Source of the DNA: Candidatus Buchananbacteria bacterium
Lineage (GTDB): Bacteria > Patescibacteriota > Patescibacteriia > 2-01-FULL-39-33
Length of the DNA stretch: 64,000 nt
Direction: 5' to 3'
NCBI GenBank assembly: GCA_030650095.1
Contig: JAUSEE010000007.1
Coordinates: forward strand, 16,812-80,811
Position 1 is the first letter of the stretch. The number at the start of each line of letters is the position of its first letter. Shown here piece by piece: positions 1 to 64,000 of the stretch. The position numbers and the translations under genes are program-made. A model generated the notes under the pieces. The model worked only from the letters and a program-made list of their open reading frames with translations, was not told the origin of the DNA and did no database searches.

Positions 1-917
1 ACTCTTTGTAGGTTTCCGTTTGAGGTAGGCCGCCGATGATTATTCTTTCATTGGCTAAAGTGGACGGGCAATATAAGTCAAAAGTTAAATTGGTAAAAGG
101 AGTTTGAAAGCCGACCCTGGTGGGCACATTAACATTGAAAATAAATTCCTGAACGGATTGCTTGACTGATTTATAATCCAGATTGTCGCGCCTGATAAAG
201 GGAGCGAGTAAAGTGTCAAAATTAGCAAAGGCCTGGGCGCCGGCCGCCTCGCCTTGGAGGGTATAGAAAAAATTAACTATTTGTCCCAAGATTACCCTCA
301 AATGCTTGGCTGGCTTGCTGTTGACCTTTCCAGGCACGCCGCCGAAGCCTAAGCGCAGTAATTGTTGCAGATCCCAACCGCAGCAATAAACGGCCAAAAG
401 CTGCAAATCATGAAGATGCAAAGTGCCATCAACATGAGCATCCCTTATTTCCGGCGGATAAATCTTATTAAGCCAGTAATGCGAGCTGATGGCTGAAGCC
501 ACGTGATTATTCAAGCCTTGGAGAGAATAGCTCATGTTGGCGTTTTCCTTCACCCGCCAATCCAATTGCTTCAAATAGCCGTCGATAATATCATTGGAAT
601 TGATCATTTTCTTCAAATCTCTTAAACGGGCATGCTGTTCGCGATAAATTATATAAGCCTTGGCGGCCTTAACCAAATCTTCTTTGATTAAAATCTCTTC
701 CACGATATCCTGAATCTCTTCAATGGCCGGCACAGAACGCTGATGGAATTTATTATTTAAAGCGTTGATTACTTTTTCGGATAATTCAAGAGATAATTCC
801 TGGTCATCCCTATTGACCGCCTTTAAAGACTTATAAATAGCTTGAGTTATCTTGGCTTGATCAAAATCAACTATGCTGCCGTCTCTTTTTTTAACTTGTC
901 TGATTTGGCTGTCCATA
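1..917 (-). CDS. nrdD: Anaerobic (class III) ribonucleoside-triphosphate reductase NrdD, N-terminal ~305 aa; the gene continues beyond the window start
   Basis: Absent from the ORF track because the frame runs off the window edge. A minus-strand ATG at 917..915 opens MDSQIRQVKKRDGSIVDFDQAKI (an ATP-cone), followed by AKAYIIYREQHARLRD and LHLHDL..YCCGWDL..FGGVPGK..FANFD. These align with the E. coli NrdD LHIHDL / NCC / FNTQHG..PK region. Confidence 0.75.
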
Positions 918-1116
918 CCGGCTTTTTATTGGCTTAATTGCAAATTAAAAAAGAAAAAATAGATCATAAATGTTTTGCGAAAAGAAGCAATCTGCAAACT
1001 CTAGATCTATTTCAAACTATTTTTTCCTTCCACCACTTATTATACCCTGGCTCAAAAGCAGTGTCAAAAAATGATTTTTACAGTCATTTTTACAAAATCC
1101 CGACTAGCTTTGTGGA

Positions 1117-1147
1117 TAAAAAACCGCCCCCGTTTTAAGGAGGCGGA
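1117..1147 (-). terminator. Rho-independent terminator downstream of ftsZ
   Basis: On the minus strand the sequence reads CCGCCTCC ttaaaac GGGGGCGG followed by TTTTTTATCC. A perfect DnaA-box-like nonamer TGTGGATAA (1111..1119) overlaps its T-run. Confidence 0.6.
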
Positions 1148-1267
1148 ATTATGATATGTCAATTTAAGAAACAATCATATTGGGCGCTAAATCCCTCGAC
1201 TTATTTTGCCTGCGGCAAAAATCGCTCGGGATGACATCTTTATGGATGCGCCTAGAAAGGCGCTTTA

Positions 1268-2452
1268 TTATTTCATTTTACGGCGGATAAAAGCTGGAAT
1301 TTCCAAATCATCTTCTTCGGCCACAACCCTTTTGGTAGGTTTCGGCTCTGGCATCATGGTCCTAGGAGTTTCTTCTCTGGGTTGTTCAACTGCTTTTTTA
1401 GCTTCCTCAATCTTATCATCAATATTTTTCTTAGAAAAAAGACGGTTGACGTGGTATTTGGGCTCTTCCAGTGACATAGAACGAACCTGGACCGGCCGGT
1501 TGTCATCAAAACCGGTAGCCACAACGGTAACCCGAACCTTATCTTTCATATTTTCATCAATCACTGTGCCAAAAATTATCTTAGCATTGGCGTCAACGCT
1601 TTCAGCTATGATATTGCCGACATCATTGACTTCATTCATGGTTAAATTGGAGCCGCCGGTTAAAATAAACATCACCCCTCGGGCGCCATCAATGGAAATA
1701 TCCAACAGCGGAGAAGAAATGGCTTTTTTGGCAGCGCTCACAGCTCGATTTTCACCGGTAGCTTCGCCTATACCCATCAAAGCTGAACCGGCATTATTCA
1801 TGATGGCCTTCACATCAGCAAAATCAACATTGATAATGCCAGGAATAGTAATGGCTTCGGAAATTCCTTGTATGCCTTGGCGCAAGACATCATCAACTGT
1901 TTTGAAAGCATCTAAAAGCGAGGTTTTTTTGTCGATGATTTGTAAGATTTTATCATTAGGAATAGTAATAATGGTATCAACCCTGGATTCCAACTCTTTA
2001 TAGCCTCTCTCGGCTATTTCTCGCCTCTGGGCGCCTTCAAAAGCAAAGGGCTTGGTAACAACCGCTACCACTAAAGCTCCAATCTCTTTGGCTATTTGAG
2101 CCACAACCGGCGAAGCGCCAGTGCCAGTGCCTCCGCCTAAGCCGCAAGTAATAAAAACCATATCAGCTCCCTTAAGGATATCTCTTAGTTCATTAATGCT
2201 TTCCTGGGCAGCCTGAAAACCAACATTGGGATCCATACCGGCTCCCAAACCTTTAGTGGTGGCTTCACCAATATGAAGTTTGAACTTGGCATCATTATGA
2301 TGCAAAGCCTGAACATCGGTATTGATGGCTATAAATTCAACTCCTTTTATTTTGGAAGCAATCATCCGATTGACAGCCGAGCCGCCCGATCCTCCAACTC
2401 CAACAACTTTGATTTTAGCAAATGGTTCTACTTCCAGTCTTACTTCTGGCAT
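1268..2452 (-). CDS. ftsZ: Cell division GTPase FtsZ
   Basis: Tubulin signature GGGTGTG, the N-terminal motif VVGVGGSGGSAVNRM and typical overall length. Confidence 0.95.
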   Translation of the reverse strand: MPEVRLEVEPFAKIKVVGVGGSGGSAVNRMIASKIKGVEFIAINTDVQALHHNDAKFKLHIGEATTKGLGAGMDPNVGFQAAQESINELRDILKGADMVFITCGLGGGTGTGASPVVAQIAKEIGALVVAVVTKPFAFEGAQRREIAERGYKELESRVDTIITIPNDKILQIIDKKTSLLDAFKTVDDVLRQGIQGISEAITIPGIINVDFADVKAIMNNAGSALMGIGEATGENRAVSAAKKAISSPLLDISIDGARGVMFILTGGSNLTMNEVNDVGNIIAESVDANAKIIFGTVIDENMKDKVRVTVVATGFDDNRPVQVRSMSLEEPKYHVNRLFSKKNIDDKIEEAKKAVEQPREETPRTMMPEPKPTKRVVAEEDDLEIPAFIRRKMK

Positions 2453-2670
2453 ATTATTTTAACTTATTATTTATAACTTATAGCTTATATCTCTCATACT
2501 ATGACTTCGCTATTAGCTATTTATTTATAAAAATTTTAAATTCAAAATTTCAAGTTCCAAATAAATTCCAAATATTAAATTTAAAATCCAAAAAATAATT
2601 ATTTTAATTTGATGTTTTGTAATTTATGATTTATTTGACATTTGTGATTTTGAATTTGTTATTTCTTGAT

Positions 2671-3921
2671 CTACGGCAGTATATTCTTAAACCACTTTTT
2701 CACACGGTTAGTAGCCTCTTCGATGCTGCCGCCGATTTGCGATGGTATTTTACCTCCTCGCCTGCCTCTGCCTTGAAGCTGGCTGCCCCACAAGACTAAA
2801 CCGATGGCTGTAGTAAATGACAAATCGCTAACTTTGCCAAGATTAGAAACTAATTCCTGGGGCTGTCCCAAAGAAGCCGGCAAACGCAAAATATTCTTAG
2901 CTACTTCTATAATGCCTTCCAACTTAGCGCCGCCGCCGGTTAAGACAACCCCGGCCGGCAACATGCCGGACTTGCCGATTTTTTTTAATTCCTTGTCCAC
3001 GCTTTCCATTATTTCTTCTATTCTGGCTTCCACTATTTCGGCCACTTCTTTTTGGCTGAATTCTCCATCTTCAATGGCGCCTAATTCCGAATATTTGATA
3101 AAATTATTCTTCTTAAACTTATCGGGAGCGCAACTGCCTTCCCTGATTTTAATTTTTTCGGCGCTGTCAATAGAAATTTTTAATCCCAGGGCTATATCGT
3201 TGGTGACATAATCGGAACCGATGGGCAAAACCGCCGTATGCAAAACATCGTTCTCTTCAAAAACAGCCATGCTGGAAGTAGCTCCGCCCAAATTAACCAC
3301 TACTACACCCAATTCTTTTTGGCGGTTGGTTAAAACGCTTTCAGAAGTGGCTAAGATGGAAAGAACCAGATCATCAATATCAAGGCCAGTCCGATAGATG
3401 CATTTGGTTAGATTTTTAATTTGTGAAATAAGCCCTTGGATAATCTGAGTTTCAACTTCCAGCCTGATGCCGTTCATGCCGATAGGATCTTTAATGCCGG
3501 TTTGAGAATCAACAGTAAAGCTTTTTGGTATGACATGAAGTATTTCATAGTTGGGCGGAGTGGCAATGGCCTTGGCCGCTTCAATGACTCTTTCTACATC
3601 TTCTTCTCTTATTTCACCGTCGGCTTTAGACACGGCCACCACACCTTTGCTTTCCTGATCAATTATGTGACTGCCGGATATCCCCACCCAAGCATGTTCT
3701 ATGGGCTGGCCGATCATTCTTTCAACTTTTTCTAAAGCTGAAGAAATAGAAGAAACAGCATCTTCAACACTGGTTACAACGCCTTTACTGATGCCTTGCG
3801 CCGGAACTTCCACTGCGCCGATTATTTTCAATTTTTCTTCACCTTTGGATTTCTGTCCCACCACCAAGCGAATGGCGGTAGAACCGATATCCAAACCGGT
3901 TATTAGATTGTCTCTAAGCAT
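2671..3921 (-). CDS. ftsA: Cell division protein FtsA (actin-like ATPase)
   Basis: Start MLRDNLITGLDIGSTAIRLVVG and an actin fold, in the conserved position upstream of ftsZ. Confidence 0.9.
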   Translation of the reverse strand: MLRDNLITGLDIGSTAIRLVVGQKSKGEEKLKIIGAVEVPAQGISKGVVTSVEDAVSSISSALEKVERMIGQPIEHAWVGISGSHIIDQESKGVVAVSKADGEIREEDVERVIEAAKAIATPPNYEILHVIPKSFTVDSQTGIKDPIGMNGIRLEVETQIIQGLISQIKNLTKCIYRTGLDIDDLVLSILATSESVLTNRQKELGVVVVNLGGATSSMAVFEENDVLHTAVLPIGSDYVTNDIALGLKISIDSAEKIKIREGSCAPDKFKKNNFIKYSELGAIEDGEFSQKEVAEIVEARIEEIMESVDKELKKIGKSGMLPAGVVLTGGGAKLEGIIEVAKNILRLPASLGQPQELVSNLGKVSDLSFTTAIGLVLWGSQLQGRGRRGGKIPSQIGGSIEEATNRVKKWFKNILP

Positions 3922-4087
3922 GGTTTTGCATTAAACTAGAAATTACTTTAGCCCTATTTTAATTTGGTCTATACCAGACTGATTTAAGGGGGTAAATTTC
4001 AAGCTATCTTTATTATAGTAAAAAAAACTGTTCACCTCAAATGTTAATAAGTGAACAATTGAATAAAAAATGTGTTCAGCCTTAATT

Positions 4088-4576
4088 TTAACAATTTATT
4101 TGATCTTCTTCGAACTTGAATACATCCCAAATTTTTAATCGCTCCAATATTTTTTTTTCAAATTTTAACATCTTGGCCGCTTCCCCTTGACCAACTTTTT
4201 CATGATCATAACCGGATAAATGAGCCAGGCCATGGATTAAGAGTCGGGCTATCTCATTTTTAAAACTGCATTTAATATCCTTGGCTTGTTTTTTGGCTTG
4301 GGGCACACAAATAACAATTTCTCCCAAATACTTTCTGTCTATGGGCACATTAACGAAATTTTTAAAATCCTCTTCAAAACTCAAAACATCAGTAACTTTA
4401 TCTTGGCCTCGATATTTTTTATTAAGGCGCTTAATGGTTTTACTGTCCACAAAAGCCAAAGAAAAATACCACCCGCCTTTTAGTTTATTTTCTTGGCCGA
4501 AAATATCCGCTACTTGCTTCAGCCATTTTAAAGAGAGGGTGGTTTCCGTTTGTTTGTTAATTTCAAATGATAACAT
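4088..4576 (-). CDS. ybeY: rRNA maturation endoribonuclease YbeY
   Basis: Motif HGLAHLSGYDHE (H-x3-H-x5-H zinc site) in a 162-aa protein. Confidence 0.85.
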   Translation of the reverse strand: MLSFEINKQTETTLSLKWLKQVADIFGQENKLKGGWYFSLAFVDSKTIKRLNKKYRGQDKVTDVLSFEEDFKNFVNVPIDRKYLGEIVICVPQAKKQAKDIKCSFKNEIARLLIHGLAHLSGYDHEKVGQGEAAKMLKFEKKILERLKIWDVFKFEEDQINC

Positions 4577-4579
4577 AAT

Positions 4580-5611
4580 TTAAGGTACGTCAGTATTGGT
4601 GTTAGTATCAATTGGTTCGGTTATCAACTTAAAATTCCTAATAATCATTTCAAAGACCGAGGGATAGCGGAATTCAGACATATTATCCAAATCATATTCA
4701 AAAGCATAAATCTTATCTCTTTTTTGATCGGTAATATAAATGCCCAGATTATTAGGCGAACGCACACCCTTGAAATTGCCGAATTCTATGTTGCCCAATT
4801 GGCCTAAGGTGATTTGGGGATGATTTAACAAATACCAATTAGCGGCTGAAATCTGATCATCATTGCTTATGACAGAAATTTTTATCATCTCCCCTGTGCC
4901 CGTAATTATCCTGGCCTCATGCAAAGCTTCAATCAAACTGACAGACCAACCCTTGATATAAAGCGTTTGAAAATTATTAGTTGGAAAATTAGTGCTTAAC
5001 TTACTGATGAAAGCCGCCTCCGCTAAAAGAAAGGGATTGCCGCTGCTGGGACTGACAATTGGATTATAACCTCCAATAAACTCATCGCTGTCCAAATAAC
5101 CGTCTAAATCGGAATCAGGCGAACTGGGCGAAGAACCGATTAAGGCTTCTTCTAAATCGGTTAGCTTGTCCTTATCGGCATCACCGCTCAACGCGGGCGG
5201 CACCAAATCATTAATGTTGCTATTAGTGTTTCCATTGGTATTAGTATTGGCATTAGTATTTATATTTTCATTCGTATTAAGATTGCCATTTTCATTGGTG
5301 TTGCTGTTTTCATTAACATTAATATTTCTATTTTCATTCTCATTGGTATTAATGTTTTGATTGGTAAAAGTTATATTTTGATTAGCCAATTGATTGGTTG
5401 AGTCCTGATTATTTTGCAGCGTATTGTACATAAAATAAGACACCGAAGAAACCACTATCAGTAGCAGAATAATCACCACTATGGCCAAGGCCTTATTGGA
5501 AGAACGCTGGGCTTTCTGGGGATGAAATTTTTCCGGCATAACATAAACATCCTCTTGGGAAGGGGCGGGTAAATTAGCAGGCATGATATTATCTTTTTTA
5601 GAGCCAAACAT
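4580..5611 (-). CDS. Membrane-anchored protein with an Asn/Thr-rich low-complexity tract, an Asp-rich (DSDLDGYLDSDE) segment and a C-terminal globular domain; function unknown
   Basis: One N-terminal TM helix (AIVVIILLLIVVSSVSYFMY) followed by NTNENxN repeats. The gene lies 3 nt downstream of the next gene in the cluster. Confidence 0.5.
   Translation of the reverse strand: MFGSKKDNIMPANLPAPSQEDVYVMPEKFHPQKAQRSSNKALAIVVIILLLIVVSSVSYFMYNTLQNNQDSTNQLANQNITFTNQNINTNENENRNINVNENSNTNENGNLNTNENINTNANTNTNGNTNSNINDLVPPALSGDADKDKLTDLEEALIGSSPSSPDSDLDGYLDSDEFIGGYNPIVSPSSGNPFLLAEAAFISKLSTNFPTNNFQTLYIKGWSVSLIEALHEARIITGTGEMIKISVISNDDQISAANWYLLNHPQITLGQLGNIEFGNFKGVRSPNNLGIYITDQKRDKIYAFEYDLDNMSEFRYPSVFEMIIRNFKLITEPIDTNTNTDVP
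5200..5400. repeat. Imperfect codon-level AAT/ACx microsatellite-like tract encoding Asn/Thr repeats
   Basis: Reiterated aat/aac/act/gaa triplets on the coding strand within the 343-aa protein gene. Confidence 0.6.
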
Positions 5612-5646
5612 AATACTTAATCTATTTATAAATATAAAATTTTAAA

Positions 5647-6396
5647 TTAGGGCACATTAAACAGCCTGGCGCCGCCGCCTTTAGCCGGATCAAAGCCGTT
5701 TACAACTTCGTCGCCATCATTATAACCATCGCCATCGGTATCTTTTTTAAGCGGATCAGTATTGTAAATCCTAACCTCTACCCGATCAATCAAGCCATCG
5801 CCATCGGTATCAAAATTATTAGGATTGGTGCCTAATTGTTTTTCTTCTTCATCACTTAGACCGTCATTATCACTGTCTGGGCCAAGAGAAACATTGGCAT
5901 TGGCATTGGCATTTGTTTCGGCGTTAATATTAGCATTTTCATTGGCATTGGCATTGCCATTTGTTTCGGTATTGGTATTAGCGTTAGCTTCGGTATTGGT
6001 ATTGACATTAGTATTTATATTGGCGTTTAAATTGGCATCGGGGCCTGATGTTTTGGAAGTAAAGAAACTGACAGCGGCGAAGACTACTCCGCCGATTATA
6101 GCTAGGCCGATTAAAGATAGAAGCACTACCAGAGCTTTATTTTGAAACATAGAACGGCCGCCAAAAACATCGGGACTAACTGCCATCTGAGAAGCTTGGC
6201 CTGGTTGCATTGGACGAGAAATCCGAGGCGATGAGGGCGTTTCGGTTTCAGAAAAAATATCCTCCACCTGGGGCGGTCTGGGAACTGCCGGAGCAGGTTT
6301 AATCCTGTCATCTGGCAAGTTCAGAGGCGGCGGTGATTGCTTTCTGGGTTCACTGGGCATGGGGCCTGATGGCGCCATAGGGTTTTGATCAAACAT
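5647..6396 (-). CDS. Single-pass membrane protein with a Pro-rich cytoplasmic N-terminus, an N/T/A-rich extracellular tract and C-terminal TSP3-like Asp-rich Ca-binding repeats; function unknown
   Basis: Pro-rich stretch PPPLNLPDDRIKPAPAVPRPP, TM helix LVVLLSLIGLAIIGGVVFAAV, NANANTNT repeats and the motif DTDGDGLID..DTDGDGYNDGDE. Confidence 0.5.
   Translation of the reverse strand: MFDQNPMAPSGPMPSEPRKQSPPPLNLPDDRIKPAPAVPRPPQVEDIFSETETPSSPRISRPMQPGQASQMAVSPDVFGGRSMFQNKALVVLLSLIGLAIIGGVVFAAVSFFTSKTSGPDANLNANINTNVNTNTEANANTNTETNGNANANENANINAETNANANANVSLGPDSDNDGLSDEEEKQLGTNPNNFDTDGDGLIDRVEVRIYNTDPLKKDTDGDGYNDGDEVVNGFDPAKGGGARLFNVP
5880..6060. repeat. Codon-level tandem repeat tract (GCN-AAT / ACN-AAT) encoding Ala/Asn/Thr repeats
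   Basis: Reiterated ggcattggcattggcatt-type units within the 249-aa protein gene. Confidence 0.6.
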
Positions 6397-6447
6397 AATT
6401 TTAAGATAAATATAAATTAATTACATTATACAATAATTTTGTTCAAT

Positions 6448-9400
6448 TTACATTCTAAATATCCTACCTAAAAAATTGAATAACAAATTACCAATAACAT
6501 TTATTAAATTGAATAACTTATTGGGGCCCGACGCTTCTTCTGCTATTCCAGCTACATTACCGCCGACTGCCTCTGTTTCCAAAGCTACATAACCAGGATA
6601 ATAGGGGCAATAGCCCAAATTAAGATTGGACATGGAGAAATCAAAACCGGCTCCAGAAACACTGACTCTTCTGTTGTTGCCATTATCTGTGCAAAAACCG
6701 GCTGGCAAATTAATCTCTTGGCCCGTTAAAGAGGCTGAACCGGAAACTGGAATATTAACAGAAAAATGAGTTGTGGCCGTATCTATAGCGACATCAAAAT
6801 TAACCTTTAAATTATCCATTATATTAGAAATAATGCTGTTATAAAGAGCTGTTAAATTGCCGGTATCACCAAAATAACAGAAGCCACTACCGCAACTGCC
6901 ATCACCATCATTGGATGATATTTTATTTAATTCTACCGGATCAGCATCGGCCCCATAAGATACTGAATATATAAGGGTCTTGGGAATACTCGGATCTAAC
7001 GGATAATTTTTGATATTAGATGCGAAATTTATACCATCTGGGCGACCATAAACATTACAATTATATCTATATCTTCCTCCACGAATAAGACATCCGCCAC
7101 CTCCATCACTAACATATGTCTTACGACAATTGGGATAATTATTTTCGTCGTCCCCACAATCAAGCATATTAGTAGCTTGACCATCACTCATTAGTACTAC
7201 ATATTTATTAAGAGCTAAATTATTAGGAGTGGTGGCTGAACTGATGATTTCTTGGGCCTTCACTAAAGCATCAGATGGATTGGTTCCGCTCCAACTATTA
7301 TAGCCACTATCAGCTTCATAAGCATTAACAATGCCTCTTAAGACATCAATTTGATCAACGCCACATAAAGTATCAGAACATTGTGAACTTGATACATCAT
7401 TTTGAGCTCTTAAAACAAAACTTACCAAGCCTATTTCTGCATCAGGAATTGCCTCAAAAATATCCTCTATAGTTGTAACCAAGCTCGATTTTAAAGGAGT
7501 AAGCTTATCTTCGCCTATAACCATACTAGCTGATAAATCATTAACAAAAACTATAATCGCTTTGGGAATAGTAGCATTGATAGTAAAATTGGCTTTAAGC
7601 TTATTAAATTCATTGCAGGCCGGCACGCCGCTAATTGTAGCCAAACTAGGCGAACCGGAAAAGGCGCTTAAAGTGAGAACGGAATTATCATAAGGCGGGC
7701 AAGCTTGCCAATTGCAACTGCTCTGGCACAGATGGCCATAAGTGCCAACACCGGGTTCACATTGCTCTTGAGCTGCCTGCACTGTTCCATCTCCACACCA
7801 GCCGCCCGAATCTTGACAGACATTATTGCAAGCCCACTGGTTGGTGGAGCTCTCACCTTCTCCCCAGCCGAATGATCCGTCACTAAGAGTAGGAGATCCA
7901 TCGGGTTTTGTACCTTCACATTGTTCATTGATTGCATTCCATTCGCCGTCATGGCAATAGGGGAAAATCACGGTTTGATCAACGCAGGCGCTGGTGCAAT
8001 AATGGCGGGTGACAGATGTTAGATTCCAAAAAGGCATGAAATAATTATTCAAATTAGCTCCGGGAGGGATGTTGTGGGTGGTATAAGTTAAACCGGTATT
8101 GCCACAATCAGATGGGCCCGACAAGGGGCCAACGGCATCACCGCAATCACAAGTTTCGGTGGCTTGTTTTAAACCATCACCGCAAAGTGGCACGATACAA
8201 GTGCTGGGAAGGCCGGAACAAGTCCAATTTGGCTCTATAGCGCAAACATTGGAACAGCCATCACCGGAAAAGCCATTGCCATCATCGCAAGTTTCAGATT
8301 GGCCACGGCCGTTCAAGCCTTGGATAACACTATCGCCGCAGAAAGTGGCGGCGCTACACTGCGCGTTGCAAGTTCCGGCATTGGTGTTATTACCATCATC
8401 ACAAGCCTCGCCGGCCTGCACTACACTATCACCGCAATCCGGCAAAACACAGGCATCGGGAGCCTGATCAGGGTTATAATCATTAGGACAATTATCGCAG
8501 GCGTTGCCTACGGTATCGCCATCATTATCAGCTTGGTTGCAAGCCGACTTTTCTAGCGGTCCCAAATTGCCATCGCCGTTTCTATCAAAACAAGTAGCTA
8601 GCGAAGCGCTGGAGCCATTTTTAATACTAGCGCAATTATCACAGGCGTTGCCAATATTATCGCTGTCCGTATCAGGCTGGGTAGGTGGAGTTCCTACTTT
8701 GGGGTTATAATCATTAGGACAATTGTCACTGGCATTTAAAATGCTATCGCCGTCGGAATCAATATCAACAGAATCCGGGGTGCAAGACCAAGTAGCGCCT
8801 GTTTGGCGGCAAGAATTACCGGAAGAACAAACGACATCAAACGGACAAGTGCTGCAATCCTCATTATCTTCTAGTGTACTAGGATTGTTATCTGGACCAT
8901 CTAGATCTTCTATTCCATCACCGCAAGTGCCGGAAAATGCTCGGCAAATACTGCTAACAGCTAAAGTAAAGGGATCACCGTCCATAAATCTAACTTGTGA
9001 CCAATCAGCCGGGCGCCAAGAACCACTAATAAATTCTTTGAAAGCGTAAACATTTTTAATGACACCGTTATTATTGGCAAAATAAGCATAAACTCTGGCG
9101 GCTGTCGGACATTGCATTGATTTGGCCACATCGTTCCAACAAGTTATGGAATCATAAGGAGACTCACAGCCATCAAAACCGGAACTGGTGTTTAAAGGAT
9201 CGACAGGCAAGGCTGAACCCAAAACATTGCCAAGCGTAGCCTGCCAAGACGGCCAGACACTAAAGCTGCGTCCGGAGATATAAGTGCCGGAGGGCAAGTC
9301 GGGATAAAAATTACCGCAAGTGCCGCCGCCATAACACTCCGCGCTGTTAACGCAAGTAATAAATTTGTCATTACTGCAACGCTTTTGATTATGATAATCA

Positions 9401-12400
9401 TCTAAGAGCCAATTTATATCTTGAATATCGCCCAAACGCTTGGTATCACGGGCTAATTTGGTTTTATTGGAAGTGCAAGCTCCGGCCTCTACCGCGTCAC
9501 AATCGCTGCTGTCCCAACACTTATAAGAGTCATCGCCTTCGCAAGTGCCAATATTAGGTATGCCTCCGGCAAAAACCGAACCGACATTGAATTTCATAAA
9601 TTGAGCCATCTGAGCATAGATATTTTGCGTATCACTGTCCGCTCCCTCGCTGTAGGAAATTAAATAAATATTAGGATACAGGGCTCGAGCGTTGGTCGGT
9701 CGACCGTCTGGGCCGGCTGTGTCCGGCTCAACATTTATAGCATTAGCATAAATGGTTCGTCCTTCTTTAATAGCTTCATAACCGTTAACGGTTAAGCTTT
9801 GCGGATTGCCTTGGCGCGTAGGATCAAAATTCTCTCGATACCAAACCAGGGGTGAATAATGGTTGTCATTGGCTACCACCCTTATGCCCACGGCATCGCT
9901 TTTGTCGGTTCTTTGCAATAAAAATTCTTTTTTAAACGGATTACCGCCATAAACTATGGTGCTGGTATCCAAGTCCGGCAAATCGTCGGCCTCGCCCTCT
10001 TCGCCGTTATCACGACAATAATAAACTTCAAAATTGGTATTAGGACAAGGCGTGCCGCCGCAATTATCGGCTGCGTCACGATAAGGGAATGATCTGGGAG
10101 CTGGCCAAGGATTGGAACATAAAAATATTTTAATATTAACCTCTTTTTCTTTGGTAGAAGATGCGCCTTCGCCAGAGGGAGGATTTTGAGTGGCTCCAAC
10201 TGTTAGGACATCTTGGCCGTCTATAGCCCCAGTTACTCGGGCGCTTCTTAAATTAAGCCACTGATCACCGGAATAATCCGTTAGATCAAAATCAGATACG
10301 GCTAAATCAAACTTTGGCAAACCAGCTACATCCCAATTAAATCCGCCTTCGGCTTTGATTAAAAAGCCAGCGTCATTAACTGCCCAAGCCATATAAAGAT
10401 GCTGATTCTTGGCCAAATTAGGATCAATGGTGTTAGCGCCATCAACCCTTAAATAAGGAAAGTCGTAATCTTCGGTCGGTGCATCAACATTGGAACCGGA
10501 AGAAATATCGTTGTCGTAGCCATCGGCTGTATGAAGGCCGCAATCATCGCCCACGCAGAAAAAATTATCATCGTATTTTTCTTCGCCTCTGGGCCAGATT
10601 TCCACTTTAACATCACTGAGCTGGCAATATCTTTGAATTGTCACTTCTTTGGAAATTTTAGGCACATTATTTACAATCGGATCAAAATCTCCTTCGTAAA
10701 CACTTATTTTATATCTTTTATTCTTTTCCCAATAGCCGTTTTTAATGAAGCTGTAAATATGGCTATCCTGATTCATATATTCCAATCTTTCTTCAAAATT
10801 AGTGGCGTTTTGACTAACCACCGAATAACCGGCGCCGCAGCCATCACTTGAACCGGCTGAAGCGCTACTAGTAAAAAATTGGGAGATAGCTAATTTTATT
10901 TTGGAAATAATCTTGCCCCAGATAGTATCATCCGACATGGCTAAAGCGTCTCTTTTGCAAATAAAAATACTATTGGCGCTAATATCGCCTCGTTTGGCTA
11001 AAACCTGCCAAATGCCATTGGAACAATTATTCATATTAATGATTACTGCCGGATCATTAACCGCCGAGAAGGTCCAGGAGAAACTGTCGGCTTGACCGGC
11101 TTCCACTAAATCATTGCCGCAAACGGAATTATAAGCGACATTTGAGCCTTCTAAAAGACAAGTGCTGCCACAGCCGTCGTTAGTATTTTTATTGCTGTCA
11201 TCGCAATCTTCGCCTTGTTCTTTGATGCCATTGCCACACACTGGAACATTGGCAGAGGAACCACTGGGACGACCGGATTCTTTTAGACAAATACTGGAAC
11301 AGCCATCGCTGGAAGTGGTATTGCCATCATCGCAATTCTCGCCATATTCAATACTGGCGTTGCCGCAAAGTGATCCCCACCTATCGCTAGAGCCCTCCCA
11401 CAAACAATTCGATCCACAGCCATCATCACCATTGGCATTTCTATCGTCGCATTCTTCTTTGGCTGTTTCTACCACGCCATTGCCGCAAGAGGCTGTATTA
11501 TTATTGCCTTCATTATGGCAGGTGCCGCTGCAATAAGCAGATCCTGCCGGACACTCGGCAAACCGTCCGCCACATAGGTTAAGCAAGGGATTTAAAAGAC
11601 AACTGGCACCACAAACACCAGCTTGTTCTGTCCAAGGATAAATACCCGGTTCGCATTCCTCGCCTCCGCCTTCACCGGTGCTATTAAAATTCAATCTACT
11701 TAATTGGTTATTATTCCAAGCTATCAATCCATCTTCCCCGCCTTTTACAACTACCCTGTACTTTGATCCAATTTCATAATCAGTTGCTGATTTAACAGTG
11801 GTTTTTCTGGATAATTCCAAACCGCCGGAAGTTGGGGGCAAAACCGCCTCCAGTGTCTTAGGAGATAAATCAAACACCGGACAATCATTATTGCTGGTGT
11901 ATAAATATCCAACCTCGTTAGAAGTTAGAGCTCTGTCGTAAAATCTGACATCATCAATTAAGCCATTCCACATGCCGTGAATATTGTTATCAGCCCGATG
12001 GCCGATTCTACTTGGAACACCGGGGCTATAAGCTACAGATGCTGGTACATTAGTTATATCTTGAGCAACCAGTGCTCCATTTATATATAGTCTAACAGAC
12101 TGGCCCGGCTGATAAACACCCACGACATGCGTCCATTTATTTAAATTATCACTAAAGAAATTATTTTTATTGGCAATAGCAAAATTACCACTGCTATCAT
12201 AAACAATAAACTGAAAATGATCGGGTGGCGGACAAGGGCTTTCCTCATTTCCGGTACAACCCCAGAGATCACCCAATAAAAATCCTCGCTTCTTAGCGTC
12301 ATCTTCGTCATAATCATAATTAGAAAATACTACCCGGCCTAAGGGACTTTCCGGAGCCATCGGTTTCACCCAAGCCGAAACAGTTAGAGCGCCGGTGACT

Positions 12401-15400
12401 TTCAAATTATTATTTGTTATCTCAACATATTGTCCGGCATTACCTCGAAAGTTAAGCGCTTGGCCAAAATAGCCGGCAACATAAGAGAGACCTTTCACCA
12501 CCGCCTCATTGGAATTGCCAGAATTATCACTGGCGCTATTATCAAATTGATAATAAGCTTCGGCGTTAGTGCATTGATAAAGTTTAACATTATCGTTAAT
12601 CCTAAATGAGCTCATTTTAGCATCAATGTTAAAATCAATATTGATCAGCCTGTCTTCAAAATGAGTCAAATCCCTAGGACTGTATTTTATGACTGCCAGT
12701 TCGCCATAGCCAACCTGCAAATGGCCATAACCCCAGCTGTTTCCAACGTCAGCTCTGATATTGGTTTCGCCGTCTAAGCCGGCGGTGGCAGTTTGGACCG
12801 GATCAATTAAGCTATCGCTAAAGCCGCCGCAAATGCCAGTTTGAACATTTAATTTGGTAATGGAAGCTATGAGATCGCCGGTTTCACTGCTGTCGCCTAA
12901 TTCTATAAGCGATCGCCAAGTCCAATTAAGGAGACAGCGAGCTAGAATATTACAATTGCTGGCCTGAGGAAAAGCGTCATACTGACTGGTTTGATTGACA
13001 AATTCCAAGAAATTTTCGGCCGGGGTAACTTGAACCTCGCTAACCTCGCAAGTCTGAGTGCTGGTTTTAAAAACCCAATAATAATCATCAAAGTTATCGC
13101 CGTTATAATCCCAGCCGTCGCTTACCATAGGAATAATACTGTTTTCGGTTAACAAGACGCCATCAGGAATACCATCGCCGGAGCTATCGGCTCCGCCTAC
13201 CCCATCGGGACCGCCTAGAATAATCACCCGATACCACATATTAGAATCCAAATACTCATCAGCGGTTGCCTCTCCTTCCAAATCTTGGCTATTTATATCA
13301 ATAACAAAACCTTCGGCTGTGCCTTGGCCAAATTGATTGCTGCCGGCCAATAAATCTTCAACATTAACACTATGGCTATAGGTAAATATCCTTAAGCTGG
13401 AAGCTTCGGCTATTTTGATGCTTTTACAAGCCGGGAAAGCATCTTCAAAATCATCGCTGCCGTCGCATCTTTCCACAATAATATTGCCGTTGGCCGTGTC
13501 ATAGCCTTCGGTAATATTAGTGACTGTGTTTAGGGTTAAGCTGGGATTATCCATATCACGGCTGAACCTAGCAGCAATAAGAGCATTGCGGCAAGCATCT
13601 TTGGAATTAATCCAAGGAGTAGGGCTTTGGATAGATCCTCTGGAACAGAAAGCGCTTTCCATAACCACTGGATTGGTAAAATCAGTAATCACCCGGCAAT
13701 AATCATTTTGGCCGGTTTGCGTTAATTCGGCCAACACTTTGGTGAAACCAGGAATAAGATTATAATTTTCGCCGTAAGCCGTGCCTATTTGCTCCGGCTC
13801 TCCGCCAGTATTGGTTATTTGAACCTTAGATTCGTCTTCCGAAGACCAATCCCAATTATAAGCCCAGGGATCGATCATCAAGCAGACATTATCCTTACTG
13901 ATAAGATCAGTGCTGAATTGCTGTGTTTGGAAATAATAATTTAAAGTTTTAGGATCGGGATTGCATTCCGGACAGCCCGGATCACAATAAGCATTGGTTG
14001 TCCTGGTTTGAAAATTCCAGCAATAAACCGCATCAGTTATGCCGGAGACATTGCAAAATCTGTCGGCTACGACTTGATTATTAACAGCCATATCCACATT
14101 AAACAAACTCTTGATGCCACTGGTTAAAACAATTTTATACCAAGAACCAGCTTCAAAAGTAGCCGGACTGCTTATAGTGGGACTGCCGAATTTAAAATAA
14201 TCCCTTACGCCGTTGTCGGCCGGATAAACTGCAACCTCCCCTGTCACCAGAGTACAACTGGTGCCTTCTTTAGTGGTGCATTTATAAACTCTAACATGAT
14301 CTTCAACTGATTGGGCATTCATTTTTTGAGTGAACCGCGCCGAGATAGTGGCATTAATGCAAGCCTTAGGATCCTGGATTGATAATTCCGGATGAATAAT
14401 TGGATCCCAACCTTCGGTGGCTCCGACACCTTCATACCACGGAGCAGGACTGGGCAGTTTCTGATTGGGATAACAAGAAGCGACACGGCTGCAATCTTCT
14501 ATGACTTGCGGCGGTGTAAAACCATAGCCGTTGCCGTAGATAAAGGCCCAAGCAAAAATAGATTGGACAGCCGGATCAACTGTTACTCCCGGTGAACAAG
14601 TCGGATCAGTTTTTGTGCAAACAGCATCATCCCAACTACCGCTAACCGGGCAAACTTCGGTAGCTGTACAAGGAGAGAAATCGTCGCAACTTCTGGAGAA
14701 CCCAGGTTCGCAAGCATTGACTACCACTTGGCAGGTACAACTTTGGTTGGGATCGCAAAATAATCCGGTGTTACAAACATTGGCCGCCGAACAAACACTG
14801 GCTCCAGGTTCACCGCAAGGATCGCCTATTTCGCCACGGCTGATTATAAAATTATAATAATTGCTATATTCTGTACCATTATAAATCCTAATACTGGTGG
14901 TGCCTACGCCGCTTTCCGGCACTATGTCGCTAGCTAAAATGGAGCTAAGCCAGTCTACTTCCGGACTGGAAAAAATATCCGGTTGGAAATTCCACTGGAC
15001 TTGGCCGTCGGGAGAAGTGGGAAAATTATTACCGGCAATTTCTATCGGATTAGGATTAACCCCATAAACAGGGTCAATGGAACAAATACCCGGACGTTCT
15101 ATAGTGTTAACTGTAAATTCCTTAGAGTTGCTGGTTAAGCCGATATCATTTTCCACCACAACTTGATAATTATCCAAATCCACAGTGGGAACTTTGAAAA
15201 CAATTTGAGTATCGGTCCAGCCATTGATACAATCAGTGGCCGCATTGATTTCGCCATAAGCCACTATAACATCATCTTTTATCAGCATAACCGATCCAGG
15301 ACCAGCGCCAAAATGTCGTCCCCAAATAGTAATATAATTATCAACAGCTCCGTTATTCGGCTCCAGACTGTAAATAACCGGAGCAAAAGCACAAGTGCCA

Positions 15401-16380
15401 TCGTGCAGACAAACACCGGAAGCACAATCACTATCCTCGGTACAGCTGCCACCATCGCAAGCGCCGCAATAATCATCACCTAAAACAGCCGGATCGCCGC
15501 CGCAATCAACGCCGGTTTCGCCTTGGTCTTGAACATTATTAAAACAATGCAAGGGTTTGATAATAGTTTTGACTTCGCGAGATTCAATTGTCTTATCACC
15601 AGATAATAAGGCTGATATTTTAGCTTTATACTGATCATTAATAGCATAAGAGAGTGAATTCCAAGAAGCAAAAACATTATTAACAATTTCCTGATCTGTC
15701 GGCACATCAGAAAACGGGCTCTGAGCGGTAAAAGAACCGGCCAAAGGCGCCGTAAATAATTCCATGCTGACAACAGTGCCATCGCGATTTTTGGCATAGC
15801 CTCCCACCTTTAAATTTTCGCTATTGGGTATTCTAGCCACGCCGCTAAAAGCGGAGCCGATAATCCTCGACCAAGGAATGGAATCATCCTTGAATTTATT
15901 TATATAAGTGTATTGATTAGAAGTGCTGGGCGTACAAGGCGGATTATCGCAAGTGGGCGTACAAGGCGGCGTGGGGCAAGAATCAGTGGGACAATCCGCG
16001 CCCTGGCAGGTTGGTATGATACTGATGACAAAAGTAGCGATAAGAAAAGCCGACAAAATAATTATCAGTCCGATAACAGCCGAAATTAGTGTTCTTTTGG
16101 CTTTAGCTATTTTGTTAGCATCACCACCAGCCGTCATCCAAAGATAACCGCCCCACATAATTATAATTACTGCCACCAAGCCTAAAAATCCTAAGATAAA
16201 CCTGATGATATTAATTATAGTAATTCGTAGATCACCTTGAGCTAAGCCAACGCCGGCGGCGTTTTCCAAGCCAAACCGATCTTGAGCTAAAGCTAAATTA
16301 AAAATGCCAAAAACGCCAATAACCACAAAAGCTATAAGCGTTGATAAAATAATTTTTTTAATTGTCTTATTTAATCTCAT
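6448..16380 (-). CDS. Giant (3310 aa) secreted, membrane-anchored multidomain surface protein. It has a VirB2/TrbC-pilin-like N-terminal 2-TM module, a Cys/Pro linker, Cys-rich (Myxococcus-type) repeats, a LamG/concanavalin-like domain, TSP3 repeats and a vWA domain.
   Basis: Single 9.9-kb ORF. N-terminus: ...NLALAQ DRFGL..AAGVGLAQGDLR..FILGFLGLVAVIIIMWGGYLWMTAGGD..KAK..VIGLIIILSAF. LamG end motif LIDDVRFYDRALTSNEV at about nt 11.9-12.6 kb. CGNG..E.CDDGN..DGC repeats at about 11.1-11.5 kb and 8.1-8.4 kb. TSP3 repeats DSDGD..DNCPNDYNP at about 8.45-8.8 kb. vWA MIDAS motif DLSASM ... VVLMSDGQATN at about 7.17-7.56 kb. Confidence 0.8.
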   Translation of the reverse strand: MRLNKTIKKIILSTLIAFVVIGVFGIFNLALAQDRFGLENAAGVGLAQGDLRITIINIIRFILGFLGLVAVIIIMWGGYLWMTAGGDANKIAKAKRTLISAVIGLIIILSAFLIATFVISIIPTCQGADCPTDSCPTPPCTPTCDNPPCTPSTSNQYTYINKFKDDSIPWSRIIGSAFSGVARIPNSENLKVGGYAKNRDGTVVSMELFTAPLAGSFTAQSPFSDVPTDQEIVNNVFASWNSLSYAINDQYKAKISALLSGDKTIESREVKTIIKPLHCFNNVQDQGETGVDCGGDPAVLGDDYCGACDGGSCTEDSDCASGVCLHDGTCAFAPVIYSLEPNNGAVDNYITIWGRHFGAGPGSVMLIKDDVIVAYGEINAATDCINGWTDTQIVFKVPTVDLDNYQVVVENDIGLTSNSKEFTVNTIERPGICSIDPVYGVNPNPIEIAGNNFPTSPDGQVQWNFQPDIFSSPEVDWLSSILASDIVPESGVGTTSIRIYNGTEYSNYYNFIISRGEIGDPCGEPGASVCSAANVCNTGLFCDPNQSCTCQVVVNACEPGFSRSCDDFSPCTATEVCPVSGSWDDAVCTKTDPTCSPGVTVDPAVQSIFAWAFIYGNGYGFTPPQVIEDCSRVASCYPNQKLPSPAPWYEGVGATEGWDPIIHPELSIQDPKACINATISARFTQKMNAQSVEDHVRVYKCTTKEGTSCTLVTGEVAVYPADNGVRDYFKFGSPTISSPATFEAGSWYKIVLTSGIKSLFNVDMAVNNQVVADRFCNVSGITDAVYCWNFQTRTTNAYCDPGCPECNPDPKTLNYYFQTQQFSTDLISKDNVCLMIDPWAYNWDWSSEDESKVQITNTGGEPEQIGTAYGENYNLIPGFTKVLAELTQTGQNDYCRVITDFTNPVVMESAFCSRGSIQSPTPWINSKDACRNALIAARFSRDMDNPSLTLNTVTNITEGYDTANGNIIVERCDGSDDFEDAFPACKSIKIAEASSLRIFTYSHSVNVEDLLAGSNQFGQGTAEGFVIDINSQDLEGEATADEYLDSNMWYRVIILGGPDGVGGADSSGDGIPDGVLLTENSIIPMVSDGWDYNGDNFDDYYWVFKTSTQTCEVSEVQVTPAENFLEFVNQTSQYDAFPQASNCNILARCLLNWTWRSLIELGDSSETGDLIASITKLNVQTGICGGFSDSLIDPVQTATAGLDGETNIRADVGNSWGYGHLQVGYGELAVIKYSPRDLTHFEDRLINIDFNIDAKMSSFRINDNVKLYQCTNAEAYYQFDNSASDNSGNSNEAVVKGLSYVAGYFGQALNFRGNAGQYVEITNNNLKVTGALTVSAWVKPMAPESPLGRVVFSNYDYDEDDAKKRGFLLGDLWGCTGNEESPCPPPDHFQFIVYDSSGNFAIANKNNFFSDNLNKWTHVVGVYQPGQSVRLYINGALVAQDITNVPASVAYSPGVPSRIGHRADNNIHGMWNGLIDDVRFYDRALTSNEVGYLYTSNNDCPVFDLSPKTLEAVLPPTSGGLELSRKTTVKSATDYEIGSKYRVVVKGGEDGLIAWNNNQLSRLNFNSTGEGGGEECEPGIYPWTEQAGVCGASCLLNPLLNLCGGRFAECPAGSAYCSGTCHNEGNNNTASCGNGVVETAKEECDDRNANGDDGCGSNCLWEGSSDRWGSLCGNASIEYGENCDDGNTTSSDGCSSICLKESGRPSGSSANVPVCGNGIKEQGEDCDDSNKNTNDGCGSTCLLEGSNVAYNSVCGNDLVEAGQADSFSWTFSAVNDPAVIINMNNCSNGIWQVLAKRGDISANSIFICKRDALAMSDDTIWGKIISKIKLAISQFFTSSASAGSSDGCGAGYSVVSQNATNFEERLEYMNQDSHIYSFIKNGYWEKNKRYKISVYEGDFDPIVNNVPKISKEVTIQRYCQLSDVKVEIWPRGEEKYDDNFFCVGDDCGLHTADGYDNDISSGSNVDAPTEDYDFPYLRVDGANTIDPNLAKNQHLYMAWAVNDAGFLIKAEGGFNWDVAGLPKFDLAVSDFDLTDYSGDQWLNLRSARVTGAIDGQDVLTVGATQNPPSGEGASSTKEKEVNIKIFLCSNPWPAPRSFPYRDAADNCGGTPCPNTNFEVYYCRDNGEEGEADDLPDLDTSTIVYGGNPFKKEFLLQRTDKSDAVGIRVVANDNHYSPLVWYRENFDPTRQGNPQSLTVNGYEAIKEGRTIYANAINVEPDTAGPDGRPTNARALYPNIYLISYSEGADSDTQNIYAQMAQFMKFNVGSVFAGGIPNIGTCEGDDSYKCWDSSDCDAVEAGACTSNKTKLARDTKRLGDIQDINWLLDDYHNQKRCSNDKFITCVNSAECYGGGTCGNFYPDLPSGTYISGRSFSVWPSWQATLGNVLGSALPVDPLNTSSGFDGCESPYDSITCWNDVAKSMQCPTAARVYAYFANNNGVIKNVYAFKEFISGSWRPADWSQVRFMDGDPFTLAVSSICRAFSGTCGDGIEDLDGPDNNPSTLEDNEDCSTCPFDVVCSSGNSCRQTGATWSCTPDSVDIDSDGDSILNASDNCPNDYNPKVGTPPTQPDTDSDNIGNACDNCASIKNGSSASLATCFDRNGDGNLGPLEKSACNQADNDGDTVGNACDNCPNDYNPDQAPDACVLPDCGDSVVQAGEACDDGNNTNAGTCNAQCSAATFCGDSVIQGLNGRGQSETCDDGNGFSGDGCSNVCAIEPNWTCSGLPSTCIVPLCGDGLKQATETCDCGDAVGPLSGPSDCGNTGLTYTTHNIPPGANLNNYFMPFWNLTSVTRHYCTSACVDQTVIFPYCHDGEWNAINEQCEGTKPDGSPTLSDGSFGWGEGESSTNQWACNNVCQDSGGWCGDGTVQAAQEQCEPGVGTYGHLCQSSCNWQACPPYDNSVLTLSAFSGSPSLATISGVPACNEFNKLKANFTINATIPKAIIVFVNDLSASMVIGEDKLTPLKSSLVTTIEDIFEAIPDAEIGLVSFVLRAQNDVSSSQCSDTLCGVDQIDVLRGIVNAYEADSGYNSWSGTNPSDALVKAQEIISSATTPNNLALNKYVVLMSDGQATNMLDCGDDENNYPNCRKTYVSDGGGGCLIRGGRYRYNCNVYGRPDGINFASNIKNYPLDPSIPKTLIYSVSYGADADPVELNKISSNDGDGSCGSGFCYFGDTGNLTALYNSIISNIMDNLKVNFDVAIDTATTHFSVNIPVSGSASLTGQEINLPAGFCTDNGNNRRVSVSGAGFDFSMSNLNLGYCPYYPGYVALETEAVGGNVAGIAEEASGPNKLFNLINVIGNLLFNFLGRIFRM

Positions 16381-16389
16381 AAATGAAAA

Positions 16390-19302
16390 CTATGGTTTGG
16401 GCACGCAAGTTCCAAAACAACAACCCGTACTGCCATCGCCTAAAACAGTTGAATGATCTTTGGTAATAATCCAACTACCGCCTAAATCTGTCGTGGTGGC
16501 ACTCTCATCATAATATAAAACCTTGCAAAAATTATCTGTCGAATCGCATTCATTGGCGTTTTCTATTTCCGGACAATTTAAATAACCATAAGAAGCCGGA
16601 TTAGTGGGCAAAACCGGAGCGCAACCAGCCGATAAGGCGTACCCGTTATAACTGCAGATCTGTCCTGATTTAGCAGCTTCTTTGGGGCCAGCGCTAGGCA
16701 GAAAACAATTCTGGCTGATTGATTGGAGGCCAGAACCGGCCAGCGGGCCATATTTGGTGGCTAAATCAAAATCATTATGGTTTAAGCTAGCCTTGGTAAA
16801 ATCAGCCCAGCCGTCGAAATTTTGATCCAAATCATTTTTTAAAGACCAATAGCCGACCGGCACAGCTGATTCGCTGATGGTTTGTAAAACCAAATATCTG
16901 ACTGATTTTTCCTTTGGAGTAGAACCGTAATTCCAACCTGGTTTTAGGGTAGAACTGCGCATCAATCTATCAAAGCTAAAATCAACTTTAGTTTTCGGGC
17001 TGTTAATTTGATCATCACCTACCGGTTCATCGGTTTTAAGCAGCGGAGCCTTTTTGTCTATCTCGCTGGAAATATTAAATGACCAGGAAAAATTATCACC
17101 GAAACCACTAAGGCCAAAAGCCGGAGTTGATGAACCGTAGCTTACCACTCTTGACCCAGGAGCAGAACAATCGCCTGGCTGGCAGATTATGCCTAAATTC
17201 AAATCATACTTACTGCGTCCGGATTTGCCTTCGCCACTGCCTGATTGACCTTGGGCAATGCCTATGGTTTTATTATTGTATTGATAAGTGTCAAAACTGC
17301 CGTTGAAAGCATTAAAACTCATATCCACCAGGCCGTTCATTTGCGGAGATAAAGGATAAAATACTTGCTTGCCATCAACAGTCTTAAGACAGCGGCCATG
17401 GCCATCACTTATTCCGCCCCAAGCCGAACATTTGGCGTCACTGGCGTTCATCAGGGTAGCCGAAGAAATCTCTACCTCATAAGGCTGGGCATTGCCAGAA
17501 ACCGGCCAACAGAACATAGTATCGCCGCAGCTATTTGTGCCACATTCATCGGGAGCCACCAGTTCTATCGTTTTATATTGATTGGATATTTCCACTGTAT
17601 AGCCGGTAATTGCAACACCAGCTCTTTTGACAATGATGCTATCTTCTATAACCGACGGATTAACCGCTTCATTGAAATTAATTTGAATGATTGTATTCCT
17701 ATAAGCGTCAGGCAGACCATTGGGCTCGCGATTCGGCTGCTGATCTTGGCCATTAGTTTTAGTAATAACGAAGTTGCTACTGGTGCCGATGAAATTTAGA
17801 TTATATTTAGCGGTAGCGGCGCCAGTCTGCTTGGTTTGAACGCAGTTAGCCCCGCAAGTTTCAAATAGATTGGTATCACTTATTAATTTATCATCAAAAC
17901 CGGCTGGATTAGGAATATCGGTGCCAAAAGTGTAGGTTTTAATAGTAGTGCTATTATCTTTAAGTTCCAATTTATCTCCATCTTGGTGAGCCACGACATT
18001 AAAAGTCCAAGAATTGCCACGGGCCACGACACCATCAGCATTAAAGACCAAGCCGTACGGACCTATATTCAAAATGGCTCCAGGCGGATCAAATTGGCCG
18101 CTGTTAAATGTGCCCATAGTTCCTGGCCAAGTGGTTTTTATTTCTCCAGTGCCGGAATCAACCCTAACTGTAACCAAGCCGGTAGCTGTACCGCCATAGT
18201 TGCCAGTAATGATTCCGGAAATAGTAGTGCCGCCCCCCTTAACAGCAGTACTATCGAAGGACGACAATGTTTCTAATCTAATATTAGCCAGAGTTAGAGC
18301 CACGGAAAATTGAGTGGCTGTCGGGCCGGAGGCCACGCCATAATCATCCAGCAAATCATCTGGGTAAGGATAAACACCAGCTAGATTAATAATTTCGGGC
18401 GGATCCAAATCTAATTCTCCATTAGTGGTAAATTGCCAAGCGTACTCTTCATTAAATAAGTTATCAAAGACTGATTTACCAGGCTCAGCCACGGTTTCTA
18501 TGCCTGACTTTAGATTGACCTTAAACCTCCGGTTGGCAAAATCTTCTAAGCCCAGATATTTATTTGGTATGATAGTAAATGTTCTGTCGTCATTACTGTC
18601 CACTATGCTGCCGGAAAAGGCGCCAACAGAAAATTCTTCGCCTTCTTCCTGACAGATGCCGTTATTATCAACTTGGCAGATTTCTATATTGGTCATGGCC
18701 GTATCAGTGCCGTTACAAACAGCCGCTCCACAGATAGTCTGGGGATTAATTTTTTCCTTGAAAGTCACAGCAATAGCGGTATTAATCGGCACATCAACTT
18801 GCCCCGGAGACGGATAAACGCTTTCAATCGGTCCTACGCCAATGCCCCAACGGCCCAAATCGCCAGGACCGCCGCCACCATGGCCATAGTCGCCACCGCC
18901 ACCAAAACCAGCCAAGATACCAATAATAAAAGCGGTTATAATATAGGATGATAAAATAATAATTATGCCGATAACCGTGTTAATCAGTATTTTTTTGGCT
19001 TTCTCAATTTTAGCCGGGTCACCGCCGGAAGTCATCCAAACAAATCCGCCATAAAGCACCATAATAACCGCAAAGATGCCTAAAAATCCCAAGATAAGTT
19101 GGATAATCCGAACAATAGCTACTCTTAAATCATTTTGAGGCAAGCCGATAGCCGCCGCATCAGCCAAGCCAAAACGGTTTGGAGCTTGAGCCAAGCCTAC
19201 ACTGGGCAAAATTAAGAGTAAAAAAAACGCCAAGAAAGATACCAAGAGTACTCTTTTGGCGATTTTCGACTTCTGCATGGATGAAAGCCGTGGACTAAAC
19301 AT
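16390..19302 (-). CDS. Large (970 aa) secreted, membrane-anchored surface protein with the same VirB2/TrbC-pilin-like N-terminal module, a Gly-rich linker, multiple beta-rich extracellular domains and a Cys-rich C-terminus
   Basis: N-terminus: ...SVGLAQ APNRFGL..AAAIGLPQNDLR..LILGFLGIFAVIMVLYGGFVWMTSGGDPAKIEKAKK..VIGIIIILSSY. Gly-rich linker GGGGDYGHGGGGPGD. The gene ends 9 nt upstream of the 3310-aa gene. Confidence 0.75.
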   Translation of the reverse strand: MFSPRLSSMQKSKIAKRVLLVSFLAFFLLLILPSVGLAQAPNRFGLADAAAIGLPQNDLRVAIVRIIQLILGFLGIFAVIMVLYGGFVWMTSGGDPAKIEKAKKILINTVIGIIIILSSYIITAFIIGILAGFGGGGDYGHGGGGPGDLGRWGIGVGPIESVYPSPGQVDVPINTAIAVTFKEKINPQTICGAAVCNGTDTAMTNIEICQVDNNGICQEEGEEFSVGAFSGSIVDSNDDRTFTIIPNKYLGLEDFANRRFKVNLKSGIETVAEPGKSVFDNLFNEEYAWQFTTNGELDLDPPEIINLAGVYPYPDDLLDDYGVASGPTATQFSVALTLANIRLETLSSFDSTAVKGGGTTISGIITGNYGGTATGLVTVRVDSGTGEIKTTWPGTMGTFNSGQFDPPGAILNIGPYGLVFNADGVVARGNSWTFNVVAHQDGDKLELKDNSTTIKTYTFGTDIPNPAGFDDKLISDTNLFETCGANCVQTKQTGAATAKYNLNFIGTSSNFVITKTNGQDQQPNREPNGLPDAYRNTIIQINFNEAVNPSVIEDSIIVKRAGVAITGYTVEISNQYKTIELVAPDECGTNSCGDTMFCWPVSGNAQPYEVEISSATLMNASDAKCSAWGGISDGHGRCLKTVDGKQVFYPLSPQMNGLVDMSFNAFNGSFDTYQYNNKTIGIAQGQSGSGEGKSGRSKYDLNLGIICQPGDCSAPGSRVVSYGSSTPAFGLSGFGDNFSWSFNISSEIDKKAPLLKTDEPVGDDQINSPKTKVDFSFDRLMRSSTLKPGWNYGSTPKEKSVRYLVLQTISESAVPVGYWSLKNDLDQNFDGWADFTKASLNHNDFDLATKYGPLAGSGLQSISQNCFLPSAGPKEAAKSGQICSYNGYALSAGCAPVLPTNPASYGYLNCPEIENANECDSTDNFCKVLYYDESATTTDLGGSWIITKDHSTVLGDGSTGCCFGTCVPKP

Positions 19303-19340
19303 AAAGCATGTGATTTATTTAGTTTGTCTTAATTTTATTT

Positions 19341-19799
19341 TTATCTTTTCAATTCTTCTTTGACAATTTTAGAAACCATTTGGCCGTCAGCTTGATTTTT
19401 CGTTTGAGCCATGACCGCTCCCATTACCTTCCCGAAAGCAGACGGGCCAGCAGTTCCAATATCTTTGATAACTTGCAAAACAACAGCCCTCACTTGATCA
19501 TCAGGCATTTGCTCGGGCAAATATTTTTCCAAAATAACTATTTCCTTCTCTTCTTTATCAGCTAGATCCAAGCGTTTAGCTTGGCTGTACGACAGATATG
19601 AATCCTTTCTTTTCTTGATTTCTGATTTTATGACCGCTGTAATATCAGCATCAGGCAAACGTTCCCCTTTGGGCAACTTTTTTTCGATCTCTTTATTGGT
19701 TAAGGCCGCCTTTAGCATCCTTAAAACCGACACGGTCGTGTCTTGCTTATTTTTAAAAGCGGTTAAAAAATCTTGATTTATCTTTTCAGCTAAAGACAT
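19341..19799 (-). CDS. yqeY: GatB/YqeY domain protein
   Basis: 152-aa protein beginning MSLAEKINQDFLTAFKNKQ with KLPKGE and a VVLQVIKD tail, typical of the YqeY family. Confidence 0.75.
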   Translation of the reverse strand: MSLAEKINQDFLTAFKNKQDTTVSVLRMLKAALTNKEIEKKLPKGERLPDADITAVIKSEIKKRKDSYLSYSQAKRLDLADKEEKEIVILEKYLPEQMPDDQVRAVVLQVIKDIGTAGPSAFGKVMGAVMAQTKNQADGQMVSKIVKEELKR

Positions 19800-19899
19800 A
19801 TTAATTAACTAAATTAAACTTTAGAAAGTTATAAAGTCAAAAAATAATCTTTAACTTTATAAACTTTATAAATTTTACCAACTTCCCTAGGCAGACTTT

Positions 19900-20142
19900 T
19901 TATCTTCTATTGTCTCTCTCTTTTTCATCAACTAATTTGCCTATTTTCTTTAAATATTCTCTTTTATCAGATATTTCCTTTCTTCTGGCTGCAGCCGATC
20001 GAACGGCTGTTTTGCTTTTCTTAGGCTCATAATATCTAATTTTACGGGATTGAATCAATCTTCCGCTTTGTTGTATTTTCTTGCTGAATCTTCTAACTAA
20101 AGCTTCAAATGTTTCTCCTTTTTTTCTTTTAACTTCCGCCAC
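19900..20142 (-). CDS. rpsU: 30S ribosomal protein S21
   Basis: 80-aa basic protein, MAEVKRKKGETFEALVRRFSKK..GRL..RKIRYYEPKKSK, matching the bS21 pattern. Confidence 0.8.
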   Translation of the reverse strand: MAEVKRKKGETFEALVRRFSKKIQQSGRLIQSRKIRYYEPKKSKTAVRSAAARRKEISDKREYLKKIGKLVDEKERDNRR

Positions 20143-20199
20143 TGTGATTTCACCTCGCTTTCTATGGGTTATATATTAAAACTATAACTTTATTATTTA

Positions 20200-21699
20200 T
20201 TATTTTTCTAAATCTAACTTTTCAATTTCCTCAATATCCTCCTTCTGATCTTCTAAACTTTCAATTTCACTGGAAATATTGCCGGACATTTCAATTTTAT
20301 TTTCACTTTCTTCATTTTGAGTCAGATCAATGACAGCGCCTTCATTATACTTTTCCAATCTCTTTTTCAACTCACGCTCAATTTTATTGAAATCAATGAC
20401 TTCCTGAACGCCGCCCTGCATATCCCTTAACATGATAGTGCCGTCACCGACTTCCTTTTGGCCGATAATCAAAGTGAATTTGACTCTCATTTTATTGGCT
20501 ATTTCCAATTGTTTTTTCAAACTATCCTTATGAAAGGCTTGGGAAACGGTAAAGCTGCCGTTTTTCCTAAGATTTTCATACATCACCATGGCTTTCTTCT
20601 TGGCCGCATCACCCAATTGAGCCACAAACACATCAATTCTTTCTTCTGGAACTTCAATATTTTTTTCTCTCATTTTTGCCACAATCCTATCCATACCCAT
20701 AGCTAAACCACAAGCGGGAGTTTCTTCACGGCCACCCAGAATTTTTATCAAACCGTCGTACCTGCCGCCTCCGCCTAAGGCATTTTTTCCTTCCACATCA
20801 TCGATAGCCCAATATTCAAAAATTGTTCTGGTGTAATAATCAAGGCCCCTGACAATATAAGGATTTAAAACATAGGGTAAATCCAATTCATCCAAATAAC
20901 CGATTACCTTCATAAAATGATTTTTGCAAGCATCATCCAAGTAATCCAATATTTGCGGGGAATCTTCCCGAAGACTGCGGCAACCTTCTTCCTTGCAATC
21001 CAAAAGGCGCAAAGGATTCCTGCCCATCTTGTTTTTACAATTTTCACATAAAAGCTTGGATTTTGTCTTATAATATTTAACTAGGGCTTTCTTGTATTCT
21101 TCGCGGCATTCCTTGCAACCGATACTATTAACCTGGATAACCGATTCAATGCCTAAATCGTTTAAAGAATTCCAACCCATTAATATAAGCTGGGCATCCA
21201 AGGCCGGATTATCTTCGCCGATAGCTTCAAAACCAAATTGAAAGAATTGCCTATACCGGCCGGATTGGGGCTTTTCATGCCTAAAAAGCGGACCTTCATA
21301 AAAAAATTTAACCGGCTGGGTATGGTTGAGCAAGCCGTGTTGGATATAAGCCCTGACAACCGAGGCAGTGCCTTCCGGCCTCAAAACTAAACTATCACCG
21401 CCTTGATCCACAAAAGAAAACATTTCTTTCTCGACAATATCCGTTTGCGAACCGACTCCTCTGACAAATAATTCCGAATATTCCAAAATAGGCGTATCGA
21501 TTCTTTCATAGTCATAATCTTTGGAAATCTGTTTGGCCACTTCCCTTACTCTTTCCCAATATTTTTGATCTTGAGGGAGTATATCGCGCATACCGGTAAC
21601 GGTGGATAAATCCCTTTTGGTTTTTTTTGGTTTTTTGATTTCTTTAACAACTTTTTTCTCCATAGGCTTTCTTATTCCAGCTATTTTTTTTCTGGTCAT
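20200..21699 (-). CDS. hisS: Histidyl-tRNA synthetase, with an acidic C-terminal extension
   Basis: Class II HisRS motifs LRPEGTASVVRAY and GGGRYDGL, plus an anticodon-binding domain. Confidence 0.9.
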   Translation of the reverse strand: MTRKKIAGIRKPMEKKVVKEIKKPKKTKRDLSTVTGMRDILPQDQKYWERVREVAKQISKDYDYERIDTPILEYSELFVRGVGSQTDIVEKEMFSFVDQGGDSLVLRPEGTASVVRAYIQHGLLNHTQPVKFFYEGPLFRHEKPQSGRYRQFFQFGFEAIGEDNPALDAQLILMGWNSLNDLGIESVIQVNSIGCKECREEYKKALVKYYKTKSKLLCENCKNKMGRNPLRLLDCKEEGCRSLREDSPQILDYLDDACKNHFMKVIGYLDELDLPYVLNPYIVRGLDYYTRTIFEYWAIDDVEGKNALGGGGRYDGLIKILGGREETPACGLAMGMDRIVAKMREKNIEVPEERIDVFVAQLGDAAKKKAMVMYENLRKNGSFTVSQAFHKDSLKKQLEIANKMRVKFTLIIGQKEVGDGTIMLRDMQGGVQEVIDFNKIERELKKRLEKYNEGAVIDLTQNEESENKIEMSGNISSEIESLEDQKEDIEEIEKLDLEK

Positions 21700-21721
21700 A
21701 GTATATTTTGGTGTTTTAAGT

Positions 21722-22354
21722 TTAAAATCCGTATTGGGGAGTGGTAAATAGTGTTAACTTATTAAAAGGCCAGCCCCTAAGCCAAGTTCGACCAATTATA
21801 AAATCAGATCTCACCGGACCAAAAGTTCTAGAATCCTGGCTTTGATCACGATTATCACCCATTAAATAATATTCGTTATCCTTCAATTTTAGTTCCCCGT
21901 AACCGCTGACCGGCAACCTAGTTTCCACGCCGCTGGCCAAATAGTCCTCTTTTAAAACATTGGACTGACCGCCGACCGGGGTTATAAAAATTGAGCCATT
22001 ATCAATCTTGACTGTTTCGCCTGGCAAACCGATAACCCTTTTGATAAAAAACTGCCTCGGATCTTTGGGATATTTAAAAACTATTATATCCCCTCTTTTA
22101 GGCTCATTGAAACGGTAGCTTATTTCATCAATAATCAAATATTCATGATCGTGGAAATTAGGCTCCATGGAAGCGCCCTTAACATAGAAAGGCTGAATTA
22201 AAAAATATCTAATCGGCAACACGATAACCAGGGAAATTAAAGTTATTTTGGCCATTTCCCAAATAAAATCCAATAACCTCTTGAATTTGCCGGGACTGGG
22301 CGCATTAAATGAGTATTGGCCATCACCAGAATTGTAATCAGAAGAATTATCCAC
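21722..22354 (-). CDS. lepB: Signal peptidase I
   Basis: Motifs GASMEPNF (catalytic Ser), FIKRVIGLPGE and YLMGDNRDQSQDSR. Confidence 0.85.
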   Translation of the reverse strand: MDNSSDYNSGDGQYSFNAPSPGKFKRLLDFIWEMAKITLISLVIVLPIRYFLIQPFYVKGASMEPNFHDHEYLIIDEISYRFNEPKRGDIIVFKYPKDPRQFFIKRVIGLPGETVKIDNGSIFITPVGGQSNVLKEDYLASGVETRLPVSGYGELKLKDNEYYLMGDNRDQSQDSRTFGPVRSDFIIGRTWLRGWPFNKLTLFTTPQYGF

Positions 22355-22434
22355 TTATTTTATAATTTATTATATCTACTCATGATTATAACACTTAAAA
22401 TGATATTTTACAAGCTTTGTTATAACATAAAACC

Positions 22435-22463
22435 TTGTCAAATATCAACTAATAAGCTACAAT
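22435..22463 (+). promoter_or_regulatory. Sigma70-like promoter for the LCP-family gene
   Basis: TTGTCA, a 17-nt spacer and TACAAT, about 50 nt upstream of the start codon. Confidence 0.5.
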
Positions 22464-22515
22464 GTAAAATGTGTTTATCATCTTATCAACAAGAGCATTA
22501 AATTTATAAAAAATA

Positions 22516-24075
22516 ATGAGAAAAGTCAAGGTCAACCTATTATCAGACGATAATGAAGAAAACATAAAAACAGCTGAAACGGAAAAAATTGCGCTAGCAA
22601 ACAACCGCTACCGACCCAAAAGAAAATATAACCTCAAAAAAATAATTGCCAGTGTTATTATAGTAATAGTAATATGCTTGGCAGTTTTTTCGTCTTCCAT
22701 AGTTTTTTCTGATGAAAATCTAATTAAAAATCTGGCTAAGCTTAATTTGTTGCAGCAAATGGGAAGATTAATAGGAGCTGGCAGTAAGGATTTGATAGGC
22801 GAAGATGAAGACCGAATAAGTGTCCTCTTAATTGGCATGGGCGGAAGCGGCCATGAAGGCGGCACGCTGGCTGACACTATAATCCTGGGATCATTCAAAC
22901 CCAGCACCAATCAAGTGGCTATGCTATCGATCCCCCGTGATTTAAGCGTCAAAACAGCCAACTATGATTGGACTAAAATAAACGCCATCAACGCTTACGC
23001 GGAAAAAAAAGAAGAGGGCAGCGGCGGACGTGAAATGGCTAGTGTTTTAAACGATCTGGTTGATACTAATATAAAATATTATGTCACTGTTGATTTTTCC
23101 GGTTTTGAAAGATTAATTGACGAGTTCGGCGGAGTTGATGTTTATGTGGAAAGAGATTTAATTGATATGGAATATCCTATCAGAGGCAAGGAAGATATCT
23201 TCCCTATAGAAAACCGTTATGAAACTCTTAATATAAAGAAAGGCCAACAACATATGGATGGGGCCACGGCTTTAAAATACGCCAGATCAAGGCATGCTTT
23301 GGGTATTGAAGGATCTGATTTTGCCAGATCAAAAAGGCAACAAAACATTTTATCAGCTCTAAAAGACAAAGTCTTCCATTTTGATACGATTTTAAATCCT
23401 AAAAAATTAAACAGCCTTTTAACCGCTTACAACGAACATATCTCCACTAATTTAGAAATATGGCAACTGCTTAAGCTGGCTCAAATGGCCAAAGATATTG
23501 ATACCAGTAAAATAATAAACCACACCCTATCAGATGCCAGTGGCGGCTTGGTCCATTCGCAAATCATAAACGGAGCCTATGTCCTTATACCCAATGACGG
23601 CAATTTTGAAGCTATAAAAAAATTATGGCAGAATATTTTCTATACAACCGGAACAGAAATAAAAACCGTCGGTAGTACAACTGTTTATCAATCTACTAAT
23701 CAATTGGCTAGCACTAGCGCCACCACTACTGATAATCAAGTGGAAACTAAAAAGACCGATAACACCTTGCCCAAAACACTAACAGCTGATTATAAAACAG
23801 AAGGAGCCACAATTGAAATTAGAAATGGCACTTGGATAACAGGCTATGCCAGCAAACAACAATCCGAATTAGAAACCAAGGGCTTTGATGTCACTAGTGC
23901 CGGCAATGCTGATAATCATGATTATGCCAAAACTTTAATTTATGATTTTTCCAAGGGCAAAAACCCGGGCACAACCTTGGAATTGGCGAAAATCTACGGA
24001 ACAAGCGTAATTACCAGTATTCCTGTTTCTTTAAGTTCCAGCGCCAACTTCCTGATAATTTTAGGGCAAGATTAA
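22516..24075 (+). CDS. LytR-CpsA-Psr (LCP) family cell-envelope polymer transferase with a C-terminal LytR_C-like domain
   Basis: N-terminal TM helix. LCP core RISVLLIGMGGSGHEGGTLADTIILGSF...MLSIPRDL. Confidence 0.85.
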   Translation: MRKVKVNLLSDDNEENIKTAETEKIALANNRYRPKRKYNLKKIIASVIIVIVICLAVFSSSIVFSDENLIKNLAKLNLLQQMGRLIGAGSKDLIGEDEDRISVLLIGMGGSGHEGGTLADTIILGSFKPSTNQVAMLSIPRDLSVKTANYDWTKINAINAYAEKKEEGSGGREMASVLNDLVDTNIKYYVTVDFSGFERLIDEFGGVDVYVERDLIDMEYPIRGKEDIFPIENRYETLNIKKGQQHMDGATALKYARSRHALGIEGSDFARSKRQQNILSALKDKVFHFDTILNPKKLNSLLTAYNEHISTNLEIWQLLKLAQMAKDIDTSKIINHTLSDASGGLVHSQIINGAYVLIPNDGNFEAIKKLWQNIFYTTGTEIKTVGSTTVYQSTNQLASTSATTTDNQVETKKTDNTLPKTLTADYKTEGATIEIRNGTWITGYASKQQSELETKGFDVTSAGNADNHDYAKTLIYDFSKGKNPGTTLELAKIYGTSVITSIPVSLSSSANFLIILGQD

Positions 24076-24095
24076 AAAATTAAGAGCCAAAAAAA

Positions 24096-24119
24096 CCGCT
24101 GACAGACAGCGGTTTTTTG
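24096..24119 (+). terminator. Rho-independent terminator after the LCP gene
   Basis: CCGCTG acaga CAGCGG followed by TTTTTT. Confidence 0.8.
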
Positions 24120-24141
24120 ATATTTACAATGAAGTGACACC

Positions 24142-24169
24142 TTGACAAAACAGCCATAAAAAGTATACT
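24142..24169 (+). promoter_or_regulatory. Sigma70-like promoter of the DUF1559 gene
   Basis: TTGACA, a 16-nt spacer and TATACT. An AAGGA ribosome-binding site lies 9 nt before the ATG at 24343. Confidence 0.5.
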
Positions 24170-24342
24170 TATGTCAGCTGTAAAGCTAACGCACATTGAT
24201 AGTCTAAAGATAGCTAAAAAAACAAAGGAGTTTTTACCTATGTATAAGCAAACATAAATAGCGGCATTTAACAAGACAGTACTAAGTTTTTTTATTTCAG
24301 AAGAACAACGATCAGAAAAACGACAAAAGGAAACATAAGAAA

Positions 24343-25326
24343 ATGAAAAAGAGAAACGGTTTTACATTGATAGAACTTTTAGTAGTTATAGCCATTATCG
24401 GCATTTTGGCAGCCATACTTTTGCCAGCGCTGGCGCGAGCCAGAGAGGCGGCACGTCGATCCAGTTGCGCCAACAATCTGAAACAGTTCGGGCTTATTTT
24501 CAAAATGTATGCCAATGAATCTGGTGGTAAGTATCCACCGATGATGGGGTACACATCAAGTGACAGGCAGAAACCGGATCGAGTAGTCGGCTACAGTTCG
24601 ACACCCTGCGGTTTCGTCAACCCGCGATTGGCTCCACCCGCGCCTCCAGCCACAGCCGGCGGAGATGCGGAATTCATCTTCGACGGTAAAGCCGTTTATC
24701 CAGAATACATGACAGATCCAGCTATTTTGGTTTGCCCGTCCGATTCCGACGGTTCTGAGCGGAAAACTGCGGGAGAATTTAATCTGAACGGTGATACGAA
24801 TCTGTCGATTGACCCGTGCAATTTCAGCGCGGTGTCATATATGTATCTCGGCTGGGTGTTGTCCGGCAAGGCGGGCGATGATTATTTAATGAAAGGCGCG
24901 GATGCCAACAATCCAGCCATAGCCAATCTCGTAAGTCCACTTCAGGCCGTCGGCACGTATTTGGATCCCGGCTTTATCGTGAGAATTTTGACCCTGCTAA
25001 CGACAGCGTCTATGACGAATAATCCAGCGGAGTATGATCAGGATCTTAAGTTCGCCAATGCCTTTGCCGAGCAAAAGACGCTCTATCGAGTCCGAGAAGG
25101 CATCGAGCGGTTCTTCATCACTGACATCAATAATCCCGCTGGCAGCGCGCAAGCGCAATCAGTCATACCGTATATGTTTGATTTGTCGAGTTCTCTCGGC
25201 AGCGAATTCAACCATATTCCTGGTGGCGGCAACATATTGTACATGGACGGGCATGTAAGCTTTAATAGGTTCCCGGGAGAATTTCCGGTCACTCGAGCCT
25301 TCGCTCTGATGACATCCATGTTTTAA
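24343..25326 (+). CDS. DUF1559 / H-X9-DG family protein with a prepilin-type N-terminal cleavage/methylation domain (type IV pilin-like)
   Basis: [58 protein letters not shown] is the canonical DUF1559 N-terminus. C-terminal [17 protein letters not shown] is the H-X9-DG motif. The gene is markedly GC- and GC-codon-richer than its neighbours. Confidence 0.8.
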
Positions 25327-25340
25327 TCTAGAAAATAACC

Positions 25341-25375
25341 AGCCATTGACCTAATAAGTCAATGGCTATTTTATT
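25341..25375 (+). terminator. Rho-independent terminator (bidirectional position between the DUF1559 gene and tspO)
   Basis: AGCCATTGAC ctaataa GTCAATGGCT followed by ATTTTATTT. Confidence 0.7.
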
Positions 25376-25401
25376 TGGTAAAAAATCTAAAAAATAAATA
25401 A

Positions 25402-25872
25402 CTAGTTCAATATCAAAATATAAAAATTCAATAGGCTGGCGAAACTCACCCAAAGGATATAGGGCAATAAAAGCAGGCTGGATAATTTACTGATTCTCCA
25501 AAAATAAATCATTAAAAAAATAATCGCCAGCCATAACAATATAATAGTACAAAAAGCTAACAAAGGATTATGCCAGCCAAAAAAAGCCAGCGACCAAAAG
25601 GAATTGATAAATAAATGTATAACAAAAACTACAACAGCCATTTTAGATTTTTTATTATTCGCCGACCAAACCAGATACAAAGAAATCGCCATTAAAATAA
25701 AGAGGGTTGTCCAAACCGGGGCAAAAAGCCAAGCTGGCGGGTTGAAACTAGGCTTATTAAGAGTGCTGTACCAAGTTGGAACTTCGGAGGCGGTAAAAAT
25801 TGAGCCGGCCAAACCGGCCAAGAAAGTAAAGGCCAGCGACAGAATGAGTTTGGAATATTTTTTTAACAACAT
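25402..25872 (-). CDS. tspO: TspO/MBR family tryptophan-rich sensory protein
   Basis: Motif WYSTLNKPSFNPPAWLFAPVWTTLFILMAISLYLVW in a 5-TM, 156-aa protein. Confidence 0.75.
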   Translation of the reverse strand: MLLKKYSKLILSLAFTFLAGLAGSIFTASEVPTWYSTLNKPSFNPPAWLFAPVWTTLFILMAISLYLVWSANNKKSKMAVVVFVIHLFINSFWSLAFFGWHNPLLAFCTIILLWLAIIFLMIYFWRISKLSSLLLLPYILWVSFASLLNFYILILN

Positions 25873-25878
25873 AAATAT

Positions 25879-26676
25879 TTATTTTTTCCAAAATTTAAAT
25901 CTGGAAAAAAATCTCTTCACTGGATTCAAAGCTGGTTTAACTGGCTCTGACTCTGGTTTTTTAGAAACCCTAGCCAAATGCTCTTCGCTTTCACGCTTAT
26001 TTATTTCTATGATTTTAAAACGAATCAGCTCGGGCAACAGATGCAAATGGCCTTCCTGGATATGGCCGGCTATAACGTCAGGACCAACATAGTTTCCTTG
26101 AGCGTCAATTAGTTTTTCTTTCTGATAAACTAACTTGATAATTTCATAAATAGTTTGAGCTCCGCTTAAATCCAATCCGGCTAGAGCTCTGAATTCATCG
26201 GTTTTTTTGTAATCATAAATCAGTTTAGCCACTGTTTCCCTTAACTTGTGACGCAAAGTAATATTGGTCCAGTCTTCTTTTTGATAATTTTTCAAATCCT
26301 GATAAGTCAATTTATAAATCAAATTAATGACTGTTTCGGCTGGCAGTTCTTGGCCTAATTGATTTTTAATCGTCCCCTCTCTGGTAATCATTTCAATAAG
26401 TTCATGATAGCTCCTGGCTTGGCTGAAATCAATAATCTCTCCTTCTTGATTTAACATATCAGACAGCTCTAATTTTGGCGGTTTGGAATAATCGGGCTTG
26501 GCCGGCTCCTTATTTAAGGCTGGCTCGCTTAAATCTTCCTGTTCTTCTTCGTCATATTTATCAAATTCATCATCTACGCTGTCAGCTTCCTGGTCTTCTA
26601 AAATTTCTTCAACTATCTCTGGCTCCCTCTCGACAAATCGATCTCCATTCTGATGGTTTAAAAATCTCTCATTCAT
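25879..26676 (-). CDS. Hypothetical protein with an acidic N-terminus
   Basis: ORF only; no motif recognised. Confidence 0.4.
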   Translation of the reverse strand: MNERFLNHQNGDRFVEREPEIVEEILEDQEADSVDDEFDKYDEEEQEDLSEPALNKEPAKPDYSKPPKLELSDMLNQEGEIIDFSQARSYHELIEMITREGTIKNQLGQELPAETVINLIYKLTYQDLKNYQKEDWTNITLRHKLRETVAKLIYDYKKTDEFRALAGLDLSGAQTIYEIIKLVYQKEKLIDAQGNYVGPDVIAGHIQEGHLHLLPELIRFKIIEINKRESEEHLARVSKKPESEPVKPALNPVKRFFSRFKFWKK

Positions 26677-26706
26677 AAGACATTACAGATAATTATTACT
26701 TATATT

Positions 26707-27324
26707 TTATTGGAAAAAAATTGGTATCTCCAATTGATCCTCATTTTCCGGCAAGCCGGAAGGATTGTCTTTTCTTAAAATTAATACACCTTTGGCAGTT
26801 TGAGGCTGAGAAAACTGCAAAGTTAAAGAAAAAGGCACAAAATCAGTAGTCATCCAATCGCTTTGAGCTTGGGCAATGCCCGTGCCTAGTAAATTACTGT
26901 TATCATCATAGACATTAACCGGAAAACTGGCCTCAAAAAACCAATAACCCCTGGCGACACCAGAAATAATTACTGGATTGTTTATTTTTTGATTGGGTAG
27001 TGGATTATCAACCCTGATTAAATCAGCCTTAGCCAGCCCATTGCCGATATCTTCTACAAAATTTTGGCCGTTAAACTGACACTGCCTGGGATAACTTTCA
27101 ACAATGGGCTGGCCCAGGGCAGCGCATTCTTCAAAATTAGTAACTGTTTTTTCTACACCGCAACCGCTAATAGGAGCCGGATTTTTAGGATTGCCATGCT
27201 TAACCCAAGTGCCATCTTGGCAAAGCCAATTGTCCTCTTGACCGCTAAGACCAAAACGCGTCACTACAATAACGGCCACCAGAACTAAAATAATAAAAGA
27301 TAAGATTAAGATGTTTTGTTTCAT
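26707..27324 (-). CDS. Secreted/anchored hypothetical protein, possibly with a Gmad2-type Ig-like C-terminal domain
   Basis: N-terminal TM/signal sequence. The C-terminal beta-rich segment GYWFFEASFPVNVYDDNSNLLG...VLILRKDNPSGLP resembles the Gmad2 immunoglobulin-like domain; this is a weak call. Confidence 0.4.
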   Translation of the reverse strand: MKQNILILSFIILVLVAVIVVTRFGLSGQEDNWLCQDGTWVKHGNPKNPAPISGCGVEKTVTNFEECAALGQPIVESYPRQCQFNGQNFVEDIGNGLAKADLIRVDNPLPNQKINNPVIISGVARGYWFFEASFPVNVYDDNSNLLGTGIAQAQSDWMTTDFVPFSLTLQFSQPQTAKGVLILRKDNPSGLPENEDQLEIPIFFQ

Positions 27325-27329
27325 ATATA

Positions 27330-27851
27330 TTAAGTAAATTTTTCTTTAATTTTTTTGATTTTGGGAGCAATCACGAAAGAGCAATAAGCTTGATCGGGAT
27401 TCTTCTTAAAATAAAAATGGTGGTATTCTTCGGCCGAAAAAAATTTATCCAGCTTTTTTACTTCGGTGACAATCGGCTTGGAATACTCCGATTGGGCTTG
27501 TGAAATAAAATCATCAATTATCTTTTTCTGTTCATCTGTTTCATAAAAAATAACCGAGCGATACTGAGTGCCAACATCCTGGCCTTGTTTATTCAAAGAG
27601 GTGGGATCGTGCATGGTAAAGAATATTTTTAATATCTTTTCCAGAGGCAGAATCTGGCTGTCATAAACCAGCTTCAAAACCTCGGCCTGGCCGGTTTCTC
27701 CGCTGCAAACTTCTTCATAAGTCGGATTTTCCTTCTGGCCGCCGCTATAGCCGGGCAGAGTTTCAAGCACTCCTTTTATTTCTATAAAAACCGCTTCGGT
27801 GCACCAAAAACAGCCTCCGCCCAAAATAATTTCTTGCTTATTTTTTTCCAT
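27330..27851 (-). CDS. msrA: Peptide methionine-S-sulfoxide reductase MsrA
   Basis: Active-site motif [12 protein letters not shown]. Confidence 0.9.
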
Positions 27852-28206
27852 CTTTGTTGAATTTCAAAGAAATTGAGTTAACACAGTAACGCTTGTTTTT
27901 ATCGGTAAAACCTTCGCCTAAGAAAACATGGCCTAAATGAGCTCCGCAATTAACACATTGTATTTCGGTGCGCAGGCCGTCGGCATCCGGTATCTTTTTT
28001 ATAGCCCCCGAAATAGCATCATCAAAACTCGGCCAGCCGCATTTGGCATCAAATTTATCATCGGATTTAAAAAGTTCAGCGCCGCAACGCTTGCAAATGT
28101 AAACACCCTTGTCAAAGTTACGTTCATATTCTCCGCTAAAAGGCGTTTCAGTGCCCTTGTCTAATATAACAGCTTCTTCCTCTGGGGTAAGTTTATTATA
28201 TTCCAT
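27838..28206 (-). CDS. msrB: Peptide methionine-R-sulfoxide reductase MsrB
   Basis: Motifs CGWPSF and [17 protein letters not shown], with Zn CxxC pairs. The gene overlaps the msrA start by 14 nt. Confidence 0.9.
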
Positions 28207-28235
28207 ATGTTAAAACTTATACAAACATTTTAAAA

Positions 28236-28898
28236 TTAGATTATATTCAAGCCTAATTTCCGATGCTGGCGCAGATGAAGTTTATAATCAAAATAGGTCT
28301 TTATTAAAATTATAATTACGCGCGATAAACTATTTAATCCCAAAAAACTAAAGGCGAAAGCGCCTCCCATAACTGTCAGATGCATGACAATAATCCGGCT
28401 ATAAGGCGCATGCATCATTTCCAGAGGCGATACCTGGCGGAATTCTTCATTCTTGATGTAATTTTGCCAAAAAGAAACGCCATGACTGACCATAAAAAGA
28501 CCAAAGATAATCAGAAGAGGCGCAATGGTAATCGCAGTACTGGGGAAAAAACCATTTGGTCCGAATAAAGCATAAATAAACAAGCCGTGGCCTAAAGTGA
28601 AACCGCCAAAATGAACAATAAAAAATGGAATTATAAACAATTTAAACAAATTTCCACTTTGGCCAGACCCAGGACTAAACATAAAGCCGCCGCTGGCTTT
28701 AGCAATTTTTAATATTGCATAAAAGCCAATAACAATATTTTCTAACCAATACGCCAACAAGATCTGATAAAGGCTCCAATCAAAGAAAGCCACGCCAAAA
28801 ATTGGAACAAGGTTTACAATAAGCAGATAAGCAGCCGGCCAGGAAATAGTACTTAATTGATTGTATGTATTTTTAAAAAAAGTCATGAACTGAAGCAT
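28236..28898 (-). CDS. Polytopic membrane protein of unknown function
   Basis: About 6 predicted TM helices; no motif recognised. Confidence 0.45.
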   Translation of the reverse strand: MLQFMTFFKNTYNQLSTISWPAAYLLIVNLVPIFGVAFFDWSLYQILLAYWLENIVIGFYAILKIAKASGGFMFSPGSGQSGNLFKLFIIPFFIVHFGGFTLGHGLFIYALFGPNGFFPSTAITIAPLLIIFGLFMVSHGVSFWQNYIKNEEFRQVSPLEMMHAPYSRIIVMHLTVMGGAFAFSFLGLNSLSRVIIILIKTYFDYKLHLRQHRKLGLNII

Positions 28899-28910
28899 CT
28901 AGATTTTAAT

Positions 28911-29372
28911 TTATTTTGATTGATTTTTCTGGACCGGTTTATAAGTATACCTAAACTTATGAAATTCATCTTCATATTGCCGACTGCTAGTTTTTATTGC
29001 ACCTAAATTTTCTGCTGCTCGAATAGATTTTTTATTATCAATATCAATCGTCAAGGTAATAAACGGCAAACTAAGCTTGTCCATTAGCAGTTGCTTGAAT
29101 TTAGCCGCTAGCCCCTGGCCTCTGTATTTGGGATCTACCACAGTGTGAGTGATGTTCTTTTCATCTTCCGTATCATAAACTCCGACTATGCCTAACTTTT
29201 CGCCCTTGGTACCAATGACAGTAAAATATTGCGGATTTAGGCAATTATCCTGTCCTAAAGCAATCCAGCCATTTTCTCCTTCCATTTCTTGAAAAAATTC
29301 CATGTCAAATTCTTCAAGACTTTTTATTTCGGCCGGTTCTTGTTCATGATTTAATGATTCTGGTGATTTCAT
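28911..29372 (-). CDS. GNAT family N-acetyltransferase
   Basis: Motif A-like YRGQGLAAKF within VVDPKYRGQGLA. Confidence 0.65.
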   Translation of the reverse strand: MKSPESLNHEQEPAEIKSLEEFDMEFFQEMEGENGWIALGQDNCLNPQYFTVIGTKGEKLGIVGVYDTEDEKNITHTVVDPKYRGQGLAAKFKQLLMDKLSLPFITLTIDIDNKKSIRAAENLGAIKTSSRQYEDEFHKFRYTYKPVQKNQSK

Positions 29373-30289
29373 AATTTTTCTATTTCTTGCAAAACCTCAG
29401 CCGGACTGCCTAAGAAATAACGCTTGCCATCTTTGGGATTGATATACCAAGCCGCCTTGTTTTGTTCTACCTGTATTAAAATCAGACCCTTGTTCAAATC
29501 AGAAAAAACAGGGTTAATCGGCAACTTGCCAGTTCCCAGGGGATTATAACGGCTAAGTATTTCCGCTTTGTCAGAGAAAGTGTCACCATCAGTGTCTTTT
29601 TTATTTATATCCGTACCTAAAGCCGTTTCAATAGCATTGGACAAGCCGTCTTCATCCGTATCTTCTCCTCCAAAATTATACTCGGCTAAAGGAACCTTGG
29701 AGATATCGGCCGCTGAAACTCCCGTGCTGAAATTGATTAAAAAAGAATAAATATTGGCGTCAGCCGAACCTAACTTAACTTTAAAATTTTGGTATTTATT
29801 AATCAGCTGGGTTTGCTCTGCGGTAGCTTTCTGCAAATCAGCCGTTTTTTGATCCAACACAACCTGATTGTCGGCCAAGGATTTTTCCAGCTCGGAAATC
29901 TGCCTTTGCCTTTCAATAGATTGCTTTTCGGAATCGCTTAAACTTTGAGTGGTTATTTTAAGGCTTTGATTGGCCGCCGTAATATTGTTAACTAGTTTTA
30001 CATTTTCATTGTAAACAAACACCACATAAGCCGTCATGCTCAAAAAAACAACTGATAAAATTATATAAAAAACCCACCTCTGCCAATGCCTTTTTTTGAT
30101 TTCATAGTGAATTTGCCTGTCTTTATAATCCATCGAGCTTAACTCGGTGGAATTGAAATCAGGCTGAGGCGGTGAGGTGAAAGGAGACGGGTTTGAGGGA
30201 TCCATAAGATTATGATTATTTTTATAGTCTGTTTTAATTATACCAAAATAGTTAATCCATTGTAAGATGGCAAAGCCTAATCGGCCCAA
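29369..30289 (-). CDS. Membrane-anchored coiled-coil protein with a C-terminal TSP3-like Asp-rich repeat (DTDEDGLSN..DTDGDTFSD)
   Basis: TM helix WVFYIILSVVFLSMTAYVVFVY, heptad-rich middle region and C-terminal Asp motifs like those of the 5647..6396 protein. Confidence 0.5.
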   Translation of the reverse strand: MGRLGFAILQWINYFGIIKTDYKNNHNLMDPSNPSPFTSPPQPDFNSTELSSMDYKDRQIHYEIKKRHWQRWVFYIILSVVFLSMTAYVVFVYNENVKLVNNITAANQSLKITTQSLSDSEKQSIERQRQISELEKSLADNQVVLDQKTADLQKATAEQTQLINKYQNFKVKLGSADANIYSFLINFSTGVSAADISKVPLAEYNFGGEDTDEDGLSNAIETALGTDINKKDTDGDTFSDKAEILSRYNPLGTGKLPINPVFSDLNKGLILIQVEQNKAAWYINPKDGKRYFLGSPAEVLQEIEKL

Positions 30290-30290
30290 A

Positions 30291-30322
30291 CAAAAAAACC
30301 TGACAACATAAACATTATCAGG
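30291..30322 (-). terminator. Rho-independent terminator after the kinase-like gene
   Basis: On the minus strand: CCTGATAATGTTTATGTTGTCAGG followed by TTTTTTT. Confidence 0.7.
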
Positions 30323-30436
30323 ATTAAAAATTAGAATAAATTTTTAGCCACGGTTTGCTAGTTTTAAGATAGGCATTGCCTCCTGGCAAATTTGATTTAT
30401 TTAATTATACCACTATTTGAAATAAAAAAATAATCT

Positions 30437-31816
30437 TTAGGACAAAAAATCAAGGAGTGATTGGTATTGATTGATTAGAAAATCAGAGCGATACTGCTTA
30501 TTCCGGCTGTTTTCAGTTTCAATTTTAGCCTTAAGATAATTTATAACCTCTTCTTTTCTGCCCAGCTTCGACATCTCCAAAAGCAAAGCTATGCGTATTT
30601 TATGATCAGAGCCACGGCCAAATAAATTTTCATACAAACTTATGATTTTATCAACATCCTCTGAAGTAAAATCTTCCGTCTCCTGTTTTTGTTTAACTTC
30701 GGCTATAAAATCAGTCCAAATTTTTGGTTTCTTGGCTGATAATTTAGCCAGGAGTGTTTCCGGATCGCCCAAGCGGCTAATTCTGGTCTCCTGTTCGCGA
30801 TCAGCCTCTGTTTTAGACAATTGTTTGACAATGCTAATGATGCCCCGATCAGAAGGACGGGTATGTTCGGGCCCGGATTGATAGACGCTTTTTACGTCTG
30901 AATCTTTTTCTGGATTTATTTCTTTAGCCGAACCAAAATCAATTATTTCCAAATTGCCGTCTTCATCAATCATAATATTTCTCGGATGAAGATCACGATG
31001 ATAAATGCCATGCTTATGCAAAGCACTAATGGCTTTAGATAAATTGTCGGCGTGCTTTCTGTCCAATATTCCTTTGTAAGCGATATCTTGATTTATAGTC
31101 CTGGCAATTTGCGCCCTCTCTTGGGAAGCTTGGGGCGAATCGTCAAAATTGCTATATTTGTTTTTAATGCCAGCCAAATGGTGCACTAAATTAATCAAAG
31201 AATTAACATCTATCCGCTGCAGATGGCTTTCCAAATCCAGATCCGGATAAGCCTCATTAAACTCCGATTCATGCTCTCTAACATAAGCTTGATACATCAG
31301 CCTGGCCAAATCTTGGCCCGGAACCAAATCCATAGAAATTATTTCCACTATTCTTTCCGGACCGATTTTAATGCCCAGTGATTTTAAATGTTTGGCAATG
31401 TCGTCGCTGGTAATCACCAGTTCGCGAAAATTCCTAGGTTTAGGCACTTTAACTCCTTCTATTTTTTCTTCTTTGAGAACCCGCCTGGCCTTTTTTTGTA
31501 AATCATATTCATGGCGCCCCTCGGTGCCGGTGTATATCTTAAGAAGCTTAAGAGCCACCTTTTCATCTTCTTCGCTATCATCTTCCGAATTTTCAGAAAA
31601 ATAATCTCTCACTTCTTCTGGCAGATTGGTGGTGTCTAATTCTAAAATTATGCCATTATTGCCTTCGTTGATTTTAACAGCCGCTTCGCTGGTTAAAACC
31701 CTCTCTAACATTTGATCCAATTCCCTTTCTTTTTCTTCCGCCGTAGCCTGTTCTGGAGTTATATTGTAATAACCCATGGATTCAATCGGCCTTTTTGGTT
31801 GTTTTTCTGGATTCAT
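30437..31816 (-). CDS. Atypical protein-kinase-like (PKL) protein
   Basis: Catalytic-loop motif HRDLHPRNIMI and IIDFGSA (DFG). Gly-rich-loop-like GNNGIILEL and Lys-motif-like VALKLLK. Flanked by long acidic regions. Confidence 0.6.
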   Translation of the reverse strand: MNPEKQPKRPIESMGYYNITPEQATAEEKERELDQMLERVLTSEAAVKINEGNNGIILELDTTNLPEEVRDYFSENSEDDSEEDEKVALKLLKIYTGTEGRHEYDLQKKARRVLKEEKIEGVKVPKPRNFRELVITSDDIAKHLKSLGIKIGPERIVEIISMDLVPGQDLARLMYQAYVREHESEFNEAYPDLDLESHLQRIDVNSLINLVHHLAGIKNKYSNFDDSPQASQERAQIARTINQDIAYKGILDRKHADNLSKAISALHKHGIYHRDLHPRNIMIDEDGNLEIIDFGSAKEINPEKDSDVKSVYQSGPEHTRPSDRGIISIVKQLSKTEADREQETRISRLGDPETLLAKLSAKKPKIWTDFIAEVKQKQETEDFTSEDVDKIISLYENLFGRGSDHKIRIALLLEMSKLGRKEEVINYLKAKIETENSRNKQYRSDFLINQYQSLLDFLS

Positions 31817-31951
31817 AAATGATTATTTATGATTATTATTTTTCACTTTACCACCTTATTTGAAAGATAGCAATAATTTATTGATTAAATAAAATGTCAT
31901 AATAATACCTTTTTATTGCCAAGAAGGCTTATTTACGATACTATAATTATT

Positions 31952-33421
31952 ATGAAAACAACTTTACCGCAAATCGCCATAGTCGGCAGGGCCAATGTCG
32001 GCAAATCAACTCTTTTCAACCGCTTAGTAGAAAAAAACAAAGCGCTTGTTTCGGCTATTTCCGGCACCACTCGAGACCGCAACATTGATAAGGTATCTTG
32101 GCAAGGCAAAGAATTTATTGTCATTGATACCGGGGGACTAGATATAGAAAGAAAACAAACGGGTAAAATCGAAATAAATATTGTCAAACAAGCTCACAAA
32201 GCCATCGATGATGCCGATTTGATCTTGTTTTTAATCGACATAAAAGCCGGCGTTCTCTCCACAGATAAAGAACTGGCCAGGGAAATAATAAAAAGCGGCA
32301 AAAAAAACAAAACCATTCTAGTCGGCAATAAAGCCGATTCCATAAAATACCACCAAATGGCCGGTGATTTGTACGCCCTTAACCTAGGTGAACCGCATAT
32401 GATTTCGGCTGCCAACGGATCCGGTTGCGGCGATTTGCTGGATATGTTAACCGGCATTCTGCCTAAGCGAAAAGCAAAAATAAGGCCGGACAGAAAGAAG
32501 GCGGAAATAAAGGTAGCCATTGTGGGCAAGCCCAATGTCGGAAAATCATCAATTTTAAATTCTATTTTAGGCGAAGAAAGAGTGATTGTCACCGATATCG
32601 CCCACACCACCCGCGAATCGCAGGACATCGGCTTTTCTTATAAAGAAAATGATTTTATTTTAATTGATACGGCCGGCATAGTCAGAAAAAGCAAAATCGG
32701 CCATAAAACATTGGAAAGGAAATCAATCGACAAATCGCTTCATACTATAGACCAGGCTGATGTGGTGGTTTTTGTGACTGAAGCCCAGAAGAAAATAGAT
32801 TCTTTGGATAAAAAAGTCACCCAAGAAATATTAGACAGCGGCAAGTCGCTTATTATTGTTGCCAACAAGTGGGATCTGATACCCGAAAAAGACACCAACA
32901 CTATAAATCAATACGTTGATTATTATTATAATCAATTCCCCTACCTGTGGTGGGCTCCCATTATTTTTGTCTCGGCCAAAGACGAAGTTCGAACCAGAAA
33001 AATATTGGATATGATACTTGATATCCAAAAATCAAAACAAATACAAATTTCCAACAGCCAATTGGATAAGTTTTTAAAATACCAAGTCAGCCGTCATCGC
33101 CCGTCACGAGGCCGGGGCTTAAAGAATCCTTATATCTATAAAATAGAGCAGGTTAGCACCAATCCTCCCCGCTTCATGGTTTATGTTAATGATCCGAAAA
33201 TATTACATTTTTCCTATTTAAGATTCTTACAAAACAATATCAGGCAAAAATTCAATATCTTGGGCACGCCCATTCAAATCGAAACAAAGAAATGGAATGT
33301 CTTAATTGAAGCCAAAGAAAACAAAAAATACGGCAACGAAGAAGGCATTGCCAAACAAAGATCAAGGGAATTAGCCCAAAGAAAAAACAAAAAGCATGAA
33401 AGTCATAGTCGGCCTAGGTAA
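31952..33421 (+). CDS. der: Ribosome-associated GTPase Der/EngA (double GTPase plus KH domain)
   Basis: Two P-loops, GRANVGKST and GKPNVGKSS, with DTGG/DTAG motifs. The track ORF starts at a TTG at 31916; the ATG at 31952 (MKTTLPQIAIVG) fits Der N-termini better. Confidence 0.85.
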   Translation: MKTTLPQIAIVGRANVGKSTLFNRLVEKNKALVSAISGTTRDRNIDKVSWQGKEFIVIDTGGLDIERKQTGKIEINIVKQAHKAIDDADLILFLIDIKAGVLSTDKELAREIIKSGKKNKTILVGNKADSIKYHQMAGDLYALNLGEPHMISAANGSGCGDLLDMLTGILPKRKAKIRPDRKKAEIKVAIVGKPNVGKSSILNSILGEERVIVTDIAHTTRESQDIGFSYKENDFILIDTAGIVRKSKIGHKTLERKSIDKSLHTIDQADVVVFVTEAQKKIDSLDKKVTQEILDSGKSLIIVANKWDLIPEKDTNTINQYVDYYYNQFPYLWWAPIIFVSAKDEVRTRKILDMILDIQKSKQIQISNSQLDKFLKYQVSRHRPSRGRGLKNPYIYKIEQVSTNPPRFMVYVNDPKILHFSYLRFLQNNIRQKFNILGTPIQIETKKWNVLIEAKENKKYGNEEGIAKQRSRELAQRKNKKHESHSRPR

Positions 33422-33962
33422 CCCAGGCAAAGAATACGCCAAAACTTGGCACAACATCGGATTTTTAGCCATAGATAATATAGCTGATGTTTTTAATTTT
33501 AAAAATTTTCAAGAAGAAAAAAAATTTCAAGCGGAAATATCCACCGGCAGCCTAGCGGATCAAAAAATCATCCTGGTAAAACCGCAAACCTATATGAATA
33601 ATTCTGGCGCCGCCGTTGGAGCCATAATCAAATATTATAAAATAGAGCCGGCAGATATTATTGTTATCCATGATGACATTGATTTGCCCCTGGGCCGAAT
33701 AAAGATTATTAAAGATTCTTCAGCCGGCGGACACAACGGGGTGAAATCAATCATCCAACATATTAAAACTCAAGATTTTGCCAGAGTAAGAATAGGCGTG
33801 GCTACACCCAAAAAAGAAAAGATTGGCAGCGCTGATTATGTCCTGACTAAAATAGGCTTTTTGCAATCAAGTAAAGCCAAAGAGACCATAAAAAAAACCG
33901 CTTCAGCAGTTGAAGAAGCGGTTAATATTTCGCTTAAAAGCGCAATGAACAAATTTAATTAA
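33396..33962 (+). CDS. pth: Peptidyl-tRNA hydrolase
   Basis: MKVIVGLGNPGKEYAKTWHNIGF... with HNG in GGHNGVKS. The gene overlaps the der 3' end by 26 nt. Confidence 0.9.
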   Translation: MKVIVGLGNPGKEYAKTWHNIGFLAIDNIADVFNFKNFQEEKKFQAEISTGSLADQKIILVKPQTYMNNSGAAVGAIIKYYKIEPADIIVIHDDIDLPLGRIKIIKDSSAGGHNGVKSIIQHIKTQDFARVRIGVATPKKEKIGSADYVLTKIGFLQSSKAKETIKKTASAVEEAVNISLKSAMNKFN

Positions 33963-33977
33963 TAAAAGTGAGAAAAG

Positions 33978-34064
33978 TGGTGCCCGAAAAGGGATTTGAA
34001 CCCTTATGACTCTAAAGTCAACGGATTTTAAGTCCGTCGTGTCTGCCAATTCCACCATTGGGGC
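33978..34064 (-). tRNA. tRNA-Leu (anticodon UAA), CCA encoded
   Basis: The reverse complement folds as GCCCCAA/TGGTGGAATTGG...GGACT-TAAAA-TCC with a long variable arm, the T-arm GGGTTCAAATCCC and a CCA end. It is similar to E. coli tRNA-Leu(UAA). There is one acceptor mismatch, C5/C68. Confidence 0.75.
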
Positions 34065-34078
34065 ACTGGTTAGCGATT

Positions 34079-34154
34079 TGGTCGGAATAGATGGATTTGG
34101 ACCACCGTCCTCTCTGCACCGGGCAGAGCGCTCTACGAGCTGAGCTATATCCAG
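34079..34154 (-). tRNA. tRNA-like gene with anticodon CGG (Pro-like) and a non-canonical anticodon loop (C33, U37); CCA encoded
   Basis: Reverse complement: CTGGATA TA GCTC AGCTCGTA GAGC G CTCTG CCCGGTG CAGAG AGGAC GGTGG TCCAAAT CCATC TATTCCG A CCA. The anticodon stem is perfect but the loop is CCCGGTG, and there is one acceptor mismatch at 2:71. Confidence 0.5.
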
Positions 34155-34190
34155 TTAAACTAAAGACGCATCTAAGTGCGAAAGTGGCTT

Positions 34191-34267
34191 TGGAGCGAGG
34201 GGCCGGAGTTGAACCGACACATTAAGGCTTTGCAGGCCTCCGCCTTACCTGATTTGGCTACCCCCGC
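34191..34267 (-). tRNA. tRNA-Cys (anticodon GCA), discriminator U73, CCA encoded
   Basis: Reverse complement: GCGGGGG TA GCC..GGC G GAGGC CTGCAAA GCCTT ... GTCGG TTCAACT CCGGC CCCTCGC T CCA. Confidence 0.8.
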
Positions 34268-34493
34268 TCGGATTGGAATGTTCAAAAGATAATAGATACT
34301 ATCCTGCCTACTAGTATATGATAATACTCATAAAGAGTAAAATCATAATTAGCGATAAATCAAGCCACCAGGAGGGGGATAACCAGACCTATCAACTAGC
34401 AGACAGAATAATACCTGTTATCTGCTTACAACATCAGACATTATCAGATAGCTATTCATTTGTCAATATTAATTAGACTAATAACTTTAGCCA

Positions 34494-35612
34494 GTGGAGG
34501 GATTAATAATTGAAAACAATAAGCCTGATAACCACTTAAAATATTGGGTGGCTTATTCTAGAATTCAAAAAATCGGTCCGGTAAATTTTAAAAAACTGAT
34601 CGATTTTTTTAGTGATCTTAAAATGGCTTGGCAAGCCAGCCAAAAGCAATTAATCTCCGCCGGTTTAGATGAAAACCTAGCCAGTGAAATAATAATACAG
34701 AGGCAGGAAATAAATCCGGAAGAGGAAATGGCATTAATGGCCAGAGAAAATGTCCAAGCTGTTATCTTAACCGATGACAATTACCCTAGTAATTTAAAAG
34801 AAATATTTAACCCGCCTCCTGTCTTATATTATCGCGGATCAATTGATTTTTTAAAAAACACTTGTTTGGCTGTCGTCGGCACAAGAAAATTTTCCAGTTA
34901 CGGCCAGCAAGCCACCGCAGAAATTGTCAGCCAGTTGGCTAAAAGCGGCCTTACTATCATATCCGGTTTAGCTTTTGGCATTGATGCCATGGCGCATAAA
35001 GCCTGTTTGGAGGCCGGCGGAAAAACCATAGCGATTTTAGGATCGGGCCCGGACAAGCAATGCGTTTTTCCCTCCAGCAACAGATATATTGCCGACAAGA
35101 TAATCAATGCCGGCGGTGGCCTTATAGCCGAATATCCTATCGGCACCTACCCGACCAAATACACCTTTCCCATGAGAAACCGCATCATTTCCGGATTATC
35201 CAAGGCTGTCTTAATAATAGAGGCGCCCAAGAGTTCCGGCTCGCTTATCACTGCGCGCTACGGCCTGGACCAAAACAGGGACATATTCGCCCTCCCGGGA
35301 AGCATTTACAGCGCTAACAGCCAAGGCACCAATAACTTGATAAAAGAGGGCGCAAAATTAATCACCAGCGCCGATGATATCCTGCAAGAATTAAACATCC
35401 AAACCGTCTTTGAAAAATTAAAAAGCCAACCACAAATTGACAACAACGAAGAAAAAATAGTCTTAGATTTATTATCTAAAGAACCCATGCACATTGACAA
35501 AATAAAAAAAATGAGTAAACTTAATATTAATGTCCTCTTGAGCACTTTAACGATCATGGAAATAAAAAGCCTGATAAAAGACCTGGGAGGAAAAAATTAC
35601 ATCAGAAATTAA
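34494..35612 (+). CDS. dprA: DNA processing protein DprA/Smf
   Basis: Rossmann-like core VVGTRKFSSYGQQATAEIVSQLAKSGLTIISGLAFGIDAMAHKACLEAGGKTIAILGSGPD. The start codon is uncertain: GTG at 34494 follows the track. Confidence 0.8.
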   Translation: MEGLIIENNKPDNHLKYWVAYSRIQKIGPVNFKKLIDFFSDLKMAWQASQKQLISAGLDENLASEIIIQRQEINPEEEMALMARENVQAVILTDDNYPSNLKEIFNPPPVLYYRGSIDFLKNTCLAVVGTRKFSSYGQQATAEIVSQLAKSGLTIISGLAFGIDAMAHKACLEAGGKTIAILGSGPDKQCVFPSSNRYIADKIINAGGGLIAEYPIGTYPTKYTFPMRNRIISGLSKAVLIIEAPKSSGSLITARYGLDQNRDIFALPGSIYSANSQGTNNLIKEGAKLITSADDILQELNIQTVFEKLKSQPQIDNNEEKIVLDLLSKEPMHIDKIKKMSKLNINVLLSTLTIMEIKSLIKDLGGKNYIRN

Positions 35613-35622
35613 CAATACCAAA

Positions 35623-37821
35623 ATGAAAAATCTGGTCATAGTGGAATCACCAACTAAAGCCAAAACAATATCAAAATTTTTATCTAAGGATTTTAAAATA
35701 GAATCCTCTTTTGGCCATGTTCGCGATTTGCCGGCCAGCAAATTGGGAGTTGATGTTGATCATGATTTTGAGCCTACCTATACCATCCCAGCTAAAGCTA
35801 AAAAAAGAGTCAAGGAATTAAGCGCTTTGGCTAAAAAAGCCGATCTGATCTATTTCGCCACTGACGAAGACCGCGAAGGCGAGGCTATTTCTTGGCACTT
35901 GGCCCAGATATTTAAAACTCCAATAGCTAAAACCAAAAGAATAACTTTCCATGAGATAACCGAGGAGGCCATTAAAGAAGCGCTAAAAAATCCTCGAGCG
36001 ATTGATATTGACATGGTTGATTCCCAGCAGGCCCGCCGAATTTTAGATCGCCTGGTGGGTTATAAGCTCTCCCCTTTCTTATGGAAAAAAGTAGCTCGCG
36101 GACTTTCAGCCGGCCGGGTTCAATCCGTGGTTGTCAGGCTACTGGTGGAAAAAGAAAGGGAAATACAAGATTTTAAAATCGAAGAATATTGGGAAATAAC
36201 CGGTGATTTTAAAACAGAAAAAAATGAAGACTTTACAGCTAAGCTGCAAAAAGTAAATGGCAAGACTTTAGATAAAATGGCCATAACATCAGATCAGGAA
36301 GCCAACAAGCTAACCCAGGAACTGGAAACACAAAAATATTACATCTCTGATATCTCTAAAAAAGAAGTCAAAAGAAATCCTAATGCTCCTTTTACCACTT
36401 CCACCCTGCAACAAGAAGCGAATCATCGGTTGAATTTTTCGGCCAAACAGACCATGATGATAGCGCAAAAACTTTATGAAGGCATTGACATAAACGGCGA
36501 GTCAATAGGTTTGATAACTTATATGAGAACTGATTCCACTAATTTATCCACAAAATTCACCAGCGAAGCCGCCGACTATATAAATGATGAATTAGGCCGA
36601 GAGTATTTGAACACCAAGAAGTTTAAAACTAAAAGCAAAGGCGCTCAAGAAGCTCATGAAGCCATTCGTCCGACTTCGGCGGCCATGTATCCGGAATCGA
36701 TTAAGAAATCATTGAACGACCAGCAGTTCAAGCTTTATCAATTAATTTGGCAAAGAGCTGTTGCCAGCCAGATGGCTAGCGCCAAACTGGAAGCTACCTC
36801 GGTTGATATAAACACCCAAGACGATAAATATACTTTTAGAGTCAGCGGACAAGTGATTAAATTCGACGGCTTTTTAAAAATTTATCCCACTGCCACCAAA
36901 GACGAGATATTGCCGGAAATGGCAAAAGATGAAAAAGCCGAATTAATCGCCATTAAGCCCGCTCAAAAATTTACCCAACCGCCAGCCAGATATTCTGATG
37001 CCAGCTTGGTAAAAATACTGGAAGAAAAAGGCATCGGCCGGCCTTCCACTTACGCTCCGACTATTGCCACCGTCATTGAAAGGGGCTATGCTGAAAGAAT
37101 AGACAACAGGCGCCTTAAGCCGACAGAAATGGCTTTTGTAGTCAATGATCTTCTGGTCAAGCATTTTTCCGAGATAGTTGATTATGATTTTACCGCCAAA
37201 ATGGAAAATGATTTTGATGATATTTCCGAAGGCAAGAGGAAATGGCAGCCTGTCATTAAAGAATTTTATGAACCCTTCAATAAAAATCTTATGCAAAAAG
37301 AAAAAGAGTTGACCAAAAAAGAGATTACCGAAGAAAAAACTGACGAGAAATGCGAAAAATGCGGATCTCCGATGGTAATCAAAGTCGGACGCTTCGGCAA
37401 GTTCCTGGCTTGTTCCAATTACCCCACCTGCAAGAACACTAAAAAAATCTTAAGCAATGGCCAATTGGAAGAAAGGCCAGAGCCGAAAAAGCTAGACGAA
37501 AAATGTCCGGAATGCGGATCAAACCTGGTTCTTAGAACCGGCCGTTACGGCGAGTTCAAGGGCTGTTCCAATTATCCCAAATGCAAATACATTAAAAACG
37601 AAGCTGCTCAAGACTTAAATATGAAATGCCCCAAATGCCATGACGGCGATATTGTCACCAAAAGAAGCAAGAAGGGTTTATTTTACGGCTGTTCCAATTA
37701 TCCCAAATGCGATTTCGCCAGCTGGAATAAACCTCTGGATAAGAAATGCGAAAAATGCGGTTACCCCATGAGTGAAGACAAAAACGGCAATAGCAAATGC
37801 ACCAACAGGGATTGCAAATAA
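35623..37821 (+). CDS. topA: DNA topoisomerase I with four C-terminal CxxC zinc ribbons
   Basis: TOPRIM N-terminus MKNLVIVESPTKAKTISKFL and a catalytic Tyr region. The C-terminus has four C-x2-C...C-x2-C ribbons. Confidence 0.9.
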   Translation: MKNLVIVESPTKAKTISKFLSKDFKIESSFGHVRDLPASKLGVDVDHDFEPTYTIPAKAKKRVKELSALAKKADLIYFATDEDREGEAISWHLAQIFKTPIAKTKRITFHEITEEAIKEALKNPRAIDIDMVDSQQARRILDRLVGYKLSPFLWKKVARGLSAGRVQSVVVRLLVEKEREIQDFKIEEYWEITGDFKTEKNEDFTAKLQKVNGKTLDKMAITSDQEANKLTQELETQKYYISDISKKEVKRNPNAPFTTSTLQQEANHRLNFSAKQTMMIAQKLYEGIDINGESIGLITYMRTDSTNLSTKFTSEAADYINDELGREYLNTKKFKTKSKGAQEAHEAIRPTSAAMYPESIKKSLNDQQFKLYQLIWQRAVASQMASAKLEATSVDINTQDDKYTFRVSGQVIKFDGFLKIYPTATKDEILPEMAKDEKAELIAIKPAQKFTQPPARYSDASLVKILEEKGIGRPSTYAPTIATVIERGYAERIDNRRLKPTEMAFVVNDLLVKHFSEIVDYDFTAKMENDFDDISEGKRKWQPVIKEFYEPFNKNLMQKEKELTKKEITEEKTDEKCEKCGSPMVIKVGRFGKFLACSNYPTCKNTKKILSNGQLEERPEPKKLDEKCPECGSNLVLRTGRYGEFKGCSNYPKCKYIKNEAAQDLNMKCPKCHDGDIVTKRSKKGLFYGCSNYPKCDFASWNKPLDKKCEKCGYPMSEDKNGNSKCTNRDCK

Positions 37822-37835
37822 ATCACTTTATAATA

Positions 37836-37865
37836 AAACCTCGCCTATAGGCGAGGTTTTTTTGG
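37836..37865 (+). terminator. Rho-independent terminator after topA
   Basis: AAACCTCGCC tata GGCGAGGTTT followed by TTTTTT. Confidence 0.85.
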
Positions 37866-37907
37866 AATAAAAAAACTGTCCGGAGTTGGGCAGTTATTAT
37901 TTTTATA

Positions 37908-38249
37908 TCAAATACAATTGAAGAATAATAATTGAACAGCTTTATTTCCAAAAAAACTGATTATCGCCGTGGCTTCTTCTTCGGTTAAGGGATGATCTAA
38001 TCCGGGTATGCTTTTGCCGATTTTTTTCTGGATACGATATCGAATAACGTTAGAGAGATCGGGAATGGTTGGTTGCAAGCCATCAGCTACAACAGACTGG
38101 AGAGCCAATGTGGAAATTGATAGGGCGGAGCCAAAAATCATGCCAATAGACATAGCTCTTAAAAGATCCTGTTCATGGCTTTTGTGAAATGAAAAAACAT
38201 CCCTAAAATCTCGGCCTCTATCAGTATCTTCGGCATTTTCCAAATTCAT
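37908..38249 (-). CDS. Hypothetical small protein
   Basis: ORF only. Confidence 0.3.
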   Translation of the reverse strand: MNLENAEDTDRGRDFRDVFSFHKSHEQDLLRAMSIGMIFGSALSISTLALQSVVADGLQPTIPDLSNVIRYRIQKKIGKSIPGLDHPLTEEEATAIISFFGNKAVQLLFFNCI

Positions 38250-38386
38250 GGTTTTCTCCTTGTTGGTATTTTGCTCGTTTAAAATAAAGAACTGTTCTTG
38301 TTATAAAATAGACTACTTAGCTTAAATTGTCAAGATTATTATTAAATAAAAAAGAGCAGTTGATAACTGCTCCGGCAACTTTAAAA

Positions 38387-39181
38387 TCATTTCTTTAATA
38401 AAGCGATGATTTCTTGGTCTTTATTTTTAAGAGCCTCAGCGTCAATTTTAGACAGCAGTTCGCGCGCCAGACTGCTTACATTATAATCGCCGGCATGAGT
38501 GCAACTGATAAGATACCTGAAATTCCTGGTTAAATCTTCAACAGACCAACTGGACATGACTTTTAAGGCCAATTTGCAAGTTAGATAGCGGACATCATGG
38601 TTACTTGAATAGCGGAAACTCATAAGATAATGTATTTTTTCACTTAAACAATCATCGCTTATTTTAGAAGCCAATTCCACCGCCAAATCACGAACCTTAA
38701 AATTATATGATTTCTGGCATTTGATAAAATACTCCAAGTGCTTGGCTAAATGATCAGCGCTTATTTTAGCAGCCAACTTCCGAGCCTGGCCGCAGACATA
38801 AGGCGAAGTGCATTCCTGGGCGTTAACCAGGTATTTAACCATTTGAGCTAACTTATCTCTATCCCACTCAACTATCACTTTAATTGCCAAGGTGTAAAGA
38901 TTATTGCGAACGCCAAAATCATCTGATCGATCACAACTTATAATATAATCAATTCTTTCGGCCAATTTATCTTTATCCCAATTACTCATGGCTTGAGACA
39001 TGATCCTAAAAGCATAATAGCGAATTTCGGGATCATCCGACTGAGAACAATCTGCGATGTAATCAAACATCCCATTTAAGTCAAAGCCATCACTGCTGGT
39101 AGTCATTAAAATAACTTCCAAGGCCTCGGCGGTTGAATACGTTTGTGCCTCAACTGCCTTAAGCAAATCTCTTAATGACAT
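38387..39181 (-). CDS. HEAT-like (PBS-lyase type) repeat protein
   Basis: Five repeats of about 38 aa of the form (I/F)xY(L/F)(I/M)(S/K)C...(D/N)..VR..(L/A)..LA.K(I/V). Confidence 0.5.
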   Translation of the reverse strand: MSLRDLLKAVEAQTYSTAEALEVILMTTSSDGFDLNGMFDYIADCSQSDDPEIRYYAFRIMSQAMSNWDKDKLAERIDYIISCDRSDDFGVRNNLYTLAIKVIVEWDRDKLAQMVKYLVNAQECTSPYVCGQARKLAAKISADHLAKHLEYFIKCQKSYNFKVRDLAVELASKISDDCLSEKIHYLMSFRYSSNHDVRYLTCKLALKVMSSWSVEDLTRNFRYLISCTHAGDYNVSSLARELLSKIDAEALKNKDQEIIALLKK

Positions 39182-39313
39182 TATTTATCTCCTGGTTGTT
39201 GAAAGTGCCTATTTATTGATCTGATTCTTCAGATTTATTATTCTAACATATCTTTTATTATTGTCAATCATCCGGTTTTGCCTAAATCAAAAAAATACAA
39301 TATACTTCAAAAT

Positions 39314-40780
39314 ATGATAAATCAAGATCCGCAACAAGAATTCGAAAAACTTTTAAAAACCCTGGGCGAAAAATACCCAGACGGTGATTTAGACATGGTT
39401 AAATTAGCCTATGAATTCGCTTATAACGCCCACTTGGGCCAAAAGCGCCGCTCTGGTAGCGATTATATCATCCATCCCTTGGCCACCGCGCAATTCCTAG
39501 CCGAATTAAAAATGGACATACCAACTATTATAGCCGGACTGCTTCATGATGTGCCCGAAGACACAGCTGTAACCATTGAAGATATCAAGAAGAATTTCGG
39601 CAAAGAAGTGGCTATCTTGGTAGCCGGCATCACTAAATTAGGCGCCCTAAAATACCGCGGCATCGAAAGATACGCCGAGAACCTAAGAAGGATGTTTGTG
39701 GCTATGAGCAATGACATCAGGGTTATTTTGATTAAATTTGCCGACCGTATTAATAACTTAAAGACTCTGGAATTTTTGCCGCCGGAAAAGCAAATCAGAA
39801 TTGCCACTGAATCACTGGAAATTTACGCGCCTATCGCCGATAGGCTGGGCATTGGAAAAATAAAAGGCGAATTGGAAGATTTATCTTTCAAATATGTTTA
39901 TCCGGAAGATTATAAATGGATTATGGAGATACTGCCCAAGAAATATAAAGAAAAAGAAAGATATTTGGAAAAAGTCAAAAAAAGAGTGGCTAGGAAATTA
40001 TTAGATAGTGGCATTACTTTAAGCCATATTTCTATTCACGGCCGAACTAAACATTTATACAGTTTGTATAAAAAACTGCTCAAGCCTCAAGTTGACCGTG
40101 ATTTATCCAAGATTTATGATCTAATAGCTTTAAGAATAATTGTTCCGACAGTAGCTGATTGTTATTCCACTTTAGGAATTTTACATAATCTTTATCGGCC
40201 GATGCCCGGCAGAGTCAAGGATTATATCGCCCAGCCCAAGCCCAATGGCTATCAATCTCTTCACACCACTGTTTTTACAGAAAACGGGGAAATTGTTGAA
40301 TTTCAAATCAGAACCAATGAAATGCATGAGGAAGCGGAATTCGGCATTGCCGCCCACTGGAACTATAAAGAAAATAAAGGCGGCATCAATAAAAGGAGTC
40401 TTAAATGGATAGAGGAATTAGTAAAATGGCAGAAGCAAACCCAAGACAATGAACAATTTTTAAACGATATCAAATTGGATATCTTCCAAAACAGGATTTT
40501 TGTTTTTACCCCAACCGGTGATGTCATTGATTTGCCGGAAGAATCCACTCCCATTGATTTCGCTTATCATGTCCACTCTTCCATTGGCAACCAATGCGTC
40601 GGCGCCAGAGTTAACGACAATTTAGTGAGTTTGAATTCCAAATTAAAAAGCGGCGACATTGTGGAAATAATAACCGACAAGAATAGGAAAATGCCCGGCA
40701 TGGATTGGCTGGAGAATGTTAAAACTTCCATGGCCAAAGGCAAAATCAGATCGGCTTTAAACAAATCAAAAAAACTATAG
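39314..40780 (+). CDS. rel: Bifunctional (p)ppGpp synthetase/hydrolase RelA/SpoT homologue (HD + synthetase + TGS; no ACT domain)
   Basis: HD motif HPLATAQFL..LLHDVPEDT, a synthetase region with YQSLHTTV, and a TGS-like C-terminus. The track ORF starts at a TTG at 39278; the ATG at 39314 is preferred. Confidence 0.85.
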   Translation: MINQDPQQEFEKLLKTLGEKYPDGDLDMVKLAYEFAYNAHLGQKRRSGSDYIIHPLATAQFLAELKMDIPTIIAGLLHDVPEDTAVTIEDIKKNFGKEVAILVAGITKLGALKYRGIERYAENLRRMFVAMSNDIRVILIKFADRINNLKTLEFLPPEKQIRIATESLEIYAPIADRLGIGKIKGELEDLSFKYVYPEDYKWIMEILPKKYKEKERYLEKVKKRVARKLLDSGITLSHISIHGRTKHLYSLYKKLLKPQVDRDLSKIYDLIALRIIVPTVADCYSTLGILHNLYRPMPGRVKDYIAQPKPNGYQSLHTTVFTENGEIVEFQIRTNEMHEEAEFGIAAHWNYKENKGGINKRSLKWIEELVKWQKQTQDNEQFLNDIKLDIFQNRIFVFTPTGDVIDLPEESTPIDFAYHVHSSIGNQCVGARVNDNLVSLNSKLKSGDIVEIITDKNRKMPGMDWLENVKTSMAKGKIRSALNKSKKL

Positions 40781-40818
40781 GCTGAAACCTATAGTTTTTT
40801 AAAATTAATTTTTACCAG

Positions 40819-41694
40819 TTATTTTAATTTATCAACCAAGCTGTTTAATTCCTCTTCGGAGAAAAACTTGATTATTATCTGTCCGCTGGGCCCGAATTTT
40901 TTTATTTCCACTTTCGTGCCCAAAGCCGATTGCAATAATTCTTCCTTGGCCCTAAGCTCGGGATTAAACGCCACTTTCCTGATGTGCTTTTTAACCACAA
41001 TTTGCTTGCCGGCTTTTTCTGTTTCTCGCACATTTAAGCTTTCCGAGATGATTATCTTAAGCGTCAGCGCTTGATCTGATTGCGGCAAGCCGGCCAAGAC
41101 CCGAGCATGGCCTTCGGAAATCTGGCCATCTCTGATCGCTTCTTTGACCTCGTCTATAACCGTCAGTATCCTTAGAGTATTAGCTACGGCACTGCGGCTT
41201 TTGCCAACGCGCTTGGCCAGTTGCTCTTGGGTAAGATTGAATTCATCTACTAGTTTTTGATAGGCAGAGGCAGTTTCCAAAGAATTAAGATTTTTGCGTT
41301 GCAAATTTTCAATCAAAGCAATCTCCATTTTTTTCTGCTCGCTCATTTCACGGACAATAGCCGGCACAGTTTTTAGTCCTGCCAATTTAGCCGAACGCAG
41401 TCTTCTTTCACCGGCAATCAGTTGCCAACCGGAAGAAACCTTACTAACAATAAGGGGCTGGATTATGCCATGCTCTTTTATGGATTCAACCAGTTCTTGC
41501 AAATCGGCCTCATCAAAATTGGTTCTAGGCTGATGGGGGTTGGGAGTTATCTGATCAACCGGCAACTCTACAATTTTTTCTTGCTGTTCTAAAATCGCAG
41601 CAATTTCACTGCCGTTGCCCAGTATTTCTTTGGCTGGTTTTTTACTAGGAATTAAAGATCCTAATCCTCGGCCGAGGCCGGATGTTTTTTGCAT
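40819..41694 (-). CDS. parB: Chromosome partitioning protein ParB/Spo0J
   Basis: Motif LIAGERRLRSAKLAGLKTVPAIVRE and an HTH region. Confidence 0.85.
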   Translation of the reverse strand: MQKTSGLGRGLGSLIPSKKPAKEILGNGSEIAAILEQQEKIVELPVDQITPNPHQPRTNFDEADLQELVESIKEHGIIQPLIVSKVSSGWQLIAGERRLRSAKLAGLKTVPAIVREMSEQKKMEIALIENLQRKNLNSLETASAYQKLVDEFNLTQEQLAKRVGKSRSAVANTLRILTVIDEVKEAIRDGQISEGHARVLAGLPQSDQALTLKIIISESLNVRETEKAGKQIVVKKHIRKVAFNPELRAKEELLQSALGTKVEIKKFGPSGQIIIKFFSEEELNSLVDKLK

Positions 41695-41719
41695 GGTAAT
41701 TTTGTATTTTTAAATAGAT

Positions 41720-42487
41720 CTAATACGGACTGGTATGATAAACGAATTCCTTGGCCAATCTTTCATAGGCTTTAGCTCCTTTTGATTTGGGATCATAAGC
41801 TAAAATTGTTTGGCCGTGGCTGGGAGCTTCCGATAAGCGCACGCTCCGCGGAATAACCGATCTGAATATTTTATTGGGAAAATATTTATAAAGCTCCATC
41901 AAGACATCATTGGCTAATTTAAACCTTTTATCATACATAGTTAAGACTGCACCTAAAATATCCAGTTCCGGCTTGATGTTTTCTTGTATCAGACTAATGG
42001 TAGAAACTAATTGACCCAAGCCCTCAAGAGCAAAATATTCGGCTTGAACCGGTATTAGAACCTGATCGGAAGCCACCAAGCCATTTATAGTTAAAAGACC
42101 AAGAGATGGCGGACAATCAATTATAATATAATCAAAATCATTTCTGATTTCCAGTAAATTATCATAGAGCCTAAACTCGCGCCTATCTAGATTAACAAAT
42201 TCCACCCCAGCTCCAGCTAGTGAAACAGTGGCTGGAATAAGTTTATAGAATTCATGAGCCGTATCAACCATCACTTCCTTAAACGAATAAGGACCGGTTA
42301 GAACTTCGTAAACTCCCCTTTCCAGTTCCTTGGAAACTCCCAAATTGGAGGTGGCATTGCTTTGGGGGTCTAAATCAATCAATAAAACAAACTTACCTAA
42401 TTGGCTTAGGTAAGCAGCAAGATTAACAGCAGTAGTGGTTTTGCCAACCCCGCCTTTTTGATTAACAACAGAAATTATTTGTCCCAT
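41720..42487 (-). CDS. parA: Chromosome partitioning ATPase ParA/Soj
   Basis: Deviant Walker A motif VVNQKGGVGKTTTAVNLAAYL. A start at MGQIISV (42487) is preferred over the track's upstream Met at 42511. Confidence 0.85.
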   Translation of the reverse strand: MGQIISVVNQKGGVGKTTTAVNLAAYLSQLGKFVLLIDLDPQSNATSNLGVSKELERGVYEVLTGPYSFKEVMVDTAHEFYKLIPATVSLAGAGVEFVNLDRREFRLYDNLLEIRNDFDYIIIDCPPSLGLLTINGLVASDQVLIPVQAEYFALEGLGQLVSTISLIQENIKPELDILGAVLTMYDKRFKLANDVLMELYKYFPNKIFRSVIPRSVRLSEAPSHGQTILAYDPKSKGAKAYERLAKEFVYHTSPY

Positions 42488-42678
42488 ATAGATACTATTA
42501 TACCATAACAATAATTAAAAATACAAAATAATAAATTATAAATATAAAATTACAAAAAACAAAAAATCATAATAATTAAAAAACAAAAAAATTAATATTT
42601 TAATTTATAATGTGCCATTTATCTGCCTGAAAGCTAGCAAATTTGGGGCTTGGAATTTTGTGTTTTAATTTTAAAATG

Positions 42679-42699
42679 TTGTGATAATACATATCACAA
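42679..42699. promoter_or_regulatory. Perfect inverted repeat TTGTGATA-atac-aTATCACAA (candidate operator) 15 nt upstream of the tRNA-operon -35 box
   Basis: 8-bp arms with a 5-bp spacer inside an AT-rich region with no ORF, between parA and tRNA-fMet. Confidence 0.4.
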
Positions 42700-42714
42700 T
42701 CTTACCATCAACCC

Positions 42715-42742
42715 TTGCCAAAAATACAAATATCTGTTACAA
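42715..42742 (+). promoter_or_regulatory. Sigma70-like promoter of the tRNA-fMet/Ile2/Leu cluster
   Basis: TTGCCA, a 16-nt spacer and TACAAT. The predicted +1 falls at or near the mature tRNA 5' end (42748). Confidence 0.55.
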
Positions 42743-42747
42743 TTACT

Positions 42748-42819
42748 CCGCGGGGTAGAGCAGTAGCAGCTCGCCAGGCCCATAACCTGGAGGTCGTGGG
42801 TGCGAATCCCACCTCCGCA
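42748..42819 (+). tRNA. Initiator tRNA-fMet (anticodon CAU); the 3' CCA is not encoded (ACAA)
   Basis: CGCGGGG TA GAGC AGTAGCA GCTC G CCAGG CCCATAA CCTGG AGGTC GTGGG TGCGAAT CCCAC CTCCGCA A. It has the C1/A72 mismatch and is closely similar to E. coli tRNA-fMet. Unusual features are C33 and G55. Confidence 0.75.
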
Positions 42820-42924
42820 ACAAGTGGCTCTTGAATTAATCAAGACATGGCAAAAAAACAGAGATAATTATTTGTACGCGGTAATTCGCACGGGCAGAAG
42901 CAAGATGAGCCTATGGGCGAAATC

Positions 42925-42971
42925 GAGCGTCGATAAATACGAGCAAGCGCGAGTATTTAGCGCTGCCCAGG
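42925..42971 (+). repeat. tRNA-associated hairpin repeat, copy 1
   Basis: GAGCGTCGA-TAAATAC-gagcaagcgcga-GTATTTA-GCGCTGCCCAGG. It lies within the 150-nt spacer between tRNA-fMet and the duplicated fMet 3' end. Confidence 0.8.
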
Positions 42972-42975
42972 ACAA

Positions 42976-42995
42976 GAATCCCACCTCCGCAACAA
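42976..42995 (+). repeat. Direct duplication (20 nt) of the tRNA-fMet 3' end (GAATCCCACCTCCGCAACAA)
   Basis: Identical to 42803..42822. It is followed at 42999..43027 by a perfect 12-bp-stem hairpin, AATCGCTCGCTC ttat GAGCGAGCGATT. Confidence 0.85.
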
Positions 42996-43029
42996 ATACC
43001 AATCGCTCGCTCTTATGAGCGAGCGATTT

Positions 43030-43101
43030 GGCAGGGTAGCTCAGTGGTAGAGCAGCGGACTCATAAGCCGTTGGTCGCGGGTTCAACTCCCGCCCCTGCT
43101 A
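43030..43101 (+). tRNA. tRNA with anticodon CAU, most similar to tRNA-Ile2 (lysidine) but possibly elongator Met; CCA not encoded (ACAA)
   Basis: GGCAGGG TA GCTC AGTGGTA GAGC A GCGGA CTCATAA GCCGT TGGTC GCGGG TTCAACT CCCGC CCCTGCT A. The variable loop TGGTC and the T-arm match E. coli ileX. Confidence 0.7.
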
Positions 43102-43213
43102 CAAGGAAAGTATTTTAAAACACATTACTGAAGTATTAATATTAAAAACAAATAATACTGGCGGGAGTTGAACGGGCAGAAACGAATCAAGCCGAACTTA
43201 GTGAGGCGAAGAT

Positions 43214-43260
43214 GAGTGTCGATAAATGCGAGCAAGTGCGAGTATTTAGCGCTGCCCAGG
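43214..43260 (+). repeat. tRNA-associated hairpin repeat, copy 2
   Basis: GAGTGTCGA-TAAATGC-gagcaagtgcga-GTATTTA-GCGCTGCCCAGG. The G/U wobble is tolerated only in a plus-strand RNA fold. Confidence 0.8.
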
Positions 43261-43292
43261 GCGAGGAAATCAGGCGAAGCCTGATGACGAGA

Positions 43293-43325
43293 TCCCGCCC
43301 CTGCTACAAGGAAAGTATTTTAAAA
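43293..43325 (+). repeat. Direct duplication (33 nt) of the tRNA-CAU 3' end plus 19 nt of downstream flank
   Basis: TCCCGCCCCTGCTACAAGGAAAGTATTTTAAAA, identical to 43088..43120. Confidence 0.85.
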
Positions 43326-43354
43326 GAATTATTAAGTTATTAATATTACTTTAA

Positions 43355-43436
43355 GCCGAAGTGGCGGAATTGGTAGACGCGCACGACTCAAAATCGTGTA
43401 TCGCAAGATGTGAGAGTTCGATTCTCTCCTTCGGCA
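43355..43436 (+). tRNA. tRNA-Leu (anticodon CAA); CCA not encoded
   Basis: GCCGAAG TG GCGGAATTGGTAGACGC ... CACGA CTCAAAA TCGTG, with a long variable arm, GAGAGTTCGATTCTCTC and CTTCGGC A. Confidence 0.85.
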
Positions 43437-43511
43437 TAATAACAGACTAATCTTTTTTTTATTATTTTAAATCTGCTATAATAATCTTATTATACTTTTA
43501 ACCTTAAATAT

Positions 43512-44012
43512 ATGTTCATAACTGTCCACGCGGCAGCTGCCACTATCCTTACAAAAAGCATACCTAATCCGTTTTTAGCTTTTTTAATTGGAGTATTGTC
43601 TCACTTTGTTTTGGACGTAATCCCTCATGGCGATTCACGAATGGGCCAAAGATTTTGGGGACACAAATTAAAATTCCTGCAAGAAAAAGGCGAACTTAAA
43701 CTCATGGCTTTATACGGCAGTTTGGATGGGGTAGTTTTAGCTTTCCTTTTGATGTTTTTATTTAGAAACTTTGAATTCACACGAGCCGATAACGTTATTT
43801 GGGGCATAGTCGGCAGTATCCTCCCTGATATTACTGTGGCTATTTATAAACTCAAAAATTTTAAAGTCATTAAATGGTTTTTCAACTTTCACAACAAAAA
43901 CCATAATCTTCTAGTCAACAAAATAAATTTTGATTTTCCTTTGCAATATGGCGTCTTGATGCAAGCGATAGTTTTGGCAGCCTTAACCTGGACAATATAT
44001 TTAATTGCTTAA
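43512..44012 (+). CDS. Membrane protein, possibly a DUF457/YdjM-like metal-dependent hydrolase
   Basis: Four TM helices with an HFVLDVIPHGD motif (H-x3-D-x3-H). Confidence 0.4.
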   Translation: MFITVHAAAATILTKSIPNPFLAFLIGVLSHFVLDVIPHGDSRMGQRFWGHKLKFLQEKGELKLMALYGSLDGVVLAFLLMFLFRNFEFTRADNVIWGIVGSILPDITVAIYKLKNFKVIKWFFNFHNKNHNLLVNKINFDFPLQYGVLMQAIVLAALTWTIYLIA

Positions 44013-44046
44013 TCGATCAATAAAAAAATCTCCCCACTAGGGAGAT
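44012..44046. terminator. Bidirectional rho-independent terminator
   Basis: AAAAAAA ATCTCCCC acta GGGAGAT TTTTTATTT, between convergent genes. Confidence 0.8.
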
Positions 44047-44049
44047 TTT

Positions 44050-45327
44050 TTATTTGAGAGAATTATAGACAGCCAACGTTTCCCGGGCGCACTTGAACCA
44101 GCTAAAGGATTTGGATTTTTCCCGGCCGGCAATTATTAATGATTCTCTGAGAGATTTGTCAGTGATTAAACGCTGCAGGGCTTCGGTAATTTCCGATTCC
44201 TTATGCGGATCAACTAAAAGAGCGCCATCACTGCCGGTGATTTCCGGCAAAGAACTTATATTGGAAGTAATCACCGGCACGCCCAAATTCATGGCTTCCA
44301 AAACCGGCAGGCCGAAGCCTTCATAAAAACTAGGAAAGACAAAACATTTAGCCTGGCACAACAAAGCCATTTTTTCATCATGGGAAACATAACCTATATA
44401 TTTCACCGGCTGATTCTGTCTTCTTTCCAATCCGCTTCTTCTTTCGGCCGATAATTTTTTTTTGGCCATAGAAGAAATATGCTGACGCCTTTCTGTGCCA
44501 TTTCTTTTTTCTTTAATGCCCAAGATGCTGGCATTAGCATCAGCAATAGCCTTATAAACAGGCTGGTCGCTCCAGCCTTGGCTCCCTGCAATCACCAGTT
44601 GGTATTCTCTTAACGGAGAGCCATAAGCCAGGCACAAATTTCGAAAAGCTTTAATAATATTTACTATATTTTTACGCGGTTCAATAGTACCGATAAATAA
44701 AATAAAATTATCCTGCAAGCCGTATTTTTTAGCTAGATCAGAAAAATTACTTATTCTGGAACAGGTTTCACCGTTATCTAAGACGCCCTCTGGCACTATT
44801 TCTATTTTTTCCTCGGGAATTTTAAATTCCTCAATTATATCTTTTTTAGTATTTTTAGAAACAGCGATTATCTTAGACGCCTTTTTCATGGAATTAGGCA
44901 CCAGTACTTTGGTGGAAAATGGTTGGCGGTTAAAAGCTTTCTTGGGAAAAAATTCCGGGTATTTATAAATGCCCAAATCATGGACAGTAATAATTGATTT
45001 TTTGTGGTAATAAAGAGGAATAATATTGGCTGGGGAATGGAAAATATCCAAATCTGCCTTGTTTAAAACGGCACTGACGATTATTTGCGAATAAATTATA
45101 GGCAAAAATTTCTTATACTGATAAAGAGGAAAAAAATTAATGGTGGCATTGTGATATTTTTTAAACTCTTCAAACCCTTTAAAACGGCTGTCAAAAAATA
45201 AGATGTATTCATTTTTTTTATCAACAGCCAAAAGATTTTTGACTAAATAATAAGTATAATGGCCGATGCCGGCTCTCTCTCCGCCTGAAACATTTAAAAT
45301 TGTTCGGCAATCAATGCCTATTCTCAT
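44050..45327 (-). CDS. Family GT4 (GT1-fold) glycosyltransferase
   Basis: C-terminal motif EGFGLPVLEAMNLGVPVITSNISSLPEI, preceded by an Arg-rich insert. Confidence 0.8.
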   Translation of the reverse strand: MRIGIDCRTILNVSGGERAGIGHYTYYLVKNLLAVDKKNEYILFFDSRFKGFEEFKKYHNATINFFPLYQYKKFLPIIYSQIIVSAVLNKADLDIFHSPANIIPLYYHKKSIITVHDLGIYKYPEFFPKKAFNRQPFSTKVLVPNSMKKASKIIAVSKNTKKDIIEEFKIPEEKIEIVPEGVLDNGETCSRISNFSDLAKKYGLQDNFILFIGTIEPRKNIVNIIKAFRNLCLAYGSPLREYQLVIAGSQGWSDQPVYKAIADANASILGIKEKRNGTERRQHISSMAKKKLSAERRSGLERRQNQPVKYIGYVSHDEKMALLCQAKCFVFPSFYEGFGLPVLEAMNLGVPVITSNISSLPEITGSDGALLVDPHKESEITEALQRLITDKSLRESLIIAGREKSKSFSWFKCARETLAVYNSLK

Positions 45328-45330
45328 ATG

Positions 45331-46587
45331 TTATTTTAAGAGATTTTTAAATTTTTTCTCATCTTTAAATGGTCCGATAATCGCCAAGCTGGCTTTATTT
45401 ATATTGATGATATCTTTGGCCACGGCTATAATATCGCTATTTTTCACAGCCGCTATTTTTTTATTTTTCTCCTCCGGGGTCAGGATTTTTCCAATCATCA
45501 GTTCCTGCTGCCCGTACCACTGGGAGATATGGGATGTATCTTCCAAATCCAAAGCCGTCCGACCAAACAAATATTCTTTGGCTCGTTTTAGTTCTTCGGC
45601 TGTAACTCCTTTTTTCATTTTTTTAAGCTCTGCAATAATCATAGCAATAGCGCTTTCCACTCTGGATTTATCCAGGCCGGATTGGATGATTAAAGCGCCG
45701 GTATCTTCGTAGACGCTTAAAAATGATCGGACAAAATAAGCCAGGCCGTTTCTTTCCCTGATTTGTAAAAATAACCTGGAACTCATATTACCGCCCAAGA
45801 CCACAGAAAGCAGCTGCAAGGCATAGAGTCTTTTATCAGCATAAGGATAAGCCGGAAAACCTAAGGCTATTTGGGTCTGTTCTGTTTCTTTGAACTTTAT
45901 AGCCACTTGCGGCTGGCTGGCTTTTATTTTTATTTTATTGAAGGGATTTTTTGTAGCCGTCTTTTTGAATTTGAACTTGTCTTTTAACTCTTTTAAATGA
46001 GAGTCATTAAAATTACCCGAAAGGCAGATAACAACATTGCTGCCGTTATAGAATTTATTTCTATAACTTATCAAATCGCTTCTGGACATCTTCTTAACTG
46101 TCTCCCTGGTGCCGGCGATTGATTTGCCCAGTTGATGACCAGCGTACATAATCTGTTCGAGTAAATCATTAATATACATCATGGGATTATCCTCATACAT
46201 ATTTATCTCTTCAATGATAACTCCCCTTTCCCGTTTGATTTCCTTATCATCAAACTTGGCATTAAGAAGCATGTCAGATAAAACATCAATAGCCAGTGAT
46301 AAATGTTTGGCATCTGATTTAATATAATAACCGGTATAATCTTTGCCGGTAAAAGCATTGAATTCAGCTCCTATGCCATCCAATTCTTTAGACAAATCCA
46401 AGGCGGTTGGCCTTTTTTTGGTGCCCTTAAACATCAGATGTTCGATAAAATGAGAACCGCCGTTAACCTTGTTGTTTTCATCTCGACTGCCAACTTTGAA
46501 CAAAACCAATAAATTGGCGGTTTGCGTTTCTTTTAACGGCGCAGTGATCAGCCTAACTTTATTAGGCCATATTGTTTTTTGATACAT
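45331..46587 (-). CDS. M16 family (insulinase-like) zinc peptidase
   Basis: Inverted zinc motif HFIEHLMFKGT (HxxEH). Confidence 0.8.
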   Translation of the reverse strand: MYQKTIWPNKVRLITAPLKETQTANLLVLFKVGSRDENNKVNGGSHFIEHLMFKGTKKRPTALDLSKELDGIGAEFNAFTGKDYTGYYIKSDAKHLSLAIDVLSDMLLNAKFDDKEIKRERGVIIEEINMYEDNPMMYINDLLEQIMYAGHQLGKSIAGTRETVKKMSRSDLISYRNKFYNGSNVVICLSGNFNDSHLKELKDKFKFKKTATKNPFNKIKIKASQPQVAIKFKETEQTQIALGFPAYPYADKRLYALQLLSVVLGGNMSSRLFLQIRERNGLAYFVRSFLSVYEDTGALIIQSGLDKSRVESAIAMIIAELKKMKKGVTAEELKRAKEYLFGRTALDLEDTSHISQWYGQQELMIGKILTPEEKNKKIAAVKNSDIIAVAKDIININKASLAIIGPFKDEKKFKNLLK

Positions 46588-46670
46588 TATATTTAAATGA
46601 TATTTTTTAGACGCTTAAATAATTCCTCTTTTACTTCAGTGGGAGGAATCGTTTTTTTATCAGGGTATTG

Positions 46671-48044
46671 TTATTTAAGATTTTTGATTAAATAATCTTT
46701 AAGATTATCCAAAGAAACCCTTTCTTGCTCCATAGTGTCGCGATCGCGGACAGTAACAGTGCCATCAGCCAAAGTGTCAAAATCAATTGTCACGCAATAA
46801 GGCGTACCGATTTCATCTTGGCGCCTGTACCTTTTGCCGATATTGCCATTATCATCGAATTCACACATGAATTCTCCTTTTAACAAATCAAAAACTTCTT
46901 TGGCCTTAGAAACCAGATTTTCCTTATTTTTTAACAAAGGGAAAATAGCCGCTTTAATCGGAGCCAGATTTTTGGGAAATTTTAAAACAATCCTGGTTTC
47001 ATCTCCCACTGCTTCTTCAGTATAAGCCGAAGACAGCGCCACTAAAACGCTTCTATCCACGCCAAAAGTCGGTTCTAGGACATGGGGGATGTATTTGCGA
47101 TTGCTGGCTTGATCCAAATAAGTAAGATCTTCCCCGGAAAATTTAGAATGCTGGGTCAAATCAAAATCACCCCGATGCGCCAAACCGTACAATTCGCTGA
47201 AACCAAAGGGGAAATTATACTCTATATCAACTGTTTTTTTGGAATAATGCGACAATTTTTCCTTAGGGTGTTCATATTTTTTCAAATCTTTTTTATGGGC
47301 GCCCAAAGCCAGAGCGAATTTTTCCTGGGCTACAAGCCACTCTTCAAATAAAGGCTCCCATTTGGTTTTTGGGTCAATAAAATATTCAATTTCCATTTGT
47401 TCAAATTCACGCAAGCGGAATATAAAATTGCCAGCGATGATTTCGTTTCTGAAGGCTTTGCCGATTTGAGCGATACCGAAAGGAATCTTAACTCTCATGG
47501 AATCAATGACATTTTTAAAATCAACAAAAATAGCCCCAGCAGTTTCCGGCCTTAGATAAACCGGCTCATCAATGCCGTTCATTTCGGTTTTAAACATCAT
47601 GTTAAAATTTCTAACTTCGGTCCAATTTGATTTGCCGCAATTGGGACATTTTACTTTTTCATCTTTCAAAATATCCGACATGGCTTTTAAATCACCCTCC
47701 AAGTCACGACCGGTTGACTGTTCTACTAGATGATCGGCCCGAAATCTCTTTTTGCATTCTTTGCAATCAACCATAGCATCATTGAAACCGCTGGTATGGC
47801 CGGAGGCCTCCCAGACTTTTGGATTAAGCATAATAGGGCCGTCCAAACCAACAATATCCTGCCTGTCAGAAACAAATGTCTTCCACCATAAATTTTTTAT
47901 ATTGTTCTTCAATTCTGTGCCATACGGGCCATAGCTGTAAGAATTGGCAAAGCCGCCGTAGATTTCTGATCCAGGGAAAACAAAGCCTCTCCTTTTGGCT
48001 AAAGAAACTATTTTTTGCATTAAATCGTCGTTGTTTTTGGGCAT
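46671..48044 (-). CDS. glyQS: Glycyl-tRNA synthetase (dimeric alpha2 type)
   Basis: N-terminus IVSLAKRRGFVFPGSEIYGGFANSYSYGPYG, class II motifs and a C-terminal anticodon-binding domain. Confidence 0.9.
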   Translation of the reverse strand: MPKNNDDLMQKIVSLAKRRGFVFPGSEIYGGFANSYSYGPYGTELKNNIKNLWWKTFVSDRQDIVGLDGPIMLNPKVWEASGHTSGFNDAMVDCKECKKRFRADHLVEQSTGRDLEGDLKAMSDILKDEKVKCPNCGKSNWTEVRNFNMMFKTEMNGIDEPVYLRPETAGAIFVDFKNVIDSMRVKIPFGIAQIGKAFRNEIIAGNFIFRLREFEQMEIEYFIDPKTKWEPLFEEWLVAQEKFALALGAHKKDLKKYEHPKEKLSHYSKKTVDIEYNFPFGFSELYGLAHRGDFDLTQHSKFSGEDLTYLDQASNRKYIPHVLEPTFGVDRSVLVALSSAYTEEAVGDETRIVLKFPKNLAPIKAAIFPLLKNKENLVSKAKEVFDLLKGEFMCEFDDNGNIGKRYRRQDEIGTPYCVTIDFDTLADGTVTVRDRDTMEQERVSLDNLKDYLIKNLK

Positions 48045-48135
48045 AAATATTGAGAAATAATTTATTTTTAGCAGGTTGCAGTAATAATCTAATTAAGCCA
48101 TCTTAACTAAAAAAATGGGTTTTGACAAATGAAAG

Positions 48136-48876
48136 TTAACGGCCCGATGAAGATGATTTTTTCCAATCATCAAAGTATATTTGAGTCCTGATAGACTCCG
48201 CTCCGGCCACCGCCTGGTATTTATCTTTAAGAGTGCCGGCTAATTTGTTTATTTTTTCGGTAATAATCTCATCCGATATCTTGTACCTGAGGGTGCGGCT
48301 GTCTAAAGCCAAAGCCACATTAGCCGTATTCCGGCCCAACGCTTTAAAAGAATCAGCTAAAATAAGCGTAGAGTTCCAAGAGCTGCCAACTGCATAAGAA
48401 AAATACTGGTGGCTGTAACTGTAAACTTTACCAGTATAATTCAAAAAATATTCTCCAGCTACATATTCCTTGGCCGTTAGGCCTTTGGCTGATAAAGCTG
48501 CCTCATGTCCGTTAGGAGAAAATGCCAGCCAATTTAAAGAAAAAGAAAATAAAGAAAAAATAAATAAGATTAAAAACATCTGAGGCAGGAGCTTTAAATG
48601 CCAGCGGCTTTCCGGCAGAAAGCCAACCCAGCCGTTTTTACCATGCATTTCCTTATCGGCTATGGCCAGTTGTATAGCCGACTTAACTGATTTTTGGTAA
48701 TCCTTAAACCAATCGTTAGTCGTCAGCCAATCATCGCCCACCTTAAAAGATTTTAATTTGCCGCGGCTGGCTTCATTGAGCAGGAATTCCAAACTATATC
48801 TTTGTGATTTTGACAATTCAAAAAGAGTGATGTATTCGGCTTCGTCATTAAAAATTTTAGCGGTATCCATAGGCAT
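48136..48876 (-). CDS. Hypothetical membrane-associated protein
   Basis: ORF with one TM segment; no motif recognised. Confidence 0.4.
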   Translation of the reverse strand: MPMDTAKIFNDEAEYITLFELSKSQRYSLEFLLNEASRGKLKSFKVGDDWLTTNDWFKDYQKSVKSAIQLAIADKEMHGKNGWVGFLPESRWHLKLLPQMFLILFIFSLFSFSLNWLAFSPNGHEAALSAKGLTAKEYVAGEYFLNYTGKVYSYSHQYFSYAVGSSWNSTLILADSFKALGRNTANVALALDSRTLRYKISDEIITEKINKLAGTLKDKYQAVAGAESIRTQIYFDDWKKSSSSGR

Positions 48877-48966
48877 GTATAAATAAACAAATATGAATTT
48901 ATAACATTTCCATTATAACATAAAAGGACGTGGTTTTCCACGCCCTTTTTTATCAGAAAATATCTT

Positions 48967-49521
48967 CTATTTTTTCTTGTTTTGTTCGTCGATATAAGCT
49001 GTTATGGCAGTAACTACCTTGGAATCATCCTTTAATTTTTCGGTTAGCATTATTTGATCCCTATTTATAACCATGCGATCAGCCGGACCATGCAATTCAT
49101 TACCCAATTTAGCCAAGGTTAGTTCTTGCTGGCTCTTGCTTTGATCGGTTGTAGGCGTTTCCTGGCTCTGCTGCAAAGGTTTGGTAACAACTTGCAAGTA
49201 ATAAATGTCGGTTAAGATCAAATCCCGACTGGTTATGTTTTCAACTTTGCCAAAATAAACCTGCCCGTTGGCCAAAAATATTGCTTGCCAATCATCACTG
49301 CTGGAACTCATGCCCGGCAAATTGACGCCGGTGTATTTGTCCACTAAATACCAACCGCCCACCACTACGATAATAATTACCACGGCAATAATGATGAATT
49401 TACCTATACCACCCCCGCTTTGGCGCGGATAAGCAAAATCTTGCACGCCCTGACCCATTGTATCTTGCTCATCAGGAATTATTTCCGAGACCTGATGACC
49501 GCCTCTTTTCTTGTAAGCCAT
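48967..49521 (-). CDS. Hypothetical single-pass membrane protein
   Basis: ORF with TM helix FIIIAVVIIIVVVGGWYLV. Confidence 0.4.
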   Translation of the reverse strand: MAYKKRGGHQVSEIIPDEQDTMGQGVQDFAYPRQSGGGIGKFIIIAVVIIIVVVGGWYLVDKYTGVNLPGMSSSSDDWQAIFLANGQVYFGKVENITSRDLILTDIYYLQVVTKPLQQSQETPTTDQSKSQQELTLAKLGNELHGPADRMVINRDQIMLTEKLKDDSKVVTAITAYIDEQNKKK

Positions 49522-49615
49522 TATTTTTCCCTTTGGTTTTTTGTAAATGGCAGAATAATATTAATCAATAAATTCTACTCCGCGTTCACAAAAAACTTAT
49601 TAGTTAATAAATTTT

Positions 49616-50665
49616 TTATTCTTCTTTTATTTCCAAGACATCATTTAAAGCAATACTCATAGCCGTAGCTACCGGAACAGCTATGACAATTCCTAAAACA
49701 CCGGCTAGCTTAAAGCCAATCATCATGGCAATAATAGTGATGATGGGATTCAAACCGACAGCTTTCTGCATCACTTTTGGAACTATGATATTATTTTCTA
49801 ACTGTTGGATTATAACATAAATAATCAGTACTCCCACCACCAACGCCGGTGATTGCGTCAGAGCGATAAAAATAGCCGGAATAGCTCCGATAAAAGGACC
49901 GATATAAGGAATGAGCTCGGTAACGCCGGCAAATAAAGCCAGGACCAGAGCGTATTTTATGCCTAAAATCGTCAGACCGAACCAGCAAAGCACGAATATT
50001 ATCAAAGACAAAACCAATTGCCCTCTAAACCACATGCCTATCTTTTCTTGTATCCTGTTAACCAAATGCGTAACATAGGGCTGATATTTTACCGGTACGA
50101 GTGATCTTAAAACCCTTTTCATGCCATGCTCTTCAATAGTCAAATAGAAGGTTAAGACGGCCACTATTAAAATAGATATTATGCCGCCCAAGAAAGCAAA
50201 GAAAGTGCTGAATATGCCGCCGGCCGCCGCCTGGATGGCATTAACATTGGATTGCAAATCATTTAAAGATTTCTGGATATTGTCGGTCCAGCCATGGCTA
50301 TCGGAATAGGTGCGCAAGCTTTCTATATTGCCGGAAAGCTTTTCCCAGTAAGCTGGAAAATCATCGGTCAAACCCTTAACCTCGGTAGATATAGGTGGTA
50401 TAATCAAATAAACAGCTCCAACTAAAACCAAGATTATAAACAGATATATTATAAGTATGCCGAAGCCTCGCGGAATCTTATGCTTCTGCATAAAATCAAC
50501 GAAGGGGTCCAGAGCGGAAGCTAGGATTAAAGCCACAAAAATAATCAGGATGACATCTCGAATAAAAAATATGAAAAAAATTATCAAAAACAAAACCGAT
50601 AATTTGAACAATGACAAAATGGAAATATCAAAAGTTATTTTTTTGGGTAATTCGGGATTTGCCAT
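49616..50665 (-). CDS. AI-2E family transporter (PerM/YhhT-like)
   Basis: 8-TM topology with TELIPYIGPFIGAIPAIFIAL characteristic of the family. Confidence 0.7.
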   Translation of the reverse strand: MANPELPKKITFDISILSLFKLSVLFLIIFFIFFIRDVILIIFVALILASALDPFVDFMQKHKIPRGFGILIIYLFIILVLVGAVYLIIPPISTEVKGLTDDFPAYWEKLSGNIESLRTYSDSHGWTDNIQKSLNDLQSNVNAIQAAAGGIFSTFFAFLGGIISILIVAVLTFYLTIEEHGMKRVLRSLVPVKYQPYVTHLVNRIQEKIGMWFRGQLVLSLIIFVLCWFGLTILGIKYALVLALFAGVTELIPYIGPFIGAIPAIFIALTQSPALVVGVLIIYVIIQQLENNIIVPKVMQKAVGLNPIITIIAMMIGFKLAGVLGIVIAVPVATAMSIALNDVLEIKEE

Positions 50666-50870
50666 TTTTCTATAAATGAGTTAATTTTGTTAATTAAGCA
50701 AGTGTCCACTTGCACCATTAAAAATGTCATTCCGAGCGAAAGCGAAGCTGTAGTCGAGGAATCTTATACATAAATTATACTTTAATATAAAATACAAAGT
50801 CAATAAGATGATAAAAGACACAGTCAGGCCCAGTTAAATAACCCGTATAATCAAGGCATTAGCAAAATCT

Positions 50871-51374
50871 ATGAAACAGAAACCAACTGATATTACCAAA
50901 AAGAAAATTAACCGGCCAAGCAAGACTATCGCTACTAATAAAGAAGGTTTGTTCAATTATGAAATAATCGAAAAATATCAAGCCGGATTGGTCCTAAGCG
51001 GACCAGAAGTAAAAGCAGCCAAGCTGGGACAAATGAGCTTAAAAGGCTCTTATGTGACCATAGACAATAACAGCGAAGTTTGGCTGATAAAATCCTACAT
51101 CACGCCGTACAAGCCGGCCAAAAGCGCCCAGGCCAAATATGATCCGGGCCAGAAAAGAAAGCTGCTTTTGCACAAAGAAGAAATAAGCTCGCTCCTAGGC
51201 AAAAGCAAACAAAAAGGCTTGACAATTATACCAATAAATGTATATACTAAGAGAGGATTAATAAAAGCTGATATTGCCCTGGCCCGAGGTAAGACCAAGA
51301 TTGATAAAAGGGAAACCATCAAGAAACGGGAGGCCAGCCGGGAAATAGCCAGAACATTAAAACAAAGGGTTTAA
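50871..51374 (+). CDS. smpB: SsrA-binding protein SmpB
   Basis: Motif TIATNKEGLFNYEIIEKYQAGLVLSGPEVKAAKLGQMSLKGSYV and a basic C-terminal tail. Confidence 0.9.
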   Translation: MKQKPTDITKKKINRPSKTIATNKEGLFNYEIIEKYQAGLVLSGPEVKAAKLGQMSLKGSYVTIDNNSEVWLIKSYITPYKPAKSAQAKYDPGQKRKLLLHKEEISSLLGKSKQKGLTIIPINVYTKRGLIKADIALARGKTKIDKRETIKKREASREIARTLKQRV

Positions 51375-51763
51375 GGGGATGTATTGTTTCGATGGGAGGC
51401 CTTAAATTTGAAGTTAGCAGGACGAGATTGGCACTTGCTCGCAAACTAAATGCCAAAGCACATAAGTGCAAACAACTTTTTAAGCAAAGTAAAATCTGCC
51501 TTTGGTGGATTTGCTTTCGCTCCTGCTGTTGCTTAATTGCTTAACAGCCATCGCCCTGCCCACGCCTAGGTAGGCAAGAAGCGGTGTTATAACTCTAGGA
51601 CAGATAGGCCAGTCTATTCGAACAGGCCTATTTAAATTATTTCGAATAAAGCCGAATCTGTTTTGTTCTTTTAATAGGATCCGGCTAAAAAAATAAAAGA
51701 AATAATCTTGTACACTGACTTTTGATTTACTTCCAGACAGGAGCTCATTACTCCTCATCTCCA
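51375..51763 (+). ncRNA. ssrA: tmRNA (ssrA), starting on the nucleotide after the smpB stop codon. The predicted tag reading frame ends ...FGGFAFAPAVA-TAA. The 3' end lacks an encoded CCA.
   Basis: 5' end GGGGATGTATTGTTTCGATGGGAGG (compare E. coli GGGGCTGATTCTGGATTCGACGGGA). Internal ORF gca aac aac ttt tta agc ... gct gtt gct taa. The 3' T-arm-like AGGAG-ctcatta-CTCCT precedes CATCTCC, which pairs with the 5' GGGGATG. Confidence 0.7.
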
Positions 51764-51809
51764 CTAAGTAATTAGCAGGCATTAATAAATAATTTTTATA
51801 ACACAGCCG

Positions 51810-52370
51810 ATGAGAAGATCATTTAGGGGTGGCAAACAGCAAATTCAGACCGCAATCAAAGAACTCAAAATCAATGAGAGAATTTTAGCGCCTGAAGTAA
51901 TGGTTATAGACGAAAACGGACAAAATATAGGTGTCATCTCCAAATTCGAAGCGGTGGAAATAGCCAAGTCAAAAGATTTGGATCTGGTGGAAGTATCGCC
52001 CTTGGTAGACCCGCCTATTTGCAAAATCATGAACTACGGCAGTTATAAGTACCAGAAAGAAAAACAGGAAAGAAAGCACAAGGCCAAACAGAAAGTGTCT
52101 GAACTTAAAACCATAAAAGTATCCAGCCGGATAAGCAATCATGATTTGGATTTGCGAGTAGACCAATCGGTGAAATTTTTAACCGATGGCAACAAAGTTC
52201 GCATAGAACTTCAGCTCAAAGGCAGAGAACACCAGCATGTCGATTTGGCCAAAGAGATAATCAATAAGATAATCACCCGAGTGAAAGAAAAGCTGGCCGG
52301 CAAAGAAATGAAAGTAGAACAGGATATCAAGAAACTGGGCAGCAAATTATCTGCCATCATCACCCTATAA
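51810..52370 (+). CDS. infC: Translation initiation factor IF-3
   Basis: INERILAPEVMVIDENGQNIGVIS...DLDLVEVSP..PPICKIMNYGSYKYQ; first gene of the infC-rpmI-rplT operon. Confidence 0.9.
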   Translation: MRRSFRGGKQQIQTAIKELKINERILAPEVMVIDENGQNIGVISKFEAVEIAKSKDLDLVEVSPLVDPPICKIMNYGSYKYQKEKQERKHKAKQKVSELKTIKVSSRISNHDLDLRVDQSVKFLTDGNKVRIELQLKGREHQHVDLAKEIINKIITRVKEKLAGKEMKVEQDIKKLGSKLSAIITL

Positions 52371-52419
52371 AAATAATATTAAATAATAAACAAGCTGTTG
52401 AAGCGATATAAGAAAAATT

Positions 52420-52617
52420 ATGCCAAAAATGAAAACCAGACAAGCTGTCGCCAAAAGGTTTAAAATAACCAAGAATGGAAAGGTTATCAAAAGAACCGGC
52501 GGACAAGACCATTTCAATGCCAGAGAAACTGGAAGAGTGAAGCGAAACAAAAGAAGAGATACGCAAATCGCTAAAGCCGACCAGAAGAACATCAAAAAAA
52601 TGATGCCTTATAACTAA
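52420..52617 (+). CDS. rpmI: 50S ribosomal protein L35
   Basis: Start MPKMKTRQAVAKRFKITKNGKV, 65 aa. Confidence 0.9.
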   Translation: MPKMKTRQAVAKRFKITKNGKVIKRTGGQDHFNARETGRVKRNKRRDTQIAKADQKNIKKMMPYN

Positions 52618-52639
52618 TAATAGTGACTAAACTAAAGAT

Positions 52640-52984
52640 ATGCCAAGAGTAAAAAGAGGTGTAATACATACCAAAAACAGAAGAGGTATTTTAAAAAGAG
52701 CCAAAGGCTTTAAATGGGGACGAAAAAAATTAATCAAAGTTGCCAAAACCGCTATCACTAAAGCCGATGCTTACGCTTTTAGAGACAGGAGAGCCAAGAA
52801 AAGAACCATGAGAGCTTTGTGGCAGATTCAGCTTAATGCCGCTGTTAGGGAACATGGACTTTCTTATAGCAAATTTATTGCCGGTTTGAAAAAAGCCAAA
52901 ATTGATTTGGACAGAAAAGTCTTATCAGAGCTAGCCAGAAAAGAACCAAGTATATTTGCCAAAATTGTTGAAAAAGTAAAATAA
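52640..52984 (+). CDS. rplT: 50S ribosomal protein L20
   Basis: Start MPRVKRGVIHTKNRRGILKRAKGF. Confidence 0.9.
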   Translation: MPRVKRGVIHTKNRRGILKRAKGFKWGRKKLIKVAKTAITKADAYAFRDRRAKKRTMRALWQIQLNAAVREHGLSYSKFIAGLKKAKIDLDRKVLSELARKEPSIFAKIVEKVK

Positions 52985-52996
52985 TCAGATACAAAT

Positions 52997-53021
52997 AAAA
53001 CCGCCCGGGAGGCGGTTTTTG
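52997..53021 (+). terminator. Rho-independent terminator after rplT
   Basis: AAAACCGCC cggga GGCGGTTTTT. Confidence 0.85.
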
Positions 53022-53031
53022 CGTCTATCTA

Positions 53032-53060
53032 TTGACTTTTGCGCCGTTTAATGATAAAAT
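53032..53060 (+). promoter_or_regulatory. Sigma70-like promoter (extended -10) upstream of the tRNA-Asp locus
   Basis: TTGACT, a 17-nt spacer and tgaTAAAAT. The transcript would include the two tRNA-Asp 5' fragments and the intact gene. Confidence 0.5.
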
Positions 53061-53114
53061 CATATTTGATACTTAGATTAAGTATTTTTTATTTAAAATA
53101 TTTAAAAACACTTT

Positions 53115-53169
53115 GGAGACGTAGCTTCCGCCTCGGCTTCGCCTTAGGCGAGACGGGCAGCTGGTTAGA
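53115..53169 (+). pseudogene. tRNA-Asp 5' fragment A, carrying a 31-nt insertion in the D-loop
   Basis: GGAGACGTAGCT-[tccgcctcggcttcgccttaggcgagacggg]-CAGCTGGTTAGA, then sequence unrelated to the tRNA. Confidence 0.6.
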
Positions 53170-53213
53170 ATACATTGGCGGAATCAAATAAAGTCACTTA
53201 ATTTCATACATTT

Positions 53214-53288
53214 GGAGACATAGCTTCCGCCTCGGCTTCGCCTTAGGCGAGACGGGCAGCTGGTTAGAGCGCTTCCCTGTCACGGAAG
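53214..53288 (+). pseudogene. tRNA-Asp 5' fragment B (through the anticodon arm) with the same 31-nt D-loop insertion and the same 14-nt upstream flank as the intact gene
   Basis: aatttcatacattt GGAGACATAGCT-[31 nt]-CAGCTGGTTAGAGCGCTTCCCTGTCACGGAAG, then it diverges into the insert carrying hairpin-repeat copy 3. Confidence 0.6.
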
Positions 53289-53339
53289 AGGGTTGCGTAG
53301 CAACGGGTAGAAGCGAGCTAGGAGCTATGCGACTACAGC

Positions 53340-53385
53340 GAGCGTCGATGAATGCGAAAAAAATGAGCATTCAGCGCTACCCCGG
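53340..53385 (+). repeat. tRNA-associated hairpin repeat, copy 3
   Basis: GAGCGTCGA-TGAATGC-gaaaaaaatga-GCATTCA-GCGCTACCCCGG. Both stem positions that differ from copy 1 changed in a compensatory way. Confidence 0.75.
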
Positions 53386-53429
53386 AACGAGGGTTTCCCT
53401 CGACTGGACAATTTAATTTTCATACATTT

Positions 53430-53503
53430 GGAGACGTAGCTCAGCTGGTTAGAGCGCTTCCCTGTCACGGAAGTGGTCGAGGGTTCAAGTCCCTTCGTCT
53501 CCG
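53430..53503 (+). tRNA. tRNA-Asp (anticodon GUC); CCA not encoded
   Basis: GGAGACG TA GCTC AGCTGGTTA GAGC G CTTCC CTGTCAC GGAAG TGGTC GAGGG TTCAAGT CCCTT CGTCTCC G. Confidence 0.85.
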
Positions 53504-53513
53504 CGAATAATTA

Positions 53514-53541
53514 TAAAAACCACCCTTGCGGTGGTTTTTAT
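53514..53541. terminator. Bidirectional rho-independent terminator after tRNA-Asp
   Basis: AAAAA CCACC cttgc GGTGG TTTTTAT. Confidence 0.8.
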
Positions 53542-53545
53542 AATT

Positions 53546-54010
53546 TTATTCAGACTTTATATCGACGGCGTTTTGTAAAGTTTTTTCAAACACGGCCGCC
53601 GCAGTAGCGATGACGACGGAAATAAAAGTAGCCAAAATACCTATGGTGATAAAGCCCGCCGGATCGTCATCTTTATTATGAAATATCCTGATGTATAGTG
53701 CTGCCATTACAATTGAGATACTCAGTATGATTGCGCAATATTTTATAATCCTTAAAGCTTTCACCGAGCTTAGTGAGAATACTTTGTTTTGCCCGATGTA
53801 TCTGAGTAATTTAAACGCTTGATACAGCGCAACAAAAAATGGGATAGACGCTATGTACATATACATTATGAACGGATCAGAGTAAATGCTAAACAGGTCT
53901 AAGTTTACGGCTCTCCCCTCAGTCAGAGGAAATTGAATCATGACAAAGAGCACCAAGATGCCGATGAGTACAATGACTGCCTGAAGAAATATTATTGAGC
54001 CTCGTTTCAT
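53546..54010 (-). CDS. Hypothetical 4-TM membrane protein
   Basis: ORF with hydrophobic helices. Confidence 0.4.
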   Translation of the reverse strand: MKRGSIIFLQAVIVLIGILVLFVMIQFPLTEGRAVNLDLFSIYSDPFIMYMYIASIPFFVALYQAFKLLRYIGQNKVFSLSSVKALRIIKYCAIILSISIVMAALYIRIFHNKDDDPAGFITIGILATFISVVIATAAAVFEKTLQNAVDIKSE

Positions 54011-54243
54011 AAATTGTGTTTATAAATCGTATTTGAAGTAATCACTAACGTTTTTTTATATTAGTTTTAGTAAACTAATATATATTGTTGGCAATTTATA
54101 TACACTTTACTATTTTTGATTATTTTTGTCCATTCCAGATGTCTTGCCCTTTTTTTAATCGTCCGTAAGTTCTGTATTTTACAAAAATCGCCCAAACAGC
54201 AATTTTTTGATACACTAACAATACCAAATAATCTATTAAACAG

Positions 54244-54789
54244 ATGAAAAAAATTACAAAAAGATCAATCTTGTGGGTTGTCATCGCAGCCTTTATATTC
54301 ATAGTATTTTTGTCGATGCTGTTCACTGATGAAGTGAGCTTAGGTGAGGCGGTTGCTTATGGTATCATACTTTTAGCCGCTGGCGGCTTCTGTGAATTGT
54401 GGCAATGGCTGAAAACGCGCACCAAGGTATACCGCATCGCTTTTGTCGTCGGGCTTGCAGGCGCACTCCTTCTCGGTTGGGCCAATGGCGCTGTCGGCAT
54501 TATTGGCAGCGAAAATAATCCTGCTAACTTGATGTACGGAGCGGTATTTGCTGTCGGACTCATCGGCTCTACTATGGCACGCTTCAAGCCGCGCGGAATG
54601 GCACACACATTGTATGCAGCAGCACTTGTTCAGATATTGATTCCAGCAGTCGCGCTCTTTATCTGGCCAGCCAAGGCCTCTTGGGGCGAGGCGGGAGTAA
54701 TTGGCGTGTTTATAGTAAATTCATTTTTCGCCCTACTGTTTGTCGTATCGGCTTTGCTGTTTAGACACGCGACGCACGAGCGCAACTGA
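54244..54789 (+). CDS. Hypothetical polytopic membrane protein (GC-richer than the core genes)
   Basis: ORF with about 6 TM helices. Confidence 0.4.
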   Translation: MKKITKRSILWVVIAAFIFIVFLSMLFTDEVSLGEAVAYGIILLAAGGFCELWQWLKTRTKVYRIAFVVGLAGALLLGWANGAVGIIGSENNPANLMYGAVFAVGLIGSTMARFKPRGMAHTLYAAALVQILIPAVALFIWPAKASWGEAGVIGVFIVNSFFALLFVVSALLFRHATHERN

Positions 54790-54828
54790 CTTAGAAGTAA
54801 AACAGAGATAGTTTAAAATTACTAGTAA

Positions 54829-54862
54829 GATCGCCTAAATGGCGATTTTTTTGTTATAATAA
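54829..54862 (+). promoter_or_regulatory. Hairpin terminator fused to an extended -10 promoter (TGtTATAAT), module copy A, upstream of purD
   Basis: GATCGCC taaat GGCGATT TTTTT-TGT-TATAAT. About 85 % identical over roughly 40 nt to copy B at 58669..58700. Confidence 0.55.
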
Positions 54863-54891
54863 AAAATATCAGTTTGATAAAATTTATTATA

Positions 54892-56148
54892 ATGAATATT
54901 TTAATAATCGGTTCAGGCGGGCGTGAGCATGCTCTCGCTTGGAAGCTGAAGCAATCTCCAAAAGTAAAAAAGATATTTATCGCTCCCGGCAACGCAGGCA
55001 CTTCTGCTTGCGGAGAAAATGTTTCTTTAGATACTCTTAATCATCAGACTGTCATTGATTTTTCAAAACAACATGAGATCGGTTTAATTGTCATCGGCCC
55101 TGATGATGTTTTGGCTTCGGGCCTGGTTAATGCTCTTCAAAATTCTGGTATAAAAGTTTTTGGCCCAACTAAAGAGGCGGCAGAAATTGAGTGGTCTAAA
55201 TCTTTTGCTAAAAATTTGATGAAACACCTGAACATTCCGACCGCAGATTCAGTCGAATTTACTGAAATAGAAATTGCCAAAAAGTATGCGAGAGAACATA
55301 TTTATCCCTTAGTGATTAAAGCGGGCGGGCTTGCTTTAGGCAAGGGTGTGATTATAGCGGACTTTTACGATCAAGCAGTTACCGCATTAGAGAATATAAT
55401 GACTAAAAAAGTTTTTGGCGCTGCCGGGGATACAGTTATAATCGAAGAATTTCTGCAGGGTGAGGAAATATCTGTGCACGCTTTTTGTGATGGAAATACT
55501 GCAGTGATGTTTCCGTCCGCCCAAGACCATAAAAGTATTTTTGATGGCGACAAGGGACCGAATACGGGCGGTATGGGCACGGTCGCTCCCGTTCCGACTG
55601 TTTCAGAAAGTATTTTACTTCGGATTGAATGTGAAGTGGTACTGCCTATTCTTCGGGAATTAAAAGACATGGGCCGGCCGTTTAAAGGTATTTTATTTCC
55701 TGGAATCATGCTGACTAAAGATGGACCGAAAGTGCTGGAATTCAATGCCCGTTTCGGTGATCCAGAAACACAATCTTATGTGAGAATTCTAAAAACTGAT
55801 CTTTTGGAAATCTTGTTAGCTTGCGTGGACGGAAAATTGGATGAATTGCAAATTGAATGGGAGAAGAACATGTCGTCTTGCTGCGTGGTTCTGGCATCAA
55901 AAGGATACCCCGGAGATTATCAAAAGGGACTGCCGATAACAGGTATTACAGAGGCAGAAAAAATGGAAGATATTGTTGTTTTTCACGCCGGAACAAAACT
56001 TTCAGACAATAGATTGATCACTAATGGCGGTAGAGTATTGGGCATCAGCGCTACTGGCAATATTCTATCAGAGGCAGTAGAAAAAACTTATAGAGCTGTT
56101 GAAATAGTCGATTTCGCTGGCAAGCAATATCGAAAAGATATCGCCTGA
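54892..56148 (+). CDS. purD: Phosphoribosylamine--glycine ligase PurD
   Basis: MNILIIGSGGREHALAWKL plus an ATP-grasp domain. The track ORF starts 18 nt upstream; the start at 54892 fits PurD N-termini. Confidence 0.85.
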   Translation: MNILIIGSGGREHALAWKLKQSPKVKKIFIAPGNAGTSACGENVSLDTLNHQTVIDFSKQHEIGLIVIGPDDVLASGLVNALQNSGIKVFGPTKEAAEIEWSKSFAKNLMKHLNIPTADSVEFTEIEIAKKYAREHIYPLVIKAGGLALGKGVIIADFYDQAVTALENIMTKKVFGAAGDTVIIEEFLQGEEISVHAFCDGNTAVMFPSAQDHKSIFDGDKGPNTGGMGTVAPVPTVSESILLRIECEVVLPILRELKDMGRPFKGILFPGIMLTKDGPKVLEFNARFGDPETQSYVRILKTDLLEILLACVDGKLDELQIEWEKNMSSCCVVLASKGYPGDYQKGLPITGITEAEKMEDIVVFHAGTKLSDNRLITNGGRVLGISATGNILSEAVEKTYRAVEIVDFAGKQYRKDIA

Positions 56149-56192
56149 CTAGAGAAACGAGAGGAAAATCTCGTCCACTTTCTCTCGCATTA

Positions 56193-56229
56193 AAGAACGA
56201 GCAGTTGCTTTTGCAACTGCTCGTTCTTT
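56193..56229. terminator. Bidirectional terminator: perfect 15-bp-stem hairpin between convergent purD and the metalloprotease gene
   Basis: AAAGAACGAGCAGTTGC ttt TGCAACTGCTCGTTCTTT. Confidence 0.85.
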
Positions 56230-56260
56230 GTTTACAAAGATTTGAACTAGTTCCAACCGG

Positions 56261-58516
56261 TTACTTGGTTACAGTAATCGTCTTAGTAGAGATATTGTTT
56301 GAAGCACTGCTATCTGTCGCCGTTACGGTTATGGCATGGGAGCCTGAAGAAATCTGGCTTACAGCAACTTTATCGGAGCAGGATGCAGTTATACAAGTTT
56401 TCAAGATTTTTTCATCTAACTTTATAATCATTGAAGCCACACCGCTACTATCAGTCGCTGAAGCGGAAACAGTCAAAGTGCCTTTTGTGGGAATATTAGA
56501 TCCGTCGGCTGGATCAGAAATAGTGATAGCTGGGCCTGTGGCATCCGGTGCTATTAAATTGATTTGGGCTGAAGCACTGCCGAAATAGACACTAGAGGAA
56601 TTGTCAACGACTTGTTCAGTGATCGTATATGTACCGGCTTCATTTGAAGCGGTAACAGTGAAAGCTTTGGTCACGCTGGAACCGGGAACCATAAAAGAAA
56701 AATCAAAAGCCCCGATTTGTGTGAAGCCACTGGGCAGAAGAGGTGTAACCGTATAATCAACAGGTGGGCAGGTATTACTATCGTTATTTTTAACCGTCAG
56801 ATTGAAAGATTGGGTTTTGTTTGTTTCAATAGTCGCAGAAGTCGGACTCAATGTGACTGTCGGATTAGCTTTGATGCAGGCAACTTGCGCCATATTGGCA
56901 GTAAATTCAACATAAGGATTAATGGGATCGGTGCTGGTAGCTGTTTGAGTAATTTGCAAGGGCATAGCCGGATCATCGAAAGACGTGCCATTGCTTAATG
57001 TTTTAATATAGCGGGTTACAACACTACCACCAGTGTAACGATGTATATTGACACCAGTTAAATTACTGGGGGCTTTGGTGGTCAATAGAGAATCATAACC
57101 AACGGCGGTGCGGTAAGACAAATAATAATATTCTGAAGTACCAGGTATAGCGATTTTTATAACTTGCGGGTATATGGCAACACCAGGATCCTGTTCGGTG
57201 GGTGAGAGCCGAAATGTGCCGCTGGCAGTTATGGTTTGGACTTTTCCTGGAAAAAGATTAAACCAAGTCATTTGATTCTTGTGTGCTCCGTTATATTGCC
57301 TTAATCCTACAGAGCCATTCCCCATTAGGTCAGAGCTGTCCCCATACTCTTTATCCACCACTCCGTCATTGTTTGTATCAGTGCCGGCATGGCGCATCCC
57401 CAGATTGTGGCCTAATTCGTGACCGATAATGCCTGCGGAAGCCGACGCGATCCACGCCTTACAGGTTGTAGCGCAGCCAACATTGGCGATTCCGCCCCAA
57501 CCGCAGGAATTGCCAGGCAGGATAAAGACCAGATGCTGGTACAGGCCAGTATTGACGCCGGAGGCGACTGCCAGATTGATGGCTTGATCGCCCCAGGTGT
57601 TATAGGCGCAAGAGTCGGTTGAAGAAGCGGCGATTTTAAACGGCCCGACAACATCCACTGAGCCATTGCCATCAGTATCGCGTTTGAAACCGAGTTGACC
57701 GAAAGACATTTCCCGATACAGGCCATCGACTGAATTAGTAGAGCCGTAAACAGCGGTATCAATCTTGTCGGCTGTCATTGATGTGTTCTTGTCTTGGAAA
57801 TTAACTAAAATAAATAAGGCTTTGCGTTCAATTGCGGTTATGGCGTTGGTCGTAACTGCTGAGCTGGCAATATTTTCCACCAGCAATTCTTCCGGCCCCA
57901 AAACATAACCGTCCAAAGAAGCGCTATCTGCGGATGACAGCCTCTCTGCTTGCTTCTTGGGAACATGCAACTCAAATCTTTTGCCGCTGATTTTATCCTT
58001 CAAGAAATATTTAACTTCTGATTTGTTTTTTTGGAAATCGTCTAGCTGGATGACATCCAACTGCCCGGAAATAGCAATCGGACTTTCAATCAGGCTTTGA
58101 ACATCGACTGGCAACTTTTTTTTAAGTTCAGCCGGAATAATAAATGACAGAGCAGTATCTGGGTCGGTTTGAGCGGCTTTCAACAGCTGGCTTTTGCGAA
58201 GCAAAGCTTGACTTAAGACTTTATTGAGCGATTCGGATTTGGTAGACTGGGCTCTTTGATAATCTATATTAGCATTGAGCAAGTCCGCATTGCCCTTCGC
58301 CAGAGCCATTGACAAGACTTCGCTTTCAGCCTGATTTGACGACTGCTTTCTGACAGTTAAGGCTTGGTTTAATGAAGAACTTGGCAGTGAGAATGCAGCC
58401 AAGTACATTAGGCTGGAAAAGGCCGAAGCAACTAGAATTATGACAATAAAAGCCGTGGCCGAGCTGATCTTAACTTTAGTTTTAGTCAGGATAGATCGAG
58501 TGTTTTTCTCTTTCAT
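56261..58516 (-). CDS. Membrane-anchored/secreted metzincin zinc metalloprotease (reprolysin-like HExxHxxGxxH) with C-terminal Ig-like/beta-sandwich domains
   Basis: N-terminal TM helix. Zinc motif IIGHELGHNLGMRHAG. Thr/Ser-rich repeated beta-domains at the C-terminus. GC-richer than the core genes. Confidence 0.7.
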   Translation of the reverse strand: MKEKNTRSILTKTKVKISSATAFIVIILVASAFSSLMYLAAFSLPSSSLNQALTVRKQSSNQAESEVLSMALAKGNADLLNANIDYQRAQSTKSESLNKVLSQALLRKSQLLKAAQTDPDTALSFIIPAELKKKLPVDVQSLIESPIAISGQLDVIQLDDFQKNKSEVKYFLKDKISGKRFELHVPKKQAERLSSADSASLDGYVLGPEELLVENIASSAVTTNAITAIERKALFILVNFQDKNTSMTADKIDTAVYGSTNSVDGLYREMSFGQLGFKRDTDGNGSVDVVGPFKIAASSTDSCAYNTWGDQAINLAVASGVNTGLYQHLVFILPGNSCGWGGIANVGCATTCKAWIASASAGIIGHELGHNLGMRHAGTDTNNDGVVDKEYGDSSDLMGNGSVGLRQYNGAHKNQMTWFNLFPGKVQTITASGTFRLSPTEQDPGVAIYPQVIKIAIPGTSEYYYLSYRTAVGYDSLLTTKAPSNLTGVNIHRYTGGSVVTRYIKTLSNGTSFDDPAMPLQITQTATSTDPINPYVEFTANMAQVACIKANPTVTLSPTSATIETNKTQSFNLTVKNNDSNTCPPVDYTVTPLLPSGFTQIGAFDFSFMVPGSSVTKAFTVTASNEAGTYTITEQVVDNSSSVYFGSASAQINLIAPDATGPAITISDPADGSNIPTKGTLTVSASATDSSGVASMIIKLDEKILKTCITASCSDKVAVSQISSGSHAITVTATDSSASNNISTKTITVTK

Positions 58517-58668
58517 AAATTTAAAGATAATTGTAAATGATTATGGAGATTTTTTATATAAATAAAGATATTATGATATTAATTATACCTCTGTTCAACT
58601 GAAAAGCAAAGAATCTATGGCCACCATCTAGCCGTTTCATCTTTCAATTGCCTCTAGCTAATTAAAAA

Positions 58669-58700
58669 GATCGCCTAAACGGCGATTTTTTGGTAAAATA
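58669..58700 (+). promoter_or_regulatory. Hairpin plus extended -10 (TGgTAAAAT), module copy B, upstream of the EamA gene
   Basis: GATCGCC taaac GGCGATT TTTT-TGG-TAAAAT, 25 nt upstream of the ATG at 58725. Confidence 0.55.
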
Positions 58701-58724
58701 AAAACATTAAATAATACTTACATT

Positions 58725-59633
58725 ATGTCTTGGTTTTGGCTGGCTCTAGCCGCCCCAATTTTATGGGGTGCGGTCAATCATATTGATAAATACATTATCA
58801 GTAAATATTTTACCGGCAAGGGAGTCGGTTCGTTGGTGATTTTTACCGGCTTATCCGGTTTTATTATTTCTTTCTTGATTTTAGTTTTTAATTTCTCCAG
58901 TATTTTCCTTTCTCCTGTGACAGCCTTAGTCATTGCCATAAATGGAGCGATTTTAGTAGCCGCCTTTATTCCGTATTTGTATGCGCTAGAAAAAGAAGAG
59001 GCCTCTTGGGTTAGTCCGCTTTATCAATTGATTCCTGTTTTTGGATATTTTTTAGGAATGATATTCTTGAAAGAATACCTATCACTAAACCAAATCATCG
59101 GTTCCATTCTAATCATAGTTGGCGCCTTTGCCCTATCATTAAATATAACCTCTAAATTGCAGTTTAAGATAAGGCCATTTTTACTGATGGTTTTATCATC
59201 ATTTATGATTGCGGTTAACGCTTTGATATTCAAAATAATTGCTCTGCAGGAAAATTTTTGGGGCACTGCCTTTTGGGAGTATCTGGGAGGATTTATTTTT
59301 GCGATATTTCTTTTTACTTCTGTTTCTCTTTACCACAAGCAGTTTCTGGCGACAATTGAAAAGAGTCAAGGACTGGTTTTGAGTTTGAATATTTTTTCTG
59401 AATTAATGAATATAGTTGCTAAACTATTGGCTGGTTTTGCCAGCTTGCTTGCTCCCTTGGCCTTAGTTTGGGTGGTAAACGGATTCCAGCCGGTGATCGT
59501 GCTAATTTATGGCATTATCCTGACTTTGTTTATTCCTAAGTGGGGCAAGGAAAATTTAGATAGAAAATTTCTAACACAGAAGATTGTTGCCATTTTGATC
59601 ACTTTTTTAGGCGCGTATATATTGTTTAGCTGA
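58725..59633 (+). CDS. EamA/DMT-family transporter (10 TM)
   Basis: Duplicated 5-TM EamA-like halves. Confidence 0.65.
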   Translation: MSWFWLALAAPILWGAVNHIDKYIISKYFTGKGVGSLVIFTGLSGFIISFLILVFNFSSIFLSPVTALVIAINGAILVAAFIPYLYALEKEEASWVSPLYQLIPVFGYFLGMIFLKEYLSLNQIIGSILIIVGAFALSLNITSKLQFKIRPFLLMVLSSFMIAVNALIFKIIALQENFWGTAFWEYLGGFIFAIFLFTSVSLYHKQFLATIEKSQGLVLSLNIFSELMNIVAKLLAGFASLLAPLALVWVVNGFQPVIVLIYGIILTLFIPKWGKENLDRKFLTQKIVAILITFLGAYILFS

Positions 59634-59752
59634 TAAGCTAAATATATTTATTCGTCTCTGCAAAATTAGATAAAAAAAGAAACTCCTATCAAAGGCGGAC
59701 AAGCCCTGGGCAGGAGTTTTATTGATTATTTTAATCAAGCGTTTCAGAACAA

Positions 59753-60319
59753 TTATACTTCAACCCAAGCATAAGGAGAAAGTATCCAGGCCTCTTTCAA
59801 ATCATCCGTTTTTTCCAGCTCACGTAGGCCGCCGGTGAAATACCTGGGCCGTTTGGCTGGATCATCGCCAAGCGATAATACAGCAGAGCCCACAGTAATT
59901 AACATGGTTTTTTCTTGGACATTGAATGTTTCTATTCTTTTACCTATAACCATTTCAGAAAAATGATCCCATTCTTTTTTATAATGGTTTGAATAAAGCG
60001 GGATTTGAACATTGTATTGATCGGGATTAGCCGCCAACCACATGTCATTGACCAATATCCAATTTGTCGCTCCCCAGATTCTCAAGATCAGCCATTCTTC
60101 GCGATATCTGAAGGTTTTTCTAAGCCTAAAGCCGAGAAATCCAGGCCCGCCTTGGCCGTAGGTGCCACAATAACCAGACCATTCAATTATTTCACGGCCG
60201 ATCACTCTCTTGGCCACAGCCGGGAATATGTCCTTTTTCTGCTTCTTGGTTGGCAGTATGGGAACTAATTTTGATTCAATTCTTTCTGCTTGGGGGCAGC
60301 TGATATCAAACAATGGCAT
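59753..60319 (-). CDS. Hypothetical protein
   Basis: ORF only; no motif recognised. Confidence 0.35.
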   Translation of the reverse strand: MPLFDISCPQAERIESKLVPILPTKKQKKDIFPAVAKRVIGREIIEWSGYCGTYGQGGPGFLGFRLRKTFRYREEWLILRIWGATNWILVNDMWLAANPDQYNVQIPLYSNHYKKEWDHFSEMVIGKRIETFNVQEKTMLITVGSAVLSLGDDPAKRPRYFTGGLRELEKTDDLKEAWILSPYAWVEV

Positions 60320-60538
60320 TTCTTTCTCCTTTTCTGTTCTGTTTTTACAATGAACAACACTGAAACACTACAATATATAAATAATTTTGTCAATCTTCAA
60401 TTGGCTTAAAAAATCATTACTTAAAATCATCCACTCCAAAATTGCTAATAAAATAATTTTTTTGTATTATTACAACATATGGAAAAATTCAAAAAAATTG
60501 AACAGCCGGATGCTACCAATGAGATTGATAAACTATAA

Positions 60539-60781
60539 GTGTCAGAGTCACCCCATGGCATGCCTTGCATTCAAATAGAAAACCCAAGCCAGCCTTGGCG
60601 TAGCATCATCCGTCAAGCCATAACGGTAAACGATATGAATGATCCGGCTTACGGCCTGCGCAGTGAAGCCGGGGCATTTTTACAAAGCGATAGTGATGAC
60701 TACCTCCTAGTTGAATTTTGGAAGCCAGATTACCAGCCGTTTGTTGATTATCTTAATGAACGGATTAGTTTAAAAAAATAA
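60539..60781 (+). CDS. Hypothetical small acidic protein
   Basis: ORF only. Confidence 0.3.
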   Translation: MSESPHGMPCIQIENPSQPWRSIIRQAITVNDMNDPAYGLRSEAGAFLQSDSDDYLLVEFWKPDYQPFVDYLNERISLKK

Positions 60782-60793
60782 TAGCCAAATTAA

Positions 60794-60822
60794 AAAACTC
60801 CCAAAGATAGGGAGTTTATAAT
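60794..60822. terminator. Bidirectional rho-independent terminator
   Basis: AAAAAACTCCC aaagata GGGAGTTTATAATTT. It is near-identical to the hairpin at 62236..62262. Confidence 0.75.
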
Positions 60823-60840
60823 TTACGATAAGGATCTAAT

Positions 60841-61032
60841 TTACAAAAACAAACGAACTCTTTTGCCCAGTGGTTGGCGGTCGGCCACTACCAGATTTTC
60901 CACTGTGGTTTCAAATATATCAGGCAGCGGCTCTGGGTCATCAGGCCAGGTGCTGCCGGTGCAAGTAACCTCAATGTCTCCCTCTTGCTCTTGAACTTGC
61001 AACAATTTTTCCACCAAAGCGCTGATTTTCAT
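60841..61032 (-). CDS. Hypothetical small protein
   Basis: ORF only. Confidence 0.25.
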   Translation of the reverse strand: MKISALVEKLLQVQEQEGDIEVTCTGSTWPDDPEPLPDIFETTVENLVVADRQPLGKRVRLFL

Positions 61033-61177
61033 AAATCTCTCCTTTTGTTTTCAACCATTCCCAATGTACAACTCACCATATTATTATACACTATAATATG
61101 ATTTTTGTCAAGCTATTCTAAAGCTTAAATAACTAGTGTGCTATAATACTATTACATTTAATATTTACCAAAAAAAT

Positions 61178-61933
61178 ATGATTCTAAAAAATAAAGTGGC
61201 CATAGTCACTGGCGCCAAGCAAGGCATCGGCTACGGCATTGCTTTGGCTTTGGCCAAGGAAGGCTGCCAGGTGGTTGTAAGCGATTTAAGCCAAACCGAT
61301 TGCGAAAAAGCGGCGGCTAAAATAAAGAAGGCGGGAGTAAAAACACTGGCCGTAAAATGTGATGTCTCCAAAAAGAAAGAAGTTGATAACTTGATAACCA
61401 AAACAATAAAAGAATTCAAGCGCTTGGACATTTTGGTCAACAATGCCGGCATTTTTCCTTTTGTTTCTTTTGATAAAATGACAGAAGCCGATTGGGATAA
61501 AGTGATAGATACTAATTTAAAAAGCGTGTTCTTGTGTTGCCAGTCAGCCGTAAAAGCCATGAAAGCCGGCGGTAGAATTATCAATATTTCTTCCATTGCT
61601 TCTTTTGTCGGCTTTGAAGGCTTGGTTCACTACTGCGCTTCCAAGGGAGGCATAAATGCCCTAGTGCGAGCCTTGGCCTTGGAACTGGCTTCCAGAAAAA
61701 TAAATGTCAACGCCGTAGCACCAGGGGCTATCAACACTCCCGGCGCCAAACAGCCTGATCAGCCGAAAACTAAATCCGAAGAACTGGTAAAACAAACCAT
61801 AACTATGATCCCCTTGGGCCGAATGGGCGAGCCTAAAGATATCGCCAATGCTGTTGTCTTTTTAGCTTCCAATATGGCTGATTACATCACCGGGCAAACG
61901 ATAATCGTGGACGGCGGTTGGACTCTAAGGTAA
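61178..61933 (+). CDS. SDR-family oxidoreductase (FabG-like 3-oxoacyl-ACP reductase)
   Basis: Cofactor motif VAIVTGAKQGIGYGIA, NNAG, and the catalytic YCASKGG (YxxxK). The start at MILKNKVAIVTG is preferred over the track's upstream Met. Confidence 0.85.
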   Translation: MILKNKVAIVTGAKQGIGYGIALALAKEGCQVVVSDLSQTDCEKAAAKIKKAGVKTLAVKCDVSKKKEVDNLITKTIKEFKRLDILVNNAGIFPFVSFDKMTEADWDKVIDTNLKSVFLCCQSAVKAMKAGGRIINISSIASFVGFEGLVHYCASKGGINALVRALALELASRKINVNAVAPGAINTPGAKQPDQPKTKSEELVKQTITMIPLGRMGEPKDIANAVVFLASNMADYITGQTIIVDGGWTLR

Positions 61934-62016
61934 TAAACTACTGTGCCCTTACAGACATAATATTTTATAATTCAAGCTTCGCTTGTCTATTGTCCTCTTG
62001 ATTTATATTTTGTTTC

Positions 62017-62077
62017 TGTCATCCCGACTGAAGCGAAAGCGAAATGGAGGGATCCCTCGACTGCGCTCGGGATGACA
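62017..62077. repeat. Palindromic element TGTCATCCCGA...TCGGGATGACA sharing a ~25-nt motif with 50725..50763
   Basis: 11-bp terminal inverted repeat enclosing agcgaaagcgaa and a GAGGGATCCCTC palindrome. 50725..50763 reads TGTCATTCCGAGCGAAAGCGAAG... Confidence 0.5.
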
Positions 62078-62235
62078 ATAAGAGAAATAATAATAACTTG
62101 TTTAAGAAAATATAAGATTGCTTCTCCGCCCTGGGCGGATCGCAATGACAAATAAAGGAAAATGGAATAAAAATACTTCATCTATGAGTTAATGCTTTAT
62201 AATATTTCGTGAGAGAAATAAATTTTTGTAAAAAA

Positions 62236-62262
62236 ATAAACTCCCAAGATTGGGAGTTTTTT
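62236..62262. terminator. Rho-independent terminator (for the minus-strand 76-aa ORF)
   Basis: AAATAAACTCCC aagatt GGGAGTTTTTTGA. Confidence 0.75.
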
Positions 62263-62272
62263 GATAAAAATA

Positions 62273-62503
62273 TTATTGATAGAAAATAGTAATCAAGATG
62301 TTCATCCGATTAACGCCGGATGGTGGATTTACCGTAGTCATATTAGTCTGGCAATCCATTATCACCAGTTCCGGCAGTTCTTCGATTAATCGCTTTTTTG
62401 ATTCTTCTTGCAACCAGTTATTTATTTGTTCTTCTAAATCCGCAATGGAATCATAACCTCCGACATTGATAAGCGAGAAAATTTTTACCTGCTCAATATC
62501 CAT
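62273..62503 (-). CDS. Hypothetical small protein
   Basis: ORF only. Confidence 0.3.
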   Translation of the reverse strand: MDIEQVKIFSLINVGGYDSIADLEEQINNWLQEESKKRLIEELPELVIMDCQTNMTTVNPPSGVNRMNILITIFYQ

Positions 62504-62536
62504 TGTATTTTCCTTTCCTTTTTAGCGCACTGGTGG

Positions 62537-62692
62537 CTAGTTATAAACTAGATGCATCAATGAGCGGTTGAAATGTTTAATGGAATAGCTAAAATCGTCT
62601 AACTTTCTTTCAAAATTATTGGAACCGCCAGTTGAACAGCCGGCTAAAACCAGAATTGCTAAAACGGCTGATAAACCTAAAAAGATTTTCAT
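62537..62692 (-). CDS. Small (51 aa) putative lipoprotein, absent from the ORF track (below 60 aa)
   Basis: MKIFLGLSAVLAILVLAGCSTGG...: signal peptide with a LAGC lipobox. Confidence 0.35.
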   Translation of the reverse strand: MKIFLGLSAVLAILVLAGCSTGGSNNFERKLDDFSYSIKHFNRSLMHLVYN

Positions 62693-62711
62693 TTTATTTT
62701 ACAACGGCCGT

Positions 62712-63992
62712 TTAGTAAGGCAGAAAAGTAACATTGTTATTGTTAATCAAATCATTGCCGTTGGGCGATGAATCTAGAGCATTGTTGTTGAATCTCCAAT
62801 AACCCATTAGGCCCGGCTCGGAACCGGTTAATTCTATATCTTTACTGCTCAAGATTTCATTTTGAGTTCTGGCCACATTCCAGATGCGCAATTCATCCAT
62901 TTTGCCATCGAAATTATCTCCGTAACCAGATGGCGATCCTTCCCATTGATGACCAATAGAAAATCCCGTACTACTGTTATGAATAGAATTAAAGACTCCT
63001 ATTATTTGATCTCCGTGATGCAGACCATTAACATAAAAATCTACTGTGCCTAAAGAAGCATGATAAACTACTGCCACATGATACCAACTATCTACAGATG
63101 GCATCCAATTAGATGTATTCTGCATTATATTGCTACCATTAGAGCTAATAGTAAAATCGAATTTATACACCCCACTCCAATTACTAATTACAAATAAATA
63201 TGATACATCATGACCCTGATTAGAATCATTGCCCTTACTAAAAATTGGGTAGTTTCTGCCATCTTGTGGCAGAATGGAAATATTTATCCAAGCTTCAAGT
63301 GTCATATCGCTAGTTATATCCAGTCCAACTTGATCCGCATCTGAAATAGAAAAATATTGGCTCAAACTTCTTTGAAAATTAGCATAAGCCGAAAACTCAT
63401 CAGGCGGTGGAGGCGGATCAACAATCAAGCTTTCCAAATAAACAATCCTCTCCTCCAATTCCGCTACTCGGTTTTCATCCCAACTAGGATCGCCCGGATC
63501 ACCTTTCGGCCCCGGTATGCCTTGAGGACCGGCTTCACCTGGAAGACCAGTTAACCCTGTCTCACCTGTCAATCCTGGAATACCCTGAATTCCTTGAACA
63601 CCACGGAGTCCACGAAGACCCTGTGGACCACGAAGGCCTTGCGGACCAATGTTGCCTTGAGGGCCTTGCGGACCGGCTTCACCTGGGGTACCCGATATGC
63701 CCTGTAACCCTTGTTCTCCTTGAGAGCCTGGGGGACCGGTTAACCCTGTTTCGCCTGGCAAGCCTTGCGGCCCCATTTCTCCTGGCAAACCTGGCAGGCC
63801 TTGCGGGCCTGGAGTTAATTCAATGTTTGTAACTTGATCTTCTAAATTCCCCAAGGCATCCCATAGGGCCTCAAAGGGCTGGCCACTGGGATTACTGCCG
63901 ACCATAACCATATTGTGATTGTTATTAGCCATCGCCAAATTGGTGATAAATAAAACAAAAATTACGCTCAACAAACAAGTTAACTTCTTCAT
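62712..63992 (-). CDS. Secreted collagen-like triple-helix-repeat protein with a C-terminal LamG/concanavalin-like domain
   Basis: Signal peptide. About 35 G-x-y triplets (GPQGLPG..), coiled-coil VAELEERIVYLESL and PPPP. The C-terminal LamG end motif MDELRIWNVARTQNEI parallels DDVRFYDRALTSNEV in the giant protein. Confidence 0.7.
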   Translation of the reverse strand: MKKLTCLLSVIFVLFITNLAMANNNHNMVMVGSNPSGQPFEALWDALGNLEDQVTNIELTPGPQGLPGLPGEMGPQGLPGETGLTGPPGSQGEQGLQGISGTPGEAGPQGPQGNIGPQGLRGPQGLRGLRGVQGIQGIPGLTGETGLTGLPGEAGPQGIPGPKGDPGDPSWDENRVAELEERIVYLESLIVDPPPPPDEFSAYANFQRSLSQYFSISDADQVGLDITSDMTLEAWINISILPQDGRNYPIFSKGNDSNQGHDVSYLFVISNWSGVYKFDFTISSNGSNIMQNTSNWMPSVDSWYHVAVVYHASLGTVDFYVNGLHHGDQIIGVFNSIHNSSTGFSIGHQWEGSPSGYGDNFDGKMDELRIWNVARTQNEILSSKDIELTGSEPGLMGYWRFNNNALDSSPNGNDLINNNNVTFLPY

Positions 63993-64000
63993 TTCTGCTT

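Follow-up and report, generated by a model that had tools for sequence, protein, structure and literature searches.

How did two truncated copies of the 5' part of a tRNA-Asp gene, both interrupted in the D-loop by the same 31 nt, come to lie between a promoter and the intact gene that they resemble? We address this question for a Candidatus Buchananbacteria MAG, assigned by a 100% L20 match, in a window of 64,000 nt (the whole stretch of DNA that was analysed) that also contains two tRNA-Met loci with duplicated gene parts.

Layout of the tRNA-Asp locus

From the promoter to the terminator-like repeat, the locus is composed of the following features.

53032..53060, + strand: sigma-70-type promoter of the tRNA-Asp unit, TTGACT-17-TAAAAT with an extended -10 TG (pattern scan)
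53115..53169, + strand: fragment A, tRNA-Asp positions 1-12, the 31-nt hairpin and positions 13-~24 (sequence comparison)
53127..53157, + strand: GC-rich palindromic mini-insertion, copy 1, TCCGCCTCG...CGAGACGGG (exact repeat, hairpin fold)
53200..53213, + strand: shortened leader piece, duplicated before copy B (repeat and alignment of relatives)
53214..53288, + strand: copy B (fragment B), positions 1-43 of tRNA-Asp, interrupted by the 31-nt insertion and with a single G>A substitution
53226..53256, + strand: GC-rich palindromic mini-insertion, copy 2, identical to copy 1 (exact repeat)
53289..53304, + strand: junction hairpin AGGGTT (T-stem 5' strand plus TT) GC-GTA-GCAAC
53305..53382, + strand: three-way-junction core with P1 (GGGTAG/CTACCC), P2 with a tandem G.A motif, and a 10-bp P3
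53383..53409, + strand: post-core linker CGGAA, then a decayed T-arm and 3' remnant (CGAGGGTT-TCCCTCG ACTGGAC)
53410..53429, + strand: leader piece duplicated before the intact gene (repeat and alignment of relatives)
53430..53504, + strand: intact tRNA-Asp(GTC), the sole functional copy at the locus (ARAGORN; Rfam, 71.2 bits)
53509..53545, + strand: terminator-like inverted repeat after tRNA-Asp, with 16-nt arms (trailer resembling that of relative L199)

A sequence-only reading of this DNA had described the promoter, the two 5' fragments (the second with its upstream flank) and the intact gene as parts of a single tRNA transcription unit, and all of these statements hold. The promoter is orthologous to the tRNA-Asp promoter of relatives (L075, L076, L003, L002, and L199), and nothing resembling a terminator was found from there to the hairpin at 53519-53532, the inner stem that the terminator pattern scan scored on the - strand. 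Fragment A consists of GGAGACGTAGCT, the 31 nt and CAGCTGGTTAGA; fragment B, with AATTTCATACATTT directly 5' of it, reaches through GGAAG in the anticodon stem. The two fragments have 58 nt in common at 98% identity, with a spacing of 99 nt. Neither is called as a tRNA by ARAGORN or by Rfam RF00005, 53430-53504 alone being called, and the intact gene lacks the 31-mer, as the same reading had stated. Copy B has no usable 3' half, and both fragments are dead remnants, that is, ordinary decay products.

The proposal of a crossover in the anticodon stem has to be abandoned: after GGAAG, copy B shows a 6-nt loss and then resumes with AGGGTT (tRNA positions 50-55), so that the break falls in the T-arm region. 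As AGGGTT precedes the structured element described below and a decayed T-arm follows it, the element is located in the T-arm region of a whole pseudo-copy. The letters between the core and the 3' remnant are CCCCGGAA. The junction can also be written as a short hairpin, GTTGC-GTA-GCAAC, whose 3' strand stands where other copies have a segment antisense to the T-loop (the anti-T segment): GCAAC occupies the place of this segment (...GAAC), and equivalent hairpins are found in L064 (GTTCAG/CTGAAC) and in L073 (GTTCTGG/CCAGAAC).

Alignment with the tRNA-Asp loci of relatives, which the sequence-only reading had proposed, helps to reconstruct how the copies arose. The promoter and the leader up to fragment A align with those of the same five relatives up to tRNA-Asp position 1, and fragment A thus stands where the ancestral gene began. 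Copy B and the intact tRNA-Asp have in common a different, shortened leader piece. The repeat layout supports the idea of repeated rearrangement at the tRNA gene; in the order of events that we infer, at least two rounds of duplication or insertion would have been followed by deletion.

The 31-mer, TCCGCCTCGGCTTCGCCTTAGGCGAGACGGG, occurs exactly twice in the window (53127-53157 and 53226-53256), an exact repeat matched in 0 of 100 shuffles. In both fragments it lies at the same D-loop position, between GTAGCT and CAGCTGG, as had been claimed, and its predicted fold is a hairpin that prolongs the flanking AGCU/AGCU pairing. The further suggestion that it represents an unusual D-loop insertion or intron-like element of a donor tRNA is unlikely, as its termini recur in unrelated contexts and the closest relatives, L075 and L076 (L20 92% identical) and L003 (90%), lack it at the equivalent site. 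It is also absent from the intact tRNA-Asp and from the other loci with a duplicated 5' side; it is carried by two truncated copies only, and no full-length tRNA gene with it was found at the intact gene or in the relatives. An archaeal bulge-helix-bulge intron can likewise be rejected: its splice sites would lie in two 3-nt bulges with a 4-bp helix between them, whereas in the predicted fold both junctions lie in one continuous helix with single-base bulges, and the host is bacterial (tmRNA and smpB are present). The conspicuous "D-loop insertion" does not constitute evidence that bacteria have D-loop introns.

In 572 kb of loci from the candidate phyla radiation (CPR), six independent sites have hairpins with the termini CCGCCTCG...CGAG(A/G)CGG. 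The L034 hairpin sits inside the P2 loop of another element copy, with the same TCCGCCTCG...CGAGACGGG|CAG, two such GC-rich hairpins lie within 3' repeats, where the T-stem meets the acceptor (L053/L063 and L065), and that of L013 is located in an intergenic spacer. However, a scan of viral contigs with the GC-hairpin pattern gave more than 120 matches. The motif is thus common in GC-rich viral sequence and lacks specificity in such DNA, so that the case for a family is weaker. We have moderate confidence that the 31-mer is homologous to the other hairpins, mainly in view of the C.A mismatch and the termini shared by the window, L034, and L013. Most economically, the 31-mer would be a secondary insertion into a dead copy, and would have become common to fragments A and B via duplication or gene conversion.

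A structured element beside tRNA genes

The third hairpin-repeat copy announced by the sequence-only reading is real: 53291-53393 is matched at 69.7 bits (E = 6e-15) by a covariance model that was built without the Asp copy, from 35 seed sequences including the two Met copies of the window. This model finds exactly three copies in the window (42878-42979, 43160-43268, and 53291-53393), with compensatory changes visible in their common core, and 91 copies in 68 sources, mostly of Patescibacteria. The other two copies of the window follow tRNA-Met genes.

42878..42995, + strand: element copy after tRNA-fMet, with the anti-T-loop segment ATTCGCAC and then the core (84.9 bits); it ends in a 20-nt repeat of the tRNA 3' end (42976-42995)
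43160..43325, + strand: element copy after tRNA-Met(CAU), with the 14-nt anti-T segment GGCGGGAGTTGAAC, the core and a P4 hairpin (94 bits); it ends in a 33-nt repeat of the tRNA 3' end and trailer (43293-43325)

Both Met loci show the common form of the element, in which an intact tRNA is followed by a spacer or terminator, the anti-T segment, the core, a hairpin and a tRNA repeat of ~19 nt. The Asp locus is indeed their mirror image, with the 5' side duplicated at Asp and the 3' side at the two Met loci. The repeat is not merely carried in an insert, as had been assumed, and is instead a widespread structured element whose flanks match the host tRNA. It has no ORF, and its core is ~110 nt long (150-170 nt with flanks). 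In silico folding of the complete Met2 transcript recovers the anti-T pairing and the core (z = -5.4), the downstream repeat closing the acceptor stem. A hammerhead-like CUGAUGA in the Met2 copy lies inside a hairpin stem and has no Rfam model match.

Support for the fold comes from a structure-independent MAFFT alignment of 35 copies, from which the covariance model was also made. It contains a three-way junction formed by P1, by P2, in which a tandem G.A adjoins a 2-bp step that covaries perfectly, and by P3, which is 10 bp long and has a conserved A.G. Pairing is observed in 93.9% of alignment cells (30-42% with slid partners), both-side changes affect 14 of the 21 pairs, and compensatory cells number 131, versus 39.6 in shuffles. 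G.U pairs are more numerous than A.C pairs (60 versus 23), which favours the tRNA-sense strand as the folded one; the element would thus fold as tRNA-sense RNA.

A pattern scan of species-representative genomes yielded 64 loci, nearly all in Patescibacteria (Moran-, Uhr-, Kerfeld-, Doudna-, Taylor-, Buchanan- and Paceibacteria), a few being in MAGs with the submitter labels Bdellovibrionales or Gammaproteobacteria. Viral contigs scanned with two element patterns gave no match. Tandem arrays of up to 5-6 element copies occur, and secondary insertions and truncated repeats abound in the copies. A divergent core is present at L065 6000-6180. No Rfam 15 family matches the element at gathering or permissive thresholds (window regions, L043, L011, L045, and 12 further loci), the same searches returning only tRNA, tmRNA, and chance or miRNA-like hairpin matches, and no description of it was found in a full-text literature search. 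The element appears to be undescribed, widespread in Patescibacteria and tailored to tRNAs.

The tie to tRNA genes is close. A same-strand tRNA is found at most 700 nt upstream in 54 of the 75 core-pattern matches, most tRNA ends lying 65-120 nt upstream, and these tRNAs span 15 amino-acid specificities. The sequence just 5' of P1 is antisense to the tRNA, from G53 through the T-loop and the 3' strand of the T-stem, and in some copies to the tRNA 3' end. The median length of the exact antisense match is 12 nt for cognate tRNAs and 6 for non-cognate ones. Unusual T-loops are mirrored in this segment (TGCGAAT/ATTCGCA for fMet; TTCAACT/AGTTGAA; TTCAAGT/ACTTGAA in L002), which probably pairs with the T-arm of the tRNA. 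On the other side, the 3' flank usually repeats the last ~19 nt of the tRNA, from A58 to the end and at times beyond (median repeat length 14.5 for cognate and 6 for non-cognate tRNAs). The spacer between tRNA and element is often an intrinsic terminator; the 3' half of the T-arm then makes up a single long, interrupted hairpin together with this terminator and the anti-T segment. As many copies stand behind such a terminator (L002, L043, L017, L049, and L058, among many), it is uncertain whether they are expressed as RNA. The 3' repeat is missing from some copies (L043, L020, and L061), others are solo copies without an adjoining tRNA (L063, L032, L045, and L016), and the set of element-bearing tRNAs differs between genomes.

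Several known identities were tried and rejected. For group I introns, RF00028 gave no match at E <= 10 (window 53000-53560 and 42650-43460, and L011), at E <= 1 in L043 or at the gathering score in 12 loci; moreover, the gene is not interrupted, the tRNA that adjoins the element in the 54 pattern-matched copies being complete. Known self-cleaving ribozymes (hammerhead, twister, pistol, hatchet, and HDV) are absent from the Rfam matches at E <= 10. A sequence of L011 (CGAAC..UCAGAAGUGAAAC), which we took to resemble 5S rRNA, has no RF00001 match at E <= 10 (L011 2590-2790). A MITE-type transposon does not fit either: the flanks are tRNA-specific, and the repeat varies in length from 0 to >30 nt, without fixed TIR or target duplication.

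Neighbourhood clustering revealed no linked protein family shared by more than eight of 66 loci and no recombinase family common to them. Beside the window copies there is no integrase or transposase, the flanking ORFs being ParA, ParB, GT4, DUF2975, PurD, and SmpB by Pfam (an exact-match look-up of the DUF2975 protein downstream of the Asp locus gave no match). A GIY-YIG ORF lies inside the element only in L005/L006, that is, at one of ~66 distinct loci; it is directly upstream of the tRNA in L031, L036, and L048, and adjoins a tRNA in only four or five loci. As tblastn found none in the window and its position is sporadic, GIY-YIG is rejected as an integral partner of the element.

The layout seen at Asp, with a duplicated 5' side, is rarer than that seen at Met. 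It is also found at tRNA-Gly of L064 and L010 and at tRNA-Ile of L073, and a metagenome scan with a pattern specific to this form returned one locus, L073. A loss of ~6 nt around positions 44-49 is common to all four loci; this uniform loss looks selected rather than decayed. In L073, the post-core piece is an exact 13-nt copy of the T-arm, and the 5' copy together with the hairpin has a tRNA score of 44 bits. As the sequence-only reading had suggested as one alternative, a distinct tRNA-like leader RNA may be represented by the architecture of copy B in itself, which recurs in four genomes.

Origin of the element and of the Asp locus

Relatives provide us with both an empty and a filled site. 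In L199 (L20 82% identical), rplT is followed by the promoter, the leader, tRNA-Asp and the terminator, and the element is missing. In L002 (L20 88%), the trailer ATAAAAACTCCCGtGATGaG after the partial repeat matches the native trailer of L199; this native-type trailer (ATAAAAACTCCCG.GATG) adjoins the partial copy, and the trailer of the intact tRNA is unrelated. The match indicates that the partial copy is the ancestral 3' end, that the inserted DNA consists of replacement positions 58-76 with their own terminator, the anti-T segment, the core and the hairpin, and that the break falls in the T-loop. L005 shows the L002-type form with an 81-aa GIY-YIG ORF in a long loop. The element has been kept at tRNA-Asp in the window, L002, and L005 despite L20 identities of 82-88%. 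Relatives L074, L077, and L198 have no tRNA-Asp after rplT.

We consider it probable that the element is mobile, or was so formerly, that it recombines at the T-loop by means of a tRNA-derived handle, and that it is tolerated because an intact tRNA adjoins it in most loci. A small ORF-less structured element would lodge in the T-loop region of Patescibacteria tRNA genes and, because one side of the gene is duplicated, an intact tRNA copy would remain beside it in most recovered loci. The Asp locus would be a scarred insertion site, with the native promoter and leader, fragment A, copy B (1-43, then 50-55) and a short hairpin in its 5' half, and the core, the decayed T-arm and 3' remnant, the duplicated leader piece, the intact tRNA-Asp and a native-type terminator in its 3' half. 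The short hairpin would replace the long anti-T pairing, and the functional tRNA-Asp would be cut out of a ~370-nt leader, presumably by RNase P. Several observations weigh against this explanation. The evidence for movement consists of one empty site and of a multi-copy, tandem distribution, and no linked transposition or recombination enzyme was found; in addition, the structure and the unpaired junction bases are conserved across several CPR lineages, which could equally mean a host function. Further points against it are the doubtful expression of copies behind terminators, the copies without a 3' repeat or an adjoining tRNA, the uniform ~6-nt loss of the four 5'-duplicated loci, and the commonness of the GC-hairpin signature in GC-rich viral contigs.

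More tentatively, the element could belong to a new class of tRNA-targeting RNA, in which a small three-way-junction scaffold carries a programmable anti-T-loop guide and either inserts itself, into the genes or the transcripts of tRNAs, or exchanges the 3' part of the tRNA for a spare copy. If true, this would be a system guided by RNA or acting as a ribozyme; in function it would amount to an intron of the T-loop or to a module that repairs or replaces tRNAs.

It seems rather doubtful that the element is a host-beneficial cis-acting RNA, pairing with or mimicking the T-arm/acceptor part of the neighbouring tRNA; such an RNA might signal processing, sense folding or quality, or act on a specific tRNA as an antisense or decoy RNA, and the Asp locus would be a variant with a tRNA-like 5' domain. 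A host role would agree with the covariation and conserved junction nucleotides in many CPR lineages, with the retention at tRNA-Asp in three genomes of 82-88% L20 identity, with the helix of T-stem and acceptor sequence that the anti-T segment and 3' repeat make, and with the uniform 6-nt loss and the 44-bit score of the 5'-duplicated form. It is harder to reconcile with a relative (L199) that lacks the element at tRNA-Asp, with tandem arrays of up to 5-6 copies, with a tRNA set that varies between genomes, with the many secondary insertions and truncated repeats, and with the terminators that often part the tRNA from the element.

A catalytic or guide (intron-like) RNA is an unlikely explanation. 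The anti-T segment would be an internal guide over the T-loop site, and the core would catalyse or direct cleavage and ligation, resulting in excision of a T-loop intron or in replacement of the tRNA 3' part by the downstream repeat. The guide-like segment does span position 57/58, in the 5'-to-3' order of a group I internal guide, and in the predicted fold of the full transcript a tRNA contains a giant insertion in its T-loop, closed by the downstream repeat. In one copy the GIY-YIG ORF in the long loop overlaps the anti-T segment, as do homing-endonuclease genes of introns, and the two substitutions of the L005 repeat remain wobble-compatible with the acceptor 5' strand. However, no Rfam ribozyme or intron model matches even at E <= 10, the core is far below the size of a group I core, and the putative 5' site has no U.G. 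Splicing is also unneeded, as the upstream tRNA is already complete; the 3' repeat is missing in some copies, and the GIY-YIG ORF is inside only one of the ~66 distinct loci.

We regard as very improbable that these loci are scars of serial island integration and loss, the fragments being att remnants and the repeat island-end DNA. Direct repeats of tRNA ends flank the inserts, which supply a replacement 3' end as attP sites do, and the T-loop break matches a known integrase sublocation. Yet the inserts measure only 120-180 nt, no integrase lies beside the window copies, and the 66 loci analysed have no recombinase family in common; the repeat is a covarying folded structure, unlike arm-type binding sites, and att sites have no counterpart of the anti-T segment.

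Finally, the idea that the A/B/intact order is a mis-assembled tandem tRNA-Asp array or a mixture of strain variants is barely credible: short-read contigs of relatives and a second contig of the organism do break inside the repeated 5' part, but every junction of the window is unique sequence, the same architecture was independently assembled in L064, L010, and L073, and this second contig (Logan, SRR13727527; a separate assembly, possibly of the same sample as the window) is identical from rplT to its end point in the middle of the 31-mer of fragment A, reproducing the leader-fragment A-31-mer junction exactly and thus arguing against a mis-join there.

Significance and comparison with known systems

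If the family is as it appears, it represents a new kind of tRNA-gene resident in extremely reduced genomes: tiny, protein-less and folded, with ends tailored to each host tRNA. Such a resident accounts for pseudo-fragments of tRNAs, for contigs that break at tRNA loci and for the long leaders of tRNAs in CPR assemblies, and the covariance model lets annotators mask these regions. It also poses a testable question, namely whether a ~110-nt RNA with a T-loop guide can direct tRNA insertion, excision or 3'-end replacement without a dedicated enzyme.

Like integrase-type integrative elements, the element is inserted in the 3' half of tRNA genes and brings a replacement 3' end that keeps the gene intact, the displaced native 3' end being retained as a direct repeat (20 and 33 nt at the Met loci, 18 nt in L002). 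In contrast to them, the insert is only ~150 nt long and has neither genes nor integrase, and it displays a covarying three-way junction, a segment antisense to the T-arm, a mirror form with 5' duplication and tandem arrays.

The nearest published report concerns group I introns at position 35/36 of Patescibacteria tRNAs (PMC13011429). Both are structured RNA elements residing in tRNA genes of the same phylum, most copies of both lack an ORF, a few having one for GIY-YIG in a loop, and both have a guide-like segment complementary to the two sides of the insertion point. The present element differs in having no Rfam group I match and a core of ~110 nt, in its site (the T-loop instead of the anticodon loop), and in a host tRNA that is complete without splicing.

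With MITEs, REP sequences and Rickettsia palindromic elements, it shares a short, multi-copy, ORF-less and strongly folded nature, presence or absence at orthologous sites, and tolerance within RNA genes or transcription units. Its ends, however, are copied from the neighbouring tRNA instead of being fixed inverted repeats, and it has conserved internal unpaired bases, RNA-like covariation and an almost exclusive association with tRNAs.

By architecture only, the element presumably comes close to guide-RNA scaffolds such as RNase P external guide sequences, omega RNA, and bridge RNA, in which a conserved scaffold is likewise flanked by sequences that track a specific nucleic-acid target, here the neighbouring tRNA. 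The difference is that the element has no linked partner protein gene, and that its guide matches the adjacent gene itself.

The rplT/tRNA-Asp neighbourhood and tRNA genes of the window

The gene order AI-2E transporter, smpB, tmRNA, infC, rpmI and rplT is kept in relatives, and in the window smpB (50871-51374, +) is directly followed on its 3' side by a standard one-piece tmRNA (51375-51766, +; 113.7 bits). Five short-read contigs from five samples (L003, L004, L075, L076 and L001; four from relatives, and the Logan contig of the window organism) all end 3' of rplT within the 5' part of tRNA-Asp, which is consistent with duplication of that part in those genomes too.

The initiator-type tRNA-Met (42749-42821, +) has an unusual T-loop, TGCGAAT, in which the conserved U55 is replaced by G, and the element adjoining this tRNA contains ATTCGCA, the exact mirror of that loop. 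Between tRNA-Leu(TAA) and tRNA-Cys, Rfam gives a weak tRNA call (34082-34154, -; 37.5 bits) at which ARAGORN reports no tRNA; it may represent a degenerate or unusual tRNA. Elsewhere in the window, long arrays of degenerate periodic repeats of 6, 12 and 18 nt (GCATTGGTATTA-like; 5200-6040) are presumably part of a repetitive minus-strand coding region.

GC-rich hairpins and a divergent element

AT-rich CPR DNA contains GC-rich palindromic hairpins whose termini read CCGCCTCG...CGAG(A/G)CGG, found in the following comparison loci:

L013 5283-5325, GC-rich palindromic hairpin
L034 393-436, GC-rich palindromic hairpin
L053 3501-3540, GC-rich palindromic hairpin
L063 2664-2703, GC-rich palindromic hairpin
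L065 5978-6013, GC-rich palindromic hairpin

Several CCGCCTCG-type hairpins are located at the T-stem/acceptor junction, within the tRNA-derived repeat. The elements of L029, L033, L059 and L035 are interrupted by GC hairpins that are similar to this type yet distinct.

At about 6000-6180 (-) of L065, 3' of tRNA-Thr(GGT), lies an element whose different internal core was missed by R1, the covariance model of the element core. Its flanks follow the usual logic (an anti-T-like ...TTTGAAC, then GAAATCC and the tRNA 3'-end repeat), and this pairing of familiar flanks with another core suggests that sister families of the element exist.

GIY-YIG ORFs and motifs near elements

Small GIY-YIG ORFs (79-98 aa) directly adjoin element-carrying tRNA genes in four loci, one lying within the long loop of the element and three immediately 5' of the tRNA; none of this kind was found in the 64-kb window.

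L005 4053-4298, GIY-YIG ORF
L031 724-1021, GIY-YIG ORF
L048 1672-1912, GIY-YIG ORF
L036 5861-6116 (minus orientation), GIY-YIG ORF

A recurrent motif pair, GGGGCGGAATTCCCCCC.GACCCCCCTTCCGCCCCGCC followed by AAATAGGTTCGGATTTCGTT-like sequence, is present 5' of the elements of L035 and L066, and its second motif occurs alone 5' of the L051 element. Finally, L011 (2600-2640) and other element copies carry a CGAAC(AG)GTCAGAAGTGAAAC stretch. In L011 it gives no match to the Rfam 5S model, and its resemblance to the segment CGAACUCAGAAGUGAAAC of E. coli 5S rRNA is therefore probably a coincidence.

Follow-up and report, generated by a model that had tools for sequence, protein, structure and literature searches.

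The interval 53546-60320, which lies 3' of a tRNA-Asp gene in the small genome of a Candidatus Buchananbacteria bacterium (Patescibacteria/CPR), probably belongs to a plasticity zone, an accessory region that varies between lineages and of which it forms the end next to the tRNA, rather than to a discrete, recently acquired island. Its genes are transcribed separately and form a mosaic of differing histories. Both purD and the metalloprotease gene look native rather than newly imported, and the best signs of horizontal transfer were found in the genes for a DUF2975 protein and for a 181-aa membrane protein, not in purD or the protease gene. An earlier note on this DNA had proposed a candidate genomic island; what stood of this proposal was the variable tRNA hotspot, but not the discrete foreign unit with purD and the protease as its cargo. 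The whole stretch of DNA analysed, 64 kb in length, is referred to as the window, and L numbers denote the loci compared with it.

Gene content and signals between the genes

Six genes were found in the interval (DUF2975, 181-aa, purD, protease, EamA and 188-aa). These and the neighbouring features are listed below.

53116-53400, forward strand: two partial 5' copies of tRNA-Asp (direct reading; repeat families D2, D4 and D10)
53430-53504, forward strand: intact tRNA-Asp (GTC) (ARAGORN; Rfam tRNA, 71 bits)
53509-53545, no strand assigned: perfect 16-nt inverted repeat with A/T runs at its sides (inverted repeat I16; terminator scan)
53546-54010, reverse strand: DUF2975 membrane protein, 154 aa (Pfam DUF2975, 4e-29)
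54187-54208, forward strand: degenerate module of hairpin, T-run and extended -10, 57 nt upstream of the 181-aa gene
54244-54789, forward strand: 181-aa multi-pass membrane protein without Pfam match
54827-54867, forward strand: hairpin and T-run, then TGTTATAAT (repeat D1; terminator scan; motif search)
54892-56148, forward strand: purD, phosphoribosylamine--glycine ligase, 418 aa (Pfam GARS_N/A/C; TIGR00877)
56192-56229, no strand assigned: perfect 17-nt inverted repeat (inverted repeat I10)
56261-58516, reverse strand: zinc metalloprotease, 751 aa (Pfam Peptidase_M11, 3e-15; Big_7, 2e-9)
58667-58707, forward strand: third copy of the module of hairpin, T-run and extended -10, 55 nt upstream of the EamA gene
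58725-59633, forward strand: EamA/DMT-superfamily membrane transporter, 302 aa (Pfam EamA, 2.9e-11, 44.2 bits against 28.2)
59753-60319, reverse strand: 188-aa protein of a rare family whose named members are Patescibacteria
60479-60538, forward strand: 19-codon micro-ORF (MEKFKKIEQP...), conserved in L004, with a separate promoter-like site
61178-61933, forward strand: short-chain dehydrogenase, SDR (Pfam adh_short_C2, 1e-75; gene call in L038)
62712-63992, reverse strand: collagen-repeat/laminin-G surface protein (Pfam Laminin_G_3 and Collagen; 48% identity to L005)

The two membrane proteins, purD, the 751-aa protease and the EamA transporter, all listed previously, were found again, but of the two unknown small proteins in that list only one (188-aa) lies within the interval, the 73- and 63-aa ORFs being located outside it at 60560-61032.

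The inverted repeat at 53509-53545 is likely to terminate transcription in both directions, that of tRNA-Asp and that of the convergent DUF2975 gene, and the one at 56192-56229 likely plays the same role for the convergent purD and protease genes. The element at 54827-54867 likely combines the terminator of the 181-aa gene with the purD promoter. Within the 64 kb, this 41-nt hairpin/promoter module was detected only before purD and EamA, and the degenerate module at 54187-54208 was present at the orthologous place in L005.

In the EamA protein, one repeat was recognized by the profile (residues 2-138) and the second was undetected by it, the length of 302 aa fitting the two repeats, with 10 transmembrane helices, of typical members. 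The 188-aa protein had no match in Pfam, NCBIfam or PHROG, and a search of 5.8 billion proteins yielded only 7 homologues, one of them encoded in a core-gene context and another adjoining a serine recombinase, an AIPR gene and a DNA methylase. The region of the micro-ORF showed 88.6% nucleotide identity over 70 nt to positions 12756-12825 of L004.

Identity of purD and the metalloprotease

The purD ORF opens at a TTG codon (54874), and the deposited protein, NCBI MDO8668933.1, to which PurD was 100% identical, begins at the ATG at 54892. The Pfam GARS N, A (ATP-grasp) and C domains were matched at 8e-38, 9e-74 and 1e-31, respectively, the TIGR00877 score of 515 bits was far above the cut-off of 288, and GAR synthetases in the PDB were matched with E values of 1e-102 to 1e-124, end to end in the case of 2qk4, 2yrw and 1gso. 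By sequence, the gene is intact and encodes a canonical GAR synthetase, predicted to produce GAR from phosphoribosylamine, glycine and ATP.

The origin of the gene had been suspected to be foreign. When the taxonomy of the best matches was checked, these were 70-75% identical and their names were almost all Patescibacterial (9 of the 10 that were taxonomically informative, with three more given only as 'bacterium'), which speaks against that suspicion. No further named Buchananbacteria appeared among the top 120 purD matches, which hints at an uneven distribution of purD in this group. Across the 64-kb window no other pur gene was found. A solitary purD, which had been regarded as odd, turned out to be the situation in all six Patescibacterial contexts examined: the gene was without a pur neighbour within +/-10 kb (less at contig ends) in L001/L002, L041, L042, L127 and L128, and the order M48 peptidase to purD was common to L042 and L127. 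On the pathway as a whole, published surveys disagree: in one, 32% of CPR MAGs had a complete IMP pathway (PMC11608272), and in another, 93% of Patescibacteria genomes were without de novo nucleotide synthesis (bioRxiv 10.64898/2026.06.21.733656).

The description of the 751-aa protein as a membrane-anchored metzincin with Ig-like C-terminal domains was borne out by the detection of Peptidase_M11 (56.4 bits against a threshold of 21), Big_7 and a transmembrane helix. The zinc motif reads HELGHNLGMRH (HExxHxxGxxH), and residues H366, E367, G369, H370, H376 and M398 were invariant across 40 homologues, M398 being the presumed Met-turn residue. From the N terminus, a transmembrane helix is followed by a helical stalk, a beta-sandwich, an M11/M6-like metzincin domain and the C-terminal Ig-like domains. 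The AlphaFold2 model reached an overall pLDDT of 90, and that of the catalytic domain 94.6. When the catalytic-domain model was compared by Foldseek, InhA2 (4yu6) and Amuc_1438/OgpA came first and the adamalysins after them, with E values of 1e-4 to 1e-3 for ADAM and snake-venom proteases. Membership of the reprolysin/adamalysin family (M12B) was considered and rejected, as the Reprolysin_5 match (E 0.0098) stayed at 16.6 bits, below the threshold of 27, and structures of the M6 and M11 types fit better; 'reprolysin-like' is adequate at the level of the fold, but at family level the protein is M11/M6-like. It is predicted to be held on the cell surface via its helical stalk, where it could cut extracellular, possibly host-surface, proteins.

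The nearest homologues of the protease were only 40-41% identical and homologues were placed in unrelated gene contexts. The remaining named ones were mostly non-CPR (Hydrogenedentes, Nitrospira and Nitrosomonas), and the gene may thus have entered the CPR by an old transfer.

Composition and marks of mobile elements

The GC content of 54244-58516, a segment previously described as GC-richer, was 43.8%, compared to 40.0 +/- 2.1% for windows of the same size, of which 5.6% reach or exceed this value. This excess is mild, and the whole interval 53546-60320, at 41.1%, was not distinct, with 26% of equal-sized windows being equal or above. Among segments of the size of 54244-58516, the one highest in GC lies in the gene of a giant surface protein (6448-16380). 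Parts of the protease gene had been put near 55% GC, in agreement with a local peak of 55-56% at 57300-57700. The excess of this gene was held by its second codon positions (GC2 0.453), with GC3 (0.432) less than 1 SD off, and therefore reflects amino-acid content. The GC of purD was 41.1% and its GC3 34.8%, under the gene mean of 40.1%. With a GC3 of 0.516 (+2.4 SD), the 181-aa gene was the sole clear GC3 outlier of the interval.

Tetranucleotide distances also deviated mildly at 53-58 kb (z 1.5-2.2), but the surface-protein region at 6-16 kb matched or exceeded them (z up to 2.7). With the 64 kb alone as the host reference (window median 1.0, IQR 0.3-1.9), codon-bias z-scores were 1.5 for purD, 1.6 for the protease, 1.5 for EamA and -0.9 for the 188-aa gene, whereas DUF2975 (3.6) and the 181-aa gene (4.1) were outliers. 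Synonymous codon usage of the former four genes is typical for the window and native-like. Against this reference, composition lent little support to a foreign origin of purD and the protease gene, the GC excess being modest and amino-acid-driven, purD GC3-poor and the codon usage of four genes native-like.

As in an island, the block starts (53546) beside a tRNA gene and its presence at the site varies among relatives. The ORFs scanned in the window were all free of recombinase domains, in keeping with the lack of an integrase reported before, and a tblastn search for a remnant with the recombinase of L006 matched only 12 residues, which correspond to the tRNA overlap. Flanking direct repeats duplicating tRNA-Asp (attL/attR) were not detected in the 64 kb; the 3' 26-mer of the tRNA occurs a single time there with up to 3 mismatches allowed, and a far end could fall outside the window. 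PHROG gave no significant match in the block save a weak ATP-grasp match for purD, and matches to phage or plasmid DNA did not go past conserved stretches of purD and DUF2975.

The two partial tRNA-Asp copies, at 53116-53170 and from 53213 to about 53400, both lie upstream of the intact gene and contain an identical 32-nt GC-rich insert. They matched no Rfam family, and their fold z-score was -2.4. In L004, a diverged copy is likewise found upstream of tRNA-Asp. The 'att-like' nature attributed to these rearrangements was not sustained, as the copies derive from the 5' part of the tRNA gene and precede it, one is common to L004 and there is no 3' repeat downstream.

DUF2975 was 68% identical (gap-free) to a protein of Parabacteroides distasonis versus 55% to the copy at the equivalent position in L005, and reached 81-82% identity to the metagenomic loci L068 and L084. 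Genes of this type were present in 51 PLSDB plasmid records, chiefly of Bacillus/Priestia. For the 181-aa family, 246 metagenomic relatives were found, and the gene was above its surroundings in GC at 54 of 56 loci. A tRNA within 500 bp was seen at 10 of 58 non-redundant loci, compared to about 5-11% expected, which is a modest enrichment, and in L085 and L088 the gene adjoins a large serine recombinase. A DUF2975-HTH-membrane operon was identified in L068; the HTH gene was also present in L088 and Parabacteroides, and the 181-aa gene lies 3' of it in L068 and L088. No HTH ORF was detected in the window at 54010-54244, the 68-aa ORF there being without HTH-like sequence. The DUF2975 and 181-aa genes are probably the rearranged remnant, with the HTH gene lost, of such an operon, whose signs of horizontal mobility suggest that the module could itself be mobile. 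None of 80 loci with the 181-aa gene has purD, the protease, EamA or the 188-aa gene.

The tRNA-Asp site in relatives

Starting at about 43.5 kb and including infC-rpmI-rplT, the order of genes as far as tRNA-Asp was kept in seven relatives (L003-L009) and was broken at the tRNA, which was called in L003-L007 and L009, not in L008 (five to six of the seven). These relatives are deeply diverged (IF3 identities of 51-84%), L004 being the closest. In L006, a 568-aa large serine recombinase (Resolvase, Recombinase and Zn_ribbon_recom) overlaps the 3' end of tRNA-Asp, with an S49 peptidase and HsdM also downstream, and in L004 a 137-aa C-terminal recombinase remnant, 53% identical to that of L006, abuts the same end. 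Downstream of the tRNA, L005 carries an N6/N4 DNA methylase (possible restriction-modification), a 305-aa ORF and a DUF3644 gene, and also DUF2975, 181-aa, SDR and collagen-like genes in this order. The content downstream of tRNA-Asp was wholly different in L004, L006 and L009. Altogether, all five relatives with enough downstream sequence differ in content, mobile-element and defence genes included; the contigs of four of the seven stop 1-8 kb past tRNA-Asp.

In L005, the 181-aa gene directly abuts the SDR gene, and the block from purD to the 188-aa gene is missing between them. The SDR of the window was 80% identical to this L005 gene and is the right flank of an insertion or deletion relative to L005. 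No outgroup was found having both flanks of the block. Comparison of the locus thus revealed a variable site from which the block is missing in one relative, but also DUF2975 and 181-aa genes in synteny with that relative.

In this clade, the 3' flank of tRNA-Asp hosts integrative elements with a large serine recombinase as well as genes of DNA-modification or defence type. The plasticity zone favoured here would be built of three components. The first, the DUF2975 and 181-aa genes, would have been at the site before the split from L005. The second component, a block of about 6 kb (purD, protease, EamA and 188-aa), present here but not at the L005 junction, would be either old or vertically inherited, given its native synonymous codon usage. 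The SDR and collagen-like genes common to L005 would form the third, and the variable region may extend past the window end.

Vertical descent of the entire region from an ancestor, with relatives differing by loss or rearrangement during genome reduction and not by gain here, is unlikely, although the native codon usage of the block fits it, as do the Patescibacterial type of purD, with local synteny kept in another lineage (L042 and L127), and the deep divergence of the genomes compared, which leaves time for many losses. Mobile-element and defence genes 3' of the tRNA in the five differing relatives argue against pure loss, as do the closer resemblance of DUF2975 to a Bacteroidota protein than to its syntenic L005 copy and the atypical codon usage of DUF2975 and the 181-aa gene.

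That a foreign donor supplied purD and the metalloprotease, as part of a discrete island at tRNA-Asp whose integrase was later lost, is less probable still. The association of the tRNA-Asp 3' end with recombinases in relatives, the missing block in L005, its mild GC and tetranucleotide deviation, the mostly non-CPR names among protease relatives and the lack of other named Buchananbacteria with a close purD among the listed matches would all suit such an event. However, neither integrase, integrase remnant nor att repeat was found in the window, and the pair of genes closest to the tRNA (DUF2975 and 181-aa) is in synteny with L005; therefore, the segment is not one unit. In addition, four block genes have native codon usage, the GC3 of purD is sub-average, its nearest relatives are Patescibacteria, where a solitary purD is the norm, and the block genes were not linked elsewhere in the loci examined.

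An assembly or binning chimera with DNA of another organism after tRNA-Asp is very improbable: contigs of relatives often break soon after this tRNA and the tRNA-DUF2975 and 181-aa-purD junctions are uncovered by the contig of an independent Logan assembly, but that contig recovered the purD-protease-EamA-188-aa-SDR run, both flanks of the block (DUF2975/181-aa and SDR/collagen-like) occur together 3' of tRNA-Asp in the Buchananbacteria genome L005, the 41-nt module precedes both purD and EamA and is absent elsewhere in the 64 kb, and the codon usage of the block is native.

Compared with known systems, PurD shares the full-length three-domain ATP-grasp architecture of E. coli PurD (1GSO) and of the GARS domain of human GART (2QK4). 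The gene belongs to pur operons in E. coli (purHD) and B. subtilis (purEKBCSQLFMNHD), whereas purD of the window, like that of five other Patescibacterial loci, is outside such an operon.

The protease has the zinc motif and the downstream invariant Met of M11 (gametolysin; Akkermansia OgpA/Amuc_1438) and M6 (Bacillus InhA) enzymes, as well as their extracellular multi-domain build with Ig-like domains, but differs from them by its N-terminal anchor and long helical stalk, and is 12-18% identical to characterized enzymes in structural alignments. With reprolysins/adamalysins (M12B), it has in common the metzincin fold and the zinc motif. In Bacillus and Bacteroides, DUF2975 is paired with a small YozG-type (HTH_26) regulator; the window likewise has DUF2975, but is without the HTH gene, and its DUF2975 gene has the opposite orientation to the 181-aa gene.

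Finally, tRNA adjacency, a gene order that stops at the tRNA, accessory cargo and differing relatives are shared with tRNA-linked islands and hotspots, whereas the window is without a recombinase, direct repeats or a clear compositional boundary, and its mosaic content is partly syntenic with a relative. Classic tRNA islands employ tyrosine integrases, while the relatives studied here carry large serine recombinases.

Gene order 3' of tRNA-Asp in relatives

GTDB species representatives were scanned with IF3, which gave seven Patescibacterial relatives (L003 to L009) with IF3 identities of 51-84%; L003 is from PEZY01, L004 from CAYIBK01, L005 from MHIM01 and L006 from CAIPBY01. From 43.5 kb to infC-rpmI-rplT, the gene order was kept in all seven, and the kept order stopped at tRNA-Asp (53430-53504) wherever this tRNA was called (L003-L007 and L009). 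Beyond it, the content differed among L004, L005, L006 and L009, no two of which agreed. The 3' flank of this tRNA is a variable site in the clade, which supports the earlier note as to the place. In four of the seven relatives the contig ended 1-8 kb past the tRNA, which is the usual assembly behaviour at strain-variable sites. The genes of the interval in the window are the following.

Genes of the interval 3' of tRNA-Asp
53546-54010 (-): DUF2975 protein (Pfam, 4e-29)
54244-54789 (+): 181-aa membrane protein, no family
54892-56148 (+): purD (GARS_N/A/C; TIGR00877, 515 bits, cut-off 288)
56261-58516 (-): protease, 751 aa (Peptidase_M11 3e-15, Big_7 2e-9; Reprolysin_5 below threshold)
58725-59633 (+): EamA protein (one EamA domain, 44.2 bits, cut-off 28.2)
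59753-60319 (-): 188-aa protein, no family

All the ORFs named in the earlier note were present where it had placed them, and one was found of the two unknown small proteins that it counted here. In the deposited protein (MDO8668933.1) the purD start codon is ATG 54892 rather than TTG 54874. PurD, the protease and the 188-aa protein were each 100% identical to NCBI proteins of a Candidatus Buchananbacteria MAG, which places the host in the Patescibacteria (CPR). The window also carries core chromosomal genes, namely ftsZ, ftsA, ybeY, hisS, lepB, der, pth, dprA, topA, a relA/spoT-type gene, parB, parA, two class II aminoacyl-tRNA synthetase genes, smpB, infC, rpmI and rplT. An Rfam scan of 52.9-61.3 kb (E ≤ 1) returned tRNA only and no riboswitch ahead of purD, EamA or the 181-aa gene.

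In L006, the tRNA was followed by a gene for a 568-aa large serine recombinase (11451-13157; Resolvase, Recombinase and Zn_ribbon_recom domains), the 3' end of which overlaps the 3' end of tRNA-Asp, and then by an S49 peptidase and a type I methylase. At the same site of L004, the closest relative, a 143-aa ORF (11556-11987) matched the C-terminal part of the L006 recombinase with 53% identity in a stretch of 137 residues and is a decayed copy of it; a pirin, an LRR protein and other genes came after this remnant. L009 carried an EamA gene, a patatin, an S11 peptidase and a permease, and its EamA was rejected as a counterpart of the one in the window, the two being unrelated. Large serine recombinase genes were seen to converge on tRNAs in L006 (Asp), L004 (Asp) and the metagenomic locus L088 (1481-3127, Ala), their last codons overlapping the 3' end of the tRNA; that of L088 lies between inverted repeats of 133 nt with 95% complementarity.

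L005, another Buchananbacteria genome, carried nearest to the tRNA a 305-aa ORF, an N6/N4 DNA methylase and a DUF3644 protein, next a DUF2975 gene (55% identity to that of the window) and a 181-aa homologue (67%), and directly thereafter an SDR gene (80%) and a collagen-like gene (48%). Compared to L005, the window had an extra segment at about 54.8-61.1 kb with the purD, protease, EamA and 188-aa genes as well as small ORFs; on either side, the flank of this segment was common to the two. Syntenic orthologues, named in the earlier note as an argument against an island, thus exist in L005 for DUF2975, the 181-aa, the SDR and the collagen-like genes, but not for the segment from purD to the 188-aa gene.

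Two small convergent ORFs without family, 60560-60781 (+, 73 aa) and 60841-61032 (-, 63 aa), were gene calls also in an independent Logan assembly, with a terminator-like hairpin between them (60795-60817). A micro-ORF of 19 codons (MEKFKKIEQP...) at 60479-60538, with a promoter-like site TTGCTA-17-TATTAT, had a counterpart in L004 (about 12796-12855) with 88.6% nucleotide identity over 70 nt, while the neighbouring genes all differ.

It is unlikely that the segment was joined to its surroundings as an assembly chimera: the independent Logan contig L038 reproduced the run purD, protease, EamA, 188-aa gene and SDR; both flanks of the block are linked 3' of tRNA-Asp in L005; and a 41-nt version of a hairpin/promoter module is present before purD and EamA and nowhere else in the window. 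This module, composed of the hairpin ATCGCC-TAAAY-GGCGAT, a T-run and an extended -10 box, has three copies in the 64 kb, which precede + strand gene starts by 55-62 nt.

Copies of the hairpin module
54187-54208 (+): before the 181-aa gene
54827-54867 (+): before purD
58667-58707 (+): before EamA
L005, 15521-15537: copy in this relative

Two of the copies lie in divergent intergenic regions, with nothing there for a terminator to terminate. A regulatory element common to the 181-aa gene, purD and EamA was considered and rejected. In 65 other loci of the 181-aa gene the hairpin was not kept upstream of it (real matches numbered only about 2), in relatives it did not precede purD, and the similar hairpins with other loops in L009 and in L042, a Patescibacterial purD locus, are ordinary terminator/promoter modules. 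As the hairpin is poorly kept elsewhere and similar ones are ordinary, it was treated as a lineage-specific module of this type.

Neither a recombinase domain nor a remnant of one was found in the window, in agreement with the absence of a visible integrase reported from its first reading. No att repeats were found there, and a repeat search at the ends of the L006 element was uninformative. A PHROG (phage protein) search gave no significant matches and DNA similarity to phages and plasmids was limited to conserved purD and DUF2975 stretches; therefore, a phage or plasmid origin was rejected.

Fragments of the 5' part of tRNA-Asp are located upstream of the intact gene, at 53116-53170 and 53213-53400, both with an identical GC-rich insert of 32 nt after GTAGCT; the second has another insert, about 100 nt long. 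A diverged counterpart lies at the same place in L004 (11370-11475), and therefore the arrangement was inherited and is older than the split. The supposed att-like rearrangements at this tRNA resolve into these upstream fragments, one of them common to L004, and the 26-mer of the tRNA 3' end occurs only once in the window, even at three mismatches. The fragments do not bracket the block. Rfam gave no family for their region (fold z-score -2.4), which might form a structured leader or an RNA resembling tRNA.

Composition of the interval and the lone purD

The GC content of the window is 40.2%. The sub-block 54244-58516 reaches 43.8%, compared to 40.0 ± 2.1% in windows of equal size, 5.6% of which attain that value, the highest being that of the giant surface-protein gene. 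A mild excess was thus confirmed for the block claimed to be GC-richer, and the 55-56% peak in the protease gene (57300-57700) is genuine, but the whole interval has 41.1% GC, which 26% of windows equal or exceed, and purD (41.1%) has a low GC3 (0.348, mean 0.401). The protease (GC 44.9%, GC2 0.453, GC3 0.432) shares its GC2 pattern with the 3310-aa surface protein (GC2 0.456); the GC2 of surface proteins can mimic an island signal. Tetranucleotide distances gave z values of 1.5-2.2 at 53-58 kb and up to 2.7 in the surface-protein region.

For synonymous codon usage, each gene was compared to the remainder of the window under a null that preserves its amino-acid content. The values for purD (z 1.5), the protease (1.6), EamA (1.5) and the 188-aa gene (-0.9) were ordinary (window median 1.0, IQR 0.3-1.9), and those for DUF2975 and the 181-aa gene were 3.6 and 4.1. 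Taken together, GC, tetranucleotide and codon-usage results show that the compositional signal is weak and, where genuine, marks DUF2975 and the 181-aa gene, not purD or the protease.

The strongest outlier of the window in all three measures, exceeding the flagged block, was 6448-16380 (the 3310-aa ORF) together with 16390-19302, which encodes a 970-aa protein with T4SS-pilin and Big_5 domains. Strong codon-usage outliers were also a pilin-like gene (N_methyl; 24343-25326, z 6.2, GC 49.7%, GC3 53%) and dprA (34494-35612, z 6.0).

PurD could be aligned over its full length to GAR synthetases of known structure, with the GARS domain of human GART as the best match (E 6e-124). Its best non-self matches had 70-75% identity, a level kept across hosts of 40% and 58% GC. 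Nine of the ten listed matches with an informative taxon name were Patescibacteria (Kaiserbacteria, Paceibacterota, Sungbacteria, Daviesbacteria, Moraniibacteriota and 'Patescibacteria group'), one was labelled Anaplasmataceae, and three further were named only 'bacterium'. No other pur families were present within 10 kb on either side of purD (less at contig ends) in five further Patescibacterial contexts (L001/L002, L041, L042, L127 and L128). Therefore, a lone purD is the rule in Patescibacteria, and its solitude, which had been read as odd and a hint of foreign origin, is no sign of the latter. Many bacteria have scattered pur genes. In CPR genomes, neither a slight excess of GC nor a solitary purD is good evidence for foreign DNA.

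In L042 (9084-11257) and L127 (8243-11374), GroES/GroEL and LemA are followed by an M48 peptidase and directly by purD; this kept order marks a conserved place for a lone purD in another lineage. No other named Buchananbacteria appeared among the 120 purD matches listed, which weakly suggests that purD is patchy within this group.

A complete IMP pathway has been reported in 32% of 399 CPR MAGs (PMC11608272), and another survey found 93% of Patescibacteria genomes to be without de novo nucleotide synthesis (bioRxiv 10.64898/2026.06.21.733656). A whole-word literature search for purD in CPR returned nothing. It seems improbable that many Patescibacteria, including this one, keep a conserved purD without other de novo purine genes and use PurD outside the pathway; were purD indeed lone, the enzyme might, for example, use host-derived phosphoribosylamine or GAR intermediates, or carry out another ATP-grasp ligation. 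The repeated solitude of purD across Patescibacteria, together with its strong conservation, is worth comparing with whole-genome pathway content.

The stalked metalloprotease

The nearest homologues of the protease (P0122 and P0123) had 40-41% identity over the full length and were found in unrelated contexts on low-GC contigs; the others had 26-40% identity, and the named ones were mostly non-CPR. H366, E367, G369, H370, H376 and M398 were invariant in 40 homologues. In the AlphaFold2 model (pLDDT 90), a transmembrane helix (residues 19-39) leads into an extended helical stalk (47-123), after which come a beta-sandwich, the catalytic domain and C-terminal beta-sandwich (Ig-like) domains.

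Comparison with PDB sequences gave no useful match. As the Ig-like domains dominated the whole-protein Foldseek search, this was rerun on a model of the catalytic domain alone (pLDDT 94.6), which ranked Bacillus anthracis InhA2 (M6) first, the Akkermansia O-glycopeptidases Amuc_1438 and OgpA next and the ADAM/snake-venom M12B enzymes after these. The label 'reprolysin-like' is partly correct, since M12B enzymes match structurally, but they rank after the M6 and O-glycopeptidase enzymes, and Reprolysin_5 stays below threshold. The protease is an M11/M6-type metzincin, predicted to be displayed on the cell surface, and might act on host surface proteins. In an episymbiont, such a stalked, membrane-anchored enzyme is a candidate tool against host cell surfaces.

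DUF2975 and the 181-aa gene as candidate mobile DNA

The 181-aa gene had 246 relatives in JGI metagenomes, of which 80 loci were kept (L046-L125). DUF2975 adjoined it in 13 of these, and purD, the protease, EamA and the 188-aa gene were near it in none of the 80. The block is not a unit travelling together. The operon order in L068 was DUF2975, DUF2975, an HTH_26 regulator and the 181-aa gene, and the gene order in L085 and L088 was tRNA-Ala, a large serine recombinase gene abutting the tRNA, an HTH_3 gene and the 181-aa gene. A tRNA was located less than 500 bp from the 181-aa gene in 10 of 58 non-redundant loci (about 5-11% by our estimate of chance); these tRNAs had seven identities and were mostly upstream on the same strand, often with the gene directly after the tRNA.

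The 181-aa gene was richer in GC than the remainder of its locus at 54 of 56 loci (mean difference 6.0 points), and its GC3 was above the median of host ORFs in 25 of 32 loci, being the top value in 15. The L005 copy had the same GC offset. Among the metagenomic loci the offset was greatest in low-GC hosts.

The DUF2975 protein of the window showed 68% gap-free identity to a protein of Parabacteroides distasonis (NZ_OY725834.1, locus L126, 3982-4461; DNA about 70%), and 81-82% identity to metagenomic copies, compared to 55% to the syntenic L005 copy. Differential loss of tandem paralogues was rejected as the cause of this low value, because the L005 gene is also of the first paralogue type. 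In PLSDB, DUF2975 genes were present in 51 plasmid records, mostly of Bacillus and Priestia.

Within the interval, DUF2975 and the 181-aa gene are thus the foremost candidates for DNA that moves horizontally, and their presence at the same place in L005 implies that they arrived before the two lineages split. That DUF2975, the HTH gene and the 181-aa gene form a cassette that crosses phyla, carried beside tRNAs by large-serine-recombinase elements, is likelier than a PurD acting outside its pathway. The 188-aa protein had seven homologues in all, the named ones Patescibacteria; one (69% identity) sits among aminoacyl-tRNA synthetase genes, and another (49%) adjoins a serine recombinase, an AIPR gene and a C5 methylase.

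Overall, the interval belongs to an accessory region of mosaic make-up at a tRNA-Asp hotspot. The proposal of a genomic island had the place right and its reasons largely wrong, and the result mostly tidies up that finding. In Buchananbacteria, tRNA-Asp is a site adjoined by large-serine-recombinase elements, which offers a starting point where few mobile elements are known. A mosaic region at a tRNA hotspot is itself a known kind of feature, of which few examples have been described in this group.
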